A DNA stretch of 64,000 bases from a virus (IMGVR_UViG_3300025723_001174:5331-69330); one strand, 5' to 3'; positions 1 through 64,000 are shown, counted from the stretch's first letter. Program-made: numbers and translations. Notes: generated by a model from the letters alone, not told the origin.

Positions 1-1
1 G

Positions 2-631
2 TGCTGTACGTTTCATAGCACCTAGTACTTTACCTCCAATGACCAATACACGCAGATCTTCTCCGATACGTTCACCCATATACTTTTGTACTATCATGGT
101 TTTCTTGTTGCCAAGATTATCAATGAACTCCATGAGCTTTTTGTAGTCACGTTTCTTTTCGCAAAGATAAACACCTTCTCCATATGATCCAGTAACAACT
201 TTGACCACACACGGAAATCCAATATTAGTTTCAACAAGCCCATCGTCGATTGGCATGCGAACCATCATGGTATTTGGAATAGCTATTCCGGCTCGACTAA
301 GAATTTGACTGGTGCGCAGTTTATCTTTAACTGTTTCAATCGGCAAACTTCCGTTGATACAGGGAACTCCTGCTTGCTCAAAGTGCCTGACCACGGCCAA
401 TTGGAATGGCAATATGCCTGCCCCTAACCTAACTAAAACCAATTTAGGTAGTTCTAGATCTTGCCCTTTGTATTTTATACCCTTGCGAATATCACGGTCA
501 ACAATGATGTCAAAATCATCCGGGTGGCACATTAGCGCCGTGATACCTTTTTGTGCAAAACTTTCTACGAGTCGGTTAGATTCGTATTCATTACGATCTA
601 GTTTCGTCAATATTAGAACTGTCATTGTCAT
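2..631 (-). CDS. rimK: RimK-family ATP-grasp ligase (alpha-L-glutamate ligase), 3' end runs off the window
   Basis: Not in ORF track. Manual translation: MTMTVLILTKLDRNEYESNRL...VKDKLRTSQIL...IPNT...FPCVVKVVTGSYGEGVYL...IVQKYM...DLRVLVIGGKVLGAMKR, the ATP-grasp/RimK motifs. Start overlaps the upstream gene end. Confidence 0.85.
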   Translation of the reverse strand, partial: MTMTVLILTKLDRNEYESNRLVESFAQKGITALMCHPDDFDIIVDRDIRKGIKYKGQDLELPKLVLVRLGAGILPFQLAVVRHFEQAGVPCINGSLPIETVKDKLRTSQILSRAGIAIPNTMMVRMPIDDGLVETNIGFPCVVKVVTGSYGEGVYLCEKKRDYKKLMEFIDNLGNKKTMIVQKYMGERIGEDLRVLVIGGKVLGAMKRTA

Positions 632-1379
632 GGCCTTTCGTCCAAGTTATTATTTCCCAACGACCATCATGATGTTCGACTAGTGCTGTCATAGACTCGA
701 CCCAATCACCGTCATTCATATATATTATGTCGTTGACATATTTAATTTCTGCGTGGTGTATGTGGCCACAAATAACTCCATCAAAGCCTCTTTTTTTACA
801 GTATGCCGCTATGTTCTTTTCAAACTGAAACATGAAATCTGCGGCCTTTTTGACTCTGTGCTTTAGGAATTTACTTAGGCTCCAATATCCTAGCCCTAGT
901 TTGTGTCGTAGGAAATTAAATTTGCTGTTTAATTCTAGCACAAAGTCATACATCTTGTCACCTAAAAAGGCTAACCATGGTGCCAATTTGGTGATCCCGT
1001 CAAACAAATCTCCGTGAGTTACTAGATAATGCTTACCATCCACTCCAATATGTTCTGTTTGATTTTTGATCTCTACCAAGCCAAAGCTCAAACCATATGG
1101 TATGAGAGGCCTAAGGAATTCATCGTGATTGCCGGCAACATATACAACCCTAGTGCCGCGTTTAGCGTGGCCAAGGATACGGCGAACAACATTAGAATGA
1201 GATTGCTTCCATCTCCATTTGTTCTGTTGGATTTTCCATGCATCAATTATGTCCCCTATGAGGTAAAGAGTTTCGCAGGAATTGTGTTTGAGGAAGTTGT
1301 TGAGTTCGGCCGCTTTACAGTCACGTGTGCCTAAGTGTACATCTGAAATAAAAATACTGCGATAAGTTTTAGCTTTCAT
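591..1379 (-). CDS. lpxH: UDP-2,3-diacylglucosamine hydrolase-like metallophosphoesterase (LpxH family)
   Basis: Motifs FISDVHLG, LIGDIID, AGNHD, HGD, CGHIH. Start moved to MKAKTYR (1379), 5 nt downstream of TAAATA. Confidence 0.75.
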   Translation of the reverse strand: MKAKTYRSIFISDVHLGTRDCKAAELNNFLKHNSCETLYLIGDIIDAWKIQQNKWRWKQSHSNVVRRILGHAKRGTRVVYVAGNHDEFLRPLIPYGLSFGLVEIKNQTEHIGVDGKHYLVTHGDLFDGITKLAPWLAFLGDKMYDFVLELNSKFNFLRHKLGLGYWSLSKFLKHRVKKAADFMFQFEKNIAAYCKKRGFDGVICGHIHHAEIKYVNDIIYMNDGDWVESMTALVEHHDGRWEIITWTKGHDNDSSNIDETRS

Positions 1380-1430
1380 GCCTGTATTTATCGCAGTATA
1401 GTGTTGCAAAAGATTACAAGTGCGTTACAC

Positions 1431-1589
1431 TTAAATCCTAACCACCGTCCACTTTGTATCAAATGGTTTGCCTTCGGCGCGGTGCTTTAGTATCTTACGG
1501 AATTCTTCTTTACGAAGTTCCATAATTGCATCTTCATCGTGTCGGAAGCAGGCCTTGTACAACTTACGAACTAACTTTTGTTGTTTCAT
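1431..1589 (-). CDS. small basic hypothetical protein (52 aa, [27 protein letters not shown]...)
   Basis: Manual ORF with strong SD AAGGAGG and TAAATA at 1611-1616. Confidence 0.7.
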
Positions 1590-1613
1590 GGCTTTGTCCT
1601 CCTTGAAAAGTAT

Positions 1614-2345
1614 TTAGTAATTATCTGCCAATGCAATAGCTTCTGGAGCACGTGTTCTTGTGTTCCTACTGCCTAACAATATAACTATCCTACGTCCTAG
1701 TTTAGCATCTAACATCATCACAATGCAACCTCCGCTAGCCCGAATGTATCCAGTTTTACTAACAATGAAGTCGTGCTTATCGATTAATGGATTGGTATTA
1801 CGAAACGTCCATAATCTTTTTTTCTGTTTGATCGAACCGTTGGCCATTTTGGCACACTCGACGATCTCTGGATAAGTAGAAGCAACCATTACAATAGTAA
1901 CCAATTCTTCTGCTGTGCTAGTATTCATTACACTTAGCCCAGTAGGCTCGACATAGTGAGTATTTGGTAAATTTAAAAATCTTGCCTTTTCATTCATTGC
2001 AAGTATACAAGCAGTTCTACCACCTGGGTAGTTATTGCATAATAACTCAGCGGCATGATTATCAGATCTAATCAGTGCCAGTTGAATAGTTTGACCACGA
2101 GTGAACAAACCAATTTTCTCATTAAGATCTTGATGTGCATCTAGTACAATCATTACAGTCATTAGCTTACTAATGCTGGCTATACTGTGTAGTTGTTTGG
2201 AATTTTGACTTTGAATAATTCTGCCATCGCCGTCGGCGACCAACCAGGAGTCTGCGGTAATAGGCATAAGTTTGGAATCGGCATAGCTTGTTGTCCAATT
2301 ACAAAGTAAGGTGCAAAATACAAATATAAAAAAGTATATACGCAT
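1614..2345 (-). CDS. pbpG: peptidase S11 D-alanyl-D-alanine endo/carboxypeptidase (PBP7/PbpG-like)
   Basis: Signal peptide; SxxK (SISK), SxN (SDN) and KTG motifs; YVEPTGL. Confidence 0.85.
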   Translation of the reverse strand: MRIYFFIFVFCTLLCNWTTSYADSKLMPITADSWLVADGDGRIIQSQNSKQLHSIASISKLMTVMIVLDAHQDLNEKIGLFTRGQTIQLALIRSDNHAAELLCNNYPGGRTACILAMNEKARFLNLPNTHYVEPTGLSVMNTSTAEELVTIVMVASTYPEIVECAKMANGSIKQKKRLWTFRNTNPLIDKHDFIVSKTGYIRASGGCIVMMLDAKLGRRIVILLGSRNTRTRAPEAIALADNY

Positions 2346-2381
2346 GTATCTATTGTAGCATCTATAAATGGATAGGTCAAA

Positions 2382-4421
2382 TTACTTTTCATGAGCTATG
2401 AATTCCCCATTCCAGTTATCTGGTAGGTCTTGTTGTTTCATAAAATCACAACGTTCAATCCATATCTTATAATATTTGTCCATCTGTCCGCCGAAATTAC
2501 CAATTAGTTTCTTACACATAGCGGCCGCTTCGTCAAACTTTTTCTGTTTGTACAAGGCATGCATAGCATTATGTTGTTCTCGGTCTTTAGTATAATCATT
2601 GCCCTTAGTACGCAATGCTGTATAAATCAAATCTGCTACTGTCTTGCCTTTTGGTTGCAGGTTATCTAATAGCAGGTAAAAGAAATCATCTTTAGTACGA
2701 TTGTATGTTTCAGCACCAATAATACATAGTACACCGTAGGCTTTACAACGTGCTTCTAAGCGAGCCGCAGTTGAAACCATATCACCTAAGATGTCATAGC
2801 TGTGTCTTTCTGTTGAACCCATCTCACCAATAAAGCCAATACCACTATTACATCCCCATCCCATAGCCGCAGGAGGCAAACCTTGTGCTTCCATTATCTT
2901 AGTATACTCATCTACCTTGTCTAGCATTTCAAGCCCAACCCTAACAATAGTGCGGGCATGATTGGGATCTTCGATAGGAGCACCATGTATGTGCATTGAC
3001 GCATCGCCTACATACTTGATTATCATACCCTTGTTGTCCATCATAGGTTGACTAATAGCATCCATATAACCGTTCATGTATTTGCCTAAACCAGCAACGT
3101 CATCCCCATAGTGTTCACCGATTGGAGTAAATCCACGCAGGTCACTAAACATAACTGACACATCCTTGCGTACTCCACGCTTGATTAAGTCTGGATCTTG
3201 TTGTAGCATCTGTACAACTTCTTTAGAGCAGTAACCAGCAAACTGTTTTTTAATAGCCTGCTTCTCTAGGAATTCGCTTATAAACTTAACCCCATAAGCA
3301 TGTAACATAACCAGTGTAAGCCCGCCACTAAGAATAGTAGCATCAAAAAGATAAAGATAATGCTGAAAAGCAATTCTGCTACTAAGCAGAGAAATAACAA
3401 TAAAACCAATACCACTAATAAGTCCAACATACGTCCACCTTGTTAAGAATAATAAAGCAATGCCTGCTACTATTAAAGATAAAATTTCAGCGCCATCCGC
3501 CCAATCTGGTCTTTGTATAACAACGCCGTTGACCATAGTGCCTATGACTGATGCAACAGCATCCTGTGGCCATACTGCACCTTTGCTTGTAGGTATTGGA
3601 TTACCGATACCGGCCGCTGTAGTTCCTACTATAACTATAGCACCTCCAAAGTCTTTGGGCAAATCTACTAAACTAACTTGATTGTTTTGCTGACTCCAGT
3701 CAATCCATATCCTACCTAAGCTGTCTGTGCTTATAGCTCCAAACTTAGGGATACGCATTTTCTCAACACCATTTTCGTTAAGTTTGACTTGAAAGGTTGA
3801 ATCGCCGGCCGCAACTCTGAGTGTCTCTAGAGCTATGCTCGGATATAATTTTCCATCGATAGCGGCTATCAATGGTAGTCGACGATTCACCCCGTCTACC
3901 TCTGGGAGTGTGTTAGTTGTTCCAATACCTGCGGCTGGATTTTCTAATGCAGGTACGTTAGCTATCAGTCCGGGATATTGAAGTATTGTGTTTAAGTAAT
4001 TCGATCCTATTACAGCCGATCCTGGAGGTCTCGGAGTGTTTTTTGTTTTCTGTGAAGGAGTATTTGCTAAGACTACAGGGTACTGGCTTAGAGTTTGACC
4101 CAGAGTAGAGTCTCCACCTGAACGGTCTTTCTCTGGCATGAGTATATCAAATACAACAAGCCCTGCTCCCCTCTTATATAGATCTCGTATAATGTTGGCA
4201 TATTCTGCTCTTGGTAATGGCCACTGACCGTACTTGTCTAATGTAGCTTCATCTATATTTACGGTGTATATGTTGTTAGGGGTAGGAGCTTTGGCAGTAA
4301 TAAGAGTATCAAAATATCTTAGTCTTACGCTTTCTACAAAAGATGGATCAGTTATTCTTATACCTAACACTAATGCTAGAGTCAATAATGCTGTCCAAGG
4401 ACTTAATAAGATTTTCTTCAT
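2382..4421 (-). CDS. CHASE2-domain class III adenylate/guanylate cyclase
   Basis: N-terminal TM, CHASE2 (VNIDE..L..YGQWP.PR), three TM helices, cyclase motifs FSDLRGFT, IKYVGDA, GDMVSTAARLE. Confidence 0.92.
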   Translation of the reverse strand: MKKILLSPWTALLTLALVLGIRITDPSFVESVRLRYFDTLITAKAPTPNNIYTVNIDEATLDKYGQWPLPRAEYANIIRDLYKRGAGLVVFDILMPEKDRSGGDSTLGQTLSQYPVVLANTPSQKTKNTPRPPGSAVIGSNYLNTILQYPGLIANVPALENPAAGIGTTNTLPEVDGVNRRLPLIAAIDGKLYPSIALETLRVAAGDSTFQVKLNENGVEKMRIPKFGAISTDSLGRIWIDWSQQNNQVSLVDLPKDFGGAIVIVGTTAAGIGNPIPTSKGAVWPQDAVASVIGTMVNGVVIQRPDWADGAEILSLIVAGIALLFLTRWTYVGLISGIGFIVISLLSSRIAFQHYLYLFDATILSGGLTLVMLHAYGVKFISEFLEKQAIKKQFAGYCSKEVVQMLQQDPDLIKRGVRKDVSVMFSDLRGFTPIGEHYGDDVAGLGKYMNGYMDAISQPMMDNKGMIIKYVGDASMHIHGAPIEDPNHARTIVRVGLEMLDKVDEYTKIMEAQGLPPAAMGWGCNSGIGFIGEMGSTERHSYDILGDMVSTAARLEARCKAYGVLCIIGAETYNRTKDDFFYLLLDNLQPKGKTVADLIYTALRTKGNDYTKDREQHNAMHALYKQKKFDEAAAMCKKLIGNFGGQMDKYYKIWIERCDFMKQQDLPDNWNGEFIAHEK

Positions 4422-4424
4422 TGA

Positions 4425-5177
4425 TTAACCTTTTTTACTTTTCATGTAGTTCTGTATGCTGGCCAAGTAGTCTCCGAATATATTATGTCTTTTGTGTATT
4501 TCTACTTTGGGAGCCATAGAGCCGTTGATAGCTCGAGTTACTGCGGCTGTATCTGAAAAGTCTTTTACTTTAGGAGCAACGTTCTTTTTCCAGAACCATA
4601 CAGCAATCTTAGCGGCTTCTTGTGTATCTGCGGCTAGGTCGGGGTTCTTTACAAAGTGGTTTGGGTCTCCGTAGAGATCTTTACCTGCGTCCATATAGTT
4701 GCCTTTGCCTGTTAACTGTATGAAACCGCGGCCAACATATTTTAGTGCGTCTTTGTTTCCTTCGTTACCAGTTGAGTGTTTGTATTTTGTTGATAATTGC
4801 TTTGGTCGACCTATTTCGCCCATGTGTTTGAATTCTCCAGTTTCTGCAGAACATTGTGCAAGAAACTGTGCTAATTCTGTTTGATTATTAATACCACTTG
4901 TTACAGCCTGCTTCCACAGTATTCTATAAGCAGTATCTGGATCCAGTTGCTTGGTTTGTACTAGGGGTTGTACTTTTGTCGAATGAGGATCTATAGTAGG
5001 CTTTTGTTGCTGATGTTTTACTTGTTGTGAGTGTGCGGCATGTGTTTTAGCCGTATCGTGCTGTTGTGGTGCTTTGGCGTGGGCACCTCCACTGAACGCT
5101 AGACCTGTAGCTAGGGCACCGGCCGCCGCTAGGTCTTTCCATCCTTCTTCTACTTCAATAAATTCGTTTGCTCGCAT
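4425..5177 (-). CDS. glycoside hydrolase family 19 (chitinase-like lysin) with capsid-targeting-like N-terminus
   Basis: LAQFLAQCSAETG, YVGRGFIQLTGKGNY, AVWFW, VTRAING. Confidence 0.88.
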   Translation of the reverse strand: MRANEFIEVEEGWKDLAAAGALATGLAFSGGAHAKAPQQHDTAKTHAAHSQQVKHQQQKPTIDPHSTKVQPLVQTKQLDPDTAYRILWKQAVTSGINNQTELAQFLAQCSAETGEFKHMGEIGRPKQLSTKYKHSTGNEGNKDALKYVGRGFIQLTGKGNYMDAGKDLYGDPNHFVKNPDLAADTQEAAKIAVWFWKKNVAPKVKDFSDTAAVTRAINGSMAPKVEIHKRHNIFGDYLASIQNYMKSKKG

Positions 5178-5192
5178 CTAATATTTAGCCGT

Positions 5193-5216
5193 AAAAATAG
5201 GATCACTGGGATCCTA
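5193..5216 (-). terminator. intrinsic terminator (TAGGATC-CCAGT-GATCCTA + TTTTT) with alternative pairings upstream
   Basis: 7-bp perfect stem and T-tract on the minus strand. Confidence 0.6.
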
Positions 5217-5265
5217 CTACTGGTTACGGGTTCCAGTGATCACCTTATCTTGTGCCCGATTTAAA

Positions 5266-5460
5266 TTATGCGTAACTTTCTGGAGTTGCTGTTTTTTGTA
5301 CTGAATGTACTATTTCATTATTTTCGTCATATACTTTAATGCTATGAGCGTCCGAACTGTTAGAAAATGCAATGGCATGTTCCAAATTTTCAAAGTAATG
5401 ATCTATAATATTCAATACACCATCTTTCCAGTGGTGTGCGCGAAGTTTGTGTCTAGCCAT
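5266..5460 (-). CDS. hypothetical protein (64 aa)
   Basis: ORF with SD AAGGAG; shares WKDG..KVY pattern with the next ORF. Confidence 0.75.
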   Translation of the reverse strand: MARHKLRAHHWKDGVLNIIDHYFENLEHAIAFSNSSDAHSIKVYDENNEIVHSVQKTATPESYA

Positions 5461-5494
5461 ATAATTCTCCTTTACTAACTCTTTAAACTAATAT

Positions 5495-5704
5495 TTATGC
5501 GTAAGTTGGTGGCGGATTTTCTTTAACGAATATCACGTGCCCCTCTGGGTGATACACCTTGGCATCATTTAGGGCCTCTTTACACTTAATTATTGCCGAT
5601 CTTTCGTCGTATGCTTCTGTACGGTCAATATACAACTGACCGTCTTTCCAATAACTAATCTGTATAATATATACTTTAGGTTTAACAACGATTCTTTTAA
5701 CCAA
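5495..5704 (-). CDS. hypothetical protein (69 aa), probable paralog of 5266..5460
   Basis: ORF overlapping the upstream stop; WKDGQL...KVY. Confidence 0.7.
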   Translation of the reverse strand: MVKRIVVKPKVYIIQISYWKDGQLYIDRTEAYDERSAIIKCKEALNDAKVYHPEGHVIFVKENPPPTYA

Positions 5705-6752
5705 AATACTTCTTCCAAATTTTTACAGTATGGCTTGTATATGAGGTCAAGGCCATTTGATTGGTCCAGACGTTGATTTTAGGCCACTTGTATGCTTGAT
5801 ATAATTTATTTGCGATATCATCACTATCTGTAGGATCCGCCGCAAATTGTTCTACTTTCCAAGGAATTTCAATACTGCCAACTAGGGGAACACCCTGACT
5901 AATTAAATCAGCACCTACTATGTTAAATGTTTCTGAAAAACTAACCTGTAGTCCTATATCCATCTGTGAGCAAAGATCCAAGAATCCTTCTCTAGGAGTC
6001 CATTCGTGATTTATCAATCGATGGCCTGCATCGTATAAATGTACAAATGTTGCTTTAAGATTATTGATAGCAGGCTGTCCTTGCATTTCTATTCGCCCGG
6101 CATTTACATGGAAATGCAGTTTCTTGCCTATTTTTTCAGCAAATTTAAGTGCGCCCATGGCCTGCACCATATGATTTTTCAACGGACGGATAGCACCAAA
6201 ACAGCCCACATCGATGTAGTCCTTGTCCTTATTGAATTTTTTAGTCTTATACTGTTGCGGATAGTAGTTGGGCATATAAACTATTTTATCCGCTACTTGT
6301 TTATCAGTCCATGAATTTTTAATTTGAAGGAATGATCGTACCTCTGACATCATTCTAGGAGCATTGATACCTATCAACAAGTTATCAAAGTTTGAATAAT
6401 CTCCTATCCAATCCATAGCCATACCTTCTCCGGCTAAGAAAGGAAGTTCGCTGTGTAAACGTATGATCCATTTTACATTGGGATGTAGTTTACATAATAC
6501 AGAAAATTTTGTAGGTACTACCCAAAGTGCTTCTATAATAACATGTGTTGGTTTATGTTTATTAACTAGTCTATCTATGCAATTATTGTCTATCGCAACT
6601 TCTAGTTCGCTGTCTACTCCCGAAGCTTTCAGCATCTCGTTCATGAAACTTGCTGAATTATAAAGGCCGGTACTGAGCCCAACATGACTGCTGTGTTTAG
6701 TTACACTATAGTCATCACGTCGCTTTAGGATAAAAAGTACTTTTTTGGTCAT
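5697..6752 (-). CDS. glycosyltransferase, GT-B/GT4-like
   Basis: GCFGAIRPLKN, SFSETFNIVGADLISQGVPLV (E-x7 GT4-like motif). Confidence 0.75.
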   Translation of the reverse strand: MTKKVLFILKRRDDYSVTKHSSHVGLSTGLYNSASFMNEMLKASGVDSELEVAIDNNCIDRLVNKHKPTHVIIEALWVVPTKFSVLCKLHPNVKWIIRLHSELPFLAGEGMAMDWIGDYSNFDNLLIGINAPRMMSEVRSFLQIKNSWTDKQVADKIVYMPNYYPQQYKTKKFNKDKDYIDVGCFGAIRPLKNHMVQAMGALKFAEKIGKKLHFHVNAGRIEMQGQPAINNLKATFVHLYDAGHRLINHEWTPREGFLDLCSQMDIGLQVSFSETFNIVGADLISQGVPLVGSIEIPWKVEQFAADPTDSDDIANKLYQAYKWPKINVWTNQMALTSYTSHTVKIWKKYFG

Positions 6753-6778
6753 CGGGGGTATCTTTCGTTTAATAATGC

Positions 6779-6790
6779 TATTTATAAATA
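6779..6790. promoter_or_regulatory. T4-type late promoter TATAAATA, present on both strands (palindrome TATTTATAAATA)
   Basis: Exact gp55-type consensus upstream of the GT gene. Confidence 0.65.
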
Positions 6791-6823
6791 TGTTAGCATT
6801 TAATGATTACAACGATATTACTC

Positions 6824-8557
6824 TTAATTCCCTTGTCTGACCGAAATAGTTCCGCATGTTGAATAGCAGGTTTGATTGACGCTATAACTCTGTCCGCCTG
6901 TTTGTGTTAGGTTAACACTTGCTGGTGCACCAGCATTAGTCAATGCGATTGTAGCAGAGTTAGCAGTCGATCCGCTTTGATTTACTGTAGCACTATTTCC
7001 ATCACCCGTAGTCGAAACGCTAACATAGTGTGCGCCAGTTCCTGACTGTGTGGTTTGTATAGTGTTGTTGTTACCATTTGCACTTATAAATGCCTGCTTC
7101 TGTGTATTGTTGTTTTGACTTACGTTAATATTGTTATAGTTTCCAGTAACATCAATTTCAGCAAAGTGTCCTTGTAGTCCACCATCGTTAGTTTGGCTGG
7201 CATTTACAGTATTGCTGAACCCGCTGACATTTACTTTTTGATAGTTGTCACCAGCACTGATGCCATTGGGATCGCTGGCTTGAACTAGATAAAGATTGTT
7301 ACTGCCTCCAGTTACACTCATATCGATTTCATTCTTACCTATGTTTCCGTTACCCTGTTTAATGCTGATGTAATTATTGCCGTCTTGCACTTTGGCAAAC
7401 TGCTGATTAACACCGCCAATTAAATTGTGTGCGCCAATTTGATTGATGCTGATAACATCGTGATTACCGCTTTGCTGTATATAGATACCACTACCGTTGA
7501 TAGGATTACTGTTAAATGCGTTAACATCATTTTGTTGTTGTGTTGTAATGCCCCCGCCCGATCCTGTGATAGTTGTACTGATTAGCGTAGCAGATCCGTT
7601 ATTAGCAGTAGTTGTACTACCATCACTCCATGTCGTAATAGTTACGGGTTGACTATATGTGTAGGTAGTAGATCCAGATATTGTAGTTGTAATAATAGTT
7701 GAACTGCTAGTTCCGGTTACTGTTGGCGCTAACGAAGTATCGCTATATGTATAACTCTTACCACTTTGCGGCGATATTGCATTGCCGTTGTTATCAGTTA
7801 GGTAAATGTAGAAGTAACCATTACCGTTATCAACAACACTAGCGACCCTACCATACATAATTTGTCCACTATCACAATTAGAACAATGCCAGTATGCTCC
7901 TGATTTTATTTGTTGTACAGTACTATAATCTGAACTATTGCCTTGATATACAAATGCATAAGCACTGCCGCCGCCTGCTACATTCATTTCAGTACCTGTT
8001 GTATAATGCACTACAGGAGGAGGAGCGGCAGGTGTTACAGTTTGCCCTGGTGCTAAAGGAGTCGTACTTCCATTAGTTGCGTATGCATTAACTTGTGCCA
8101 CAGTTGGATTTAGTGTACCAGTCCAAGTAACTCCGCTTGTGTTAGAAAAGCCACTGGTCATACTAAACAACTGTCCAGTGTTATTATCATTTCCTACGAA
8201 GAAAAAATAGTTTGCTCCCATATTGATAATATGTCCAGTACCCATTACTGCTTTTTGTGTGCCATTACTAGTGTATTCTATTGCTTTCCACGGATTAGTT
8301 GTATCACCGGTTGCAACAAAGGAAATATAATCTCCAGCAGACCATTGTACTTGTCCACTGGTCCAAGGAATCTTATAAGCAGTTCCTGGATTCTTTGAAT
8401 AAATTTGACAAGTGGATGAATACATACACGCACTTACATTCCACTGACTATCGGCAACTTGATATTGTCCAAACTTTAAATCAGCCAATCCAGATGCTTG
8501 GCTAAATGCACTAACGCATATAGACACAAGAAATAAGAATTGTATCAGACGTTTCAT
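6824..8557 (-). CDS. secreted protein with N-terminal passenger domain and C-terminal curlin-like (Q-x-G-x-x-N) repeats
   Basis: Signal peptide; C-terminal repeats such as IYIQQSGNHDVISINQIG, NTIQTTQSGTG, NSATVNQSGS; inside the csg cluster. Confidence 0.75.
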   Translation of the reverse strand: MKRLIQFLFLVSICVSAFSQASGLADLKFGQYQVADSQWNVSACMYSSTCQIYSKNPGTAYKIPWTSGQVQWSAGDYISFVATGDTTNPWKAIEYTSNGTQKAVMGTGHIINMGANYFFFVGNDNNTGQLFSMTSGFSNTSGVTWTGTLNPTVAQVNAYATNGSTTPLAPGQTVTPAAPPPVVHYTTGTEMNVAGGGSAYAFVYQGNSSDYSTVQQIKSGAYWHCSNCDSGQIMYGRVASVVDNGNGYFYIYLTDNNGNAISPQSGKSYTYSDTSLAPTVTGTSSSTIITTTISGSTTYTYSQPVTITTWSDGSTTTANNGSATLISTTITGSGGGITTQQQNDVNAFNSNPINGSGIYIQQSGNHDVISINQIGAHNLIGGVNQQFAKVQDGNNYISIKQGNGNIGKNEIDMSVTGGSNNLYLVQASDPNGISAGDNYQKVNVSGFSNTVNASQTNDGGLQGHFAEIDVTGNYNNINVSQNNNTQKQAFISANGNNNTIQTTQSGTGAHYVSVSTTGDGNSATVNQSGSTANSATIALTNAGAPASVNLTQTGGQSYSVNQTCYSTCGTISVRQGN

Positions 8558-9696
8558 TAGTTTTGTTTGGTAATAATAATCGTATTACCACCTGCGTTAA
8601 TTCTATTTTTAATATTCACACCATCTGACTGCATGATATATGTTGTTGTATTTTGATCCTTAGGAGCAGTTATACAAGTAACATTACTGCTACCATCAGT
8701 GCGACATAGGCTTACTGTAATAGGTGTGATTTCTTTTGTAACTTGGCTGGCCTTAAACCAATCAGGTAATAATTGTGATTCTGGACTTAACATATTTCCT
8801 AATAGCATCGCAGACTCTTGTGCTAATTGTTGACTTAAAATATTAAAAATATCTTCTAAGAAATATTGTTGTAGCAATGGTTTTTCTAAAGGATCATTCC
8901 ATACCGGCCCTTCTTTATCAAAGGCATTCTGCAAAAAGTTTTGTTGTAGATAATTTACGGCCAGCATGTCTCCGACTTGTGTTACTCTGGTCATGCTATC
9001 AACCTTTTTTTCTTTAGACAATTCTGAAGGGGGACTAACGATTAACAAATTGTTGATAGTGTCCAATGTTAGTTTTAAAACAGTAGGCTTCATAGGAGCC
9101 ACTCCGCGACTTTCTACTTTAGTGCCTTGGAATGGTTTATCTAAGAGTACTTCTCCTGCATCGTTGCTTACAGATATTTTTCCTGTCACACATTCTGTTT
9201 CAACATCACGTATTATTTTGTTCGATGGACAGCTAGGCAATAGAATGATAGTACTTGCGCCTGCATCGTCTACTGTTGCAGTAAAGTCAGTTCCACGAAC
9301 ACCAATAGTTGCACTAGGTGTATTGATTGCTACTTTAGAGGGATCGTTGTGTGCGATTGCACCAGATGCATACTTGACTGTACCACTGGCAAATTTCATC
9401 GCCAGCTTACCGCCTTTACTTGATTTGGGATCGTAAACAAAGTCGTCAATAACTAACTTTGAGTTTTCGTTTATTTCTACTTTTGTATCGTCAGCAAATG
9501 TAATACCTACTTTGCCTTTTGTAGTGTTGATAGCATCTGCCATTTCAACACCTGTTCCCTTAACTCCGGGAAGCGATTTGTTTGATCGAACTATAGAACC
9601 AGGGATAGCGGTTTGCTCGGTTATCGTTCCTATGCCTGCGAAAGCATTAACTGATAAACCGAGCAAAATTGTAAAAGCTACCTTGCATACGTTCAC
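8557..9696 (-). CDS. FecR-domain secreted/periplasmic protein
   Basis: Signal peptide; ITFADDTKVEINENSKLVID and INTPSATIGVRGTDF FecR signatures. Confidence 0.85.
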   Translation of the reverse strand: MNVCKVAFTILLGLSVNAFAGIGTITEQTAIPGSIVRSNKSLPGVKGTGVEMADAINTTKGKVGITFADDTKVEINENSKLVIDDFVYDPKSSKGGKLAMKFASGTVKYASGAIAHNDPSKVAINTPSATIGVRGTDFTATVDDAGASTIILLPSCPSNKIIRDVETECVTGKISVSNDAGEVLLDKPFQGTKVESRGVAPMKPTVLKLTLDTINNLLIVSPPSELSKEKKVDSMTRVTQVGDMLAVNYLQQNFLQNAFDKEGPVWNDPLEKPLLQQYFLEDIFNILSQQLAQESAMLLGNMLSPESQLLPDWFKASQVTKEITPITVSLCRTDGSSNVTCITAPKDQNTTTYIMQSDGVNIKNRINAGGNTIIITKQN

Positions 9697-9712
9697 ATCC
9701 GTACCTTATATA

Positions 9713-10597
9713 TTAGTGTGCGTTACTGTGAATATTAAAAGTATTGCTGTTACCTGTACTTTGAACATTCACTGTAGTATTACCAGCACTTGCATTTTGC
9801 ACAATAGTGGCATTATTATTAGAGCCGTTCAATGCTAAAATTGTTGAATCAGAATAGCCAGCACTTGTCTGTAGTATGCTTACTGTATTGCTTGCACCGG
9901 CAACAGTTACGTTGACGCTACTGTTATTGGCTGTAAGAACAGATGTTGCACCACTAATATTCAAAGCAGTATCAGTTAACCCAGTCCCAGCGATACCTTG
10001 GTTAACAGTAACAGTATTACTACTTCCACCTGTTACAGAGATATTCTGTGAGTTACCAGCGCCATTAACTGCTGAATATACAGCATTAGTATTACCACCT
10101 GCGGTTGTAGCAGTTATAGCATTATTTGTACCTAGTACATTAACATCAGCGATGTTTGTGTTACCAGTTTGTGTAATGCTTACATAGTTACTTTCACTAC
10201 GACCTTGACCGTTATTATTACTATCGATAGTACCTACGTTGTTATTACCTGTTACGGTATATAAAAATGTATTACCATTTTGCAAAGGCGTACCATTTGC
10301 AATAGCTGTAGCAATACCAAAATTTAATGTATTGCCTGTACCAACTTGATCTACGGTAACTGTATTGCTGTTACCATTGATTGTACTTGGTGTAGTGTTA
10401 CCACTACCAGTTCCTTGTATGCCGCGCATAACGTTACCTGCACCATCTTGTGTAACTGTTATTGCAGAGTTATCACCAGACTGGTTGATATAGATACTGT
10501 TATCTGCCGCATAGCCCAATGATGTCATTCCAGACAACATCAGAATTGTAAGTAATTTTCTCGACAACTTACCAACGCCTGTCATTTCGTAATTCAT
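9713..10597 (-). CDS. curlin-like subunit (CsgA/CsgB-like repeats)
   Basis: Signal peptide ending GYA; NSIYINQSGDNSAITVTQDGAGN and further S-x-Q-x-G-x-x-N repeats; N/G/T/Q rich. Confidence 0.8.
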   Translation of the reverse strand: MNYEMTGVGKLSRKLLTILMLSGMTSLGYAADNSIYINQSGDNSAITVTQDGAGNVMRGIQGTGSGNTTPSTINGNSNTVTVDQVGTGNTLNFGIATAIANGTPLQNGNTFLYTVTGNNNVGTIDSNNNGQGRSESNYVSITQTGNTNIADVNVLGTNNAITATTAGGNTNAVYSAVNGAGNSQNISVTGGSSNTVTVNQGIAGTGLTDTALNISGATSVLTANNSSVNVTVAGASNTVSILQTSAGYSDSTILALNGSNNNATIVQNASAGNTTVNVQSTGNSNTFNIHSNAH

Positions 10598-10677
10598 TTT
10601 TGTATCAAAGTTGACTTATTTTATTCGTCTACTTCATCCTTGGGCATAGCCCGTTAGTGTTTATTCTTTACTACCTC

Positions 10678-11796
10678 TTATTCACTTAAATTAATAATCT
10701 GGACATACCCCTTATGTCCATTACTGTCATCAGCAAATACCCAGCCATTCTCCTTGGGAACAGTTGTCAATTTTGTCCCCGCTGGTAATTGCCAACGCTT
10801 CTGTGCATCCTCGTTTGGTTTCGCATACAAATAGGAAAGTTTGTTTAGAACTTTCTTATCTTCCGGAAATGGTGTAACTTTATTTTTTTCTACTACTGGA
10901 GGAGCTACGCCTTCTCTTGCCGCAACGTCTTCCGGAACTTTAACTTCAGCTTTTTTCTCTGGTTCAATAACTAATGGAGCCTCTGGTTCTTTTACGACTA
11001 CAGGAGTAGGTGCTGGTCTAAAATCCCAAACGCCACGCTCACGGCCATCCTTAATTAAAGCAACCACAGCGGCTTCAACAGTTGCTTTAACTGCCAATGT
11101 ACCCGGCTCGTTAATAGTCAATCCTGTTTCAGCTTCAAAAGCCTGTGTGCCATCACGGAAGAATTTCAACATAGCAAAACTATCTGCGGTACTATAAACT
11201 GTTTTTGTTACTGTTACAGTTGCTAATACCTTACCTGTGTTTACGCTAACAGCTCGTAAACTAATAGTAACGATATCCTTGCTATATTGAGTCTGTGGAC
11301 CAATGCCTAACCAACGGTATGCGGCACCGCCACTCTCGCTTGAACTATCATATCCGATGATACCACCTTCAATAATGATACCAGCGAACTGTAAAGGTGC
11401 TAACTGTTTAGCGTTAGGGCCTTCATACATGTCACGCATCTGTTTGATAATAGTACGTTCTTTTATCAAATTATCTACGTTAACACGTTCTACAACATCA
11501 AACCATTGACCGTGGCCGACGTCTTGCAAAGCACTGATCAAGAAAGGTTCAGCACCTTGAGTAACTGCTGTTGAAAAACTTGCATATGATGAAACTGATT
11601 TACGTTGTCCTGTTTGATCTTTGAAACTGTAAACTGCTACAGTAACACGTGGTCCATTAGGCAATGGAACAGTATCAAACTCTTTTTGCATCTTGTGAGA
11701 TTCTACTTCTGGCTTATACTCTACACCCATTTTTTGTGTAACTGCACAACCGCTCATCAAAGTAACAACGGCTAACAATAATAATAACTTCTTCAT
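10678..11796 (-). CDS. csgG: curli secretion channel CsgG lipoprotein with C-terminal SH3-like domain
   Basis: Lipobox LMSGC; VAVYSFKDQTGQRK, FSTAVTQGA, WFDVVER..DNLIKER.II, EGGIIGYD. Confidence 0.92.
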   Translation of the reverse strand: MKKLLLLLAVVTLMSGCAVTQKMGVEYKPEVESHKMQKEFDTVPLPNGPRVTVAVYSFKDQTGQRKSVSSYASFSTAVTQGAEPFLISALQDVGHGQWFDVVERVNVDNLIKERTIIKQMRDMYEGPNAKQLAPLQFAGIIIEGGIIGYDSSSESGGAAYRWLGIGPQTQYSKDIVTISLRAVSVNTGKVLATVTVTKTVYSTADSFAMLKFFRDGTQAFEAETGLTINEPGTLAVKATVEAAVVALIKDGRERGVWDFRPAPTPVVVKEPEAPLVIEPEKKAEVKVPEDVAAREGVAPPVVEKNKVTPFPEDKKVLNKLSYLYAKPNEDAQKRWQLPAGTKLTTVPKENGWVFADDSNGHKGYVQIINLSE

Positions 11797-11806
11797 AGTT
11801 GTTTCC

Positions 11807-12274
11807 TTAGTGTGGGGTCATATTAAATGACCCAGTTGGAATAGTAACATTACTTGTTCCGCTAGGTTGTGTAACTTGCATTACAATGTTTGTTCCGCTC
11901 CACCACCAGCTAATAGCAGTAGTAGGATCGAATTGGAATGTACATGCTACATTGCTTGTACAGTTGCTACTATTTGTTGAACTAAACATTGTAGTGGCCG
12001 CATTTTGACTTATCTGTGCATAAATGCGAGATTCTAAGTTTGTTAAAAATTGGTTGATCGGTGTATTAGCCGCATTAGAAGCGGCTTGTTGAGCGGCCGC
12101 TTGTATTGCTTGATTAATCGCTTGTTGACGAGTAAATTGCTCGTTCTCGATAGTTAGAACGTATGTACCATACCCGTTACCGTTGAATGCTGGACTTTTA
12201 AAGGTAAAGTCGTTTAGTGGTGCCGCAAAGGCACCCGTAGATAATAGTGTTAATAATAGTAGTACTTTACGCAA
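11807..12274 (-). CDS. csgF: curli assembly protein CsgF
   Basis: TTG start with SD AGGAG; signal peptide; FTFKSPAFNGNG...LTIEN and QFLTNLESRIYAQ; directly upstream of csgG. Confidence 0.8.
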   Translation of the reverse strand: MRKVLLLLTLLSTGAFAAPLNDFTFKSPAFNGNGYGTYVLTIENEQFTRQQAINQAIQAAAQQAASNAANTPINQFLTNLESRIYAQISQNAATTMFSSTNSSNCTSNVACTFQFDPTTAISWWWSGTNIVMQVTQPSGTSNVTIPTGSFNMTPH

Positions 12275-12342
12275 GATTCGCTCCTAGACCAGTAGTGTAA
12301 TACTATTTACTAGTATGTAGACGAAAATTCAGTTAGTAGTTA

Positions 12343-13647
12343 TTAATGAGATGTTGTAACTAGTTTAATGCCAGGATAGGCATTCTGTGCTGTTGTAGTA
12401 ACAGGATAGGCATTGTTCATATGGAATCTTAAACCGCCTTTCTTTAGGCCATCTAAGTCTTTAAAGAAAGTAAAGGTTGCACCACCTTTAGATTTTAAAT
12501 CAATAAACAAAATTCCTACTTCTTCTGTTTTTACTGCGAGGTAATTGAAAACGTTTGCACGAGCATAAGTTTGCAACAGAAGATTTCGATCTTTTGACAT
12601 GAAAGCTGTTAGCGAACTAGTAACTAGATCCGGCACATGAGGAAATAGTTCATTGAACATTACTTCCAATTCTTTTAACATAGTGCGTTTAGAATCATCA
12701 TCTGGCATAACTGAATATAGATATAATAAACTATCCATATTGATACCAGATATGCTTACTCCTATACCAGCCGCTCTTCCTTCTTGTATCTGTGCGCCTG
12801 TAGGTACTATATTAGGAGTAGCCTGTATTTGATTATTGGCCGGAACTGTACCATTTGCTGGAGGTGCTCCCATAGGTTCTCCAGGTAAGTTATTGGTTTG
12901 AGGATTTTGTATATTCTTAGCCGCTTTAGGTTTAGCTTTTTTAACTTCAGGTTGCGGAGCGCCTTTGAAATAATCTTTATATTTTTTAATAAAATCTTCT
13001 GCATTTTTAGTGTATGTAGATGTTGGTTTTACGTTTCTATCTGTAAACCTAGCAGGACTGCTATTGTTAGTTTTAATTTCTACCTTGCCAAAATTATCTA
13101 TTTCGATATCGCCCTTGCCACCTGCGCCAGCTTTAATAAATGGGCTCATGACTTTAAGCATGAATTCCCCTTTACCTTTACCTTGACTATCTACTTGGAT
13201 TAAGGTATCTGCTAGTTCGGTAATGGCTGGATTCTTTCCGTAGAGTTTTACTACATCTGACATACTATGACTTCCAGATGTAAGTGCATCTAGATTGATC
13301 AGGCCGCCACCTTCTTCATGATCTTTCCAAAGCGTCAACATCTGTTTCTTAGATTCAATTGGAGCTTTCATTGCCATGATATAACCAGCTAGCATTTTAG
13401 AAGCTTTTTTTACATCTATATCATAGAACGAGTTGAATTCTTTTTCTGCCGCATCCTTTCTGTGACTTCCAGTATAAGCGTGAGTGATAATATCCTCAAT
13501 CTCATCTAGTTCATTTTTAGTCTGTTCACTAGGGGGTAGGTCCTTTATCTTGTTAGTAATGTTTAATTTAAGGCTGTATAAAGGATCTGAAGCAGGATCG
13601 CCGGGTGTGGCAGTTAATTTTTCAGAAAGGAATTCTAATGCTCGCAT
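12343..13647 (-). CDS. hypothetical virion/internal protein with capsid-targeting-like N-terminus (MRALEFLSE)
   Basis: 434-aa ORF, TAAATA 7 nt upstream, no SD. Confidence 0.8.
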   Translation of the reverse strand: MRALEFLSEKLTATPGDPASDPLYSLKLNITNKIKDLPPSEQTKNELDEIEDIITHAYTGSHRKDAAEKEFNSFYDIDVKKASKMLAGYIMAMKAPIESKKQMLTLWKDHEEGGGLINLDALTSGSHSMSDVVKLYGKNPAITELADTLIQVDSQGKGKGEFMLKVMSPFIKAGAGGKGDIEIDNFGKVEIKTNNSSPARFTDRNVKPTSTYTKNAEDFIKKYKDYFKGAPQPEVKKAKPKAAKNIQNPQTNNLPGEPMGAPPANGTVPANNQIQATPNIVPTGAQIQEGRAAGIGVSISGINMDSLLYLYSVMPDDDSKRTMLKELEVMFNELFPHVPDLVTSSLTAFMSKDRNLLLQTYARANVFNYLAVKTEEVGILFIDLKSKGGATFTFFKDLDGLKKGGLRFHMNNAYPVTTTAQNAYPGIKLVTTSH

Positions 13648-13657
13648 AGTACAATAT

Positions 13658-14323
13658 TTAGCTTATTTCTGGAAACAGCTTATTCTGTACATAGTCATTA
13701 GCTTCTTGTTCTGTAAAGCCTAGATGCTGTAGGCTAGCGGGTGTGCGGGGGTTTTGCTTCTGATAATGACAATAACGATTCTGCGCCATATGATAATCAG
13801 CAAGACTTTGCTGATCTATGCCTACGTTGTTTAGGTAAAAATCAAGCGTTTCTAATCCTAGTTTAATGAATTTATCTAGTTCTTCTTCCCCTACAGCACC
13901 AATAGCTACCATAGCCGGACTAAAGATCTGTTTGCCCCAATCGGGCAATTCTCTAGGTTTATTCCATTCTTCCGTGGCGACCTTGGCATTAAACCATAGC
14001 CACATAGGGCTGGTAGGATCTCCACTGATACTAAAATCATGGAAAGCTCCGCTTACTTTTGTTGGGCCGCAAACAATATCAAAACCGTAAATAGGGCTAG
14101 GATCATTAGTGTGGGGAAACACAGTAACGTGTAATAGATAAAGTTTTTTAGTTTCTCTCGCATCTATAGTACTAATATGAGCCCTGCGATAGCGCAACGA
14201 GCTATATTCTTTATCAGCTAAAATTTCTGTTCTATAAACTTTTCCCAATGCTCCGGTGTTTGAAAACCTTGAGTTAATAGCTTCAGAACAGTCAATTACT
14301 CTATCAAACAAATTTTGAGTCAT
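13658..14323 (-). CDS. pcyX: ferredoxin-dependent bilin reductase (PcyA/PcyX-like)
   Basis: RRAHISTID, LLHVTVFP..DPSPIYGFDIV, GAFHDFS, RELPDWG..IFS, QN.YC..QKQNP.T; adjacent to heme oxygenase. Confidence 0.8.
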   Translation of the reverse strand: MTQNLFDRVIDCSEAINSRFSNTGALGKVYRTEILADKEYSSLRYRRAHISTIDARETKKLYLLHVTVFPHTNDPSPIYGFDIVCGPTKVSGAFHDFSISGDPTSPMWLWFNAKVATEEWNKPRELPDWGKQIFSPAMVAIGAVGEEELDKFIKLGLETLDFYLNNVGIDQQSLADYHMAQNRYCHYQKQNPRTPASLQHLGFTEQEANDYVQNKLFPEIS

Positions 14324-14840
14324 ATGTTTCCATTAGTCGGATAGCCCATAAAAAAGCCATATTAGCTTCCTCTCCCATAGAATCATCTAACTTGGCACGG
14401 ATCTTGGCCTTGAGTCCATCTACGTCTTCGAACTCTAAATTACGATGCGGGCCAGGCAATATCTTTTTAATCATTTGCCCACCGAATAAATCGCCCATAT
14501 GCCATACGTACAAGTGCGCTAGTATACGGGTTGGTTCATCAACTAGTGTTAACAAATAACGAACATATTCTGCTGTAACAGGGCTCATGCGTACAGTACT
14601 CATGTCCCCGATGATTTCCTGTGCATCTAGGTATAACTGCACACTACGCTCAACTTCTAACACATCTAAGGTTAGTTTATTGTAACGGCATACGTTTTCG
14701 ATAGTGTTGTATATTGCACTCTTTTGGAATGTATAGTCACCCCAAATTTCTAAAGGCATGTTCTTCTTAAACACAGCCTTCATAAATTTAGTTGATTCTG
14801 CTTTTTGGTGATTGTCCCAAGTTAATTCTTTCAAGCTCAT
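14304..14840 (-). CDS. hemO: heme oxygenase
   Basis: LKELTWDNHQKAE (proximal His), AHLYVWHMGDLFGGQMI, EANMAF. Confidence 0.9.
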   Translation of the reverse strand: MSLKELTWDNHQKAESTKFMKAVFKKNMPLEIWGDYTFQKSAIYNTIENVCRYNKLTLDVLEVERSVQLYLDAQEIIGDMSTVRMSPVTAEYVRYLLTLVDEPTRILAHLYVWHMGDLFGGQMIKKILPGPHRNLEFEDVDGLKAKIRAKLDDSMGEEANMAFLWAIRLMETYDSKFV

Positions 14841-14859
14841 TATGTTCTCCTGTTAGAGA

Positions 14860-14867
14860 TATTTATA
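14860..14867 (-). promoter_or_regulatory. late promoter TATAAATA upstream of hemO-pcyX
   Basis: Exact consensus, followed by SD AGGAG. Confidence 0.7.
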
Positions 14868-14875
14868 GTGGGCTT

Positions 14876-15178
14876 TTATTCTTGTTCGACTTTTATGACT
14901 AAGGGGAAGTTGTTGTCGCGAGCGAGGTTAGTACCTTCGATAGCTTTTTGTTCGCTAACTTCATAGGTATATAGACCAGCTACTGCGGATCCTTCGCTAT
15001 GGATCTTCATAGTCAGTGCTTCTGCATTAGGTTGTGAATGATGGAACACTCTCATCAGAAGTACGATAACAAACTCCATAGGAGTTTTGTCGTCATTTAA
15101 GATGACAACTTTGTATTTTCCAGGATTTAGTATATCTAAATCTTCCACTGTTTCTTGTTTAGTAATTACTTCTGACAT
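14876..15178 (-). CDS. clpS: ATP-dependent Clp protease adaptor ClpS
   Basis: YKVVILNDDKTPMEFV..LL..F...A..L...IH..G.AV.G.Y..E. Confidence 0.93.
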   Translation of the reverse strand: MSEVITKQETVEDLDILNPGKYKVVILNDDKTPMEFVIVLLMRVFHHSQPNAEALTMKIHSEGSAVAGLYTYEVSEQKAIEGTNLARDNNFPLVIKVEQE

Positions 15179-15196
15179 GATTTATCCTACTGTCTG

Positions 15197-15204
15197 TATT
15201 TATA
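15197..15204 (-). promoter_or_regulatory. late promoter TATAAATA upstream of clpS
   Basis: Exact consensus directly after the hsp20 terminator. Confidence 0.7.
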
Positions 15205-15230
15205 AAATGGTGGGCAGTTTCCTACCCACC
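15205..15230 (-). terminator. intrinsic terminator after hsp20
   Basis: GGTGGGTAG-GAAA-CTGCCCACC followed by ATTTT. Confidence 0.75.
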
Positions 15231-15239
15231 CCTGTTGCC

Positions 15240-15677
15240 TTAACGTTGTTTGATTGGAATGCTTTTTGGTTTAGCAGATTCCGGTACACGGCGTTGTAAT
15301 TTGATTCTTAGAACGCCCTTGTCAGTTTCTGCGCTTAAAACTTCGATATACTCAGCGAGAGGGAATACACGCTGGAAATCTCTTGCGGCCAATCCACGAT
15401 GTAGGTAAACTGTACTTTCAGATTCTACTTCGATATGTTCGCCTTTAACCACCAAATGATCTTGTATGACTTCTACAGAAATTTCGTCAATATCGAAACC
15501 TGCAACGGCAATCTGAATTTCGTAATTGTCGTCATCATATTTGATTACATTGTGTGGGGGGTAATTTGCTGTACCTTGAAAGCGATTTTCAAAATCTGAG
15601 AAAATACGATCAAAGCCAATAAGTGCTCTGTTTAATTGATTTAGAGCGGTTGTGTCAATTCTAACTAATTGTGTCAT
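15240..15677 (-). CDS. small heat-shock protein Hsp20 (IbpA-like)
   Basis: IGFDRIF, NYPPHNVIK, IQIAVAGF, YLHRGLAARDF.R.F.LAEY.EV..A....GVL.I.L. Confidence 0.93.
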   Translation of the reverse strand: MTQLVRIDTTALNQLNRALIGFDRIFSDFENRFQGTANYPPHNVIKYDDDNYEIQIAVAGFDIDEISVEVIQDHLVVKGEHIEVESESTVYLHRGLAARDFQRVFPLAEYIEVLSAETDKGVLRIKLQRRVPESAKPKSIPIKQR

Positions 15678-15750
15678 TTTAATCTCCTTTAATAAGCAAG
15701 AATAGTATGGGCCCTATGCCCTGTTACGGGGACCCCGAAGGCATCCCCAT
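15678..15750 (-). promoter_or_regulatory. ROSE-like RNA thermometer in hsp20 leader
   Basis: Leader hairpin GGGGATGCC-TTCG-GGGTCCCC, then CTTGCT-TATTAA-AGGAG; extended -10 TGCTATAAT at 15757-15765. Confidence 0.65.
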
Positions 15751-15768
15751 TAACATATTATAGCAGAA

Positions 15769-17667
15769 TTATTTTACTTCTTCAAATTCTGCATCAACCA
15801 CATTTTCATCCTTTTTATCGGATGCTTGTGCGGTATCTGTTTGAGCCGGTTGCTGTGCGGCAACTTCGGTTTGGATATCACTCAGGCAAACACTAATGCT
15901 TCCTGCTTGGCTAACCATCTCGTCTTTGTCATTCCCAGCAAGGGCTTTTTCTGCGTAAGCTGTAACTTCAGTAATCTTGTCCTTGAGTTTCTGACTTAGT
16001 TTGTCATCATTCTCTTTTACCTGTTTCTTAAGTTCGTGTACGCTATTTTCTAGAGTGTTACGTGCTTGGATCACTTCGAGTTGAGCTTTATCTGCTTCTG
16101 CATTAGCTTCAGCATCTGCAACCATCTTTTCAATCTCTGCTTCGCTCAAACCGCTATCTGATTTAATAGTGATCTTCTTCTCTTTATTAGTTTTCTTATC
16201 CTTAGCAGAAACATGCATGATACCATTGGCATCGATGTCAATCGTAACTTCGACTTGTGGTACACCGCGTGGTGCTGGATCAATACCTTCTAGGTTGAAT
16301 TCACCTAAAAGTTTATTGTGTTGTACGAGATCACGTTCTCCTTGGAATACTTTAATAGTAACGGCAGGTTGGTTATCTTCGGCTGTACTAAACACTTGCG
16401 AATGCTTTGTAGGAATAGTTGAATTCTTTTTAATCAACTTGGTCATTACACCGCCCATTGTTTCGATACCCAATGATAATGGAGTAACGTCTAACAATAG
16501 AACGTCTGTACGTCCACCGCTTAGAACTTGTCCTTGGATAGCGGCACCAACTGCTACTGCTTCATCTGGGTTGACGTCTTTACGTGGAGCCTTACCAAAG
16601 AACTTTTCTACAGTTGCTTGTACCAATGGCATACGAGTCATACCACCAACTAGAATGATTTCATCGATGTCGCTTGGCGATGTTTGTGCATCCAATAAAC
16701 ATTGCTTAACTGGTTCCATAGAGTTGTCAATTAGCTCAGTAACTAATTGTTCTAACTTAGCACGTGTTAACTTGATGTTCATGTGCTTAGGACCACCGGC
16801 ATCTGCTGTAATGTATGGTAAGTTAATATCAGTTTGCTGACTGCTTGATAATTCAATCTTGGCTTTTTCAGCTGACTCTTTCAAACGCTGTAATGCCAAC
16901 ACATCTTTAGTTAGATCAACACCGTTGTCTTTCTTAAACTCGCCAACTAGGTAATCCATAATGCGTTGGTCAAAGTCTTCACCGCCTAGGAATGTATCAC
17001 CGTTAGTAGCAAGTACTTCGATTTGTGTGTCGCCATCTACACTTGCGATTTCAATGATGGAGATATCAAATGTACCACCACCTAAGTCATATACCGCAAC
17101 TTTGCGATCTTTCTTATCTGCTTTGTCAACACCGTATGCTAGTGCGGCCGCTGTTGGCTCGTTGATAATACGTAGGACTTCTAAGCCTGCAATCTTACCT
17201 GCGTCCTTAGTTGCTTGACGTTGCTGATCATTAAAGTAAGCAGGTACTGTAATAACAGCCTGTGTTACTTCTTCTCCCAAATAGTCTTCGGCAGTTTTCT
17301 TCATCTTGCGTAGAACTTCTGCTGAAATTTGTGGAGGTGCTAATTTTTCATCGTTAGCTTCAATCCAAGCATCACCGTTGTCTGCCTCAACAATTTTGTA
17401 AGGCATTAGGTTAATGTCTTTTTGGACTTCTTTTTCTTTAAATTTACGACCGATCAAACGCTTGGCCGCATAAATGGTGTTCTTGGCGTTTGTTACTGCT
17501 TGTCGTTTTGCTGTTGCACCTACTAGGATTTCGTCCTTTGTGTATGCAATGATTGATGGTGTTGTACGTGTGCCTTCGCTATTTTCAATAACTTTAGCAG
17601 TTGTGCCTTCTATAATGGCCACGCAACTATTTGTTGTACCTAAATCGATACCGATAACTTTACTCAT
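15769..17667 (-). CDS. dnaK: molecular chaperone DnaK (Hsp70)
   Basis: [41 protein letters not shown]-terminal [10 protein letters not shown]. Start at 17667 with SD AGGAG. Confidence 0.97.
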
Positions 17668-17746
17668 TGTAATCTCCTTTATTAAGCGAGTATATATTTG
17701 GCTCATGCCCTTGTAGAACCCTTACGGCGCTCTACAATTTTATTTA
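17668..17746 (-). promoter_or_regulatory. ROSE-like RNA thermometer in dnaK leader plus TAAATA promoter
   Basis: TAAATA (17741-17746), hairpin TGTAGAGCGCC-GTAA-GGGTTCTACA, then CTCGCT-TAATAA-AGGAG. Confidence 0.6.
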
Positions 17747-17782
17747 TCCCTTATTTTACACTCTTTTTATGAATTGTGCAAA

Positions 17783-18202
17783 TTATTTGAACCAGCCCAA
17801 TTTTTCACCAGCTTCTTTGCGTCTTTCTGCTTCTGCACGACTACCCGGCAAACGGCTAGCCCAAAGAATGATAAGTGCAAAGAATATGCTTAATCCCAAG
17901 CATAGTTTCCAATTACCTGTACGCCAATAGATTAGGATTAGGCTAAAATCCATACTAGCAAACATTAACCATTTGGCAATAGTAGGAAACACACGACCTT
18001 CTGACCAGTTACGGATAACCGGACCAAACAATTTATGGTTTAACATATAATCGTGGAATCGTTTGCTACTTTTACTAAAACACCATGTGGCTAATAGTGC
18101 AGGGGTCGACCAAGGTAATCCCGGAACAAAAGTTCCTAGGTATGCTATTCCTAAAAATAGTATACCTGCTGTAAACCAAAGTGCTTTTTTAATCTTATCC
18201 AT
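17783..18202 (-). CDS. ybaN: YbaN/DUF454 inner-membrane protein
   Basis: GIL.LGIAYLG..VPGLPWSTP.LLA..CFSKSSKRFH..L.NH..FGP.I..W. Start moved to MDKIKK. Confidence 0.85.
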   Translation of the reverse strand: MDKIKKALWFTAGILFLGIAYLGTFVPGLPWSTPALLATWCFSKSSKRFHDYMLNHKLFGPVIRNWSEGRVFPTIAKWLMFASMDFSLILIYWRTGNWKLCLGLSIFFALIILWASRLPGSRAEAERRKEAGEKLGWFK

Positions 18203-19238
18203 TTGCAAGTTCCGATAGTTCGCGAGCATGATCTTGATAGAATTCAAAGATCTTTTCCAATGCTTCTGCTAGAGTTACTGTAGGATTCCAATCTAATTCT
18301 TCCTGTGTATTAGTAATCTTAGGCACACGGCTTTGTACGTCCTGATAACCCTTGCCATAAAAATCACCACTAGATGTACCAACGATACTGACTTTACCTG
18401 CATTTGAGTATGCTGGATATTTCTTGGCTAAATCTAGCATCATGCCAGCTAGGGTAGCGATCGAGTGATCCTCAACTGGGTTACCGATATTGTAGATTTT
18501 GCCTGTGGCTATACCATTTTTGTTTTCGATGATCTTCATTAGTGCGGATATCCCATCGTCGATATAAGTAAAACATCTCTTTTGCTCTCCTCCATCTACC
18601 AACTGCAAATCATTGCCAAACACGATGTTACTCAAGAACTGAGTAATAACACGTGGGCTACCTTCTTTCTGTGTGCTGATTTTATCTAAGCCAGGTCCGA
18701 CCCAATTGAACGGACGGAATAGGGTGTAGTTGAATCCCTGCTCTTGTCCATAGGCCGCGATAACACGATCCATCATCTGTTTTGCACAGGCATAGATCCA
18801 ACGTTGCTTGTTAATAGGACCATATGTTAATTCTGATTCATATGGATCAAATGGAGTATCTTTGCTCATGCCATAGACTTCTGAAGTGCTTGGCCAAATC
18901 AAATGCTTCTTATATTTGACAGCATCTTTAATGATTGGTAAGTTTGCTTCAAAGTCTAATTCAAACACACGTAATGGATTTTGAACATAAGTTGCAGGAG
19001 TAGCTACAGCTACTAATGGTAGAATTGTATCACATTTTTTAACGTGATAAGCAATCCACTCTTTATTAATAGTAATGTCACCTTCTACAAAATGCACACG
19101 GGGATCATTTACCATATCACCTAGTTTATCACTAGACATATCCATGCCATAGACTTCCCAGTCTGTGGTCTCTAAAATTCGTTTGGTCAAATGATGACCG
19201 ATAAAACCGTTAACACCTAAAATTAAAATTTTCTTCAT
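18195..19238 (-). CDS. arnA: stand-alone ArnA C-terminal-type UDP-glucuronate decarboxylase (UDP-4-keto-pentose/UDP-xylose synthase), extended SDR
   Basis: ILGVNGFIGHHL, CDTILPLVAVATP..YV.NPLRVFELDFEANL, STSEVYG, RWIYAC.KQ..DRVI.AYG, FRPFNW.GP, GYQDV..RVP.I. Confidence 0.9.
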   Translation of the reverse strand: MKKILILGVNGFIGHHLTKRILETTDWEVYGMDMSSDKLGDMVNDPRVHFVEGDITINKEWIAYHVKKCDTILPLVAVATPATYVQNPLRVFELDFEANLPIIKDAVKYKKHLIWPSTSEVYGMSKDTPFDPYESELTYGPINKQRWIYACAKQMMDRVIAAYGQEQGFNYTLFRPFNWVGPGLDKISTQKEGSPRVITQFLSNIVFGNDLQLVDGGEQKRCFTYIDDGISALMKIIENKNGIATGKIYNIGNPVEDHSIATLAGMMLDLAKKYPAYSNAGKVSIVGTSSGDFYGKGYQDVQSRVPKITNTQEELDWNPTVTLAEALEKIFEFYQDHARELSELANG

Positions 19239-19260
19239 GTAAGCCTCTCTGCACGTATTT

Positions 19261-19290
19261 AAAAAAATAGGACCCCGAAGGATCCTATTT
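19261..19290 (-). terminator. intrinsic terminator after the porin gene
   Basis: AAATAGGATCC-TTCG-GGGTCCTATTT + T-tract. Confidence 0.8.
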
Positions 19291-19305
19291 GTGAGTGCAG
19301 TTAAA

Positions 19306-19893
19306 TTAGAAACCGCGTGTGTACTCTAGAGCAACACCGTTTGACTTGTAGTCACCACGTTGTTGAAAGTATTTGACTTCAACTAGATCTTTCTTAGTTA
19401 CATCGTAACCAAAACCAGCTTTCCAAGTACGTGTTAGATACTCGTTACCTTCGCTGAATGAATCACGATATCTCCAGCTTGCTAACAATGACAACTGGTT
19501 AGTTAGGAAATACTCAGCCTTTGGTTCGACTGTATAGTAGCTAAAGTCTGTAGTCTTACCGGCACCATTAACGCCGTTGAATACCTCACCAATGCCCAAA
19601 CGTCCACCTAGGTGTAGACCTGGATAAACTTCAAACAACTTTTGAACACGAGCTTCTGCTGTGTTGGTAATTGGGTTGTTGTTTCCACTTACTTGACCAT
19701 CATCACGGCTTGCACCCAACTGTACGTCGAGCTTGTATTCGCCGACTGTTGTAAATGGTGCTACCTTGACTGTATTAGTCATTGTATTTGGTGACTGTGT
19801 GCCACGCTCACGTTCGAACTCTAGGTTAATACCTGTTTCTGCGAAAGCAGATGTTGCGGCAACTAATGCCAATAATGCGAAGATCTTCTTCAT
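19306..19893 (-). CDS. outer-membrane beta-barrel protein (porin-like)
   Basis: Signal peptide ending AFA, alternating amphipathic strands, C-terminal YTRGF (BAM-type terminal Phe). Confidence 0.75.
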   Translation of the reverse strand: MKKIFALLALVAATSAFAETGINLEFERERGTQSPNTMTNTVKVAPFTTVGEYKLDVQLGASRDDGQVSGNNNPITNTAEARVQKLFEVYPGLHLGGRLGIGEVFNGVNGAGKTTDFSYYTVEPKAEYFLTNQLSLLASWRYRDSFSEGNEYLTRTWKAGFGYDVTKKDLVEVKYFQQRGDYKSNGVALEYTRGF

Positions 19894-19909
19894 GTTAATT
19901 AACTTCCTT

Positions 19910-20986
19910 TTATAAAAATGTAAAAATACCTGCGACTGCTAACAATAACACAGCCCAGGTTATGAGTGCGGTATAATATGTTGTTAGGCTGGTACCAAAA
20001 TAACGTTTACCTATCATCACACACTCATGCATTGGGGTTAACAAGTAACCACAATAATCCAAAGCAAAGAACCACAGTAAGTATTCCTTACCGAAGGCAC
20101 TTGCCATTAAAACGGTCAAGGCGGCAAACTTGCCATCTGACCCCATTGAAAAACTTGCTAAAAACGTAAGCAAACTGATATAAAACATACCTTTGAAAGT
20201 ATGTATATCTAAGCCGATACTCTTAACAACTTCCTCAAACCATGCGCGATGTTCTTGCATATAGCCAGAACTCGCAAACACTACTGCTACAATAGCAACA
20301 GTGGTCCAATTAATATAACTGTTTAACTTGCGAATGTCAAATGTTTTGGTGATTAAAATATAATATACTGACAATGCTCCAAAGATAGGAAACACAGCTT
20401 CTGGTCCTTCGCCGCCCATATACATGTAGCCAAAGATAGCGACTAGGAATGGTAGTGTATTTTTTGCAAAGTCTCCAAAGCCACCGGACTCTGGACATTC
20501 GGCAATTTCGACTTCTTCTTCTTTTACGCTTAACCAGCAGTAAAGCACAATGAACAATGCACTAACAACAATTAAGGGAGCCAACATACCCAACCAAGCC
20601 ATATAGCTTAGACCAAATGCGGCCATTGGTAGTATAACTGGTTTCTCAATTGGCGACCACATATAAAAGTGATGCGTGGTTAAGAAATCAATAATACCCA
20701 ATTTCTTACGGCTATCACTGTTTAGTTCTTCTCGTCCAACAATATTGTCTTTGCTGGTAGCAGTATCTAAGATACCTGCTGAAACGGTAGCACGACCTTC
20801 AATTGGTAAAATGCCACTTACAAAACTCAATAACATGATTACTACTCTATTGCTTTTGAATTTGCTCTTTAGAAAACTATATGTTCCTGCAAACAAACTG
20901 TTGTCTTTAGCGATACCGCTAACGATCATGATTGAGATCAAGACAAAGAGATAAATCTCATCATCCAAATATTGGAAGATTTCCAT
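19910..20986 (-). CDS. multi-pass inner-membrane transporter (IT superfamily/DUF401-like, tentative)
   Basis: About 9-10 hydrophobic segments; ILPIEGRA..SA, HHFYMWSP. Confidence 0.65.
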   Translation of the reverse strand: MEIFQYLDDEIYLFVLISIMIVSGIAKDNSLFAGTYSFLKSKFKSNRVVIMLLSFVSGILPIEGRATVSAGILDTATSKDNIVGREELNSDSRKKLGIIDFLTTHHFYMWSPIEKPVILPMAAFGLSYMAWLGMLAPLIVVSALFIVLYCWLSVKEEEVEIAECPESGGFGDFAKNTLPFLVAIFGYMYMGGEGPEAVFPIFGALSVYYILITKTFDIRKLNSYINWTTVAIVAVVFASSGYMQEHRAWFEEVVKSIGLDIHTFKGMFYISLLTFLASFSMGSDGKFAALTVLMASAFGKEYLLWFFALDYCGYLLTPMHECVMIGKRYFGTSLTTYYTALITWAVLLLAVAGIFTFL

Positions 20987-21017
20987 ATTTTCCTTATTAA
21001 AAAATTAGTATTATTAC

Positions 21018-21593
21018 TTATTCCGCAAAATATACATCAAAAACAATGTTGATGCGTTGTCTATCTTTGCTAGTGTTAGTGTCTACTTCGTGTGGAACCC
21101 ATGCTGGCCAAAGTATTAAATCACCATCTTTAGGTGTAAAGTAGAAGTCTCTGATGAATGGTGCTTGCGTATTACATTCGTTAAGGATATTAGCAGGATT
21201 TACTAAACGTAAATGCCCTGTATCGGTTCCCTGTATGTAATAAACGGCACTAAACACAGCTTGCTTATGATCGTGCAGAATATTACGACTACCGGGATTG
21301 TTTACATTGCCCCATACATTTAATCTATACTTCTTTGGAGTCTGAGGAAATGCGATATCCATGGGTTGATAGTATTCCATAGCTTTATCTGCTAAGTCGC
21401 AAACTTGCTCTGCTATCCAATGAAAGTTCCATTTGGTCCCATCTCCCATCCAACACCCTTCGTGAGGGCGGCCGACGCTAGGATTAACAGCCGCATCGGC
21501 CAATATCTGAGCTTTTAGTTGATCGCGCTGTTCTTGAGCACCAACGTCCTGTAAGGTAAAAACGTCTGAATGATGTAGTGGTATTGTATTCAT
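21018..21593 (-). CDS. 2OG-Fe(II) oxygenase (TIGR02466-like)
   Basis: W.NVN......HDH...FSAVYY, GDLILWPAWVPHEV, R.NIVF. Confidence 0.85.
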   Translation of the reverse strand: MNTIPLHHSDVFTLQDVGAQEQRDQLKAQILADAAVNPSVGRPHEGCWMGDGTKWNFHWIAEQVCDLADKAMEYYQPMDIAFPQTPKKYRLNVWGNVNNPGSRNILHDHKQAVFSAVYYIQGTDTGHLRLVNPANILNECNTQAPFIRDFYFTPKDGDLILWPAWVPHEVDTNTSKDRQRINIVFDVYFAE

Positions 21594-21611
21594 GTTTATA
21601 CTTATTTCAAA

Positions 21612-21830
21612 TTAAGATACGCCCATTAAAAACATGAGCGCATCATATTCGTTTCTAAATTCAAAGTCCATCCATTCTTCGTTTGAATGGCATTCAAACC
21701 TTTCCCCAGGAAGACCAAAATTTTCAACTGCATATACACAGGCCTTATCCCAAGTGCGATTGTCATCCTTGCTTTCCCAAGAAAGTCGTACTGTGTGTTT
21801 GTTGTATGATTTGACTTTCATTAACTCCAC
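21612..21830 (-). CDS. small protein of the paralogous F.F..E.D..(M/L)F.(L/M)RW family
   Basis: C-terminus FEFRNEYDALMFLMGVS; coupled to neighbour. Confidence 0.75.
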   Translation of the reverse strand: MELMKVKSYNKHTVRLSWESKDDNRTWDKACVYAVENFGLPGERFECHSNEEWMDFEFRNEYDALMFLMGVS

Positions 21831-22099
21831 CGCAGGGTAAACAGAAATGCATCTTTGCTATCTTCAAATATAAAGTGTGCTCCATTTCTATGGAACTGTC
21901 CTTTAATGTTTTCATCTATCCAATGCGTTATATCTACAGCATGGTTATTGTCTGTATAACGATCGATATTGACCAAAGTCCATCCCTTTTCTTTACAGTC
22001 GACTACTCGGATGGACCACAGAACTTCTTGGTCGATTTCTTTCGATATTTGATTTGCCAAAAATACAACAACATCATCTTCCAATAATTTCATGACCAC
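21821..22099 (-). CDS. small protein of the same RW-family
   Basis: C-terminus FIFEDSKDAFLFTLRWS. Confidence 0.75.
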   Translation of the reverse strand: MVMKLLEDDVVVFLANQISKEIDQEVLWSIRVVDCKEKGWTLVNIDRYTDNNHAVDITHWIDENIKGQFHRNGAHFIFEDSKDAFLFTLRWS

Positions 22100-22422
22100 C
22101 TCATCAGGAACATAGTAATTTCTTTTTTGCTTTTAAACCGCCACATGTCGAACGATATACGTGTACCGCAATTACACTCTTTACTCCATTCTTGTATAGG
22201 ATCCATATCTTCTTCGCGCAGTCCCCAAACTGATACATTTCCTGTTGGATCTACAAAAGCCTGTAGCTTATTGCCAGGAAGCTCTCTCCAAGATAATTTT
22301 ATAGGAGGTCTCATATTGGCGTACAAATTTTTAAGTATATCAGCAACATGTGATTTTCCCATTTGTCTTCCTGTAATTTGAACCAATCCACGGCCTTTGA
22401 ATTTATATCCATCATTTTTCAT
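22090..22422 (-). CDS. small protein of the same RW-family
   Basis: C-terminus WRFKSKKEITMFLMRWS. Confidence 0.75.
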   Translation of the reverse strand: MKNDGYKFKGRGLVQITGRQMGKSHVADILKNLYANMRPPIKLSWRELPGNKLQAFVDPTGNVSVWGLREEDMDPIQEWSKECNCGTRISFDMWRFKSKKEITMFLMRWS

Positions 22423-22622
22423 AACTGTATTCTAGTAGAGCTAAACCTTAACACAAACATCATGTGATCGCGTTTATCTGCAAAATAGATATTAGGATGT
22501 TTAAATCCCCATCGGCCGTCGGACCCATCTCCACAATTTGAATTTAACCAATCGAATACTTCTTTAGGTGGTTGTACATTATTGCATTCAACTATGTGAT
22601 ATTCGTGTTCAAGATTGAGCAT
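22419..22622 (-). CDS. small protein of the same RW-family
   Basis: C-terminus IYFADKRDHMMFVLRFSS. Start moved to MLNLEHE to avoid long overlap. Confidence 0.7.
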   Translation of the reverse strand: MLNLEHEYHIVECNNVQPPKEVFDWLNSNCGDGSDGRWGFKHPNIYFADKRDHMMFVLRFSSTRIQL

Positions 22623-23109
22623 GGAAAATATTATCCAACCATTCTTTACAAGGTTCCCAAGTTTTATAAATGAATGCTTGACCCCCGGCGTTTTCCCATT
22701 GTTCGCAGTTACTGGTACGATCATCGATTAAGATATCGCCAGGCTTACAATGCATCCATTTGTCATGGCTATAAGGGCCAAGGAATACGGGAATGCCTTC
22801 AAAGTGTTCATGTGCCCACCAAACTTTATCCTGTGGAGCCCATTGCATATCGTTGTTACGCGGTAATGCTGATAAGAAGGCTAAGCCGTTTGCGTATCCT
22901 TTATCTACTGCTTCACGACAATATTGCACTAGATCATGTGCATTTTCTTTTAAGGGCAAATGACGATAGAATCTACTGTTCATTTTGATCTTATCCCAAT
23001 CTTCTTGTGGAATACGTTCACCTTCTTTGTCCCAGCGCATCTGCAAAAACGATTGTGCGGCAGAATGCCAATCAGCAACCACATCATCCATATCTAAATA
23101 TATAATCAT
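22609..23109 (-). CDS. HAD-family 5'(3')-deoxyribonucleotidase
   Basis: IYLDMDDVVADW, FLSA, K..W, GDILIDDR..NC..W..AGG. Start at TAATG overlap (MIIYLD). Confidence 0.85.
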   Translation of the reverse strand: MIIYLDMDDVVADWHSAAQSFLQMRWDKEGERIPQEDWDKIKMNSRFYRHLPLKENAHDLVQYCREAVDKGYANGLAFLSALPRNNDMQWAPQDKVWWAHEHFEGIPVFLGPYSHDKWMHCKPGDILIDDRTSNCEQWENAGGQAFIYKTWEPCKEWLDNIFHAQS

Positions 23110-23552
23110 TAACTCCACCTTAAAAGAAACATTGTTACATCTTTTTCATCTCTAAACCAAAATTTAGCATTGTTCGCATACCACCGTGCGCCAGTATCTT
23201 CCCAAATGCTTATAGTAGGTCCGAGTGTATTAACTGTCCATTCCAACATACCAGGCCACTTGTCTTCTGCGTTAATTGGAGCAATAGTAATATACTTTTT
23301 ACCTAATACAGTACCTTCACTTGTTTCTAATCTATACTCATTGATATTACCCACAGTTTGAATCTCAACCCATATTGTATTATCGTATATTTCTAAACGA
23401 TTAAGCACTGAGTTAAAACGTACCTCTCCTTGTACAGGTTTCTTAGGAGAAAAGTCAGTTCCAACAAACGTCATATTAGACATCATCGATGCCAGGTCTA
23501 AATGTTCTGGTATCACCCCATCTACCGTGAGGTGGACCAATACCTTCTGCAT
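23109..23552 (-). CDS. hypothetical protein with C-terminal RW-family domain
   Basis: C-terminus FWFRDEKDVTMFLLRWS. Start uncertain. Confidence 0.7.
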   Translation of the reverse strand: MQKVLVHLTVDGVIPEHLDLASMMSNMTFVGTDFSPKKPVQGEVRFNSVLNRLEIYDNTIWVEIQTVGNINEYRLETSEGTVLGKKYITIAPINAEDKWPGMLEWTVNTLGPTISIWEDTGARWYANNAKFWFRDEKDVTMFLLRWS

Positions 23553-23772
23553 ACCTTAAAGTGGTAAAAGGCCACTCATAAGGGAAGCTACAAAGATGTC
23601 GTAAAACAACATCCTCGTAGACCCAAACTACTTTTGGAAAACTTTTTGACATCCTACTAATGTTTGTTTTTAATAGAACGCCATCCTTACTCAAAGGAAC
23701 CCAATCTTTAGCACCACTGGGTTCTTTTTCCCCTGTGTATATTTCTCTTATGTACAGCGCATGTCTAGACAC
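23476..23772 (-). CDS. hypothetical protein
   Basis: ORF starting 2 nt after the upstream stop; 3' end overlaps next ORF by 77 nt. Confidence 0.5.
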   Translation of the reverse strand: MSRHALYIREIYTGEKEPSGAKDWVPLSKDGVLLKTNISRMSKSFPKVVWVYEDVVLRHLCSFPYEWPFTTLRYAEGIGPPHGRWGDTRTFRPGIDDV

Positions 23773-23774
23773 GA

Positions 23775-24599
23775 TTATACCTCGAATGTAAATGTAGGAT
23801 CAAAACCGTTTTCGGCTTCGTAGGGCAAGTAACCTCTAGGATTACAATGCACCCAAGTGTCACCTACTTGATAGTGGACAGGATCATGCACATGACCATG
23901 CACCCATCTTTTTATGTTAGGATGATCTAAGATAAGTTCACTTAGATCGCTAACATAAGCACCGTTGCTATGGGTTTCATGTTTGTACTTTTCATTTACG
24001 CTCATAAAGGTTGGCCCCATGTGCGTAATGACTACTACAGGCTTATCTGCATTTTCTTTCACTACCTGTTTCACGTATCGTTTAGAAATTAAATGCATAT
24101 CTACAGTATCATGCGGACGTAATTTATGATACGTTGAGAGCTTTTCATTCTTGTAGGTAATCAACTTATAGTCCATCATATAGTCTTTAATCATAGCTAG
24201 AGTTAAAGGATCCTGTTTGTTCATGTCAGTCCACATAGTGGCACCAACAAAAACAACACCTTCATATTCTACACTTTGATTTTCTAACAATGTGACATTA
24301 TCTGGCATGAACCTTGCAAGTTCTTCCTGAGTCTTCCACATCTTGTTATGATAGTGCTCATGGTTACCCATAACATAAAATACCTTTTTGTACTTTGGGC
24401 ATTCATGTTGGAAAAATTCCGAGCATGGAAATTCTTTGTTAGGAACACCAATAGGATACAAGGTTTTAGTGCTATGGAAATCATTTCTAATGCTACGAGT
24501 TTCGCAAGCATCCCCGGCGATAATTAGGACATCGCCGCCGGGCAGATCCAGATATCCAGAGACATCCAAATGCAAGTCGCTAATCAAACTAATTTTCAT
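23775..24599 (-). CDS. calcineurin-like metallophosphoesterase
   Basis: LISDLHL, IIAGD, MGNHEHY, VITHM.P, WVHGHVH, NPRGY. Confidence 0.9.
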   Translation of the reverse strand: MKISLISDLHLDVSGYLDLPGGDVLIIAGDACETRSIRNDFHSTKTLYPIGVPNKEFPCSEFFQHECPKYKKVFYVMGNHEHYHNKMWKTQEELARFMPDNVTLLENQSVEYEGVVFVGATMWTDMNKQDPLTLAMIKDYMMDYKLITYKNEKLSTYHKLRPHDTVDMHLISKRYVKQVVKENADKPVVVITHMGPTFMSVNEKYKHETHSNGAYVSDLSELILDHPNIKRWVHGHVHDPVHYQVGDTWVHCNPRGYLPYEAENGFDPTFTFEV

Positions 24600-24611
24600 T
24601 TTATATCTTTC

Positions 24612-25100
24612 TTAAAAATCTAAATCTTCATTAAAATTTCCAAACGCAGTATCTTTACTAGGTGTAACTAAATTTTCAATCATCTGCGCTTGTTCCCATG
24701 CTTTTGACAACATTGGATTAGCATCGCGATCTTCTTTAGTATGTACCAGATCCATCCAAACAAACGGGCTACGTTGACGATGAGCACCGAATACTCTAGG
24801 TTGGTGTACTTTACCATAATCCCATAAGTCTTGTGCTATTTCCATTACACGCTGTTTGTCCAATTCTGCCAAACTGCGTTCGTCATATACTCCAATTTGG
24901 GTATAGGCATCAATTACTTCCATCCAGTGTTCTAACGTCGGACACTTAGTTCCTGTAGTAATAAACACTACAGATTCAAAACTTACTTTATCCTCTACAA
25001 TATCTCGGATACAGCGGCTGGCTGAAAAACCAATTTTTTTAATCACGGTTCGCTCCTTATACATTACTAATATTATATGTTCAAATGGTAAATGTGTCAA
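24612..25100 (-). CDS. hypothetical protein
   Basis: 162-aa ORF; start uncertain. Confidence 0.65.
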   Translation of the reverse strand: MTHLPFEHIILVMYKERTVIKKIGFSASRCIRDIVEDKVSFESVVFITTGTKCPTLEHWMEVIDAYTQIGVYDERSLAELDKQRVMEIAQDLWDYGKVHQPRVFGAHRQRSPFVWMDLVHTKEDRDANPMLSKAWEQAQMIENLVTPSKDTAFGNFNEDLDF

Positions 25101-25123
25101 GTATAAAATGCTTAAATACTGGT

Positions 25124-26344
25124 ATGATTAAACCAAAAACACAAGACGCGATCGCCAAAAGTCTTGAAAAATTAAAAACAGAAGGCAACTACAGAGTATT
25201 TACGGACATACTGCGCCAGCGTGGAGATTTTCCACGTGCAATTTGGTATGGTCGTTATAATATCAAACAAATTACAAACTGGTGCTCAAATGACTATTTG
25301 GGCATGGGTCAGCATAAAGTAGTACTAGATGCTATGCACACAGTTTTAGATACTGCGGGTGCAGGATCCGGAGGAACACGTAATATTTCGGGTACTACCC
25401 ATTATCACGTTGCTTTAGAAAACGAACTAGCCAAATTACATGATAAAACAAGTGCTCTTACATTTACTAGCGGCTACGTTGCTAACCAAAGTACGCTTTC
25501 TGTGTTAGGTCTAGTATTGCCAAACGTGCATTATATCAGCGACAAACACAATCACAATTCAATGATTGTAGGTATTAAATCAAGTAAAGTTCCACGTACA
25601 GTTTGGGAACACAACGATTTGAAACACTTAAAACAAATATTGGAAAGCATGGAAGATGGCGCACAGCCTATCATCGCACTGGAAGGTGTTTACTCGATGG
25701 ATGGAGATAAGGGCCGTGTTGCAGATGTTTGTGAACTAGCTAGAAAATATGGTGCTATGGTTTATGTCGACGAAGTCCACGCGGTTGGCCTTTACGGCAA
25801 CCGCGGAGCTGGGGTCGCAGAAGAACAGCATTGTGTTGATGGTGTAGATATTATACAAGGTACACTTGCTAAGGCATTTGGTGTACAAGGTGGATATATT
25901 GCGGCGGGGCGTGATCTAATAGATATGGTTCGCTCTTATGCACAGGGTTTAATCTTTTCAACATCAATGGCTCCTGTACTATGTGCCGGTGCTCTTGCTA
26001 GTGTTAAGTACGTTCAAGATCATCCAGCACTGCGTACTAGGATTATGGATGTAGCAGAAATGACTAGACAGCATTTGAAAGATGCAGGATTAGAAGTGAA
26101 CCCATTATCAGAAGGCGGACACATTGTTCCTGTTATGGTACGTGACGCTAAGAAGTGTAAAGCTATTAGTGATTGGTTATTGGATGAAAAAGGAATTTAC
26201 GTACAGCCCATAAATTACCCCACTGTTCCGTGGGGTACTGAGCGACTACGCTTTACACCTACTCCTAATCATACAGAAGCAGATATCTACTATCTAGCCG
26301 AAAGTCTTAAAGAAGCCTTTAACGTCTTTTCACAGACTTCTTAG
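25124..26344 (+). CDS. hemA: 5-aminolevulinate synthase (C4/Shemin pathway, PLP-dependent)
   Basis: GNYRVF, WCSNDYLGMGQH, GAGSGGTRNISGT, HNSMI, YSMDGD, DEVHAVGLYG, GTLAKAFG, VQPINYPTVP.GTERLRFTPTP.H. Start MIKPK, 5 nt after TAAATA. Confidence 0.93.
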   Translation: MIKPKTQDAIAKSLEKLKTEGNYRVFTDILRQRGDFPRAIWYGRYNIKQITNWCSNDYLGMGQHKVVLDAMHTVLDTAGAGSGGTRNISGTTHYHVALENELAKLHDKTSALTFTSGYVANQSTLSVLGLVLPNVHYISDKHNHNSMIVGIKSSKVPRTVWEHNDLKHLKQILESMEDGAQPIIALEGVYSMDGDKGRVADVCELARKYGAMVYVDEVHAVGLYGNRGAGVAEEQHCVDGVDIIQGTLAKAFGVQGGYIAAGRDLIDMVRSYAQGLIFSTSMAPVLCAGALASVKYVQDHPALRTRIMDVAEMTRQHLKDAGLEVNPLSEGGHIVPVMVRDAKKCKAISDWLLDEKGIYVQPINYPTVPWGTERLRFTPTPNHTEADIYYLAESLKEAFNVFSQTS

Positions 26345-26447
26345 CAGGACGCCTAGGAGGTTTAGGATCCTCCATCAATCGCCGCAAGTGTTCTAATTGT
26401 TTTTGACGCTTGCGGTTTTTTACGGCGTCCTTTAATTTCTTAAGCAC
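26319..26447 (-). CDS. possible small basic protein (42 aa, GTG start)
   Basis: Manual ORF LKKLKDAVKNRKRQKQLEHLRRLMED..., overlapping upstream stop and converging on hemA. Confidence 0.4.
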   Translation of the reverse strand: MLKKLKDAVKNRKRQKQLEHLRRLMEDPKPPRRPAKKSVKRR

Positions 26448-26970
26448 TCTTACCTAACTTACGATAAACAGTCTGAACACCTTTGGCTTGACGAATAGCA
26501 TCAAACAATGCATTGTGTTGCTCTGCACTTTTTTCCATCTCTGGGTCAGCTAGGTCAAACAATGTACGTGTATCACGACAACGCCAAAACTCCCAAGGCG
26601 GAGTACGATTAACTTGACGATACATATCTTCCAAAATCATCAAATCAAATACAGCCCCGTGGCTCCAAAACTTATCACAACCCCAAGCAAACTTATGGAA
26701 CTGAGAGATCGCATCTTCAAAACTGATACGGCCATCAGGACTGAATGCTTCTTCCATTACTTCGGGATTTTGTTTAGCCCACCAATCCAATGTATTAGGA
26801 TCAATGTCACGACCTAATTTGTCTTGATCATCCAAATCGATCTTAAAGTAAAGTTCGTCATAGATGTCATTACTAAAAGGATCAAAAGTTACTGCACCAA
26901 GAGTTAATACAACAGTACGTGGGGTTACGGCCATTGTTTCCAAGTCGACCATTAGATGTTTTTTTGCCAT
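26440..26970 (-). CDS. DEDD 3'-5' exoribonuclease (Rv2179c/DUF5051-like)
   Basis: HLMVDLET, WSHGAVFDL.ILE, RDTRT, HNALFDA..QA. Start MAKKHL with sigma70-like promoter upstream. Confidence 0.85.
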   Translation of the reverse strand: MAKKHLMVDLETMAVTPRTVVLTLGAVTFDPFSNDIYDELYFKIDLDDQDKLGRDIDPNTLDWWAKQNPEVMEEAFSPDGRISFEDAISQFHKFAWGCDKFWSHGAVFDLMILEDMYRQVNRTPPWEFWRCRDTRTLFDLADPEMEKSAEQHNALFDAIRQAKGVQTVYRKLGKSA

Positions 26971-27023
26971 GATATGTGCCTTGTTAATTAATACATTAAT
27001 TATAGCAGATATTTTGGTAAATG

Positions 27024-27263
27024 TCAATACATTTTTGGGGGAAGTTGCTGATCTCTTAGGTGGCGTTTCCAACGTGCTTTGGCCGCACCTTTTTTGCGTT
27101 TGCGCTCTGTAGTAGGTTTTTCGTAACTCTGTCGTTTTAGGACTTCTTGCAATAGTCCAGATTCGTCGACTTTCTTTTTGAATTTACGTAGGGCAGAGTT
27201 GAAATTGTCTCCTACTTCTACATGGCAACCTTTATGTTGTTTTTTATTATTTGGATGGCTCAT
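27024..27263 (-). CDS. rpsU: 30S ribosomal protein bS21
   Basis: V....NFNSALRKFKKKV..SG.LQE...R..YEKPT..RKRK..AA..R. Confidence 0.9.
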   Translation of the reverse strand: MSHPNNKKQHKGCHVEVGDNFNSALRKFKKKVDESGLLQEVLKRQSYEKPTTERKRKKGAAKARWKRHLRDQQLPPKMY

Positions 27264-27289
27264 CTTCTAGTTATTAACTATTCTGTTAA

Positions 27290-27685
27290 TTACTTATCAC
27301 TATTAAACAATTTTATTAAAAAATCTGTAACACTTTCAACGTACCCACCGTTTAAATGCTCTAAAACTGATCGTAAATCTGGGTTTTCGGTGTGCCAGAA
27401 CACATTAGGGCGAGAAACTATATAGCTAGATAGTACATTAGTCATTCCGTCATCGCTGTCCAAATTAATGTATTTGTAGTCGCTTCTAGCCAAAGCATAA
27501 AATAACCATTCTACATTAGGTTCGCCCTGATATGTATACAGGTTTAGATCCTCTGGTAATTTGTTGTCTTTTAGCCACACACTTACTTCTTTTTGTTCTT
27601 CATCAGAGATACTTAAAAATAACAAACTCAGATTACCATTTTCGTAGAAATCCGGAGGTGTTATTAGCGTCAATTTACTTTCCAT
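27290..27685 (-). CDS. hypothetical protein
   Basis: 131-aa ORF coupled to the upstream gene. Confidence 0.75.
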   Translation of the reverse strand: MESKLTLITPPDFYENGNLSLLFLSISDEEQKEVSVWLKDNKLPEDLNLYTYQGEPNVEWLFYALARSDYKYINLDSDDGMTNVLSSYIVSRPNVFWHTENPDLRSVLEHLNGGYVESVTDFLIKLFNSDK

Positions 27686-29075
27686 TGTTTTCCTGTTTTT
27701 TCTGTTCTAGCGTATTAAGATACTCTTCTTCGCTGACAGTTTGAGTTTTTGCGACTACGTTCATCCATTTATTAGATTCTGCTTGCTCTTCGTTTTGGAC
27801 ATAGGTCTTTTCATTAGGTTTGATATGCGGAGGAGCCGCACCCTCATGATACATCTGTCCTTCTACTACTATGTATCCGGGAGCATTTATAATCTCAGCA
27901 ACTGGTAACTCTGGCTTTAATGGGATCACCATAGTGCCTGCATCGTCATGCACGATGATTTTATCTTGTTCGTGAGTAAATGTTGTATTAGTAGGGGGCT
28001 CTGGCCAATCGGCTTCGCTGTCCTCGTCTAACACTTTATAATCTACTACCGGAGGATCGTTTTTCAAACCAATGTAGTAGGATTTTTCTTGCTCTTTTGT
28101 CAACGTGTTGAACGCTTCATCCTCTTCTGGTGTAGTTTCTTCAGACGGTGTAACAGTTGTATAGGTGAAGCTAGGACCTGTTTGAATCCATTCACCTGTT
28201 GTGGGATCTTTGACCCCTTCAAACGCTTCTTTTATAACAGGCTCTTGTTCCTCGGCGGTAGGTTTATCACCAACATCTGCTACATAAGGATCAGGTGTAT
28301 CTTCTTTCAATTCTTTTTGTTCTTTAGCCCATGCAAAACTATATTGGCTAGCTAACAATAGCACAACAGCCAATGGATCTAATACTATAACGATTAAAAT
28401 AGTAATCCATGTTACGGCACGTTCTAACATATTAGCATCTGGAGAGCTACCGTAGACTAATGCCGCGATATATTTTATCGGGCCAACGTCCGCTTCAACT
28501 TTTCGAACTTCTGCACGAATAGGTGCGGCTTCGTCGTTAAGTTGGCTAATGATCTTCTGGTTGGCTTCAATGTCTTTGGAAAGAGCAATGCGATCCCTTT
28601 GTTGGCTTTTACGTATAGAATTGGATTTGTCCGCACCTTTTTCGTCCTGGGATCGTGCCATAACTTGGTCCACAGCTTCATCCATTTGTTTAAGTTGCTT
28701 GCGGTCACTTTCAATATTTTCTTTTGCCGTTTTAATTTTCTCATCATATATTGATATCCTTGATTGTACGTCGCCGGAAACTAGACTTTGATCTGAGTGA
28801 GCTTTACTTAAGAATCCAAAAACGCCAATGCTTGTAATCAACATCAGTACTGCTATAGCAGGCATCATATAGGCTTTAAGGAATACAGGAGCACGTTCCC
28901 AATTTTGTTTGAGCCAAACAGTAAGACTCAGCTTACCCAACTCAATTACTACACCCATGATCACAATGGGAATGACCATAGCAGGATAGATCGCGACCAA
29001 TCCTTCTACGGAATAATAAATGGCTATGGCACTAATTAATAGGCCTGATAGCAGAGTTAAGTAACCGACTAGCAT
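27675..29075 (-). CDS. membrane-anchored coiled-coil protein
   Basis: Three N-terminal TM helices, coiled coil, further TM, acidic tail. Confidence 0.8.
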   Translation of the reverse strand: MLVGYLTLLSGLLISAIAIYYSVEGLVAIYPAMVIPIVIMGVVIELGKLSLTVWLKQNWERAPVFLKAYMMPAIAVLMLITSIGVFGFLSKAHSDQSLVSGDVQSRISIYDEKIKTAKENIESDRKQLKQMDEAVDQVMARSQDEKGADKSNSIRKSQQRDRIALSKDIEANQKIISQLNDEAAPIRAEVRKVEADVGPIKYIAALVYGSSPDANMLERAVTWITILIVIVLDPLAVVLLLASQYSFAWAKEQKELKEDTPDPYVADVGDKPTAEEQEPVIKEAFEGVKDPTTGEWIQTGPSFTYTTVTPSEETTPEEDEAFNTLTKEQEKSYYIGLKNDPPVVDYKVLDEDSEADWPEPPTNTTFTHEQDKIIVHDDAGTMVIPLKPELPVAEIINAPGYIVVEGQMYHEGAAPPHIKPNEKTYVQNEEQAESNKWMNVVAKTQTVSEEEYLNTLEQKKQENNGK

Positions 29076-29087
29076 AATATCCCTTAT

Positions 29088-29468
29088 TTATTTGTAAAAC
29101 TGCCACCCATTTGATCCAACTTGTTGACAAGCACGTTCTTGATAATACTGAGACTTGCCCTTGATAACAACTTCAGTTTGGAACACCCTACAAAATCCAT
29201 CACCGATTGGATACGTATACACCACACGAACATGTCCATTGGCCGCATTATATTTTGACCACCAATCCACGATCTCGCCGTTTTGAGTGTTGTTTAGAGC
29301 AACAGCTACAGCTCGTATCAGGAGTTGTTCGTCCTCCGGTTCTAGACTATTGCCCCAACCCCAAGCAAATGCTTGAGTACTACAGAGCAATAAACTAATT
29401 ATTAACCACTTCCCAGCGGCCGTCAAATTTTTGGCAAGCGAGTCCACGTTGTTGCACCATGTTTCCAT
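29088..29468 (-). CDS. RT0821/17-kDa surface antigen-like protein
   Basis: AL....NGE.V.W......G.V.V....P.G...CRVFQT...I.G.....Q.RAC......W. Start uncertain. Confidence 0.7.
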   Translation of the reverse strand: METWCNNVDSLAKNLTAAGKWLIISLLLCSTQAFAWGWGNSLEPEDEQLLIRAVAVALNNTQNGEIVDWWSKYNAANGHVRVVYTYPIGDGFCRVFQTEVVIKGKSQYYQERACQQVGSNGWQFYK

Positions 29469-29739
29469 TTAGGTTAATATAATAAATGTATTCACCACAA
29501 TTTTTAGCAATACCTGCTTGTTTGATAGTGATACGATCTAACTGATTATCAGTACACACCATAACATCCTTAGTACGCTGGCCCTGAGGCGTTGATACTG
29601 TTTCACTTCGCAGATTACACATCTGTTCTGTGGGCGGTCTGTTAGGTGTTGAACTGCACCCCGATAACAAAGCAATAAGAGCAAACATTAGGACAATAGA
29701 TATCCACATGATCTCTTTTACACGATAAGGATGCATCAC
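29395..29739 (-). CDS. lipoprotein
   Basis: Lipobox LLSGC; C-terminal G.ACQ..DGRWEVV. Confidence 0.7.
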   Translation of the reverse strand: MMHPYRVKEIMWISIVLMFALIALLSGCSSTPNRPPTEQMCNLRSETVSTPQGQRTKDVMVCTDNQLDRITIKQAGIAKNCGEYIYYINLNGNMVQQRGLACQKFDGRWEVVNN

Positions 29740-30248
29740 TGCACCTTTTTAGCGTCAAATGCCGAAGCCAATGTTTGCACATCTTTTTGGCTAATCTTCA
29801 ACATAACAAACGCACGGTAATTACCTTGCTCTGGATTGTAGGTTACAACCTTCTGATCGACTCCGTAAGTGCGAAGTACATTATCTGTGATCTTGTTCAC
29901 AATAACATCACTAGCATGTCCTTTGCCGATTGGATTAGCTGGATTGCCGGATTCTGTATAACTGATCGAAGTTGTATTTGACAACTCGCCTGCTACACGA
30001 TCTGCAATTTTAGCTTTGGCCTTGAGTGTTGCTTTCTTAACAGCCATCTCCATGCTTGGGCTTACGTCTTCGGCAACTGCATAATACATGCCTTGGCGAT
30101 CCCAAATCCATCCTTCATTACCTTTGTCTGCGTGATCCAAATACCAACTAGGTACCTGTTTCTCTTTGACGTTTTCGGTTTTCAATGTAGTCATGCCCGA
30201 ACAAGCTGTAAGAGCAACTACGATTGGAACTAACATAAACTTCTTCAT
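29736..30248 (-). CDS. LPP20-like lipoprotein
   Basis: MKKFMLVPIVVALTAC lipobox; P.WY, YAVA...S..M..A..KA...AK..IA. SD AGGAGG. Confidence 0.75.
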   Translation of the reverse strand: MKKFMLVPIVVALTACSGMTTLKTENVKEKQVPSWYLDHADKGNEGWIWDRQGMYYAVAEDVSPSMEMAVKKATLKAKAKIADRVAGELSNTTSISYTESGNPANPIGKGHASDVIVNKITDNVLRTYGVDQKVVTYNPEQGNYRAFVMLKISQKDVQTLASAFDAKKVQ

Positions 30249-30275
30249 ACTACCTCCTGTGTGTGTTGATGTATA

Positions 30276-30304
30276 ATTGTAACACGGTTTTACCTGTGTG
30301 TCAA
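30276..30304 (-). promoter_or_regulatory. sigma70-type promoter TTGACA-17-TACAAT
   Basis: Near-consensus hexamers with 17-nt spacer, upstream of the lipoprotein cluster. Confidence 0.8.
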
Positions 30305-30307
30305 CCA

Positions 30308-30709
30308 TTATCGTCTCATTTTGGAAATATCAACTGCTTGTTCGTCCGAGAATACCGGAACAGCATTTGACTTGTGCATAGTAGCAATACCCAAAACTTT
30401 AGTTCCTGTGTAGACTTTTGGAGCCGGAAGTGTTGCATTCCCGCCACCCGAATCTCTACTAGGAATATGGGCTGTGGTATTACGACCTTCAGGAATCTTC
30501 AAACTATACCCGGTACTAGTTAAGTTACCAGCACTCATAGCACGTTTGCGTTTCTTTTCTTCCTGTTCGATACCCTGTCGTTTGAGCAGTTCTTTCCACG
30601 CACGATCAGCTTCTTCAGCCTTACGCTTGTGTTCGGCACTGGCCCATTTTACCTTGCCTCTTTTCTTGCCTGTAGTGGATAACCACGGGCCTTCCAAATG
30701 CATACTCAT
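30308..30709 (-). CDS. conserved phage hypothetical protein
   Basis: MSMHLEGPWL...VYTG..VLGIATMHKSNAVPVF. Confidence 0.8.
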   Translation of the reverse strand: MSMHLEGPWLSTTGKKRGKVKWASAEHKRKAEEADRAWKELLKRQGIEQEEKKRKRAMSAGNLTSTGYSLKIPEGRNTTAHIPSRDSGGGNATLPAPKVYTGTKVLGIATMHKSNAVPVFSDEQAVDISKMRR

Positions 30710-30798
30710 ATATCACACTCTATAAAAATAAATGTAATGAATAAAGCCAAAATCCAATGGCCTGTAAGTATAAGAACGATTGGTACTAGCCAAGCCAT
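30706..30798 (-). CDS. small membrane protein (30 aa, MAWLVPIVLILTGHWILALFITFIFIECDI)
   Basis: Manual ORF filling the gap; ATGA overlap with downstream gene. Confidence 0.55.
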   Translation of the reverse strand: MAWLVPIVLILTGHWILALFITFIFIECDI

Positions 30799-30799
30799 A

Positions 30800-31126
30800 T
30801 TATACTGTTACAGTTTCGGTTTCTGGAATCGCAACGTGTACTTCACGCAATGATAATACTTGTTCAACCAATTTCTTGTTTAAACCAGTAAAACGAGCGA
30901 TAGTACCGTCTGGCATGATTTTAAGCGATCCTGCGACTACCCAAATCTGTTTACCACTTACATCGATGCCGGCTAACTTGCGGACAACACCATTAACGAT
31001 GCCTTGCGGAGTAACCTTACCAATATTCCAGTAGTAGGTACCGGCATTACCAGACCAAATTTGCTCATCGCTACTATTAGCCTTACAAAACTTCTTAACT
31101 GCATTAATCGTAATATCTGCGTTCAT
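30800..31126 (-). CDS. hypothetical protein
   Basis: SD AAGGAGG; sigma70 promoter upstream. Confidence 0.75.
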   Translation of the reverse strand: MNADITINAVKKFCKANSSDEQIWSGNAGTYYWNIGKVTPQGIVNGVVRKLAGIDVSGKQIWVVAGSLKIMPDGTIARFTGLNKKLVEQVLSLREVHVAIPETETVTV

Positions 31127-31158
31127 AATGAACCTCCTTTGATTATACTACAGTAACT

Positions 31159-31187
31159 ATTATATGGTTTTATCTGTAATAAGTCAA
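31159..31187 (-). promoter_or_regulatory. sigma70-type promoter TTGACT-17-TATAAT
   Basis: Direct reading. Confidence 0.8.
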
Positions 31188-31237
31188 TACCTAATTTTAC
31201 CAAAATAGTTTAGGTAAATACCTCGGGAGGATATGCT

Positions 31238-31642
31238 ATGTCCAAAATACTATCAATTTTATTAGTAACATCTACTGTAGCAGGTTGTGCTTGGATAACA
31301 CCAACAGCACCATTTGATTCAGCGGAATATAACACTATAAACAGGATCTATACAGATGCAGAGTGGTATAAAGCAGAATGTGACGATCAGATTAAAACCA
31401 AACAAAACTTCTTTAATCTAGAAAGAGAAACGAGACTTTTGGTAAACTACAGTAAAGATCTGCCTAACAATGACAGCACGATTGTTATGACGCAGAATTT
31501 GGATAAGGTAGTTGGAGAAGCATATAAGGCTTACCAAAACAATGAAACCCGCACTAAATTTTATTGTACTTTGAAATTAAATGCAATCGAAGAAGCCGCT
31601 GGAACAATTAAATCAGCAGTAGCACAACGTAGGAGACCATAA
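31238..31642 (+). CDS. lipoprotein
   Basis: Lipobox VAGC; TAAATA at 31215-31220 and SD GGAGG. Confidence 0.75.
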   Translation: MSKILSILLVTSTVAGCAWITPTAPFDSAEYNTINRIYTDAEWYKAECDDQIKTKQNFFNLERETRLLVNYSKDLPNNDSTIVMTQNLDKVVGEAYKAYQNNETRTKFYCTLKLNAIEEAAGTIKSAVAQRRRP

Positions 31643-31887
31643 TGGACCCAATTCAGCAATTAACACAATTAATGGGCTATCCGGCAGTGAGCGGACGTAG
31701 CCAGCAGGCAGTTCAAATAGCGCAGGCTATACAGGCTAATCAAATTACTAGACAAGAAGCCGCAGAGTTATTGGAAGATTTAAAAACTCAAAATCAAATA
31801 GAAGGTCAGGCAAACACTCTGCAAGAGCATCTTGCTTTTGATCAAGCTGTTTCTGGTTTGATTATGTTGGTAAGCGCAACGGCTTAA
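31642..31887 (+). CDS. hypothetical protein
   Basis: TAATG coupling to the lipoprotein gene. Confidence 0.7.
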   Translation: MDPIQQLTQLMGYPAVSGRSQQAVQIAQAIQANQITRQEAAELLEDLKTQNQIEGQANTLQEHLAFDQAVSGLIMLVSATA

Positions 31888-32144
31888 GCGCCGTAGAGTT
31901 TTTTACGCTTGTCGAGAAGTTCTTGGCATGTAATACAACGTGTTACACCCTTGATTGCTTCTCTTCGAGCTTGTGGAATATCTTCTCCACAATCTTCACA
32001 TTCTTCCAGACTAGGTTGTTCTGCTTGCTTTTCTAGCTTGCGTCGAACATCTGCCACAGCGTTCATGTGTAAGTGAATAGAATGAAGTTGAGCCATTTCG
32101 GCTTCTTCTTCGTTATTATATTCAAAATCATCTTTGTTGTTCAT
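31884..32144 (-). CDS. TraR/DksA C4-type zinc-finger protein
   Basis: CEDCGEDIPQARREAIKGVTRCITCQE. Confidence 0.9.
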   Translation of the reverse strand: MNNKDDFEYNNEEEAEMAQLHSIHLHMNAVADVRRKLEKQAEQPSLEECEDCGEDIPQARREAIKGVTRCITCQELLDKRKKLYGA

Positions 32145-32176
32145 AGCAGATCGATATTAAAGTTTATAAGTGCATT

Positions 32177-32205
32177 ATTGTATATGAAAACTTTAATTTT
32201 GTCAA
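32177..32205 (-). promoter_or_regulatory. sigma70-type promoter TTGACA-17-TACAAT
   Basis: Direct reading, upstream of TraR/DksA. Confidence 0.8.
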
Positions 32206-32534
32206 CCCCAGCGTTGTTTATAAACATTTAATGCTTTCATCCTAGCCAACGCTAATCTTATTTTCACATAGTCACTGAGTTCTGTATTGCGTACTATTTC
32301 AATACGGTTACGATTTCGACCAAATACTATATCATCGTCTACTATCAGTTCTTCTGGATCAGTCGGCGGGTTTATCGCTATCGTCGATTTTAATCGTAGT
32401 TTTGGTTTTCCATGGGCCCGAACGTTTTTGGTCACATGCCGCGTCTGGGCAACGACAGGAATAGACATATTCGCCATCCCATTTTGAGCCTTTATCATCA
32501 AAGCTATAGTGATTAAAATCAAAAACCTTTTCAT
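32202..32534 (-). CDS. hypothetical protein with signal-like N-terminus
   Basis: 110-aa ORF with GAGGA upstream; an overlapping alternative ORF exists. Confidence 0.55.
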   Translation of the reverse strand: MKRFLILITIALMIKAQNGMANMSIPVVAQTRHVTKNVRAHGKPKLRLKSTIAINPPTDPEELIVDDDIVFGRNRNRIEIVRNTELSDYVKIRLALARMKALNVYKQRWG

Positions 32535-32609
32535 TCCTAGTCCTCATTAGCATAATTCCCTCCTTAGGGTGCATATACTAATAACGCCTAAGGAGAGGGT
32601 TTAGTTGAC

Positions 32610-32636
32610 AAAAGAAAAGCACCCGAAGATGCTTTC
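32610..32636 (-). terminator. intrinsic terminator after tmRNA
   Basis: AAAGCATC-TTCG-GGTGCTTT + TCTTTT. Confidence 0.75.
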
Positions 32637-32644
32637 TGCTATTT

Positions 32645-32967
32645 TGGATGACAAGGTATAACTACCTCGCAAGAGCGGTTTCTTAGGCCGCTAATTCGAA
32701 CGCGAAGTCGTTGCTAGCAACTTCTTCTACGCTGAAAGTCTTGAATTCAAATGTGTTTGCATTTGTATAATTTGCTTGATTTACAGTCATCGCCTACTGT
32801 GTTGCCGTCTCTACTATCTCGCCACGTCGAAGCCAATACAGGCCCATCAAAAGTGTACCAGCCTGGCCAGCTTTCGTATCGAATACTATACGATACACTT
32901 TTGGTGGACCTGCCGGGAGTCGAACCCGGGTCCGCAACGCCTTCGCTTTGAAGGAATTACAACAATA
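32645..32967 (-). ncRNA. ssrA: circularly permuted (two-piece) tmRNA; tag ANTFEFKTFSVEEVASNDFAFELAA*
   Basis: Acceptor piece ...GGACCCGGGTTCGACTCCCGGCAGGTCCACCA (3' end 32902) precedes coding piece starting GGGCCTGTATTGGCTTCGAC (32845). Acceptor stem GGGCCTG/CAGGTCC has G3-U. Tag frame 32760-32683 ends LAA. Outer ends approximate. Confidence 0.9.
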
Positions 32968-32973
32968 ACTTTA

Positions 32974-33002
32974 ATTATACTATCTTTTGACGAGCCCGTC
33001 AA
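32974..33002 (-). promoter_or_regulatory. sigma70 promoter TTGACG-17-TATAAT for tmRNA
   Basis: Direct reading; -35 lies in an inverted repeat TTGACG-GGCT-CGTCAA. Confidence 0.8.
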
Positions 33003-33066
33003 GACCTACTCTCGCCTAATAATAATCTGGAATTGCTATGCAACTACGCTTAACGGATAATATTAT

Positions 33067-33921
33067 TTAACGCTTTGCAGGCGTGAATATCATCATTAGA
33101 CTGTAAGAACCGGGCTTATCAATACTTGGACTCCATTTGGATCCATTAGTAACACTACTACCACTAGGGTTATTATTGTTAACAGTTTTACCGCCTTGAT
33201 TTCCACCGCAGAATTGCAATGTACTGCCTAAATTTGCATATACAAAATTAACGTGACTACCTTTGGGATTTCCGTAATCCCAAATGGAAATATCCCCGGG
33301 ACTGGCTGATTGCCAATTGGTTGCAGTTGTGCCACGCTGATATTTTACAGTACCGCCCCATTTACTTGGATTGGCATAAATCGATGCTACTCCTAAATCT
33401 TGTGTATATTTGTAACCAGTATTTTTTAATGTAAAATTAACAAAGCCTGCACACCATGGAGTTTTTTCATCTTGTGCCCAAGTACCACAACCTAGATCTT
33501 TGAATATACCTACGATATTTTGATTTCCACCAGGACCTAACGGTGCGGCACCTCTAGTCCAAGTTGCGGCTTCTGCTAGCCTTGCATCAAGGAAGGCTTT
33601 AATATCGCCATTAGTTTGAACAACAGTACCTGGAGGTGCGCTTGTTATAGCCGGTGCATCTGTGTCTGGCAATGCAACTGAAGCAGGTTGATCTCCGCTT
33701 ACAGTTGTTGTGCTTCCCGGATTGGATGGTTTATCTAATGGAGTTAATTCCGGAACGGACATCGCTAAAGTGATGCTAGGATTATTTCCGTTCATCGATG
33801 GCTCACCGTACAATACTACCTTTTGTCCGTTGATAATAACGTTAGGACTTTTGTAGAGATCATGAACGCCAGGATCACTACTTAATCGTTGTATGCTACT
33901 GCTTATCCATGGGGTTGCCAT
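33067..33921 (-). CDS. TIGR02594-like CHAP/NlpC peptidoglycan hydrolase, possibly baseplate-associated
   Basis: TPWCAGFVNF.L, PGDI, SHVNFV, GGNQ. Confidence 0.75.
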   Translation of the reverse strand: MATPWISSSIQRLSSDPGVHDLYKSPNVIINGQKVVLYGEPSMNGNNPSITLAMSVPELTPLDKPSNPGSTTTVSGDQPASVALPDTDAPAITSAPPGTVVQTNGDIKAFLDARLAEAATWTRGAAPLGPGGNQNIVGIFKDLGCGTWAQDEKTPWCAGFVNFTLKNTGYKYTQDLGVASIYANPSKWGGTVKYQRGTTATNWQSASPGDISIWDYGNPKGSHVNFVYANLGSTLQFCGGNQGGKTVNNNNPSGSSVTNGSKWSPSIDKPGSYSLMMIFTPAKR

Positions 33922-33941
33922 ATCTATTCCTTGTTAAACTA

Positions 33942-34232
33942 TTATTTAACCAGGGCGATTCCGGTAGTGCCTTCCATATACTGATCGGCCGCATCTTTCT
34001 TGCTTGGAACAACAAAAAATACGTGATTGCGCTGTAGTGTAATCTTTTCTGAATTACCTAAAAATACCCAAGGAATCATGCCTAATCCGCCCTGACCCAT
34101 AGTAAGTGCTAGAGGACGACTGATTGTAACACTATCTTTATCCTCACTTTCAAAACGTGCAATGATTTCATCACCGTTGATAATTTTAATACTGACAACG
34201 TCTCCGTTGCTCAAACCTTTGTTAATTAACAT
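33942..34232 (-). CDS. conserved T4-like phage protein, Sm-like fold
   Basis: GDVVSIKIINGDEIIARF...ISRPL...GLGMIPW. Confidence 0.7.
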   Translation of the reverse strand: MLINKGLSNGDVVSIKIINGDEIIARFESEDKDSVTISRPLALTMGQGGLGMIPWVFLGNSEKITLQRNHVFFVVPSKKDAADQYMEGTTGIALVK

Positions 34233-34698
34233 AATTTCCCTGTTCGTCTATTTCTTGCCAACTATAATCGCCTAGGTATTTTACCTGGGCTATATAATCG
34301 TAGTTTTCTGGTTTACCAGTGGACCAATCATTTGGTCCATGATGTGTTAGTATAGTACATTTATGCCTTGTGTCCCATGCTAACCAATATATTTGACCAT
34401 GGGCTACTTGGAACTGATATTTGGCTTCGTGTACTGCATCTGTAATTTCTAGTCTGCGCTTAATGCCAGCCGCTTGTTTTTGTAGAACAGCTACCAGTTC
34501 CATTATACGATTGTATTCTTGTTGCCCGTGTAGTCTAGCAATATTGACCATTAGGTCTTTTTGCTTTTCTACAGGAATTAGATCAAATGCAGGACCGCCT
34601 ACTTCTGTAGGGTAAGGTGTTACATTCCTATTAAAAAATGCAACTAATCCTGTACTAGTTGAATCGTAGCTATTACGACCTTTGGCTAGGTTGGACAT
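34222..34698 (-). CDS. DUF2452-like protein
   Basis: PYPTEVGGPAFD, A.L..QQEY.RIMELV.VL..QA, Y.F....GQIYWL. Confidence 0.7.
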   Translation of the reverse strand: MSNLAKGRNSYDSTSTGLVAFFNRNVTPYPTEVGGPAFDLIPVEKQKDLMVNIARLHGQQEYNRIMELVAVLQKQAAGIKRRLEITDAVHEAKYQFQVAHGQIYWLAWDTRHKCTILTHHGPNDWSTGKPENYDYIAQVKYLGDYSWQEIDEQGNYVN

Positions 34699-35368
34699 AT
34701 TCCCCTACCATTGGAAATACTTCCGAAATTACTTTTGCACAGGCTATAGCAACTTCTTGGTGTTCTTTTTGTGTACCGTTGGCACTACGTAATTCAATAA
34801 AGTGTACCCATGAGCGTAGGGTGCCGTTCATGTATATACGGCTTTCAATTAGACCTTCTGGTAATACAGCTCTTGCTTGTTCTTTAGCTATGCCACGACT
34901 GACAGCCCATTCGTAGGTTTCTCTTGACTTAGCAATGATATCTCTTTGTAAGTTTTCCCACTGATATGCGATCTGGCGGTGCATATCATCTTCGAGGTTG
35001 AGATCTCTTGAATTTTGTCTGTTGGTTGTGTCTTGCAGTCTTGCTTCTCTTGTGACAAAGTTAAGGTCTTTAGTAGGGTCTGCGTATCGCTGAGAAAATT
35101 CTTGAAAGCTAAAAGATCTATGTCTGAGGATCTGTCGGGCAATATCACGGGTAGTTGTGATTTCGATACAGGCTGAGACCATTTCGAGTGGACTCCAGTG
35201 CTGGTGCTTGACCAAGTATCGTATGAGTTTCTCCGATGTTTCGGTGTTAAGTTGATTGGAGGGATTGCTGACACGGGCGCAATAGGCAATGAGCTCTTGT
35301 GCGTCATTAATTCCCACGCTTGCAAATTCTTCAGTTGGCTGGCTGTAACTAAGTAGTCGAACATTCAT
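34673..35368 (-). CDS. thyX: flavin-dependent thymidylate synthase
   Basis: AYCARVSNP, HQHWSPLEM, RQILRHRSFSFQEFSQRY, AKEQAR.VLP, GTLRSW.HF..LR. Confidence 0.95.
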   Translation of the reverse strand: MNVRLLSYSQPTEEFASVGINDAQELIAYCARVSNPSNQLNTETSEKLIRYLVKHQHWSPLEMVSACIEITTTRDIARQILRHRSFSFQEFSQRYADPTKDLNFVTREARLQDTTNRQNSRDLNLEDDMHRQIAYQWENLQRDIIAKSRETYEWAVSRGIAKEQARAVLPEGLIESRIYMNGTLRSWVHFIELRSANGTQKEHQEVAIACAKVISEVFPMVGEYVQPSQRS

Positions 35369-35374
35369 TTATTT

Positions 35375-35536
35375 TTACTTTCTGGTTATATGCTGTGCTA
35401 TGTTGTTTATGTTATCTTTTCTGCGAGTGTTCTCACGTTCTAGATAGGAAATTTTACCTGCTAGGATTTTAACAACTCTTTCGAGTTCGTTGATGCGTTT
35501 TTCTAGTTTTTCAATTTGTGGATCTTTAGGAGTCAT
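35375..35536 (-). CDS. small coiled-coil protein (53 aa, MTPKDPQIEKLEKRINELERVVKIL...)
   Basis: Manual ORF filling the gap, overlapping upstream stop. Confidence 0.65.
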   Translation of the reverse strand: MTPKDPQIEKLEKRINELERVVKILAGKISYLERENTRRKDNINNIAQHITRK

Positions 35537-36026
35537 TTGAATCTTTTGGAAGCTCGCATAGTGCTTCTAACATTTTGTAATGATTGTAGGCTTTTTTAAG
35601 TGCCTCGAAGTGTTCTAGCTTATCAGGATCAGGTACAAGTATAGCAAGGCGTTTGTTAATATCTTCGAGTGTTTTAGTAATACTAATACCTTTGATCGTT
35701 ACATCGCCATCGAAGTTAGCTTCGCCTGTTACCTGTAGACTTGATTGGGCATCGTTAGCAGTAATATTACTCCAACTGTATCCGCCGGCACCACTTCCAT
35801 ATATTAAACCACTACCACTAGATCCGCCGTTGCTAATCGTTATATTTCCATATGATGAAGTTGAATAGTTTCCCATGACTGAAGAAACACTAGCACCGTA
35901 TGACGACAAGTCGGACATGTCTATGGCCATAGTGCTGGCATATTCAGTTCCACCTACTGTGATAGTGTTGCCACTATTATTAGGATCATTTAGTGTCAAA
36001 GTATCGTTTGAGTTCTGTGAATCCAC
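35526..36026 (-). CDS. hypothetical protein (S/G-rich N-terminus)
   Basis: C-terminus RLAILVPDP.KLE.F.ALKKAY.HYKMLE.LC. Confidence 0.75.
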   Translation of the reverse strand: MDSQNSNDTLTLNDPNNSGNTITVGGTEYASTMAIDMSDLSSYGASVSSVMGNYSTSSYGNITISNGGSSGSGLIYGSGAGGYSWSNITANDAQSSLQVTGEANFDGDVTIKGISITKTLEDINKRLAILVPDPDKLEHFEALKKAYNHYKMLEALCELPKDSNDS

Positions 36027-36213
36027 CGATTAATTCCTCATCTAAGAATATTTGTGGAACTGTACGAGCAGTTGGAACTGCTTCTAATAGTTCTTCTTTA
36101 GTGTAGCCATCTCCAATTTTCTTTTCTTCAAATGGAATGTTACGCTGTTTTAATAATGCCTTTGCTTGGTCGCAATATGGGCAGTTGTATTTGCTCCAGA
36201 CTGTTGCTTTCAT
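35986..36213 (-). CDS. glutaredoxin
   Basis: CPYC active site, TVPQIF, IGGF. Confidence 0.93.
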   Translation of the reverse strand: MKATVWSKYNCPYCDQAKALLKQRNIPFEEKKIGDGYTKEELLEAVPTARTVPQIFLDEELIGGFTELKRYFDTK

Positions 36214-37314
36214 TTATAACTCCGGTAATTCATCATAACTAACACTATCGCTCATTACCCCAATGACGTAGTTAGTAGATTCGTTTTCTTGTAATGCTGT
36301 TTGTTTCTTGTTGATATTTACGTGTTTGTTAAACCATGGGATTGGACTCTGGCGAGGATGTTCTTCTAGGTACTTGATACCAATTTCTTTTAATCTAGTA
36401 AACGCTGTATAATCTACGAAATCTTTTAGGATCTGTGCATTAAGTCCAATAACAACACCCTTGCTGAATAGATAGTCTGCCCATGCTTTTTCTTCATGTA
36501 TAACATCTAAGTACATTTGATATACTTCTTGTTCGCAATCAATCTTAGCCTGTGCAAAACGTTCATCTTCTTTAACAACTTGCATAATTAGGAAAGCTGT
36601 CCATTCTGCATGTAAGATTTCATCTTGTAGGATCAAGCTGATAATATTACCATTACCAATATATATCTTATTTTCTACCATGGCTAAACTTGTAGCAAAG
36701 CTAACCATAAAGCGGAACGCTTCTAGTGCATAGCTAGCATTTAGAGCTAACCAAATAGCTTTGACATGTTCTGCTTCATTAATATCGCCGTCCATTTCTT
36801 TCTGGCAGTTGATTCTGTGTAGTTGTTCGTAGTACCTGCCGATATTTGCGGCCATATCTACGATTTCTTTAGTATCGTGTATCTTGTTGAATTCTTCTTT
36901 AGGTACACCGTAGACGTTGCGAATAATGTGCGAGTAAGATTTTGAGTGAATATTTGTTTCAAAGAAACTCCAATTACTGACCAATGCTTCAAGTTCTGGA
37001 ATCGATATAACTGGGCTGAAAACCTGTGATGGTGCACGACCTTGAATACTGTCTAGTGCTGTTTGACGCAATAGATTACTAGTAAAAATATGTTTAACAG
37101 CATCAGATGCTTCTTTATGATCAATTTTATCTTTGGTTAAACTAATTTCTTCCGGTACCCAAAAGAAACCACGTGCTGTTTCTTCATACTTGGCAATCTT
37201 AGGATATTTTACTTCTTCGAATCGTTGGACTGTAACTGGACCTTCTGGATCCAGAAACATCTTTCTTTTGAGGTAATTAGTCTGACGACTAATGTCGTAT
37301 TGTGCTTTGCTCAT
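36214..37314 (-). CDS. nrdB: ribonucleotide reductase class Ia beta subunit
   Basis: FWVPEEI, NLLRQTALDSIQGR, FETNIHSKSY, LEAFRF..SFA, QDE.LH. Confidence 0.95.
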   Translation of the reverse strand: MSKAQYDISRQTNYLKRKMFLDPEGPVTVQRFEEVKYPKIAKYEETARGFFWVPEEISLTKDKIDHKEASDAVKHIFTSNLLRQTALDSIQGRAPSQVFSPVISIPELEALVSNWSFFETNIHSKSYSHIIRNVYGVPKEEFNKIHDTKEIVDMAANIGRYYEQLHRINCQKEMDGDINEAEHVKAIWLALNASYALEAFRFMVSFATSLAMVENKIYIGNGNIISLILQDEILHAEWTAFLIMQVVKEDERFAQAKIDCEQEVYQMYLDVIHEEKAWADYLFSKGVVIGLNAQILKDFVDYTAFTRLKEIGIKYLEEHPRQSPIPWFNKHVNINKKQTALQENESTNYVIGVMSDSVSYDELPEL

Positions 37315-37323
37315 GTTAACCTT

Positions 37324-39681
37324 TTATAATTTACAACTTTCACAATCGTCATCTAATGCTTCGTAAAGCACAGCGTTGTCTGCGGTGATAATACCAGTAG
37401 CATGACCGTTCACACCAATTGTATTAGTGCTGGTTCCAGCCATTGATGCTTTCGCACCAACTTTGTTGATTAGACTATAGTATATAGTCTTGATGCCCCA
37501 CTTGTAGGCTAACATTAGATTCTTAGCAATCAATGTTCCAGGAACTTTACCTTCTGCAAAATGCGCAGGATTATAAAATGTGTTAGTTGATAGACTTTGA
37601 TCAATATAAGCCGCAAGTACAGCCGCGGTTTTCAAATAACCATCACAGTCTTTTTGATCCCACATTAGTTGGTAACGATTTTTTAGACGTTTGTATTCTG
37701 GTACTACCTGTACGAACGATCCTGCTTTTGATTCCTTAACAGAAATCATTTCCATTGGCATTTCAATACCGTTGGTAGAATTTAAAACAACAGAACTAGA
37801 TTCAACTGGTGCTACAGCCATAAGTGTAGCATTTCTAATTCCATATTGCAACATATTTTTGCGTAGACTTTCCCAATCCATACTTGGAGTAAAATCAGTT
37901 AATTCATTTACTCCAGCATTTCTACGTTCCCAGGGAAATACGCCTTTACCATAATAAGTGTATTGACTACGTCCGCATGGGCCCTTCTCTTGGGCAAGCT
38001 CTACACTCATTTCAGTTAGGAAATATGCCTGATGTTCCATCCAGCGTTTGACTTCGGCCAGGGCGTCAGTTTCGCCGTATTTCAAACTACGTTTAGCATG
38101 CCAGTAAGCTAGGTTAGTAATACCAACGCCTAATGGTTCAAAATCTTCATTAGCAAGTTTACTTTGAATACTTAGGAAATCTTGATAGCTCAGCAAGTTA
38201 CTTAAACTACGAACTAGTACACGGCATGCTTTACGCATCTGTTGTGGGTTGTTGAACGCTCCCCAATTTATGCTTCCAAGTGTACATAGGGCAATACGTC
38301 CGTTAGGGTCTTCAATTCTTTGAAAAGGTCGTGTAGGCAATAGTATTTCTTGACACAAGTTGCTTTGATATATCGGATCGGTCTTTGTATCGAACGGACC
38401 TTGATTGATGACGTTGTCGATATTGACAAGGTAAATTCTTCCTGTATCTGTACGTTCTTTTAAAATACCGTTCTTGAAGATATCCTCTGCTGATACAACT
38501 TTCTTTTTAATTGTTGGATGCTTCTCGTAATTTAGATATAACTTTTCAAATTCTGCAGAGTCGCGATAGTATGCTTGGTATAAGTCTGGAACTTCTGCGG
38601 GATTAAACAAAGTAATGTTTTCGCCTTTACGATAGCGATTCCAAAACATCTTATTGACTACGATACTGTAATCCATTTGACGAACACGAACTTCCTCAGT
38701 ACCTTGATTATTTTTCAATACGATAAAGTCTTCAAACTGCGCATGCCAAACAGGTAGTGTAACTGTGCATGATGCATTTCGGATACCACCTTGCGAGCAT
38801 GATCTTAAATCAGCGAACCACTTCTTTAGAAATGGGATTAGACCAGTGTGTTTTATTTCTCCATTCCTAATAGGGGCGCCTAAAGGACGTATACGACCAA
38901 TCTCTAATCCAATGCCAGCACGTTTACTAGCGTACTTGGCCATCATCTCGCCGGCGGCGAAGATTGAATCTAATGTGTCGTCACTACTAATAAGAACACA
39001 CGAACTAAATTGTTTAGTAGGTGTGCCAAGACCGGCCAACACAGGAGTAGCAAGAGTAAAGTGACCATCACTCGCACATTCGTAGTATTCTTTGACATAT
39101 TTTAACCTCTTATCTGCGGGCTCATTATGAAATGCTGTCGCGGCCGCAATAGCATAACGTATCTGCGGTGTTTCATAAATTTGACCAGTGGCACGATTCT
39201 GTACCAAATACTTTTCAGCCAACTGGGCGATAGCCGCGTAAGTATATTCTTCGTCCTTGGCATGATCGATAAACAAATCGATAATGTTCCATTCATCCTC
39301 GGTATACCACTCTAGAAGTTCTGGAGTGTACATGTTTAGTTCTACATTCTTTTTAACTATGTCGTATAGTTTTGGTGGAGTATATGTTCCATATACTTCC
39401 TTGCGTAGCATCGATACCTTCTGGCGTCCTGCTACGTATTGATAATTTACATTGTTGATTTCTGGATTTTCTTCTTCGTCGATTAAATCTACCATCGCTT
39501 TTAATAGTAGTTCGTCAATCGTTTCTGTCGTCATTCCATCGTGTAATTCTATTTGAGCCTTGATCTCAATCATTGACGGGCTTACCCCATCTACTCCCTT
39601 GCATCCAAATGCAACTTGTCTTTGTATTTTTGCTATGTCTAGAGGCACTCTTTCGCCACTACGCTTGACAACTGTGATCAT
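37324..39681 (-). CDS. nrdA: ribonucleotide reductase class Ia alpha subunit with ATP cone
   Basis: MITVVKRSG ATP cone, QFSSC, SNLCQEI, APVESSS, DQSLSTN, TIYY, C-terminal CESCKL. Confidence 0.96.
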   Translation of the reverse strand: MITVVKRSGERVPLDIAKIQRQVAFGCKGVDGVSPSMIEIKAQIELHDGMTTETIDELLLKAMVDLIDEEENPEINNVNYQYVAGRQKVSMLRKEVYGTYTPPKLYDIVKKNVELNMYTPELLEWYTEDEWNIIDLFIDHAKDEEYTYAAIAQLAEKYLVQNRATGQIYETPQIRYAIAAATAFHNEPADKRLKYVKEYYECASDGHFTLATPVLAGLGTPTKQFSSCVLISSDDTLDSIFAAGEMMAKYASKRAGIGLEIGRIRPLGAPIRNGEIKHTGLIPFLKKWFADLRSCSQGGIRNASCTVTLPVWHAQFEDFIVLKNNQGTEEVRVRQMDYSIVVNKMFWNRYRKGENITLFNPAEVPDLYQAYYRDSAEFEKLYLNYEKHPTIKKKVVSAEDIFKNGILKERTDTGRIYLVNIDNVINQGPFDTKTDPIYQSNLCQEILLPTRPFQRIEDPNGRIALCTLGSINWGAFNNPQQMRKACRVLVRSLSNLLSYQDFLSIQSKLANEDFEPLGVGITNLAYWHAKRSLKYGETDALAEVKRWMEHQAYFLTEMSVELAQEKGPCGRSQYTYYGKGVFPWERRNAGVNELTDFTPSMDWESLRKNMLQYGIRNATLMAVAPVESSSVVLNSTNGIEMPMEMISVKESKAGSFVQVVPEYKRLKNRYQLMWDQKDCDGYLKTAAVLAAYIDQSLSTNTFYNPAHFAEGKVPGTLIAKNLMLAYKWGIKTIYYSLINKVGAKASMAGTSTNTIGVNGHATGIITADNAVLYEALDDDCESCKL

Positions 39682-39736
39682 GCTTCACCTATTCTTTTTG
39701 TTATTATTTTGAAATTCTGTATACTGGAGTTGATAT

Positions 39737-40171
39737 TTACCTAGGCCTGGTTAAGGTGACCATATTTTCAAGCCTGTATAAACTCGGTACATTATCAGCA
39801 CTAATCACTTCGCCGTCGGAAAAATTCAAAACTACAGTTTCATCTATATACACTATATTATAGAGCCTATTGTGTTCATCGTCAACTAGGGTTTTGATTG
39901 TGATTGCGGAATCTTTAAAACGATCTGTATATAGCAGACTGTAGCCCATCATCACACTTAAGGTAAAATCATCATACTTATTTTCTACTATGATTTCCCA
40001 AGGAGTTGGCCAACTTACTGGATAGAATGGATCTATTTTTGCATTGTAGGGAATTAAAGGAGCCTGTTTCCAAAAAACAGCAACTTCTTTTAGTGGATTC
40101 TTGGATAACTCGAGTGAGTTCCTGAAATCAGCCCAATGGGATAACCGGTTGTCCGGATCGGCGTTGAACAT
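39737..40171 (-). CDS. hypothetical protein
   Basis: 144-aa ORF downstream of the tail protein. Confidence 0.75.
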   Translation of the reverse strand: MFNADPDNRLSHWADFRNSLELSKNPLKEVAVFWKQAPLIPYNAKIDPFYPVSWPTPWEIIVENKYDDFTLSVMMGYSLLYTDRFKDSAITIKTLVDDEHNRLYNIVYIDETVVLNFSDGEVISADNVPSLYRLENMVTLTRPR

Positions 40172-40173
40172 TG

Positions 40174-41850
40174 TTAATACAACTGATAGTATTCGAATTC
40201 TAGATAGGTTTGTGTATACGGAACCAAAGCACTGATAGTCAATGCACTAGATGATGTTGTTATAGTAGCTGTAAAAACTATTTGTCCATCATTGGCACCT
40301 ATGTATGTATATGTGTCTGTTACTGCAGGACCATTGCTGTTGCAGGTCACTAATAGATCGCCACGTCTAGTAACACTAGCTTGTGTGGCAATATATGATA
40401 ATTTTATAGATTGATCTGTTGGAGTCTTAGCCACAGTTAATACTGGTTGAAATGTTAAGATCGACGGATTAAGAGTCGCAGTAACAGGAGCTCTACTTTG
40501 TATGTAAGCAGGACTCATAACAGTAGGTAAGTATGCTGTTGCTGTATTAGTTACAGTATTATATTCATCTGTTCTAAAGAAATAATCATTGAAGCTGGTA
40601 TTGTTTGGAGTATAATATCCTAGCACTTCATAGCTCTGCGAAGCTTCAGTTGTTAATCTATTACCGCAATTAAAATATTCATTGTTGGTACTGTTAATGA
40701 AAGAAGGTGTATTGTTTGTATTTGTTCCTACGAATACTGCTTGCTCATAGATATTCTCAAATCTATTGTTTTGAATAAACACGTGTTGTGGACCAACGCT
40801 AACAGGAACAGAGTACGCAGGCACGTTTGGCCAGCTTCCGTATCCGCCTGCTCTGTAGTCAAAGAAATCAATACCAATGGTTAGATTTCGAAACTGACTA
40901 TTAGAAATATAAATTTCACTGCTGTCGTATTTTGAAACAATAGCTGTACTTAATTTCTCAAATATACAGTTATTGATTTTAAGATTCTTAGTAGTAGTCG
41001 CTCCAAGTCCTCGTATTTCGATTCCTGCTACGCCAGGTAGTGATGCCGGAGGAGTTGTATTTGCGCCTTCAAATTTTACATTAGATATTTTAGAATCTAA
41101 AACACAGTCGGCTTCGATTAATCCTTGTTCTCCAACTTCTGCTAATGCCGATGCATATCCGATAGTCATACCATCGATTGAAATTTCTTGAGGTTGGTAA
41201 CGACCGCCTTGTATGCTACTAGCGTTCCATGTTGTTAATACACCTGGTTGGCTAGCACTTAGTCCGCAAAATTGCATGACAGCGGTACCAGTGGTTAGTT
41301 GTTGTATGATTGTTTTATCAATACCATCGCCTATGATTGTTGCGTATGGAGGAATAAACAATGTGCCTGTTATTAGATATGTACCTGCGGGAATTCTTAG
41401 AGGTTTACGACTAGATGGATTGTTGGCATCAGTATTTGCATACAACTGACTGATAGCTTGTTGCAGAGCTTTAGTATCATCAGTTGCGCCATCACCCACT
41501 GCGCCAAAATCGTTGGCTGTAACACTATCATCTAGTTTAGATTGTAGGGTTCGAATAACAGGAAAATTCGTAGGTCCTGTTTGTATAATTGGGTTGTTCT
41601 TTTCGTATTGATAAGATTCTAGGCTGAACAGATTACCATTGGCAATGCTGTTAATAGTTAAAATTTCAGTGTTACCTACAGTTGGAGCACCATCACCGCC
41701 GGCTGTAGGACTAGCTGTACTACCGTTACCAATATATAGTTTTTGTACGTCAGTTGACCAGGCAAATTCACCTGCTGATAAGGTAGGTACACCTGTAACT
41801 AACTCTTGTCCTCTACGGACCTGTATTTTGGAAATCTGTAAAACGGCCAT
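40174..41850 (-). CDS. tail/structural protein with pectate-lyase-like beta-helix
   Basis: ISKIQVRRG...GEFAWS.D...LYIGNG head; RTLQSKLDD.V...DFGAVGDGATDDT.ALQ.AI; IPAGTY. Confidence 0.8.
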   Translation of the reverse strand: MAVLQISKIQVRRGQELVTGVPTLSAGEFAWSTDVQKLYIGNGSTASPTAGGDGAPTVGNTEILTINSIANGNLFSLESYQYEKNNPIIQTGPTNFPVIRTLQSKLDDSVTANDFGAVGDGATDDTKALQQAISQLYANTDANNPSSRKPLRIPAGTYLITGTLFIPPYATIIGDGIDKTIIQQLTTGTAVMQFCGLSASQPGVLTTWNASSIQGGRYQPQEISIDGMTIGYASALAEVGEQGLIEADCVLDSKISNVKFEGANTTPPASLPGVAGIEIRGLGATTTKNLKINNCIFEKLSTAIVSKYDSSEIYISNSQFRNLTIGIDFFDYRAGGYGSWPNVPAYSVPVSVGPQHVFIQNNRFENIYEQAVFVGTNTNNTPSFINSTNNEYFNCGNRLTTEASQSYEVLGYYTPNNTSFNDYFFRTDEYNTVTNTATAYLPTVMSPAYIQSRAPVTATLNPSILTFQPVLTVAKTPTDQSIKLSYIATQASVTRRGDLLVTCNSNGPAVTDTYTYIGANDGQIVFTATITTSSSALTISALVPYTQTYLEFEYYQLY

Positions 41851-41883
41851 GAATATATCCTCGTTGTACGGATATTTATCTTA

Positions 41884-42654
41884 TTACCAGCCGCGCCATC
41901 TAGAGGTCAAATAGGGTAGTTCAACTTGAGCAAGTTTTTCGTTAGGAGCACAGATCATGTTTTGTCCATCATCTGTGATAAACCAATGGCTATAGTCGGG
42001 TGCGATTTCATTAACTAGAGCTTTTATAGTTTCGTGTATATAAGAGCCTTGGCAGTTATTGTATTCTACCCATAACCACGGACGATGCGCTCTAATAGTT
42101 TGGGCACCGCCGTGTATAGCTTGTGGTTCGTACCCCTCTACGTCCAACTTAATAAAATCAACTTTAGGTAGGTTTAAACTATCTATAGTAACCATTTGGG
42201 TTAGATTAGGGTTGGTATAATCATATTCCGGAACTTGTGAATCTACAGCAACAGATCCATAATCATCTACTTCTTTATAGTTTACATCTGGCATGCGGAC
42301 AACACCCGTAACGTCACCTAATGCTTGATTATAGATATGTACGTTGTATAGGTCGTTGATAGCGACTGTTCCAGCAAGTGCATAAAACAGACGTTTTTGA
42401 GCCTCAAATGAAATTATTTTTGCTGATTTTGACTCTAATCTGCGTGATAATGGCACAGTTACAAAGCCAATGTTTGCACCTCCATCAATGATTACAGCGT
42501 CATCTGGAAGACTATCTATGATTAGATACATACGCTCTAACTCTTCTTCGATGTGAGTCTTGCCTGTAGTTTCTAATGCTTCGCCTTGGAACTTGCAGTA
42601 TTGATTTACTACAAACTGTCCATAGTCACTGTTGTATATTTTAAAGTCGCTCAT
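41884..42654 (-). CDS. FkbM-family SAM methyltransferase
   Basis: IDGGANIG, SFEAQ, TIDSL.LPKVDFIKLDVEGYE. Confidence 0.9.
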   Translation of the reverse strand: MSDFKIYNSDYGQFVVNQYCKFQGEALETTGKTHIEEELERMYLIIDSLPDDAVIIDGGANIGFVTVPLSRRLESKSAKIISFEAQKRLFYALAGTVAINDLYNVHIYNQALGDVTGVVRMPDVNYKEVDDYGSVAVDSQVPEYDYTNPNLTQMVTIDSLNLPKVDFIKLDVEGYEPQAIHGGAQTIRAHRPWLWVEYNNCQGSYIHETIKALVNEIAPDYSHWFITDDGQNMICAPNEKLAQVELPYLTSRWRGW

Positions 42655-43319
42655 ATTTCTAAATACTCTCCATCTGGTCCTGGATGGCCACCATCTGGTT
42701 CTACACCATAATTAGCGTGTACAAATATTTTTTCAACTGAGTTATCTTCGATTCCTAGTTTATGGAATTCTTCTTTGACAATATAAAATGCAGTAGCACC
42801 CCATTGATCAACTCCGTAAAGTTCGTATCCTTTTTCGTTAGCCATCTTAGTGATGCTAGCAAGGCTTGATCCCATATAGCGAGTGCCGTTCCATACATAG
42901 TCTGACTTGTAAGGAGGTACTGCTAGTGTCGGAGGAACTTTGATTCCGTTGTATTCAATAAACACTACCCTAGGTTTATAATCAAGGGCTTTCCATAACC
43001 AGTAGTCCATACCGTCAACGTCGATACTCAAGAAATCAAACTCTTTGGGAACTTCTCCTTGTGCAAATAACTGATTGATATTTTCTGCTGTAATGAAGCC
43101 TTTGACGACTTTAACAGGATACTCCATACAATTAAAAACTATTTGATGATACTGTTTTTCATCTGCTTCTAAGTATGTGGCTTTCCAACCTTGTTTTCTT
43201 ACTAGATTTACTGTATGATCGCTCACTGCGTCATACACACCAAACTCAACACAATATTTGTTGGTGGTGCCTATCTTTGCAAAAACGTCATCGATATTTG
43301 GAATTAAACTATAGCTCAT
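42651..43319 (-). CDS. FkbM-like methyltransferase
   Basis: CVEFG, FITAENIN.L......P.EFDFLSIDVDG.DYWLW....YKPRVV.IEYN. Confidence 0.8.
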   Translation of the reverse strand: MSYSLIPNIDDVFAKIGTTNKYCVEFGVYDAVSDHTVNLVRKQGWKATYLEADEKQYHQIVFNCMEYPVKVVKGFITAENINQLFAQGEVPKEFDFLSIDVDGMDYWLWKALDYKPRVVFIEYNGIKVPPTLAVPPYKSDYVWNGTRYMGSSLASITKMANEKGYELYGVDQWGATAFYIVKEEFHKLGIEDNSVEKIFVHANYGVEPDGGHPGPDGEYLEI

Positions 43320-43320
43320 A

Positions 43321-44019
43321 TTATTTTGTGATGTTGTAATATTCTTCTACTTTACTTAACCATTTGTCTTGATACTGGTTAAAGTCTTTGGGCAATAAGT
43401 CGAACTGTTGATAAATTAAATCTCTACTACACATAAAGATATGTCCTTCTCGGATATCAGTTCCGTAGACTTCATTGTGAGCCAAAATGTAAGCAACCAA
43501 CTGTAAGTAGTAATCTTCAACCCATTCTGCTTTTTTAGGTTTGTTAGTTTGTTTGTAATCGCATACGCTAGGATTATCTTTATAAACAGCAACTAAGTCT
43601 GTTGTTCCAGAATACAGTCCTGGAAAGTATAAACTCTGTTCCATTGCCCACACTTCGCTGATATCTACGATAGCTTGGCCGATGATAACGTCTGCCATCT
43701 TGTGTGCTTGATCATGCACAAGATTTCCGCCCGGTTGACGTTCTAGTCCTGCAAGGAATCTTTCTAGATTGCCATGCATACTTGTGCCCACCCCAGCGGC
43801 TTCTTTAGTAATTTGATTTGCTTTTTCATGTCCGACACGGTCGCGCCATTCATTAATGGCTGTCATGTCTTTGGTAGCTGAAAGAATCGTAGTAACGCTG
43901 GGAAGACGCTCGCCATCGGGAGTGACGTATACTCGTTTTCTAGTTACTGGATCGTTTACTTGTTTGCAGTTTTTGTATTGAAACCGCTCTACAAATGGCG
44001 GTGGTGTTATAAGGTCCAT
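43321..44019 (-). CDS. PD-(D/E)XK exonuclease (T4-like phage exonuclease A type)
   Basis: LPSVTTIL, GT..H, YSGTTDLV, DYKQT, QL.AY..A. Confidence 0.85.
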   Translation of the reverse strand: MDLITPPPFVERFQYKNCKQVNDPVTRKRVYVTPDGERLPSVTTILSATKDMTAINEWRDRVGHEKANQITKEAAGVGTSMHGNLERFLAGLERQPGGNLVHDQAHKMADVIIGQAIVDISEVWAMEQSLYFPGLYSGTTDLVAVYKDNPSVCDYKQTNKPKKAEWVEDYYLQLVAYILAHNEVYGTDIREGHIFMCSRDLIYQQFDLLPKDFNQYQDKWLSKVEEYYNITK

Positions 44020-44036
44020 CCCTTATTTTACTTTCT

Positions 44037-44396
44037 TTATCTATCTTTTGCAACCACGTTGTGGGCCATTTGATCTACTGATTTACCAGCGGATGTATTT
44101 GGATTTGTATTTGACTGTTGGTCATCTGCACCAACTTTGGTTTTAAGTTTGATACCTTGGCTATCCCAAGATCTAATAGCGTTCTTTAACTCTTTGTTTT
44201 GAGGATCTTTCAATAAACTATCTAACGCATCATAGTTCAATTCGCCGAGTCCTTGCGAATGCATGAATCCCTGTAGTTCGGGATCCTCATAGGACATTTC
44301 TAATGGTTGTCCCATTTCATCAGCAGTGCCGATTTTATTGGTAAAAAATACGGCCAGTGAATCTGCGATATCACTGACCGCTTCGAATAAACGCAT
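44037..44396 (-). CDS. hypothetical virion protein (MRLFEA start)
   Basis: ORF track; CTS-like N-terminus. Confidence 0.75.
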   Translation of the reverse strand: MRLFEAVSDIADSLAVFFTNKIGTADEMGQPLEMSYEDPELQGFMHSQGLGELNYDALDSLLKDPQNKELKNAIRSWDSQGIKLKTKVGADDQQSNTNPNTSAGKSVDQMAHNVVAKDR

Positions 44397-44397
44397 A

Positions 44398-45801
44398 TTA
44401 CCTTGTGCCTAAAATCTTCATTAAACGATCGCCACGGTAGATACTTTCACGTATCATTGACTCACGCATTTCACGTGATGTAGCCGCATCAGCTGTAGCA
44501 AATTCATCTTCGCCGCCCATATCCATTTCTGGACCTTCTTCACCTGGCATACCTGGCATTGGTTCTTCCATACCTGACTCTGGAGGCATACCCATTGGCT
44601 CTGCACCTGCTTCTTCGTTGGCTAAGTTAGTAACTGCACCGCTGATTGTTTCACGTGCTTGACGTAGAGCTTCTTGTGCTTGTTGTAGTGCACCTTCAAC
44701 TGTGCTCTTGAAAGCTTCAGCCATCTCTGGACCAAAGTTTGCTTTGATGCTGTCTGACAATTCAATCATAGACTTAGTCTGATATTGACCAACACGTTGC
44801 ATCCAACTTGTAAAGTCATTAACCATATCGATACCTGCTGTAACGTCTTTGGCTTTTTCTTCTTGGTCTTCGTTGATCATACGAACAACAGTTTGAACTA
44901 GGCTTTCTTTAACTTTCTTCTTGCCAATTGCCTTGCTAACTGCGGCACGGCGATTTTTTAAATACTTGTCAGACTTAGTGTTTTTCTTACCATCATTGTC
45001 GATATCATCATCTTCTTGGCCAACTGGATCAAGAGCTTCTGTTTTTGCTTTCTTCTTGTTAAGATCATTTTTACCTTTACCATCTGCCGCAAACGCAGGA
45101 ACCTTCTTACCATTAACTGTCTTCATTGGTAATTTGCCTTCGCTCATAGTGCCTTCCCACATACCGGAGCACTCGTATGGCATACCATTGTTTAGCTTTG
45201 GATGAGTATGGTGGCAACCGCCTTTGCCTGTTGTGATTGTACCACCACACTTTTCACATTCAGCTTTGTGATGCATAGCTACTTCTAACATACCATTGTG
45301 ATATGCTTCTGCACATTTTTGTGCATGGTAGTGAGCCATGTGATGACCTTCCATACCTTCATTTGTTGTTGTTTTTTTATTCATTTTTTTACCCTTGGCG
45401 ATGTTTGTAGCGACGGCATACATTTCTTCCTTACCGCCTTTGAATTTTTGACCTTTTAATTTCTTAACAGTCTTTTCTCTCTTAGCTTTTTCTGCAGAAC
45501 TTAGTTTACGCTCTGCAATAGTTGATTTTAATTCAGCAATACTTTCACCTAACATTTCTTTAATCTTTTGATTAAGCATATTCAACATATACTTGTCACG
45601 TTGATAAACATCGTCATTTAACAAAGAGTTAAAGTTGGCTTGTGTTTCAGCATGATATGTCTTGCTACGTAATAGATTGCGATAATCTTCTAGTTGCTCT
45701 CTGGAGTACTTATCAAAGTTGATTTTGACACCAAATTTTTTGTACATATTCTCATTCAACTGAGCCGCTGTAACTTGTTTAGAAAGGTCGTTTGTGTTCA
45801 T
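44398..45801 (-). CDS. prohead core/scaffold-like modular protein
   Basis: Charged coiled coils, E-delimited modules (NEG, SEG, KES, NED), acidic Met/Pro/Gly tail. Confidence 0.6.
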   Translation of the reverse strand: MNTNDLSKQVTAAQLNENMYKKFGVKINFDKYSREQLEDYRNLLRSKTYHAETQANFNSLLNDDVYQRDKYMLNMLNQKIKEMLGESIAELKSTIAERKLSSAEKAKREKTVKKLKGQKFKGGKEEMYAVATNIAKGKKMNKKTTTNEGMEGHHMAHYHAQKCAEAYHNGMLEVAMHHKAECEKCGGTITTGKGGCHHTHPKLNNGMPYECSGMWEGTMSEGKLPMKTVNGKKVPAFAADGKGKNDLNKKKAKTEALDPVGQEDDDIDNDGKKNTKSDKYLKNRRAAVSKAIGKKKVKESLVQTVVRMINEDQEEKAKDVTAGIDMVNDFTSWMQRVGQYQTKSMIELSDSIKANFGPEMAEAFKSTVEGALQQAQEALRQARETISGAVTNLANEEAGAEPMGMPPESGMEEPMPGMPGEEGPEMDMGGEDEFATADAATSREMRESMIRESIYRGDRLMKILGTR

Positions 45802-45848
45802 AATTGTATTCCAAAAATCCGATATTGTATTTATTTCAGTTATTCAAT

Positions 45849-46313
45849 TTATCCTAGCCTGCGGATTTGATTAAACACACTTAATATGCTAGATTTGTAT
45901 TGATTTTTCTGTTGTTTAGCTAGTTCCGCTTTGATTAGCAACACATCTGCTTTATCTGGATCCTTGCGTTTTATACACATCCTAGCACCATGTAGACTAG
46001 ATTCTTCATCAAACTTTTTATATCCGAACCATTTGTCTTTTTCTAACAAGTTATGGTCTAATTGTTTTCCCAGTGCTAGGTTATTAGCTGTTATGATAGC
46101 AGATTCTGCTAAATTTATGGGTCCGCAAACTTCCTTGTCGTTTTTACGGATATGAAAACCATCATTTTCTCTGACTATGGAATAGTCTCCTACTATGACT
46201 GATCCGTCTTTGTTTTTAGAAGGTACGATAAAGCCCTTGCCCTTAAGATCAGTTTTGACCTTAGAGGCTAGATACTTAACGTCTTCAAATAATTTTGGTG
46301 TTAGATTCGTCAT
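45849..46313 (-). CDS. hypothetical protein
   Basis: ORF track, in operon. Confidence 0.75.
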   Translation of the reverse strand: MTNLTPKLFEDVKYLASKVKTDLKGKGFIVPSKNKDGSVIVGDYSIVRENDGFHIRKNDKEVCGPINLAESAIITANNLALGKQLDHNLLEKDKWFGYKKFDEESSLHGARMCIKRKDPDKADVLLIKAELAKQQKNQYKSSILSVFNQIRRLG

Positions 46314-46506
46314 CTTGTTTCAACATTAATTTCTTACTATCGTTACTTATTTCATAAACTCCCTTGCGTACAAGGGTCTGGGCAATAATACGATCTCTAT
46401 GATAGAGACTACTTATAGAAATTTCTTTTGGATGACTGTTAACAAACTTGCTTTCTTCGTTTGTTAGAATGATTGATGGGGTCTGTACAAGGTGATGGAT
46501 TCTCAT
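46285..46506 (-). CDS. hypothetical protein
   Basis: TAATG coupling. Confidence 0.7.
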   Translation of the reverse strand: MRIHHLVQTPSIILTNEESKFVNSHPKEISISSLYHRDRIIAQTLVRKGVYEISNDSKKLMLKQDDESNTKII

Positions 46507-47111
46507 TATACTGCTCCACCTGTGGTACCTGTGCCACCTGCACTTGATTGAACTTGATTTCTGTCTGCTTGTTGAGCATCTTTTTCAGCTTGCTCTGCAT
46601 CTTGTTTGGCTTGTAGTTGTTTTAGATTACCTAATGCACCAACAAATGTATCTTTGTTTAATGATATAGGTGACCCTAGTTGTGAACTATCTACTTCAAC
46701 TGAATCTTTGTTACCTGGACCATTAACACTTTTAACTGTAAGGTTACCAGGTATCTTATCTAGACCAAATGCTTTCTTTAAATCTGGTGGAAGGGCTCCT
46801 TGATTTGGAATTCCCATAGCTTTGGTTACTTGATTGATGGGCATGTTAGTAATGCCTTTGGGATTTGATAGGATTTTTGCGCCCTGTGAACCAGCGGCAC
46901 TAATTGATTTTTGCAAAGTACTTGTTGCAGTTTTTGCGGCTTGGCCTGTCGCTTGACCTACTGCTTTAACACCTTGACCCACTGCTTGTGCACCTTTAGC
47001 TAGGCCCTGGCCTACTGCGGCCGCACCTCTTGCTAATCCACCGACTGCGGCTCCAACTGCGGGCAAGAACTCATCGACGCGATCTTCGCTGACTAGCTCG
47101 CTAATACGCAT
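46506..47111 (-). CDS. Ala/Gly-rich virion protein with CTS-like N-terminus (MRISELVSE)
   Basis: ORF track. Confidence 0.75.
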   Translation of the reverse strand: MRISELVSEDRVDEFLPAVGAAVGGLARGAAAVGQGLAKGAQAVGQGVKAVGQATGQAAKTATSTLQKSISAAGSQGAKILSNPKGITNMPINQVTKAMGIPNQGALPPDLKKAFGLDKIPGNLTVKSVNGPGNKDSVEVDSSQLGSPISLNKDTFVGALGNLKQLQAKQDAEQAEKDAQQADRNQVQSSAGGTGTTGGAV

Positions 47112-47348
47112 TTAGTGTGCCTTTGTAATAATAACAGCTAACAAGCTAAGGATACCACAAATAACGGTACCTGCTGTACCGATGAGAATTTTAACCATGC
47201 TGTTGTGGCCAGCTTCTATGGTTGATTGAAGGGTAGTTACTTTACCTTCGATGCTTGTTAAACGTTTGTCTAGTGCATCATATCGTTGAGCGCATAGCTC
47301 GACGTGTGCTTCTAGATTTTCTTTTTCTATTGCTGTAGGGTTTGACAT
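47112..47348 (-). CDS. coiled-coil plus C-terminal TM protein (XhlA/holin-like architecture)
   Basis: LEAHVELCAQRY..L..RL..IE.KV + hydrophobic tail. Confidence 0.65.
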   Translation of the reverse strand: MSNPTAIEKENLEAHVELCAQRYDALDKRLTSIEGKVTTLQSTIEAGHNSMVKILIGTAGTVICGILSLLAVIITKAH

Positions 47349-47391
47349 CCCATTATCTCCTGGAGTTAGTTTTCTCTAATCTAAACTGTGC

Positions 47392-47805
47392 CTAAATGAG
47401 CCTAATGGTGGTGTTTTTGAATTTTTTATCACTGAGGTCAAATACGGACCTATCTGTATTTATTGTCTCTGTGAGATTTTTAATAATTGGAACTCGGTCC
47501 ATAGCAGTTAGTAATAGACCCAACTCATCGTCTTCTGTACTAAAAGCACCATCTCTATCGGGATAAAATCTAAAAGTCCACACCCGATGTTTGCCTTTAT
47601 AATCCGCACCAAACCCTAGACCTTTTATATCTATTTCTTCAAATGTAGGATCGTGATCAAACTCAACTAAGCTTCTTAGCTCAATGCATTGTTTAAGTGT
47701 CACCCAATTTCTATACTGATCTGCTTCTACTGGAGTACCTTGATTAGGACGTCTAACATCAGTGTTAGTAATATCAATCAAAGTCTTCAATTCTATCTGT
47801 GCCAT
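47392..47805 (-). CDS. hypothetical protein
   Basis: SD AGGT; TAAATA upstream. Confidence 0.75.
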   Translation of the reverse strand: MAQIELKTLIDITNTDVRRPNQGTPVEADQYRNWVTLKQCIELRSLVEFDHDPTFEEIDIKGLGFGADYKGKHRVWTFRFYPDRDGAFSTEDDELGLLLTAMDRVPIIKNLTETINTDRSVFDLSDKKFKNTTIRLI

Positions 47806-47844
47806 ATATACCTACTTAATTGTTATAGGTATTTATGGTCAAAA

Positions 47845-47871
47845 AGAAAGGACGTTAAAAAACGTCCTTTC
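47845..47871 (-). terminator. intrinsic terminator
   Basis: GAAAGGACGTT-TTTT-AACGTCCTTTC + TTTT. Confidence 0.8.
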
Positions 47872-47894
47872 GAGTGGTTTAACTTAATTAAAAA

Positions 47895-48335
47895 TTAAGC
47901 GGCCCAAGAAGCGCCTGTGAAACCTGTGTAAGTTGTTGTAGCAACTTGAGCGGCTGTAATACCACCAGCGGCGGCAATAGCGGCTTTCAATGCACCTAGA
48001 CCAGTTGTAACACCAGAACCGTCAACACCGTCACCTTGGTTTAAGGAAGCGGCATCAAAACCGATGATAACTGTTGAGCTTGATGCTGTATCTGTGTTAG
48101 ATGGGTTACCGTACATAATTACGGATCCAACTGTTTCAACTGCACGGATCAATTGCTCAAATGCGCTGTTAACTGTACCAGCACCTGTGCCGAAGTCATA
48201 AGCGGCTGTTAAAGTTTGAACTTTAACAAATACTGGCTGATAGCCACTGAAAAAACTTGATTTACGACCTGTTAGGTTCAATGAAGAACCGATTTCTGCG
48301 GTACCATGTACCTTTGTGATTCCTAATAAAGACAT
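47895..48335 (-). CDS. small Ala/Gly/Thr-rich structural protein (abundant-protein signature)
   Basis: SD AGGAG, biased codons, own terminator. Confidence 0.7.
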   Translation of the reverse strand: MSLLGITKVHGTAEIGSSLNLTGRKSSFFSGYQPVFVKVQTLTAAYDFGTGAGTVNSAFEQLIRAVETVGSVIMYGNPSNTDTASSSTVIIGFDAASLNQGDGVDGSGVTTGLGALKAAIAAAGGITAAQVATTTYTGFTGASWAA

Positions 48336-48434
48336 AATAATTCTCCTATTCTCGTATGTCCTAAAACTCCTACTCTGGAGCTTTGGTATACATATTTACC
48401 AAATATAGGAAAAACCTAAGGAAATGGATCTAAA

Positions 48435-48731
48435 TTAGACCTCTTTTGATGAATCTTCTATGGATTTTAAGGTGCTAGCATCTTCACGTGTTTCGCGTAA
48501 CTTACGTATACCGCGTGTGAATTTGGCAGGATCTGCGCCTTTGATGCTGTTTAGCAAACGGCGTTCTAACTCATAGGCCATCTCTGGTTCAAAGTTTTCG
48601 CGAATTAGCGTTAGAAGATTAATAGCTGAATTAATAACATGTACAGCACGGGATTCGATTACTGCTTCGGTATCTTTCTTAACTGCAATATCGTTAAGTT
48701 CTTCGAGTAAACTACGGGTGTGTCGTTTCAC
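48435..48731 (-). CDS. conserved phage hypothetical protein
   Basis: Start moved to GTG (MKRHTRSLLEEL) behind SD AGGAG; IESRA..VI.SAINL..LI.E.F....A.ELERRL.NSIK..DP.KF.RGI. Confidence 0.75.
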   Translation of the reverse strand: MKRHTRSLLEELNDIAVKKDTEAVIESRAVHVINSAINLLTLIRENFEPEMAYELERRLLNSIKGADPAKFTRGIRKLRETREDASTLKSIEDSSKEV

Positions 48732-48884
48732 AGTGACTCCTATGTATCGCAATATTTATTGTCAATTAAACATAAGTGTAACATAATAATTGACAATTTA
48801 CAAGTTCGGTTTAATCTTGTTGTAATAATACTAATGGTAAATACTGAGTAGACAAAAACTACACATACATACAGGAGTCACAAA

Positions 48885-49070
48885 ATGACAACAATATCAA
48901 TGAAAATGCTTTCTATCCTAGAAAAGCTAGCAGAAATGTTTCCAACACAGAAATATCAAAGCCGTTTGGAACAATATATCAACAGCAAAAACCCAACTAA
49001 CGCGGCCGATGTAGACTACTGGCAACGTCAATACGAAACTGAAGCAAAGTACTGGGGACGTGGACTATGA
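48885..49070 (+). CDS. small protein, DUF3563-like (tentative)
   Basis: LEQYI.SKNP..AADVDYW.RQY; SD AGGAG; TAAATA upstream. Confidence 0.6.
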   Translation: MTTISMKMLSILEKLAEMFPTQKYQSRLEQYINSKNPTNAADVDYWQRQYETEAKYWGRGL

Positions 49071-49186
49071 AATCTATATTAAAGTCTATTTGGACAGTGT
49101 TAGAAGCTGTAGGCCAAGCAAGATATGCCGCACATCTAGCACGTCAAGGCAGAATTGCCGACGCCAAAGCAATCTACGGCGAGTAA
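49067..49186 (+). CDS. small hypothetical protein (39 aa, MKSILKSIWTVLEAVGQARYAAHLARQG...)
   Basis: Manual ORF, ATGA coupling. Confidence 0.6.
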   Translation: MKSILKSIWTVLEAVGQARYAAHLARQGRIADAKAIYGE

Positions 49187-49230
49187 TATCACGCCCTAAG
49201 GCGTAAATACACACACAGGAGGTCTTCTAG

Positions 49231-49647
49231 ATGACTACGAAATTTTCACACGTTAAGGGTTCCGAAGTAGAGTTCAAAGGTGGCGGGCTTCGCGACTTTT
49301 TTCTTTACAAGGATCTGGGCGTGGCAGATGCAACCAACGGGCGAGTACTGGCCCATATTACCAAAGCTAACTTGCCACCAGAGGGTTCGGGCGGTACAGG
49401 CTGGCATATTCACGTAGCTGAGTTCCAAATCGTTTACATGTTAAAGGGTTGGGCTAAGTTCATGTATGAAGACAAAATCCACCTAGTCGAAGCAGGCGAC
49501 TGCGTACAGCAACGTCCGGGCATTGTACACTACTTGTACGACTACAGCCCAGACATGGAATACTTGGAAATCATTACACCAGCTGACTACGGTACAGAGC
49601 CAGCAGAAGGTCCTTGCGCCATACCCGATCCAACTCCTTGGGAGTAA
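49231..49647 (+). CDS. cupin-domain protein
   Basis: GTGWH.H...FQIVYMLKGW..F.YE......L.AGDCV.Q.PGI.H. Confidence 0.88.
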   Translation: MTTKFSHVKGSEVEFKGGGLRDFFLYKDLGVADATNGRVLAHITKANLPPEGSGGTGWHIHVAEFQIVYMLKGWAKFMYEDKIHLVEAGDCVQQRPGIVHYLYDYSPDMEYLEIITPADYGTEPAEGPCAIPDPTPWE

Positions 49648-50226
49648 GTGATGACATTGGTATATATTCACGGTGCCAGTGCCACCAGTGACAGCTTTAA
49701 CTTTATCAGAAGCAAGATAGGTAAAGGTATAGATCTCAATTACGACAGCCGCAACGGGTTCAAAAACAATCTAGCAGAAATGATAGAGCAGTTGAAGGAT
49801 GAAAAAGATATGGCATTTATAGCCCATAGTCTGGGAGGTATATATGCACTCCATATTGCCAATGCCATGCCTGATCAAGTAGTAGGTGCAGTTACTCTAA
49901 GCACACCTTATGGTGGCGCAGAAGTAGCAGAGTATGCCAAATACTTTTTACCATTTAGCCGTCTAATGCGAGATATCGGTCCTAATAGTTGGGCATTTGA
50001 ACAAGCGGATAAGATAAAGATACAACATCCCTGGACTAATATTGTAACTGTAAAAGGTCAAAGTCCATTTATGCTAGCCCATAACGATGGGGTAGTGACT
50101 ATTGCCAGTCAAAAACATCATGAGGATATGGAACTAGTAGAAGTAGACTTTAATCATTATGAAGTTGTTCTAGCAGAACCAGTAGTTAAGATTATTAAAG
50201 AACGAACAAAAAAGTTCAGAAAGTAG
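49648..50226 (+). CDS. alpha/beta hydrolase (lipase/esterase-like)
   Basis: YIHG oxyanion loop, AHSLGG nucleophile elbow, TLSTPYGG, NDGVV, NHY. Confidence 0.88.
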   Translation: MMTLVYIHGASATSDSFNFIRSKIGKGIDLNYDSRNGFKNNLAEMIEQLKDEKDMAFIAHSLGGIYALHIANAMPDQVVGAVTLSTPYGGAEVAEYAKYFLPFSRLMRDIGPNSWAFEQADKIKIQHPWTNIVTVKGQSPFMLAHNDGVVTIASQKHHEDMELVEVDFNHYEVVLAEPVVKIIKERTKKFRK

Positions 50227-50312
50227 TTGTATTTTTGCCGTTAGGCATATATAATAGTACATAGGGAAAAAGAAGTACCTATGAAACACAAACATACACA
50301 CAGGAGAAAAAT

Positions 50313-50540
50313 ATGTTTAATTTTGATTCAATCATCGATACCGTTAGCGGTACACAAAAATCTTTCGTAGAGACTTACGTTACAGATAAAAAAGTCCAAT
50401 CAGAGTTAGTTAAGCTAATCGAAGCTCAAACTAAGTTTGCTAAGACATCTTACAAAAATACATTAGAAGTCACCGAAACAGCCGTTAAGAATTTTAACGA
50501 TTCTGTTAAGGCATTTAGTCCTAAGAAAGCAGGAGTTTAA
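50313..50540 (+). CDS. small helical protein, phasin-like (tentative)
   Basis: Amphipathic helical composition; SD AGGAG. Confidence 0.5.
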   Translation: MFNFDSIIDTVSGTQKSFVETYVTDKKVQSELVKLIEAQTKFAKTSYKNTLEVTETAVKNFNDSVKAFSPKKAGV

Positions 50541-50541
50541 T

Positions 50542-50805
50542 ATGTCCGATCTAACTCCAAAACTACCAGAAGTTAAATTTAACAAGAACGGTTACGAAAT
50601 CCGTACAGATATCTTAGATATGGCCAAGGGCTTAGTTAGCGAAGAATTCCACTCTAAATTTAGAGGTTGGGAAATGTCAGTTCAGCGTGATGAAAAGACA
50701 GGACAAGTTATTACTAAGGTAGATATGCCAGAGTTTCCAGGACTTGAAAAAGTTTTAGAAACAGCAGAGAAGATGTACGCATTTGTAAACGGCGCAAAAA
50801 AATAA
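50542..50805 (+). CDS. conserved phage hypothetical protein
   Basis: KNGYEIRTDIL.MAK...F..WE...P.FP..E.VLETAEKMY.FV. Confidence 0.75.
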   Translation: MSDLTPKLPEVKFNKNGYEIRTDILDMAKGLVSEEFHSKFRGWEMSVQRDEKTGQVITKVDMPEFPGLEKVLETAEKMYAFVNGAKK

Positions 50806-50853
50806 TACATTTGGCGTAGCCTTTTAAGTTTACTATACTATAATCCGTAAAGC

Positions 50854-50879
50854 AAAATACCACCCTAGGGTGGTATTTT
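50854..50879. terminator. bidirectional intrinsic terminator (perfect palindrome AAAATACCACCCTAGGGTGGTATTTT)
   Basis: Lies between convergent transcription units. Confidence 0.85.
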
Positions 50880-50883
50880 CTTA

Positions 50884-50983
50884 TCTGCGGTCACTTCAAG
50901 AATGGCTCCCAGGGCACGACTCCTACTATTCTTGCCCAGCACCCGGGCACACCAAGTAACGCATAGCGTTCCTAAGGTAGGTG
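50884..50983 (-). ncRNA. candidate structured RNA (multi-stem junction) in a 3' UTR
   Basis: GC-rich; stems GTTACTT/AAGTGAC, TGCCCGG/CTGGGCA, AAGAAT/ATTCTT, CGC-TAT-GCG. Confidence 0.4.
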
Positions 50984-52129
50984 TTAGTTTCCTTGTTCAG
51001 GCTCTGGAGCCTTTTCAAGTTTAAATGTAAAGTCATCAAAATTAGTGTTAGGATGACGAGTCAATAATTTGTGTTTGACATCTGCTAGATCGTCAGCTTC
51101 GATACGTGCAGACTTACCAGATGCTTTGTGTGTTACTACCCATGTACCTGGACCATCAGCTTCTTTTTCTGGTTCACTAGCCCAACTTAGTGGATAGGTC
51201 TTTTGTAGGTCAGCTACATCTTTAGCTACATCATAGCCTCTTCCATTTGTGATTTCTTTACTAGCTTCTTTAATTTCTTCAGCTTTAGCAGTCATAGAGT
51301 CACCGATGGCTTTCATCAAGCCTGGGAATAGTTTGCTAAAACGTTCGTCATTCCAATTAGTGTCATGGCGGCGAGTTTGATCAGCATCCACGATTTGACG
51401 TGTCTGCGCATGTAACTGCCATTTGCCTTCTGCCTGTTCTATGTTGGTTTTATCTGTAACTGAAATAACAGGACCGTCCGGAGCATAGTTTTGAAACCAA
51501 CGTAAGCCGGACGATGAACCTGTACAGAAATTGGCTTGATAACCTGCGGAGTTGTTGAATGTATAACAAGCACCATAGTTCATAGGCATAACAACTAGGA
51601 AACGTTGATCGTCTACTAAAACAATTTCTTTACGTTCACGTTTATGTTTTTCAATAACTTCTGCGTCTGCGATCTTTCTTAGTTCGTCTCGATACTCTCG
51701 CATCTGTACAATACTCTGTATCTGCTTGATGCTTTTGAATTTATTAAAGTCTTGAAATTTTGGTGCTAGTTTACCTCTAACACTTAGAGCTTTCCACGCA
51801 CCTAAGGCATCACCGCCTTCACCGTTGATATCTTCGAAGTCAGCTTGTCCATTTATATACAAGCGTGTTAACCATTCATCAAACTTGCCGTCTGTAGAAA
51901 TATTTCCATAGCTTGTATTGGATAATGACTTATCTAATAATTCGCTCCATAATCCTAGTGTCTGTTCGGGAGTAGGTTTAGGACCTAACTTAGCTAAAGC
52001 ATGTTTAGGCAAAGTACCATCATGAGTCATAGCAATATAAATCTGTTTGACAGTTTTAGGATCTTTAATTTTATTGGCAACGTTTGCTTCAGCAACAACG
52101 ATACCTTCAAATATTTGTGTAAGTCTCAT
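50984..52129 (-). CDS. hypothetical virion protein with CTS-like N-terminus (MRLTQIFE)
   Basis: ORF track; contains WCT-like FCTG motif seen in T4-like phage proteins. Confidence 0.75.
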   Translation of the reverse strand: MRLTQIFEGIVVAEANVANKIKDPKTVKQIYIAMTHDGTLPKHALAKLGPKPTPEQTLGLWSELLDKSLSNTSYGNISTDGKFDEWLTRLYINGQADFEDINGEGGDALGAWKALSVRGKLAPKFQDFNKFKSIKQIQSIVQMREYRDELRKIADAEVIEKHKRERKEIVLVDDQRFLVVMPMNYGACYTFNNSAGYQANFCTGSSSGLRWFQNYAPDGPVISVTDKTNIEQAEGKWQLHAQTRQIVDADQTRRHDTNWNDERFSKLFPGLMKAIGDSMTAKAEEIKEASKEITNGRGYDVAKDVADLQKTYPLSWASEPEKEADGPGTWVVTHKASGKSARIEADDLADVKHKLLTRHPNTNFDDFTFKLEKAPEPEQGN

Positions 52130-53013
52130 CCTGAAATTAAACTCCTCTTAAAGAATGCTAATACTGTACCTAATTTTTTTTGGTCGCCGTTAGATAAATC
52201 AGCTAGCAACTTCTTAGGCCCGTCGGACTTGGCTGTGGAATAACCTCCACTGCCATATCTGGAACGAGTAATTTCTCCAGTGTCGTCTGGATAGTAATGT
52301 GCGGCCGCCATTGATACTGCTGAACTCATTGCAGTTTTAATAAAGTCTGGAGTAGATTCTGTTTCCCCTGATTCAATAGTATCTAATGCACGTTCAAGGA
52401 ATTTTAGTTGATTAAGTTTGCGTTCAGCTTTTTCAAAAGCATCATTCTTAATCATAGTAGTGACCATACCTTTAGCATCACCTATTGCAAGGGTAACAGC
52501 CTTGGCCCACAAGGGACGGAATTTTTTCATTAGGGCATCTTGACTCATTTCTGCTTTAGGAGGTGCCATTTGCTTGCGACTATCTTGCTTGTCGCTTGCA
52601 TATTTGTTTTCTGTACCTATCCAGTATGAATAGTTTTCCCATTTGCCGCCTAATTTGCCTTGTAGGAAGTCTAGAACATTTCCGCCCTTGGCATCCTCAA
52701 ATCCTACAGGTTCTTCACCTGTGCTGGCCATTGCGGAATAGTTATTATTTCTAGCACGAATAGCACCTGATCCTTTAGGACCAGTTACTAACACCCAACC
52801 TCTAGGCCAACGTCCTTTAAGATCTGACCAAGAAATCTTTTTAATTTGACTAAAGTCTTGATTGTGACTCAACTTGTCTGTGCTGTGTAGTTTTTTAACT
52901 ACTTGATTAGCGCCAGGATGTTTGCCTATTAGAGATAGAGCAGTACTAGTTTCGTCTAAATCAATAAGAGATTCGCAAAGTTGAGCAAATAATTGATGTG
53001 TTGTCGGTTTCAT
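52126..53013 (-). CDS. hypothetical virion protein
   Basis: TAAATA 5 nt upstream, no SD. Confidence 0.75.
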   Translation of the reverse strand: MKPTTHQLFAQLCESLIDLDETSTALSLIGKHPGANQVVKKLHSTDKLSHNQDFSQIKKISWSDLKGRWPRGWVLVTGPKGSGAIRARNNNYSAMASTGEEPVGFEDAKGGNVLDFLQGKLGGKWENYSYWIGTENKYASDKQDSRKQMAPPKAEMSQDALMKKFRPLWAKAVTLAIGDAKGMVTTMIKNDAFEKAERKLNQLKFLERALDTIESGETESTPDFIKTAMSSAVSMAAAHYYPDDTGEITRSRYGSGGYSTAKSDGPKKLLADLSNGDQKKLGTVLAFFKRSLISG

Positions 53014-53024
53014 AGAAATATTTA

Positions 53025-53840
53025 TCAGTTACCTAGTCTAGGATGGTTTCGTTCATGCCCTAGTTCACGTGTATTACGTGCATCTACGCTATCCTGCTCG
53101 GGCCAACTATAGATATAATCCCCAAATTCGTCACGGACAACAAGCCAACGTATGCCGGCCGCTACGTATTGATGTATATCTGCATCATATCCAGGTATAG
53201 ATTGTGCAAAATCGATGTTTCCATCTCCTAGATCTTCACCGTGACTACGCAACCATCCTGCTACAGCATTAACTTCTTGACGGCTGTTTGGTCCTTGACC
53301 TGCTAGATTAGCGATCATCCAAATATCATCTGTAGGTGTGCTGGTTAAACTGCGGAATAAATGACGACCTAATGTTCGTATACTGCGACTCATGTTGCCG
53401 GGTAAGTTTGCTACCTTATGGAAGTTTGGACGTTGTACTCCACCTACGTCTAAAGCATGTCCTGCTATAGTAGGTAGATTTTGGTTGTCTACACGATGTG
53501 CTACTTGATTATCTTGCTCGGGTTCTGGATATCCAGGATCATCTGGATCTGCTTCTATATCACGCATGCGATTTAACAAATCTCCCATACGTGGATTATA
53601 AGCGCCACCTGCCGCACGTTGAGTGTCTCGCTGACTAGCACGTTGACGAGGGTCTTGTTCTGGATGAGGTTGGTCTTGTTCTGGATGAGGTTCTTCAGGT
53701 TCTTCAGGTCTATGTGCTAACGGCTGATCGTCTGATTGTCCAAATAAATTATCAAAGGCGCTAAAGGGATCATGCTCTTTGTCTTGTGTAGGTTTAGGAT
53801 TGCCCCGTTGATCCTCGGGTTTCTTTTTAGGTTCTGTCAT
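53025..53840 (-). CDS. hypothetical protein with acidic Pro/Gln-rich N-terminus
   Basis: ATGA coupling; short repeat EPHPEQDQPHPEQDP. Confidence 0.75.
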   Translation of the reverse strand: MTEPKKKPEDQRGNPKPTQDKEHDPFSAFDNLFGQSDDQPLAHRPEEPEEPHPEQDQPHPEQDPRQRASQRDTQRAAGGAYNPRMGDLLNRMRDIEADPDDPGYPEPEQDNQVAHRVDNQNLPTIAGHALDVGGVQRPNFHKVANLPGNMSRSIRTLGRHLFRSLTSTPTDDIWMIANLAGQGPNSRQEVNAVAGWLRSHGEDLGDGNIDFAQSIPGYDADIHQYVAAGIRWLVVRDEFGDYIYSWPEQDSVDARNTRELGHERNHPRLGN

Positions 53841-55015
53841 TTCTTTTTAGCCTTTGCTTTACCAGCTTTCATATTAGCTAACCAATGTGCCATACGAGCC
53901 TTTTCACCAGATGAGTGTTTGGCTGTGTTACGTAAACTGCTTACTGATGCTTTTGTATTAACTCCACTACGTTTGGCAAGACCTTTACGTCCAGGATGCT
54001 TGCCATCTGCGAAGTTTTCTTTTAGGTTACTAATATAGTTTTCACCTAGCATGATTAATTCCTGCATCTCTTCAATACTTTCACAATGCCATTTACGTAA
54101 TGACTTGTTAATGCGACTATTTGGATCGTGTGCGGTCTTTGCACTAGTGCGGGACTTCTTCATTCCTTTCATTCTAGCGCAAAAACTTTTACGGCGTTTA
54201 GCGGATTTACTACCTGCTTTAAGTTCGCTGGGTTTTTTAGTAACGGCTGTTTGTAAGTGACTGCCTGGGTGTTCTCTGCGATAACTATCAACACCTTTCT
54301 TATTCAACCCACCATTCTTATTCTTGCCACTTGATTTTTGCCATGCCGCAGATTCTTCTACTTGTTTCTTGATCCAGTTATCCGGAATCAATCTATTGGC
54401 TTTAACAAATTCATCGTGTAATTTTTGGCCTGTAATGTTATGTATCTTACATATCTTCTGCATCATAGCATCGATGTTTTCATAATTCATTTCAGTACCG
54501 GCTTTCTTGGCCTTTAGTAATGCACGTTCTAATGCGGCAACAGCACCCGACTTTTCTTTACCCTTAGCTGTTAGTGGTTCCATCGATCCGGAATACTTAC
54601 CTTCATCTAGGTTGATAGCACGTTCTCTAAAATATTGCGGATGTTGTTTGTTGAAGTTACGCATAATAATACCTGCTATTTCATGCGCTTCATTTTCTAT
54701 AGGACTACCAGTATGTCCGCTTGTAGCATCTAATCTATGTTCTGTGCCTTGTTTGAAATGTACAAGCTCATGTGCTAGAGTGCGGATGATGTCTAACGGA
54801 TGTCGATCTTCGATACCTACATAGATCCTGTTTTCATCATCAACATATTTGCCAAATGTAGGTTGCTGAGCATCCTCAATGTATTTTACTAGTTTTAAAT
54901 CAGGTAATACATTTAATTTTAATTCTTTCATTGCCAAGGGCAGAAAGTCACGCATGATTTTTAAAAAATCATTAGATTCGGATTTATGTTCTACTAGTAA
55001 ATCATTAATTTTCAT
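53837..55015 (-). CDS. modular virion protein with HExxH zincin-like module and basic modules
   Basis: MKINDLLVE; TLAHELVH...E.EA; modules starting after DEG, EES, KEN. Confidence 0.75.
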   Translation of the reverse strand: MKINDLLVEHKSESNDFLKIMRDFLPLAMKELKLNVLPDLKLVKYIEDAQQPTFGKYVDDENRIYVGIEDRHPLDIIRTLAHELVHFKQGTEHRLDATSGHTGSPIENEAHEIAGIIMRNFNKQHPQYFRERAINLDEGKYSGSMEPLTAKGKEKSGAVAALERALLKAKKAGTEMNYENIDAMMQKICKIHNITGQKLHDEFVKANRLIPDNWIKKQVEESAAWQKSSGKNKNGGLNKKGVDSYRREHPGSHLQTAVTKKPSELKAGSKSAKRRKSFCARMKGMKKSRTSAKTAHDPNSRINKSLRKWHCESIEEMQELIMLGENYISNLKENFADGKHPGRKGLAKRSGVNTKASVSSLRNTAKHSSGEKARMAHWLANMKAGKAKAKKK

Positions 55016-55130
55016 ATGGGAGGCCGGCCATACCGCAACCTAGTCTCGATAGCCCGTTATACAGGGCTGTAAGGATTTCTCGGACGATCTGTGCCGTCGT
55101 CGTCAGGATAGACTGGGTATTGGTTTTCAT
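55005..55130 (-). CDS. possible 41-aa protein MKTNTQSILTTTAQIVREILTALYNGLSRLGCGMAGLPYEN
   Basis: Manual ORF coupled to the downstream gene; overlaps a 25-aa ORF in another frame. Confidence 0.45.
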   Translation of the reverse strand: MKTNTQSILTTTAQIVREILTALYNGLSRLGCGMAGLPYEN

Positions 55131-55134
55131 CCAT
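55057..55134 (-). CDS. possible 25-aa acidic peptide MDENQYPVYPDDDGTDRPRNPYSPV
   Basis: ATG 1 nt after TAAATA. Confidence 0.45.
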   Translation of the reverse strand: MDENQYPVYPDDDGTDRPRNPYSPV

Positions 55135-55138
55135 ATAT

Positions 55139-55762
55139 TTACCTAGAATTCGCTTCATCCATCATCTGCTGTACATAGGGATATTTAGGAATTCTCTCGA
55201 TTACACACTCTACTTCGTAAGTGCCTTCTGAATGTATTTCGCACGGAATCGTGTAATCAAACCCTAGATCATTGTCTTGACAGTGACGTAACCGCCATTC
55301 TCCCAGGGGTAAACTGTTATGTAGCTCTGTTAATAGCGTACCCGCATGATATAAACGCTTGTGATCGTCATTAAATCTGCTGGGTAAGAAGAATGTTTTT
55401 TCGTATAGTTGATAGTGCGGAACTACTATTATTAAAAAACCGCCTGGCTTTAGTACCCTAAACCACTCGTGCAGGGCTGTTGAAAAATCTTCTATGTGTT
55501 CTAAGCAGTGACTAGAATATACAGCATCTTGTGTTTTATCTTCAAAAGGCAAATGTATTCCGTCATACCCGGGATATCCTAAATCGATGCCCTTAGCATT
55601 AGGCACTATACCTAATTCTGTTTCCCATTCGCCTGATCCTCGATGTCCTATTTCAAGTATCTTGTCTCCGCTTAGATACTTGTCCATAAAGCCGCTGTAG
55701 ATCTTAGCGGCATAGGTCTTTAGGCTTTCTGCGCCTACTTTACGTTTTGCATTCCACGCCAT
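55139..55762 (-). CDS. class I SAM-dependent methyltransferase
   Basis: ILEIG, LPF.D...DAVYSSHCLEHI, EWFRVLKPGG.L.I.VP. Confidence 0.88.
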   Translation of the reverse strand: MAWNAKRKVGAESLKTYAAKIYSGFMDKYLSGDKILEIGHRGSGEWETELGIVPNAKGIDLGYPGYDGIHLPFEDKTQDAVYSSHCLEHIEDFSTALHEWFRVLKPGGFLIIVVPHYQLYEKTFFLPSRFNDDHKRLYHAGTLLTELHNSLPLGEWRLRHCQDNDLGFDYTIPCEIHSEGTYEVECVIERIPKYPYVQQMMDEANSR

Positions 55763-55843
55763 TGCTTTACCTTTTTGTTATACGAATATTTAATCGTAGA
55801 AATGCCGGCAATGCCGGCATTCTGATAGCTAAGTTAAACTATA

Positions 55844-56677
55844 TTAATCAACTGATGCGTTGGCACCGCAAAGTTTACGTTTTGCATTTGTTAAAGCACC
55901 AAAGTCTACTGGCCATTCTTTGCCTGGAGCAAGTTCTTGTGCGTTGCCTGGCATAGCAAACTTAACACCGGCTTGTTGTTCGATCTGTGCGATTGGTAAA
56001 CGGAACTTGGTCAAGTCGTTGCCTAGGTTAGGATATGGAGCAACGTGTGGGAACCACCAACCTGCTACAGCACCTGTGTTTTGATCAACTACGATCTTGT
56101 AGAAAGCGTGTGGTACAACTACACCAGCACCAATCTTCTTGTCTTGTGCATTATAAACACCGCCTGAGATAACATTGAAGTTATGACCGCCTTGGAATGC
56201 CCAACCACGTACTGAAGTTTCTAACAACTTCCAAATACCGCGATTCAATGAACCAGCTTGTGGGCTCATGTTAGTCATCAAGAATGATTCATATTCAACT
56301 TGTTGATCCCATGATTGGTCACCGTCTGGAGCCATGTGGCCTTTGTCGTAACCTGTACCTGCGTAGTCACCTGGAACAGCACCACCTTGGATGCTTTGGT
56401 CAGCTACGAAAGCGTTTGAACGAGCTACACAACCTAGTGCGTGACCCGGTGTTAGTGTCCACATAACGAAACGTGGTAGTTTTGCTGGAGCATCATATCC
56501 AACTAGATATGCTTCGCGGCAAATTGGTTGTACTGCGCCCTGTACTTGTGGTAAGCCATATGGTGCGTGGACAGCACATTGTTGTACTGTACCCGGAGCA
56601 CGTTGAGTCCAAGCAAGAGCTTGTGTGCTGGCTAGGGCTGTTAAGGCTAAGAATAAGCCTGCTAATAGTTTTTTCAT
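55844..56677 (-). CDS. secreted DNA/RNA non-specific endonuclease (His-Me finger, NucA/EndA type)
   Basis: Signal peptide MKKLLAG...ALA; YDKGHMAP, ESF.MTNMSPQ...LNRG.WK.LE, VP.AFYKIV. Confidence 0.9.
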   Translation of the reverse strand: MKKLLAGLFLALTALASTQALAWTQRAPGTVQQCAVHAPYGLPQVQGAVQPICREAYLVGYDAPAKLPRFVMWTLTPGHALGCVARSNAFVADQSIQGGAVPGDYAGTGYDKGHMAPDGDQSWDQQVEYESFLMTNMSPQAGSLNRGIWKLLETSVRGWAFQGGHNFNVISGGVYNAQDKKIGAGVVVPHAFYKIVVDQNTGAVAGWWFPHVAPYPNLGNDLTKFRLPIAQIEQQAGVKFAMPGNAQELAPGKEWPVDFGALTNAKRKLCGANASVD

Positions 56678-56687
56678 TATATCTCCT

Positions 56688-57008
56688 TTAGATATGTTTA
56701 TCGATTCCGCGGCTTTGAACACCGCCTTTCTTACGTTTTGTACTTAGTTCTTCTATACCGTGACGGATTTGTTCTAGGTTTTGTTCTAAGCCCATCATCA
56801 TGCCGCCTTTAGCGTCACGACAAATACTTTGCCAAACTAACAGGTCATTTGATTCTGCTCGTTTGGCTAGATCTTGTAGTTGCCCTCTAGCTTGTGCTAT
56901 ACGGCTTTTTAGTTCCATAGGGTTGGCTTTTTGATGTCCGTGAATCAAGGGATTGTTTGGATCATCTGTAGCCGCTATTGGAGCTTCTGTTAGTTGATGT
57001 ATTCTCAT
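56688..57008 (-). CDS. hypothetical virion protein (MRIHQLTEA start)
   Basis: TAAATA 5 nt upstream. Confidence 0.75.
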   Translation of the reverse strand: MRIHQLTEAPIAATDDPNNPLIHGHQKANPMELKSRIAQARGQLQDLAKRAESNDLLVWQSICRDAKGGMMMGLEQNLEQIRHGIEELSTKRKKGGVQSRGIDKHI

Positions 57009-57072
57009 AATGTTATTTACTGTTATAAACTACCGTTTCCGTAGATCCAAACACCGCCGATAGCAGTGATTG

Positions 57073-60000
57073 TTATACTGACGCTTTTACAAAACAATTC
57101 CCTGCTGTGTTATCCACACAAATATAAGTTACCCACATTGTAGGATGACTACAGAGATAAAATGATGTTCCTCCAACAGCGTTGTTACTGGTTGAAAGTC
57201 CGTGATTGTACTGCTGAGTGCCGCCAATATTATTATAAACTATAACATTAACTTGTTTACCTGCGGTATAGTTAGTTAATGTTGCTGTTACAGTTGCGGC
57301 GTTTGTATGTAGGTGGATAGTTGTGTCTGTTGAAAAGTCGATAGTAAATGCAGTTGTGATTCCAGAAATAATCCTTGGTGTAGTGCTATTTGCTATCAGT
57401 GTATTAACTGTAGCAGTAGTTGTGTATCCTAGTCCTAGTACATAGCTTTGTGTAGCATAGTTGGTTAAACTGTTTGCTATCAATGCTGTTACTGTGGCAG
57501 TTGTAGTATAAGGACTTAGTGCAGAACTTGTGATAAAGCCTTGACTGTTTACATAAGTTTGTGTAGCATAGTTGGTTAGACTATTTGCTATCAAACTTGT
57601 TACTGTGGCAGTTGTAGTATAACCTAATCCTAGTACATAGCTTTGTGTGGCATAACCAGTTAATGCGGAACTGGTGATGTATCCACCATCATTGGCCCAG
57701 GATATGTTCACTGTGCCTGTAGAATGGTCAACACGTATGCCTGTACCTGTGGTAATGCTGGTAACGCCGATCGCAGGTGCGCCTGTAATCTGGCTCCATA
57801 AGACTGTTGCTGTTGAATTCCACGCTGTGATCTGTCTTGTGCTGTCGCGGAATGTTATGCCGCCAAGTGGATTGCCAACAAAACTTAAACCTGTGGCGGT
57901 AATGTCTGCTGTCACAGTCTGTATTGTAGTTGAGTTCAGAGGTGTTAGTTGGAAGCGAACACCTGTGCCAGCAGTTGTATTAGTAAAATCTTGCAGAGCT
58001 TGGAAGTTCAAGCGTCCAATACTACTGATATAGCCAGTATCGCCCCAACCTTGTGTACTGATTCGGAATAGTGTGTCATCACTGATTGTGCGTGTAGGTG
58101 CTGAGACTGTGCCGCCTGCTTGGCGTCCTGCAATAATAGGATATGTACCTGTACCAAAACTGTCAATGCTTACGCGAGTGCTGGTGCTGTCCAGGCCAGT
58201 AATCTGTAACATTGTGTTGTTATAGTTACGAGGTTGTTGAATGCCTGCGGCGTTGCCAATAATGCTTAATGCTGACTGTGTTGATAAGATCGTTGTTGGA
58301 GGAATGATTGTAGTCAACCCAGTTCTACCAACTGTAAATGCTGTGCGTCCTGTTGAGTCTGCTACCTTTATAGGGCGGTTAAAGTTAACAAATCCTGTAG
58401 CAGTGGTAACACCAATGTTGATGTCACGGTCAGGATTGCTAATATAGATATTGTTGTCACGAAGTGTAAACTGTCCTACATTTAGGCCAGCCGCACCTGC
58501 TACCACAAAGTCACCATTAATGGCTGTTAGTCGTAGGTCACTGCCCAGTGTTTCATCTTGTACATAGATGGAGCCAGGGCCTACCCATACTTCTTTCCAA
58601 CGGCGAGTCGGCGAACCCAAGTTACTGATGTTAGTACCAATAGGTATGATGTTGGTGTTGACTAGAACATCTCCCAAGCCTTGGCTGTTTAGGAAAATGT
58701 CCGTACCTGGTCTAGTCTGTATATCCAGTCCAGGTTTTTCTAACGGACGCAATAGAGTAAATGGAGCACCTGGTACAGGCAGTACTTGCCCCAGTATGCT
58801 CATGTCTAGGTCAACTACGATATAGTTTGTGAATGTAGTGCCTGTGGAACCTTTACTGATAACTGTGCTGGGAACAATACTTTGTCCTGCTAAGACATCG
58901 CCTAAATTTACCACCTGTGTATTGGTGTTTAGGTTGAATACAGCGTAAGGAGCCGCGACACCATTGATAATACCGTACTGGCCTATGGTCAATGTATCAG
59001 TGCTGGTAGTAGAGTATGTGACTATATTACTCAGAACATAATTGGTTAGATATGCTTCAATTTGATTCTGCGTGATCAACAAGCCACCGTTAGGGAAACT
59101 TATACTTGGTACATGTACTGTAGCGGCATTAGTGCCAGTTGATATTAAAACAAGGTCACCGCCAGGAGTTAATGGCTTGATTGAGTCAACGTTTAATCCT
59201 GTGCTGTCCATTGAGGCAACAATGCTATCGGCAGTATCAGTGGGACCAACAAAGAATTTGACATTAGAAGCAGTAGTACCTATGGCAAGGTTGCCCGAGT
59301 CTACGTACAGGTAACCATCGTTAGCACCATTGATAACCCACGATGAAGTAGACCAACGACTTGAGTTGATACCCATGTCAATGTAGTGCTTGCCGTCTGT
59401 GCCTATATCGTTGGTAACCACATAGTCACCACTTGCCCATGTACTGCTGGAATGGTTTTGGAAGTTGACCTGTGAGTAGGTATCCGAGGCCGCATCTATC
59501 TGTAGTAGTGCGTTGCTGAACTGGCCCATTAGGTTTGAGTAGCCAATATTGGCTCCACCGGTAACAGTTAGGGTAGTAACTGTGGTTTTTGTTGCTATCA
59601 AATGTTCTACTTGGAATCCAGCATCATCCATCGTGTACCAGTAGTTGTTGTTTAGACTGTAGAGTATGCCTGTGGTCCAAGTACTTGTTCCCAGTACGAT
59701 ACCGCCACCATCAATTTGTGTGTCTTGTGTTGAATTAGATGCTAGATATATTCTATAACCTTCTACTACTACTGGTGTAACTGAAGTCAGTGTGTTGAGT
59801 ACGTTTAGGTTGTTGACAGTCAAGTTACCAAAAGTAACTGTGGCTGTGGTGTTGAGATTCTGCGGTGTGCTTAACTGTATGTCACGGTTGCCCAAGTCTG
59901 TAACAATAACTTGGTTGGCTGTGCCTGTAACAGAGTGTACACCTGTTTCTACCTGTAGATAGTGTGCATCATTGATGAAGGTTGATACATTGGTAACTGT

Positions 60001-60567
60001 GAATATGTCAGCGGTAATAAAGCCTTGACTGTTAACATACACCTGTGTGGCATAGTTTGTAAGACTATTTGCAATTAACCCAGTGACTGTAGCTGTTGTA
60101 GTGTAAGGATATACGATATCGCTGATTGCGTTAGTAACATAACCTTGTGTAGCATAGGTGCTTAGATCCGCTGGTTGGAATGTAAACACACCTGTTGTAT
60201 GATCATATGACAGAGCGCCGCCACCAGTAGCCGATCCTGTGCCAACGCTCAACATGCTCAATGTGATGCCAGTAGCAGTAGACGCTATGTCTGGACTTGC
60301 ATCTACCCAGTTGTTGTCGTACCAAACGTATAAACGTCCTGTTACAGGATCAAACCATAGCTGTCCGTCTTGGGGATTTTGCGGAGCACCTTCACTGATG
60401 AATGTTATGCTTCCGCCACTTAGGGGAATACCGCCTGGAGTATGTCCGTCTGATATGCGGATTACATTGTCGTCTTGTGAGTAGAATAAATGTCCAACTT
60501 CACCTACAAAGGTAAGGACACCTCTTTCTCCTGTAACACGCCCTGATTTGATCTTGTAGAAAGCCAT
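57073..60567 (-). CDS. long tail fibre/structural protein with internal repeats
   Basis: 1164 aa, T/G/N-rich; P.NPQDGQLWFDP.TG.LYVWY.NNWVDA head motif; repeated YTTTATV..LIANSLTNYATQ. Confidence 0.8.
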   Translation of the reverse strand: MAFYKIKSGRVTGERGVLTFVGEVGHLFYSQDDNVIRISDGHTPGGIPLSGGSITFISEGAPQNPQDGQLWFDPVTGRLYVWYDNNWVDASPDIASTATGITLSMLSVGTGSATGGGALSYDHTTGVFTFQPADLSTYATQGYVTNAISDIVYPYTTTATVTGLIANSLTNYATQVYVNSQGFITADIFTVTNVSTFINDAHYLQVETGVHSVTGTANQVIVTDLGNRDIQLSTPQNLNTTATVTFGNLTVNNLNVLNTLTSVTPVVVEGYRIYLASNSTQDTQIDGGGIVLGTSTWTTGILYSLNNNYWYTMDDAGFQVEHLIATKTTVTTLTVTGGANIGYSNLMGQFSNALLQIDAASDTYSQVNFQNHSSSTWASGDYVVTNDIGTDGKHYIDMGINSSRWSTSSWVINGANDGYLYVDSGNLAIGTTASNVKFFVGPTDTADSIVASMDSTGLNVDSIKPLTPGGDLVLISTGTNAATVHVPSISFPNGGLLITQNQIEAYLTNYVLSNIVTYSTTSTDTLTIGQYGIINGVAAPYAVFNLNTNTQVVNLGDVLAGQSIVPSTVISKGSTGTTFTNYIVVDLDMSILGQVLPVPGAPFTLLRPLEKPGLDIQTRPGTDIFLNSQGLGDVLVNTNIIPIGTNISNLGSPTRRWKEVWVGPGSIYVQDETLGSDLRLTAINGDFVVAGAAGLNVGQFTLRDNNIYISNPDRDINIGVTTATGFVNFNRPIKVADSTGRTAFTVGRTGLTTIIPPTTILSTQSALSIIGNAAGIQQPRNYNNTMLQITGLDSTSTRVSIDSFGTGTYPIIAGRQAGGTVSAPTRTISDDTLFRISTQGWGDTGYISSIGRLNFQALQDFTNTTAGTGVRFQLTPLNSTTIQTVTADITATGLSFVGNPLGGITFRDSTRQITAWNSTATVLWSQITGAPAIGVTSITTGTGIRVDHSTGTVNISWANDGGYITSSALTGYATQSYVLGLGYTTTATVTSLIANSLTNYATQTYVNSQGFITSSALSPYTTTATVTALIANSLTNYATQSYVLGLGYTTTATVNTLIANSTTPRIISGITTAFTIDFSTDTTIHLHTNAATVTATLTNYTAGKQVNVIVYNNIGGTQQYNHGLSTSNNAVGGTSFYLCSHPTMWVTYICVDNTAGNCFVKASV
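57390..57680 (-). repeat. imperfect tandem coding repeats (YTTTATV..LIANSLTNYATQ.YV) with a distant copy near 60010-60150
   Basis: Seen at protein and DNA level; boundaries approximate. Confidence 0.8.
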
Positions 60568-60580
60568 TTAGCAGGCCTCC

Positions 60581-60859
60581 TTATTGTTTGTGTGCGTCGT
60601 ACGCTGAAGGAACACCCGCTACCTTCTTCAGTAGTTCTAGTTCTTGTTGTAAAGGACTGGCCATTGTGTCGGCGGCGGTGGCTGAAACAGGTTCTTGGTT
60701 AGTTGGTAATAACTTAGCAACTTGTGGCGCTTCATCGGGTGCTGTAACCTGTGCTGGCTGTACAACTGCCACGGATGCTGGAGGAGCAACTGCTGGCTGG
60801 CCACCTTCCACGCGATCAATCACGTTGGCAATGTGTCTTAATATTTCGGCGGCTCGCAT
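60581..60859 (-). CDS. hypothetical virion protein (MRAAEILR start)
   Basis: SD AAGGAG; PLQQELELLKK motif. Confidence 0.75.
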   Translation of the reverse strand: MRAAEILRHIANVIDRVEGGQPAVAPPASVAVVQPAQVTAPDEAPQVAKLLPTNQEPVSATAADTMASPLQQELELLKKVAGVPSAYDAHKQ

Positions 60860-60868
60860 GGTATCTCC

Positions 60869-61162
60869 TTAGGCTACTGGTGTAATTGAAATCCAACCAT
60901 TTGCTCCACCACCTGTAACTTCTACAAATGTGATAGTGCTGGTTGAATCTAGTTTGAAGTGTTCTACAGTACCTGGAGGAATCAACAAGTCTGAATTGTT
61001 GTCTGCTGTACCTTCTCCGCCAAAATTGATCACACATGGCTGTCCTGATGTTGCTATTCTTACTTTAAGTGGAGCAACACCTGCGAATGTGGTTGCGTTG
61101 TGAGTACCAGTTGTACTTGAAATTTGATATAAGCCTGTTGGGCCTAGTGGTTTTGATAACAT
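60869..61162 (-). CDS. small beta-rich structural protein
   Basis: SD AAGGA; DLLIPPG.VE.F. Confidence 0.7.
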   Translation of the reverse strand: MLSKPLGPTGLYQISSTTGTHNATTFAGVAPLKVRIATSGQPCVINFGGEGTADNNSDLLIPPGTVEHFKLDSTSTITFVEVTGGGANGWISITPVA

Positions 61163-61174
61163 GTTTTTCCTTTG

Positions 61175-61437
61175 TCAGGACCTGTGTTGTTCCTGAAACA
61201 ATAAAATATGGGCATTAAAATCTGCTGTGAAATCAGCGTCTAACTCTGCACCATCACCTTCGTTTAACTTAAAATCTGCGCCTGTAACTGTACCTTCTAC
61301 AACATACAAGTACGCTCTAGATATATTTAGCGTAGTTTCTCCACGAATCCATCCAAACTGTTATTGCTGAATGTTCTGCGGCTTTTAATCCAACCTACAT
61401 CCAGCATGCCCCTAGTGTTAGCAGGGCGTATCCACAT
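61175..61437 (-). pseudogene. internally deleted, frameshifted pirin (YhhW-like) gene
   Basis: 61437-61327 gives MWIRPANTRGMLDVGWIKSRRTFSNNS (pirin N-terminus). A second frame 61354-61175 gives ...RAYLYVVEG....LNEGDGA....ILLF (pirin C-terminus). Central cupin is absent. Confidence 0.7.
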
Positions 61438-61438
61438 G

Positions 61439-62149
61439 TTATCCTAACCTTCCTTTCATACCATGGTAATCTGTTAGTATCTCTGCAGAACTTAATGCTC
61501 TGTTGTACATCCTTAGGGTATTGATACGGCCATCGAGATAACTATCTTGAGGATAATTACTGCGACCAATGTAGTTATAATTACGAGTCACACTGCCTTC
61601 TGGGCCGCCTAACTGTTGTGCTACCTGTTGACCATTTATGAATAGTGTCTGAGTCGTGCCCGCCTGCGTTGCCGCCAGTTGAGCCCATTGATTCGGTGGA
61701 ATTTGTGCTGGACTTTGTAGATTATTGGCATTGGCATAGAAAACAGGATATCCACTGTTGCCAGACGTCACAGCAACAATCACATTGTCTTGGCCAGCAC
61801 CGTTACCAAAGTCAAACAGTCTACTCCAAGACGCATAACTTCTAACATAAACCCAACCAATGGCTGTAAAGTCTCCGTTGAACATGTTGGCAGGTGCTAT
61901 CTGTGCGTAGTTCTCGTTTGAAAAATCTACAGATACGCTATCTGATGCGCTAAAATTTCCATATAATGGAGCATCATAGTGATTGTTACTGAGATCAACC
62001 CAAGTTTCAAATCCTGGTTGGTAACTGGTAGGATTAGCCGCATCTAACCACAATATTATGCCATTAGTGATTATGGGAATCAGTCCTGATAGTGTGATTC
62101 CAGGATTAATGGTTATACCAGGATTGATAGTTAATGTAGCCGCAACCAT
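61439..62149 (-). CDS. LamG/concanavalin A-like domain structural protein
   Basis: LWLDAAN..SY.....W.DLS, FT..GWV, W..L, LFING, GRI...RMYNRALS..EI. Confidence 0.88.
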   Translation of the reverse strand: MVAATLTINPGITINPGITLSGLIPIITNGIILWLDAANPTSYQPGFETWVDLSNNHYDAPLYGNFSASDSVSVDFSNENYAQIAPANMFNGDFTAIGWVYVRSYASWSRLFDFGNGAGQDNVIVAVTSGNSGYPVFYANANNLQSPAQIPPNQWAQLAATQAGTTQTLFINGQQVAQQLGGPEGSVTRNYNYIGRSNYPQDSYLDGRINTLRMYNRALSSAEILTDYHGMKGRLG

Positions 62150-62150
62150 A

Positions 62151-63998
62151 TTACAGCAATCTCTCTACAGTGATAGCACCATATGTAATGCCAAAATCAT
62201 TTGGGTTAACTGAGCCCATGAATGTTGCTCTAAATATTCTACCAGTGTCGATACATTGTATACGAACCGTGACATAATCGCCTGGTTGTAGCACAGATGA
62301 TAATATAACGCTACCACCTGTGTTGTTTACCTGGATTGGTGTTGTACCACTTGAACCGGCTATAGGATTTGCGCTATCATTTGCGGCGAGCCAAGCATCA
62401 TAACTCCAAATACTGTTATAAAGGGGATTGCCACCGTTTGACGAATAACTCTGTATAGTAGGATGACCGGTTCCAGGATCAAAATAGAATTGATAATCTA
62501 AGTTAGCGATTCCACCACTGCTTGGATAAGTTGTTCCCCAAGGACTTTGTGATACTCCTTGTAGTTCAAATGCTGTTAACTGGTTTGTAGCATCTGGGAA
62601 TTGAATAGAACCAGAATTAAATGTCCAACTACTGCTGTTGCTTGTAAGAACGATTCCGCTGGTATTAACACTTACAGATGCTTGGCTTAGATAGTTCAAT
62701 GTTATATAACCATAACTGTTTACATTACAGATTATGTCAATACCAGCACCGCCGTTGCCAATCTGTCCTTGACCGTTCGGTAATGTTATTATACCGGGTA
62801 CTGTTAGGCTGGCATCTGTGCCAAAGCCCCAGGTGTTGCTATTAGATACTAACTGTAGTCCATTAGTTCCACCACTTATTTGTCCAGCGCCACTGGCAGT
62901 TATAGGAACTGTTAAAATACCAGTAGTATCAAATGTCCAATTTAATTCAGTACCACCGCCTACCGCTGATCCAAGTTGAATAGGGCCATAAGTGTTACCA
63001 ATTTGAACTGCTCCAGTTCCAGCATTAGCAGGTAATACGATACCGGCTGTAGCACCTACAACTCCTGCATTACTAATAACAATGCCATTAGTGCTTTGTA
63101 TAGCACCTGGAACTACTAGATTACCGTCAGTGCCAAATCCCCAAGTGTGTGTTGTAGAGCCGTCACTGCTGTTAATAGTAACAGCACCAGTGCCTGCGGT
63201 AGAGTTTATTGTGCCAGGAACTGTTAGAGTACCGTTCTGACCAAATGCGTAGAGTTTCTGTCCACTACTGCCATCGTTGGCGCCAATAACTGGACTTGCT
63301 CCGCCTACTGGTAAGTGGAAGTAGTTGGCATCGTCACCGAAGAACAGATCAAATGATTGATCAACCTTGTTGATATGAAAGTGTGTCGGTACACCAGGTG
63401 CTTCTAGATTAAAGCCATAATAGACTGTGCCACGGGCTGTGGTCATAACAATGCCATTATCGCCTACGCTAACTTGATTAGAACCGCTGTTGTCCTGTAA
63501 TATGGCCGCACTGCCTGCTGGTGCTTTGATCACTGTATTGCTACCCATACCTACGGGGGCTGTGATGAAACCACCTAGTGGTAGTGTTAATCCACCGTCG
63601 GGTTTGAACTGCCAAGATTGCTGAGATGTATAAACAGTACTGGTTGTGTAGTCATATTCAAAAGTACCATTATAGCCTAGACTAATACCTGCACTGGCCA
63701 CACTAACATCTGTGGCAACAGTCAGTGTGCCTGCAGATATGGTCAGTGGCAATCCTGTTGTAACTGTAACAGTAGCAGTTATAGCGGCCCAAGTACTCGT
63801 AGTTGAGTAGATGCTCAACATGTCGGGAATACCAATGTCACCAAAGGAAACGGGAGTACCATCTGCTGGAACCTGCAAGACATATGGATAATAGTTACTC
63901 TCATTACCACTTATAACACCCAGCGCGATCATGCCATTGTGATAACTGGTATTGTTGCCTAGGTCTGTAAAACTATTTTGGAACGCATCTGCTCCAAG
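62151..63998 (-). CDS. tail fibre-like repeat protein, 5' end beyond the window
   Basis: Frame stays open to the window edge (LGADAFQNSFTDLGNNTSYHNG precedes the tracked Met); repeated W.F...G.L..PG motifs. Confidence 0.8.
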   Translation of the reverse strand, partial: LGADAFQNSFTDLGNNTSYHNGMIALGVISGNESNYYPYVLQVPADGTPVSFGDIGIPDMLSIYSTTSTWAAITATVTVTTGLPLTISAGTLTVATDVSVASAGISLGYNGTFEYDYTTSTVYTSQQSWQFKPDGGLTLPLGGFITAPVGMGSNTVIKAPAGSAAILQDNSGSNQVSVGDNGIVMTTARGTVYYGFNLEAPGVPTHFHINKVDQSFDLFFGDDANYFHLPVGGASPVIGANDGSSGQKLYAFGQNGTLTVPGTINSTAGTGAVTINSSDGSTTHTWGFGTDGNLVVPGAIQSTNGIVISNAGVVGATAGIVLPANAGTGAVQIGNTYGPIQLGSAVGGGTELNWTFDTTGILTVPITASGAGQISGGTNGLQLVSNSNTWGFGTDASLTVPGIITLPNGQGQIGNGGAGIDIICNVNSYGYITLNYLSQASVSVNTSGIVLTSNSSSWTFNSGSIQFPDATNQLTAFELQGVSQSPWGTTYPSSGGIANLDYQFYFDPGTGHPTIQSYSSNGGNPLYNSIWSYDAWLAANDSANPIAGSSGTTPIQVNNTGGSVILSSVLQPGDYVTVRIQCIDTGRIFRATFMGSVNPNDFGITYGAITVERLL

Positions 63999-64000
63999 GC

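Follow-up and report, generated by a model that had tools for sequence, protein, structure and literature searches.

A complete curli-type secretion region in a large uncultured T4-like phage, probably a known viral cassette in a different lineage

Does a phage that encodes the outer-membrane pore of the curli (type VIII secretion) pathway also encode fibres to pass through it, and what might it gain from them? The question is raised by a stretch of viral DNA of 64,000 nucleotides (IMGVR_UViG_3300025723_001174:5331-69330; hereafter, the window). As a preliminary description of this DNA had stated, csgF, csgG, a curlin-repeat gene (cur1), a gene for a FecR-domain protein and a second curlin-repeat gene (cur2) follow each other here in one orientation, as five unbroken open reading frames (ORFs) on the minus strand between positions 6824 and 12274 (Table 1). 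Pfam family assignments were obtained for these five products and for a cyclase encoded further downstream.

Table 1. Features of the curli-type block and its surroundings, in window coordinates.
Feature	Position	Strand	Description	Basis
TAAATA	12304..12309	-	T4-type late-promoter-like motif; putative promoter	Read from sequence
csgF	11807..12274	-	155 aa; TTG start, AGGAG 7 nt upstream; Sec signal	Pfam CsgF
csgG	10678..11796	-	372 aa; lipoprotein signal, CsgG core, SH3-like tail	Pfam CsgG
cur1	9713..10597	-	294 aa; Sec signal, curlin-type repeats	Pfam Curlin_rpt, profile, AF2
FecR-domain protein	8557..9696	-	379 aa; GTG start; exported	Pfam FecR
cur2	6824..8557	-	577 aa; Sec signal, N-terminal passenger and curlin repeats	hhalign, AF2, profile
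CHASE2 cyclase	2382..4421	-	679 aa; CHASE2 and class III adenylate/guanylate cyclase	Pfam CHASE2 (137 bits), Guanylate_cyc (52 bits)

The carrier is a large uncultured T4-like phage. Four related records, 230-329 kb long, contain a T4-type capsid gene (Gp23); CheckV completeness is at least 92% for three of them, and the 329-kb record, which carries the block, has terminal repeats in addition to its T4-type capsid gene. The tmRNA of the carrier is of the betaproteobacterial type (Rfam beta_tmRNA), only a hint at the host because, as phage Melnitz shows, a phage tmRNA need not match the class of its host (PMC9004378). GC content is flat throughout the window, and phage-typical genes and late-type motifs lie on both sides of the block. 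Upstream, a 434-aa ORF matched neither Pfam nor PHROG and is followed by genes for a bilin reductase and a heme oxygenase; downstream, 1.6 kb beyond cur2, comes a GH19 lysozyme-like gene that has a TAAATA of its own.

Both components of the pore were recognized. CsgG matched its Pfam family with 154 bits (E 4.6e-45), and its residues 2-260 matched the E. coli CsgG structure 3x2r (E 6e-46). The core (residues 1-260) is followed by a Pro/Glu/Lys-rich linker and a C-terminal SH3-like domain (approximately residues 322-371), with linker and tail together (residues 261-372) corresponding to DNA positions of about 10681-11016. The tail scored 20-21 bits with Pfam SH3_4 and SH3_3, under the cut-offs of both families; close CsgG relatives carry precomputed PF06347/PF08239 annotations, and 10 of the 45 related loci have the extension. 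The lipobox reads L-M-S-G-C and its Cys17 is invariant in 22 relatives. At the constriction, F56 alone is retained relative to E. coli, Y51 being replaced by V and N55 by S, with a one-residue insertion. CsgF exceeded its Pfam cut-off (29.9 against 25.8 bits), and its Sec signal is followed by D-F-x-F-K-S-P-x-F-x-G-x-G-Y; an alignment of 23 relatives shows no variation at D, F-K-S-P, F, G and G-Y of this motif. E. coli CsgF was missed by phmmer and by the CsgF profile among PDB sequences; hhalign against the K-12 protein alone found it weakly (107 columns, E 1e-3, probability 21%), in an alignment that sets the N-terminal motif against F-Q-F-R-N-P-N-F-G-G-N of E. coli and also covers a C-terminal V-T-D...T-x-I-x-V segment. 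Export signals were judged by reading the translations directly: the N-termini of CsgF, cur1, the FecR protein and cur2 combine a basic start, a hydrophobic core and a small-x-small cleavage site which, together with the CsgG lipobox, bears out the earlier assignment of Sec or lipoprotein signals to all five products.

CsgE and CsgC (PF10627, PF10610) gave no match in the record or in the four related records (completeness 92-100% for three), in a search that recovered the E. coli control. Both are likewise missing from alphaproteobacterial-type and published viral systems (PMC9599517), so that their lack does not bar membership of this curli subtype. It does leave gating and the control of premature polymerisation without explanation, which counts against fibre export.

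The single-sequence scores of the two repeat proteins are weak. Of the profile comparisons that the preliminary description had called for, those with CsgG and CsgF gave scores over the cut-off, whereas cur1 exactly equalled that of Curlin_rpt (20.7 bits) and cur2 fell slightly below it (19.5 bits). The assignment is nevertheless firm, because the family profiles match solved curli subunits: Pontibacter korlensis CsgA (8c50) was matched by the profiles of cur1 (E 6.4e-24) and cur2 (E 4.3e-8), and the E. coli CsgA fibril (8enq) by that of cur1 (E 4.8e-4). The view that the window holds two curlin substrates besides the pore is consistent with these matches. The repeats of cur1 begin at the first mature residue, and its AF2 model (pLDDT 76) comprises about nine strand-turn-strand units; cur2 was modelled confidently for residues 350-577 and with low confidence in its N-terminal passenger. 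Among 48,161 chains ranked with VIA-align, 8c50_A came first for cur1 (Z 22.1, the second chain reaching 16.7; 219 residues aligned, rmsd 8.7, 26% identity) and for cur2 (Z 19.5; 199 residues aligned, rmsd 8.6), the rmsd values being high because the twist or length of the solenoid differs in the models. The beta-solenoids expected beforehand are thus what the structure predictions give, as stacked strand-turn-strand units with a solved curli subunit as their best match. Foldseek against the PDB gave no match to the cur1 model at E ≤ 0.001, and CsgA was recovered by the wide VIA-align search after this blank. Going by these comparisons, cur1 is a putative CsgA-like fibre subunit.

The second repeat protein has a composite architecture. 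A first module (N1, residues 22-175; DNA 8033-8494) is followed by a Pro linker, a middle part and a Thr/Ser-rich stretch that reach about residue 335, and the curlin-repeat domain occupies the C-terminal 240 or so residues (336-577; DNA 6827-7552), including the invariant Cys564 and Cys568. In hhalign, this domain aligned with cur1 as a homologue (probability 98.7%, E 4.6e-16), and the two proteins are, judging from the alignment, paralogues. The non-curlin passenger of approximately 310 residues yielded no Pfam match, no ESM Atlas lead and no PDB sequence match. Among relatives, the N-terminal region is hypervariable: some carry a PA14 domain (L045 and L038) and others an F5/8-type-C (discoidin) middle domain (P0131 and P0184). 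The N1 module of the window shares 76-86% identity with proteins that are no more than 29-43% identical to it across the curlin part of cur2, a pattern suggesting that modules have been exchanged among phage lineages.

A TAAATA motif lies 35 nt before the csgF start and is the single copy belonging to the five-gene block, with none before csgG, cur1, the FecR gene or cur2. It had been placed at 12303-12308, one position off, and is both real and enriched: the minus strand has 31 copies and the plus strand 10, and 16 of 58 minus-strand gene starts have one within 60 nt upstream, where approximately 1.5 would be expected, which is beyond chance. Inside the block there is no notable intrinsic terminator or sigma-70 signal.

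The survey of related phages that had been suggested showed the cassette to be widespread. In 45 related IMG/VR loci (viral contigs), counting only those with room for the gene in question, CsgF is present in 44/44, cur1 in 35/35 and the FecR protein in 29/29, while cur2 was detected in 16/27; gene order is identical in 33/33. CsgG identity falls to 53% among these loci, and the many invariant alignment columns argue for selection on function. At E ≤ 1e-10, 4,992 of 8,000 candidates scored were relatives of CsgG. In the phylogeny, the window CsgG belongs to its own clade of 21 sampled IMG/VR sequences (support 100/100), distinct from a pelagiphage clade (99/84), and both join with the CsgG of a Henriciella sp. 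metagenome-assembled genome (MAG; 99/88), the closest cellular relatives being Alphaproteobacteria. At the nucleotide level (megablast), the block matched none of 50,697 phage records; Pelagibacter phage HTVC008M and Methylophilales phage Melnitz were recovered by protein-level searches only.

These two phages place the locus within a published family. A complete viral type VIII secretion region, with CsgA/B-type fibre genes, FecR and adenylate cyclase, has been described in myo- and podo-pelagiphages and its genes found expressed in metatranscriptomes (PMC9599517). Phage csgF/csgG pairs had been described as lacking cargo in two early papers (PMC7029224, PMC9004378), and the same statement in the preliminary description has to be given up in view of those fibre genes and of the GenBank annotation of Melnitz, which lists csgF, csgG, curlin-repeat, FecR and curlin-repeat genes in the order of the window. 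The novelty that it implied is lost as well: HTVC008M (KC465899, 7562-13807) and Melnitz (MZ577097, 50731-56876) already contain the same cassette, with its genes in the same order and a CHASE2-type cyclase downstream, and the same ecological hypotheses, namely aggregation (“sibling capture”), protection from superinfection and import through the pore, were put forward in PMC9599517. By tblastn, the window proteins are 43-47% (CsgG), 31-34% (CsgF), 41-42% (FecR protein), 28-33% (cur2 C-terminus) and 39-41% (cyclase) identical to their counterparts in these two loci. The window and the pelagiphage region, HTVC023P-type podophages included, all lack CsgE, CsgC and CsgD (PMC9599517, PMC7029224, PMC9004378), and a T4-like background, a phage tmRNA and late-type promoters are shared with pelagiphage carriers. 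The kind of cassette is therefore already described. What differs is the T4-like lineage, with genomes of 230-329 kb against approximately 140 kb in the pelagiphage carriers, its separate CsgG clade and betaproteobacterial tmRNA, the SH3-like tail of CsgG, the long N-terminal passenger of cur2 and a displaced cyclase, four genes (GH19 included) lying between it and cur2 whereas the two are adjacent in HTVC008M and Melnitz. The podophage form has a histidine kinase upstream, unlike the window. A literature search for the block in jumbo phages gave nothing specific, and a freshwater bS21-phage paper with 331-kb genomes is silent on curli.

Cellular counterparts resemble the block to different degrees. 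The Henriciella MAG (Hyphomonadaceae; a 396-kb contig, L051) has csgF, csgG, a repeat protein, FecR and a CHASE2 cyclase in the same order as the window. It encodes one repeat protein of 504 aa instead of two, its CsgG lies on a long branch, and the cassette, flanked by ordinary metabolic genes, is putatively cellular, as assigned by MAG binning. The E. coli/Salmonella system (csgBAC, csgDEFG) shares the CsgG channel, the N-terminal plug motif of CsgF and curlin-repeat subunits; the window differs from E. coli in having no CsgE, CsgC or CsgD, in the replaced Y51 and N55, in the addition of FecR and cyclase, in approximately 9-10 repeats per subunit instead of five, and in a cur1 with no visible separate N22-type leader. 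The many-repeat curlin 8c50, the best match of cur1 and cur2 in both structure and sequence (24-26% identity), is a cellular protein of the Bacteroidota with no N-terminal passenger, unlike cur2.

Taken together, these results favour, with a probability of roughly 0.6, the reading that the block is the complete and intact published viral curli region in a different uncultured T4-like lineage of approximately 230-330 kb, and that it makes fibres. We infer fibre export, adhesion and the ecological roles from the sequence, as follows. The genes from csgF through cur2 would be transcribed from the one late-type promoter, and all five products, going by their signal sequences, would be exported by Sec. 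By homology to the E. coli proteins, lipidated CsgG would form an outer-membrane channel with the N-terminal peptide of CsgF docked inside, and the SH3-like tail of CsgG probably anchors this pore to peptidoglycan. Unfolded cur1 and cur2 would traverse the channel and then form fibres of stacked curlin-type beta-solenoids on the infected cell, with cur2 contributing a non-curlin head which in relatives is a carbohydrate-binding PA14 or discoidin domain; because of these heads, the fibres are most likely adhesive. Candidate benefits for the phage are host-cell aggregation, attachment to particles and the exclusion of competitors. Against export of fibres count the altered CsgG constriction and the passenger of cur2 with its four cysteines, which would have to pass a channel of approximately 1 nm unfolded, and against aggregation counts the observation of Buchholz et al. 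that Melnitz-infected cultures showed no clumping (PMC9004378).

The two remaining genes suggest a regulatory side to the block. The FecR protein scored 43.1 bits with Pfam FecR over residues 56-149, its C-terminal half is conserved and has no family assignment, and mean column identity in its alignment is 58%. Its C-terminus (...T-I-I-I-T-K-Q-N) was considered as a fibre-docking curlin half-repeat and rejected, hhalign against curlin profiles giving probabilities of 14% and 4%. The CHASE2 cyclase had escaped the preliminary description and belongs to the conserved block, being found downstream in about half of the related loci fetched. It lies 4.1 kb from the FecR gene in the window; the two are adjacent in the Henriciella MAG, and within approximately 0.6 kb, with no cur2 detected between them, in several relatives (e.g. 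L006 and L008). From this association of genes, the exported FecR-domain protein and the cyclase would probably form a periplasmic sensor pair translating the state of envelope or fibre into cAMP. The displaced position of the cyclase, and the lack of a cNMP-binding protein in the record and the four related records searched, count against this part of the reading.

Carried further, the same pairing leads to an unlikely alternative, namely that the block is mainly a trans-envelope sensor in which the pore together with a short curlin structure would form an antenna at the cell surface, FecR would relay its state to the CHASE2 cyclase, and the decisive output would be cAMP, reprogramming the host, and not fibres. 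The invariable presence of FecR in the survey, the frequency of the cyclase and its pairing with FecR in Henriciella all speak for it. Besides, FecR-domain (COG4254) and CHASE2 sensor-kinase “BiofilmReg” operons of Burkholderia and P. aeruginosa, known biofilm regulators, likewise encode an exported FecR-domain protein with a CHASE2 membrane sensor, although their output is a histidine kinase and response regulator instead of a cyclase, the FecR protein in these operons includes a LysM domain, and they have no associated secretion pore (PMC5192318). However, an antenna would need less than two conserved curlin solenoids of such size, one of them bearing exchangeable binding heads; no cAMP receptor was found, neither the record nor the four related records searched encoding a cNMP-binding protein or domain; and the cyclase, displaced in the window, is optional in published podophages (PMC9599517).

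Somewhat less probable still is that the pore alone matters, with an ungated CsgG-CsgF permeabilising the outer membrane late in infection, for lysis timing or solute uptake, and the repeat proteins being accessory or vestigial. Such a role has been published for Melnitz (PMC9004378) and, as import, in PMC7029224 and PMC9599517, and it would fit the failure to find CsgE in the record, the late-type promoter and the GH19 lysozyme-like gene downstream with its own TAAATA. Notwithstanding, cur1 and FecR are conserved as strictly as the pore, variants commonly without cur1 were not seen in the 45 loci, and vestigial genes would not remain intact over a CsgG divergence to 53% identity. In addition, cur1 retains the full curlin fold in its model, and CsgF retains a motif that narrows the pore and does not open it. 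Close to refuted is a last alternative, in which cur1 and cur2 belong to the virion, as fibres or decoration proteins, or an assembly error placed bacterial DNA in a viral contig. In its favour, tail spikes often contain beta-solenoids, and many of them occur lower in the fold lists; the nearest cellular relatives of CsgG are alphaproteobacterial. However, curli subunits top the fold and sequence lists well above tail spikes, and all five proteins bear signals for export, although virion assembly takes place in the cytoplasm. Phage-typical flanks, late-type motifs, flat GC and recurrence in 45 viral contigs, among them the 329-kb record with its terminal repeats and T4-type capsid gene, speak against mis-assembly.

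It is tempting to speculate, with more doubt than confidence, that cur2 is a natural “display” curlin that combines a polymerisation domain with exchangeable binding heads. If this is true, infected cells grow amyloid fibres with programmable, glycan-specific stickiness, and the FecR-CHASE2 pair may signal the state of the fibre or envelope as cAMP.

CsgG relatives are very common in metagenomes, and the block would give the infected cell a surface structure that SAR11 and OM43, the known hosts of the published carriers, do not encode. Its intact presence in a second T4-like lineage, together with a cellular counterpart, indicates that the six-gene unit moves whole between bacteria and unrelated phages, and since the Henriciella counterpart already includes FecR and the cyclase, these two genes are not viral add-ons. 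The modular heads of cur2 offer a concrete, testable handle on the published idea of aggregation.

Five unbroken, closely packed ORFs, csgF, csgG, cur1, a FecR-domain gene and cur2, occupy 6824-12274 on the - strand, and reading of the translations places Sec-type N-terminal signals on four of their products. The co-oriented genes, family matches and export signals listed for this region in the preliminary description are therefore borne out, and the profile check proposed there for CsgG and CsgF also came out in favour of both (see the table); matches of window proteins to CsgG, CsgA and CsgB in NCBIfam were all sub-threshold. CsgG carries the lipobox L-M-S-G-C, the cysteine of which is invariant among relatives.

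Features of the curli-type block and of neighbouring genes in the window
Feature	Position	Strand	Description
CHASE2 cyclase	2382-4421	-	CHASE2 137 bits; cyclase domain 52 bits
GH19 protein	4425-5177	-	chitinase class I / lysozyme-like; between cur2 and cyclase
cur2	6824-8557	-	577 aa; Pfam Curlin_rpt 19.5 bits (slightly below cut-off)
cur2 first module	8033-8494	-	residues 22-175
FecR-domain protein	8557-9696	-	379 aa; Pfam FecR 43.1 bits
cur1	9713-10597	-	294 aa; Pfam Curlin_rpt 20.7 bits (equal to cut-off)
csgG	10678-11796	-	372 aa; Pfam CsgG 154 bits
csgF	11807-12274	-	155 aa, TTG start; Pfam CsgF 29.9 bits (cut-off 25.8)
434-aa ORF	12343-13647	-	immediately upstream of csgF
Heme oxygenase and ferredoxin-dependent bilin reductase	13658-14840	-	overlapping genes; 57.8 and 68.3 bits
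DnaK	15769-17706	-	full-length
tmRNA	32613-33016	-	permuted, two-piece; Rfam beta_tmRNA 125.6 bits (gathering score 84), tmRNA_permuted 133 bits; 25-residue tag by ARAGORN
Class Ia ribonucleotide reductase subunits	36214-39681	-

The TAAATA motif that had been described ahead of the block is present, but it lies one base away from the position first assigned to it, at 12309-12304 on the - strand, 35 nt ahead of csgF. Judged from the sequence, it behaves like a true phage promoter element: (i) the window holds 31 copies on the - strand versus 10 on the + strand, (ii) 16 of the 58 - strand gene starts have a copy within 60 nt upstream, where about 1.5 would be expected, and (iii) the window motif scan found none ahead of csgG, cur1, the FecR gene or cur2. 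In the same scan the full TATAAATA was found ahead of two genes, with starts at 6752 and 14840. The 434-aa ORF is preceded by a TAAATA of its own, 13 nt ahead of its start; it matched nothing in Pfam or PHROG and has a single weak counterpart in the related loci (24%, in locus L022), so it does not belong to the conserved block. This ORF is the one gene separating the block from the heme oxygenase/bilin reductase pair; many related loci, as well as short contigs of metagenome-assembled genomes (MAGs), have this pair upstream of csgF too. The GH19 protein is a possible endolysin; its N-terminus includes a hydrophobic segment, and a TAAATA lies 10 nt ahead of its start. DnaK, whose full-length matches to bacterial DnaK reach 67% identity, and ribonucleotide reductase are typical large-phage cargo. 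The type of the tmRNA hints at a betaproteobacterial host; as the case of phage Melnitz shows, a hint of this kind may be misleading (PMC9004378).

Because single-sequence Curlin_rpt scores were marginal, we built family alignments of cur1 and cur2 from the related loci. With the cur1 profile, the solved CsgA of Pontibacter korlensis (8c50) scored E 6.4e-24 and the fibril of E. coli CsgA (8enq) E 4.8e-4; the cur2 profile matched 8c50 at E 4.3e-8. The AlphaFold2 model of cur1 (pLDDT 76) consists of about nine stacked strand-turn-strand units; Foldseek returned no significant match with this model, and an exhaustive VIA-align comparison placed 8c50_A first (Z 22.1, 219 residues aligned, rmsd 8.7, 26% identity), the runner-up scoring Z 16.7. 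For cur2 the model was confident for residues 350-577 only, whose best structural match was again 8c50_A (Z 19.5, 199 residues, rmsd 8.6). The C-terminal domain of cur2 also aligned with cur1 in hhalign (probability 98.7%, E 4.6e-16), and the two are paralogues. By profiles, models and hhalign both are thus curlin-type subunits, as had been proposed.

As regards the pore, CsgG residues 2-260 matched E. coli CsgG structures at E 6e-46. Compared with the E. coli constriction loop, the window protein keeps F56 but has V for Y51, S for N55 and a one-residue insertion. Residues 261-372 comprise a linker rich in Pro, Glu and Lys and, after it, an SH3-like domain, which scored below the Pfam cut-off in the window protein and has precomputed SH3 assignments in close relatives; this tail was found in 10 of the 45 related loci. 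The N-terminal motif of CsgF is largely invariant across relatives and was paired by hhalign, weakly (E 1e-3, 21% probability), with the barrel-inserting segment of E. coli CsgF.

The window's record is a 69 kb IMG/VR entry with a CheckV completeness estimate of 20%. The viral-contig scan yielded 45 related loci with CsgG 53-89% identical, on contigs of up to 329 kb, and four of these records were searched further (329 kb with terminal repeats, 100% complete; 328 kb; 235 kb, 100% complete; 230 kb); a T4-type Gp23 capsid gene is present in each. Where the contig left room for the gene, CsgF was present in 44 of 44 loci, cur1 in 35 of 35 and FecR in 29 of 29, with the same gene order in 33 of 33; cur2 was detected in 16 of 27, and of the loci fetched about half had the cyclase downstream. 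By these sequence comparisons the block is strictly conserved across the related loci. A maximum-likelihood tree of 64 CsgG sequences gathered the window's lineage in one clade (100/100) and the pelagimyophage sequences in a separate one (99/84); both grouped with one Henriciella MAG sequence (99/88), leaving out 34 other alphaproteobacterial CsgGs, and the support for the two viral clades as closest relatives was no more than 51/13. The pelagimyophage clade includes short MAG contigs: five contigs of 4.7-10 kb with the phage-type block (L050, L053, L054, L057 and L074), binned as Pirellulales, Rhodobacteraceae, Polynucleobacter and Flavobacteriaceae, grouped with the phages HTVC008M and Melnitz and are therefore probably phage fragments mis-binned into MAGs. 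In L050 and L054 the block is preceded by heme oxygenase and bilin reductase genes.

The cur2 orthologues share a conserved curlin domain in which Cys564 and Cys568 are invariant; the part before it ranges from 0 to about 600 residues and could not be aligned. In two relatives this part contains a PA14 domain (52 and 30 bits, cut-off 24). The first module of the window protein, which gave no family or structure match, has two cysteines invariant among relatives. A database search with residues 22-335 recovered numerous metagenomic proteins (363-750 aa) with this module at 76-86% identity; their middle parts are different, F5/8-type-C (discoidin) domains among them. Of the proteins compared by BLASTP, those that share the module, at 76-84% identity, had curlin domains only 29-43% identical to the window's; those of three sharers were closest to HTVC008M's among the loci tested. 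Such a conserved module beside divergent middle parts and curlin domains suggests that cur2 head modules are exchanged.

Protein searches of phage records located the block genes in Pelagibacter phage HTVC008M and four Melnitz isolates, where, in the window's order, they are annotated as csgF, csgG, curlin-associated/curlin-repeat protein, FecR-domain protein, second curlin-repeat protein and adenylate cyclase. Each window block protein has a counterpart there at 28-47% identity; in the window four genes, one of them the GH19 gene, separate cur2 from the cyclase. The operon was reported with a proposal of "sibling capture" (PMC7029224), and was later regarded as incomplete, with a lysis-timing pore proposed (PMC9004378). 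CsgA/B-type fibre genes, FecR and cyclase were identified in myo- and podo-pelagiphages, with metatranscriptome expression and an alphaproteobacterial origin reported and aggregation, a shield against superinfection and import discussed (PMC9599517). The curli interpretation of the preliminary description is partly supported, in its pore and subunits, but it is not new, the same ideas being found in these three papers. The block is already described as a system and is carried here by another lineage, for which our literature searches found no published description; some features are new here, namely the CsgG SH3-like tail, the modular cur2 heads and a cellular counterpart. This counterpart, at L051:6336-12359 on a 396-kb contig of a Henriciella sp. 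MAG, comprises csgF, csgG, a 504-aa repeat protein, a FecR-domain protein and a CHASE2 cyclase in the order of the viral block, and adjoins ordinary metabolic genes (FAA hydrolase and ALO oxidase). FecR and cyclase therefore appear to belong to a cellular cassette captured whole by phages and not to be viral additions, with the caveat that the Henriciella sequence comes from a MAG and its branch is long.

Homology and models show a CsgG outer-membrane channel, a CsgF with docking peptide and two curlin solenoid subunits, with export signals on pore, CsgF and subunits, and a FecR-domain protein, likewise exported, that is conserved alongside the CHASE2 cyclase. We favour fibre export with adhesion as the role of the block, with a probability of about 0.6. 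Several observations count against simple fibre export: CsgE and CsgC were not found in the window's record or in four related records (three 92-100% complete), the CsgG constriction is altered, the cur2 passenger is large and has cysteines, Melnitz-infected cultures did not clump (PMC9004378), and the phage-record search found no phage-encoded cAMP receptor. A role mainly in signalling, for a block that also holds two curlin-type subunits, seems rather unlikely to us. That the pore alone matters, as in the lysis-timing proposal, is improbable, with cur1 found wherever there was room for it. Virion or artefact readings deserve hardly any credence.

Under fibre export with adhesion, the five block genes would be expressed as a single late transcript. 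FecR and CHASE2 would form a sensor pair, for which an operon in Burkholderia and Pseudomonas that joins a FecR-domain protein to a CHASE2 kinase offers a precedent (PMC5192318). Unfolded cur1 and cur2 would be secreted via CsgG, which its SH3-like tail may anchor to peptidoglycan, and would polymerise at the cell surface, where the cur2 heads would supply adhesion.
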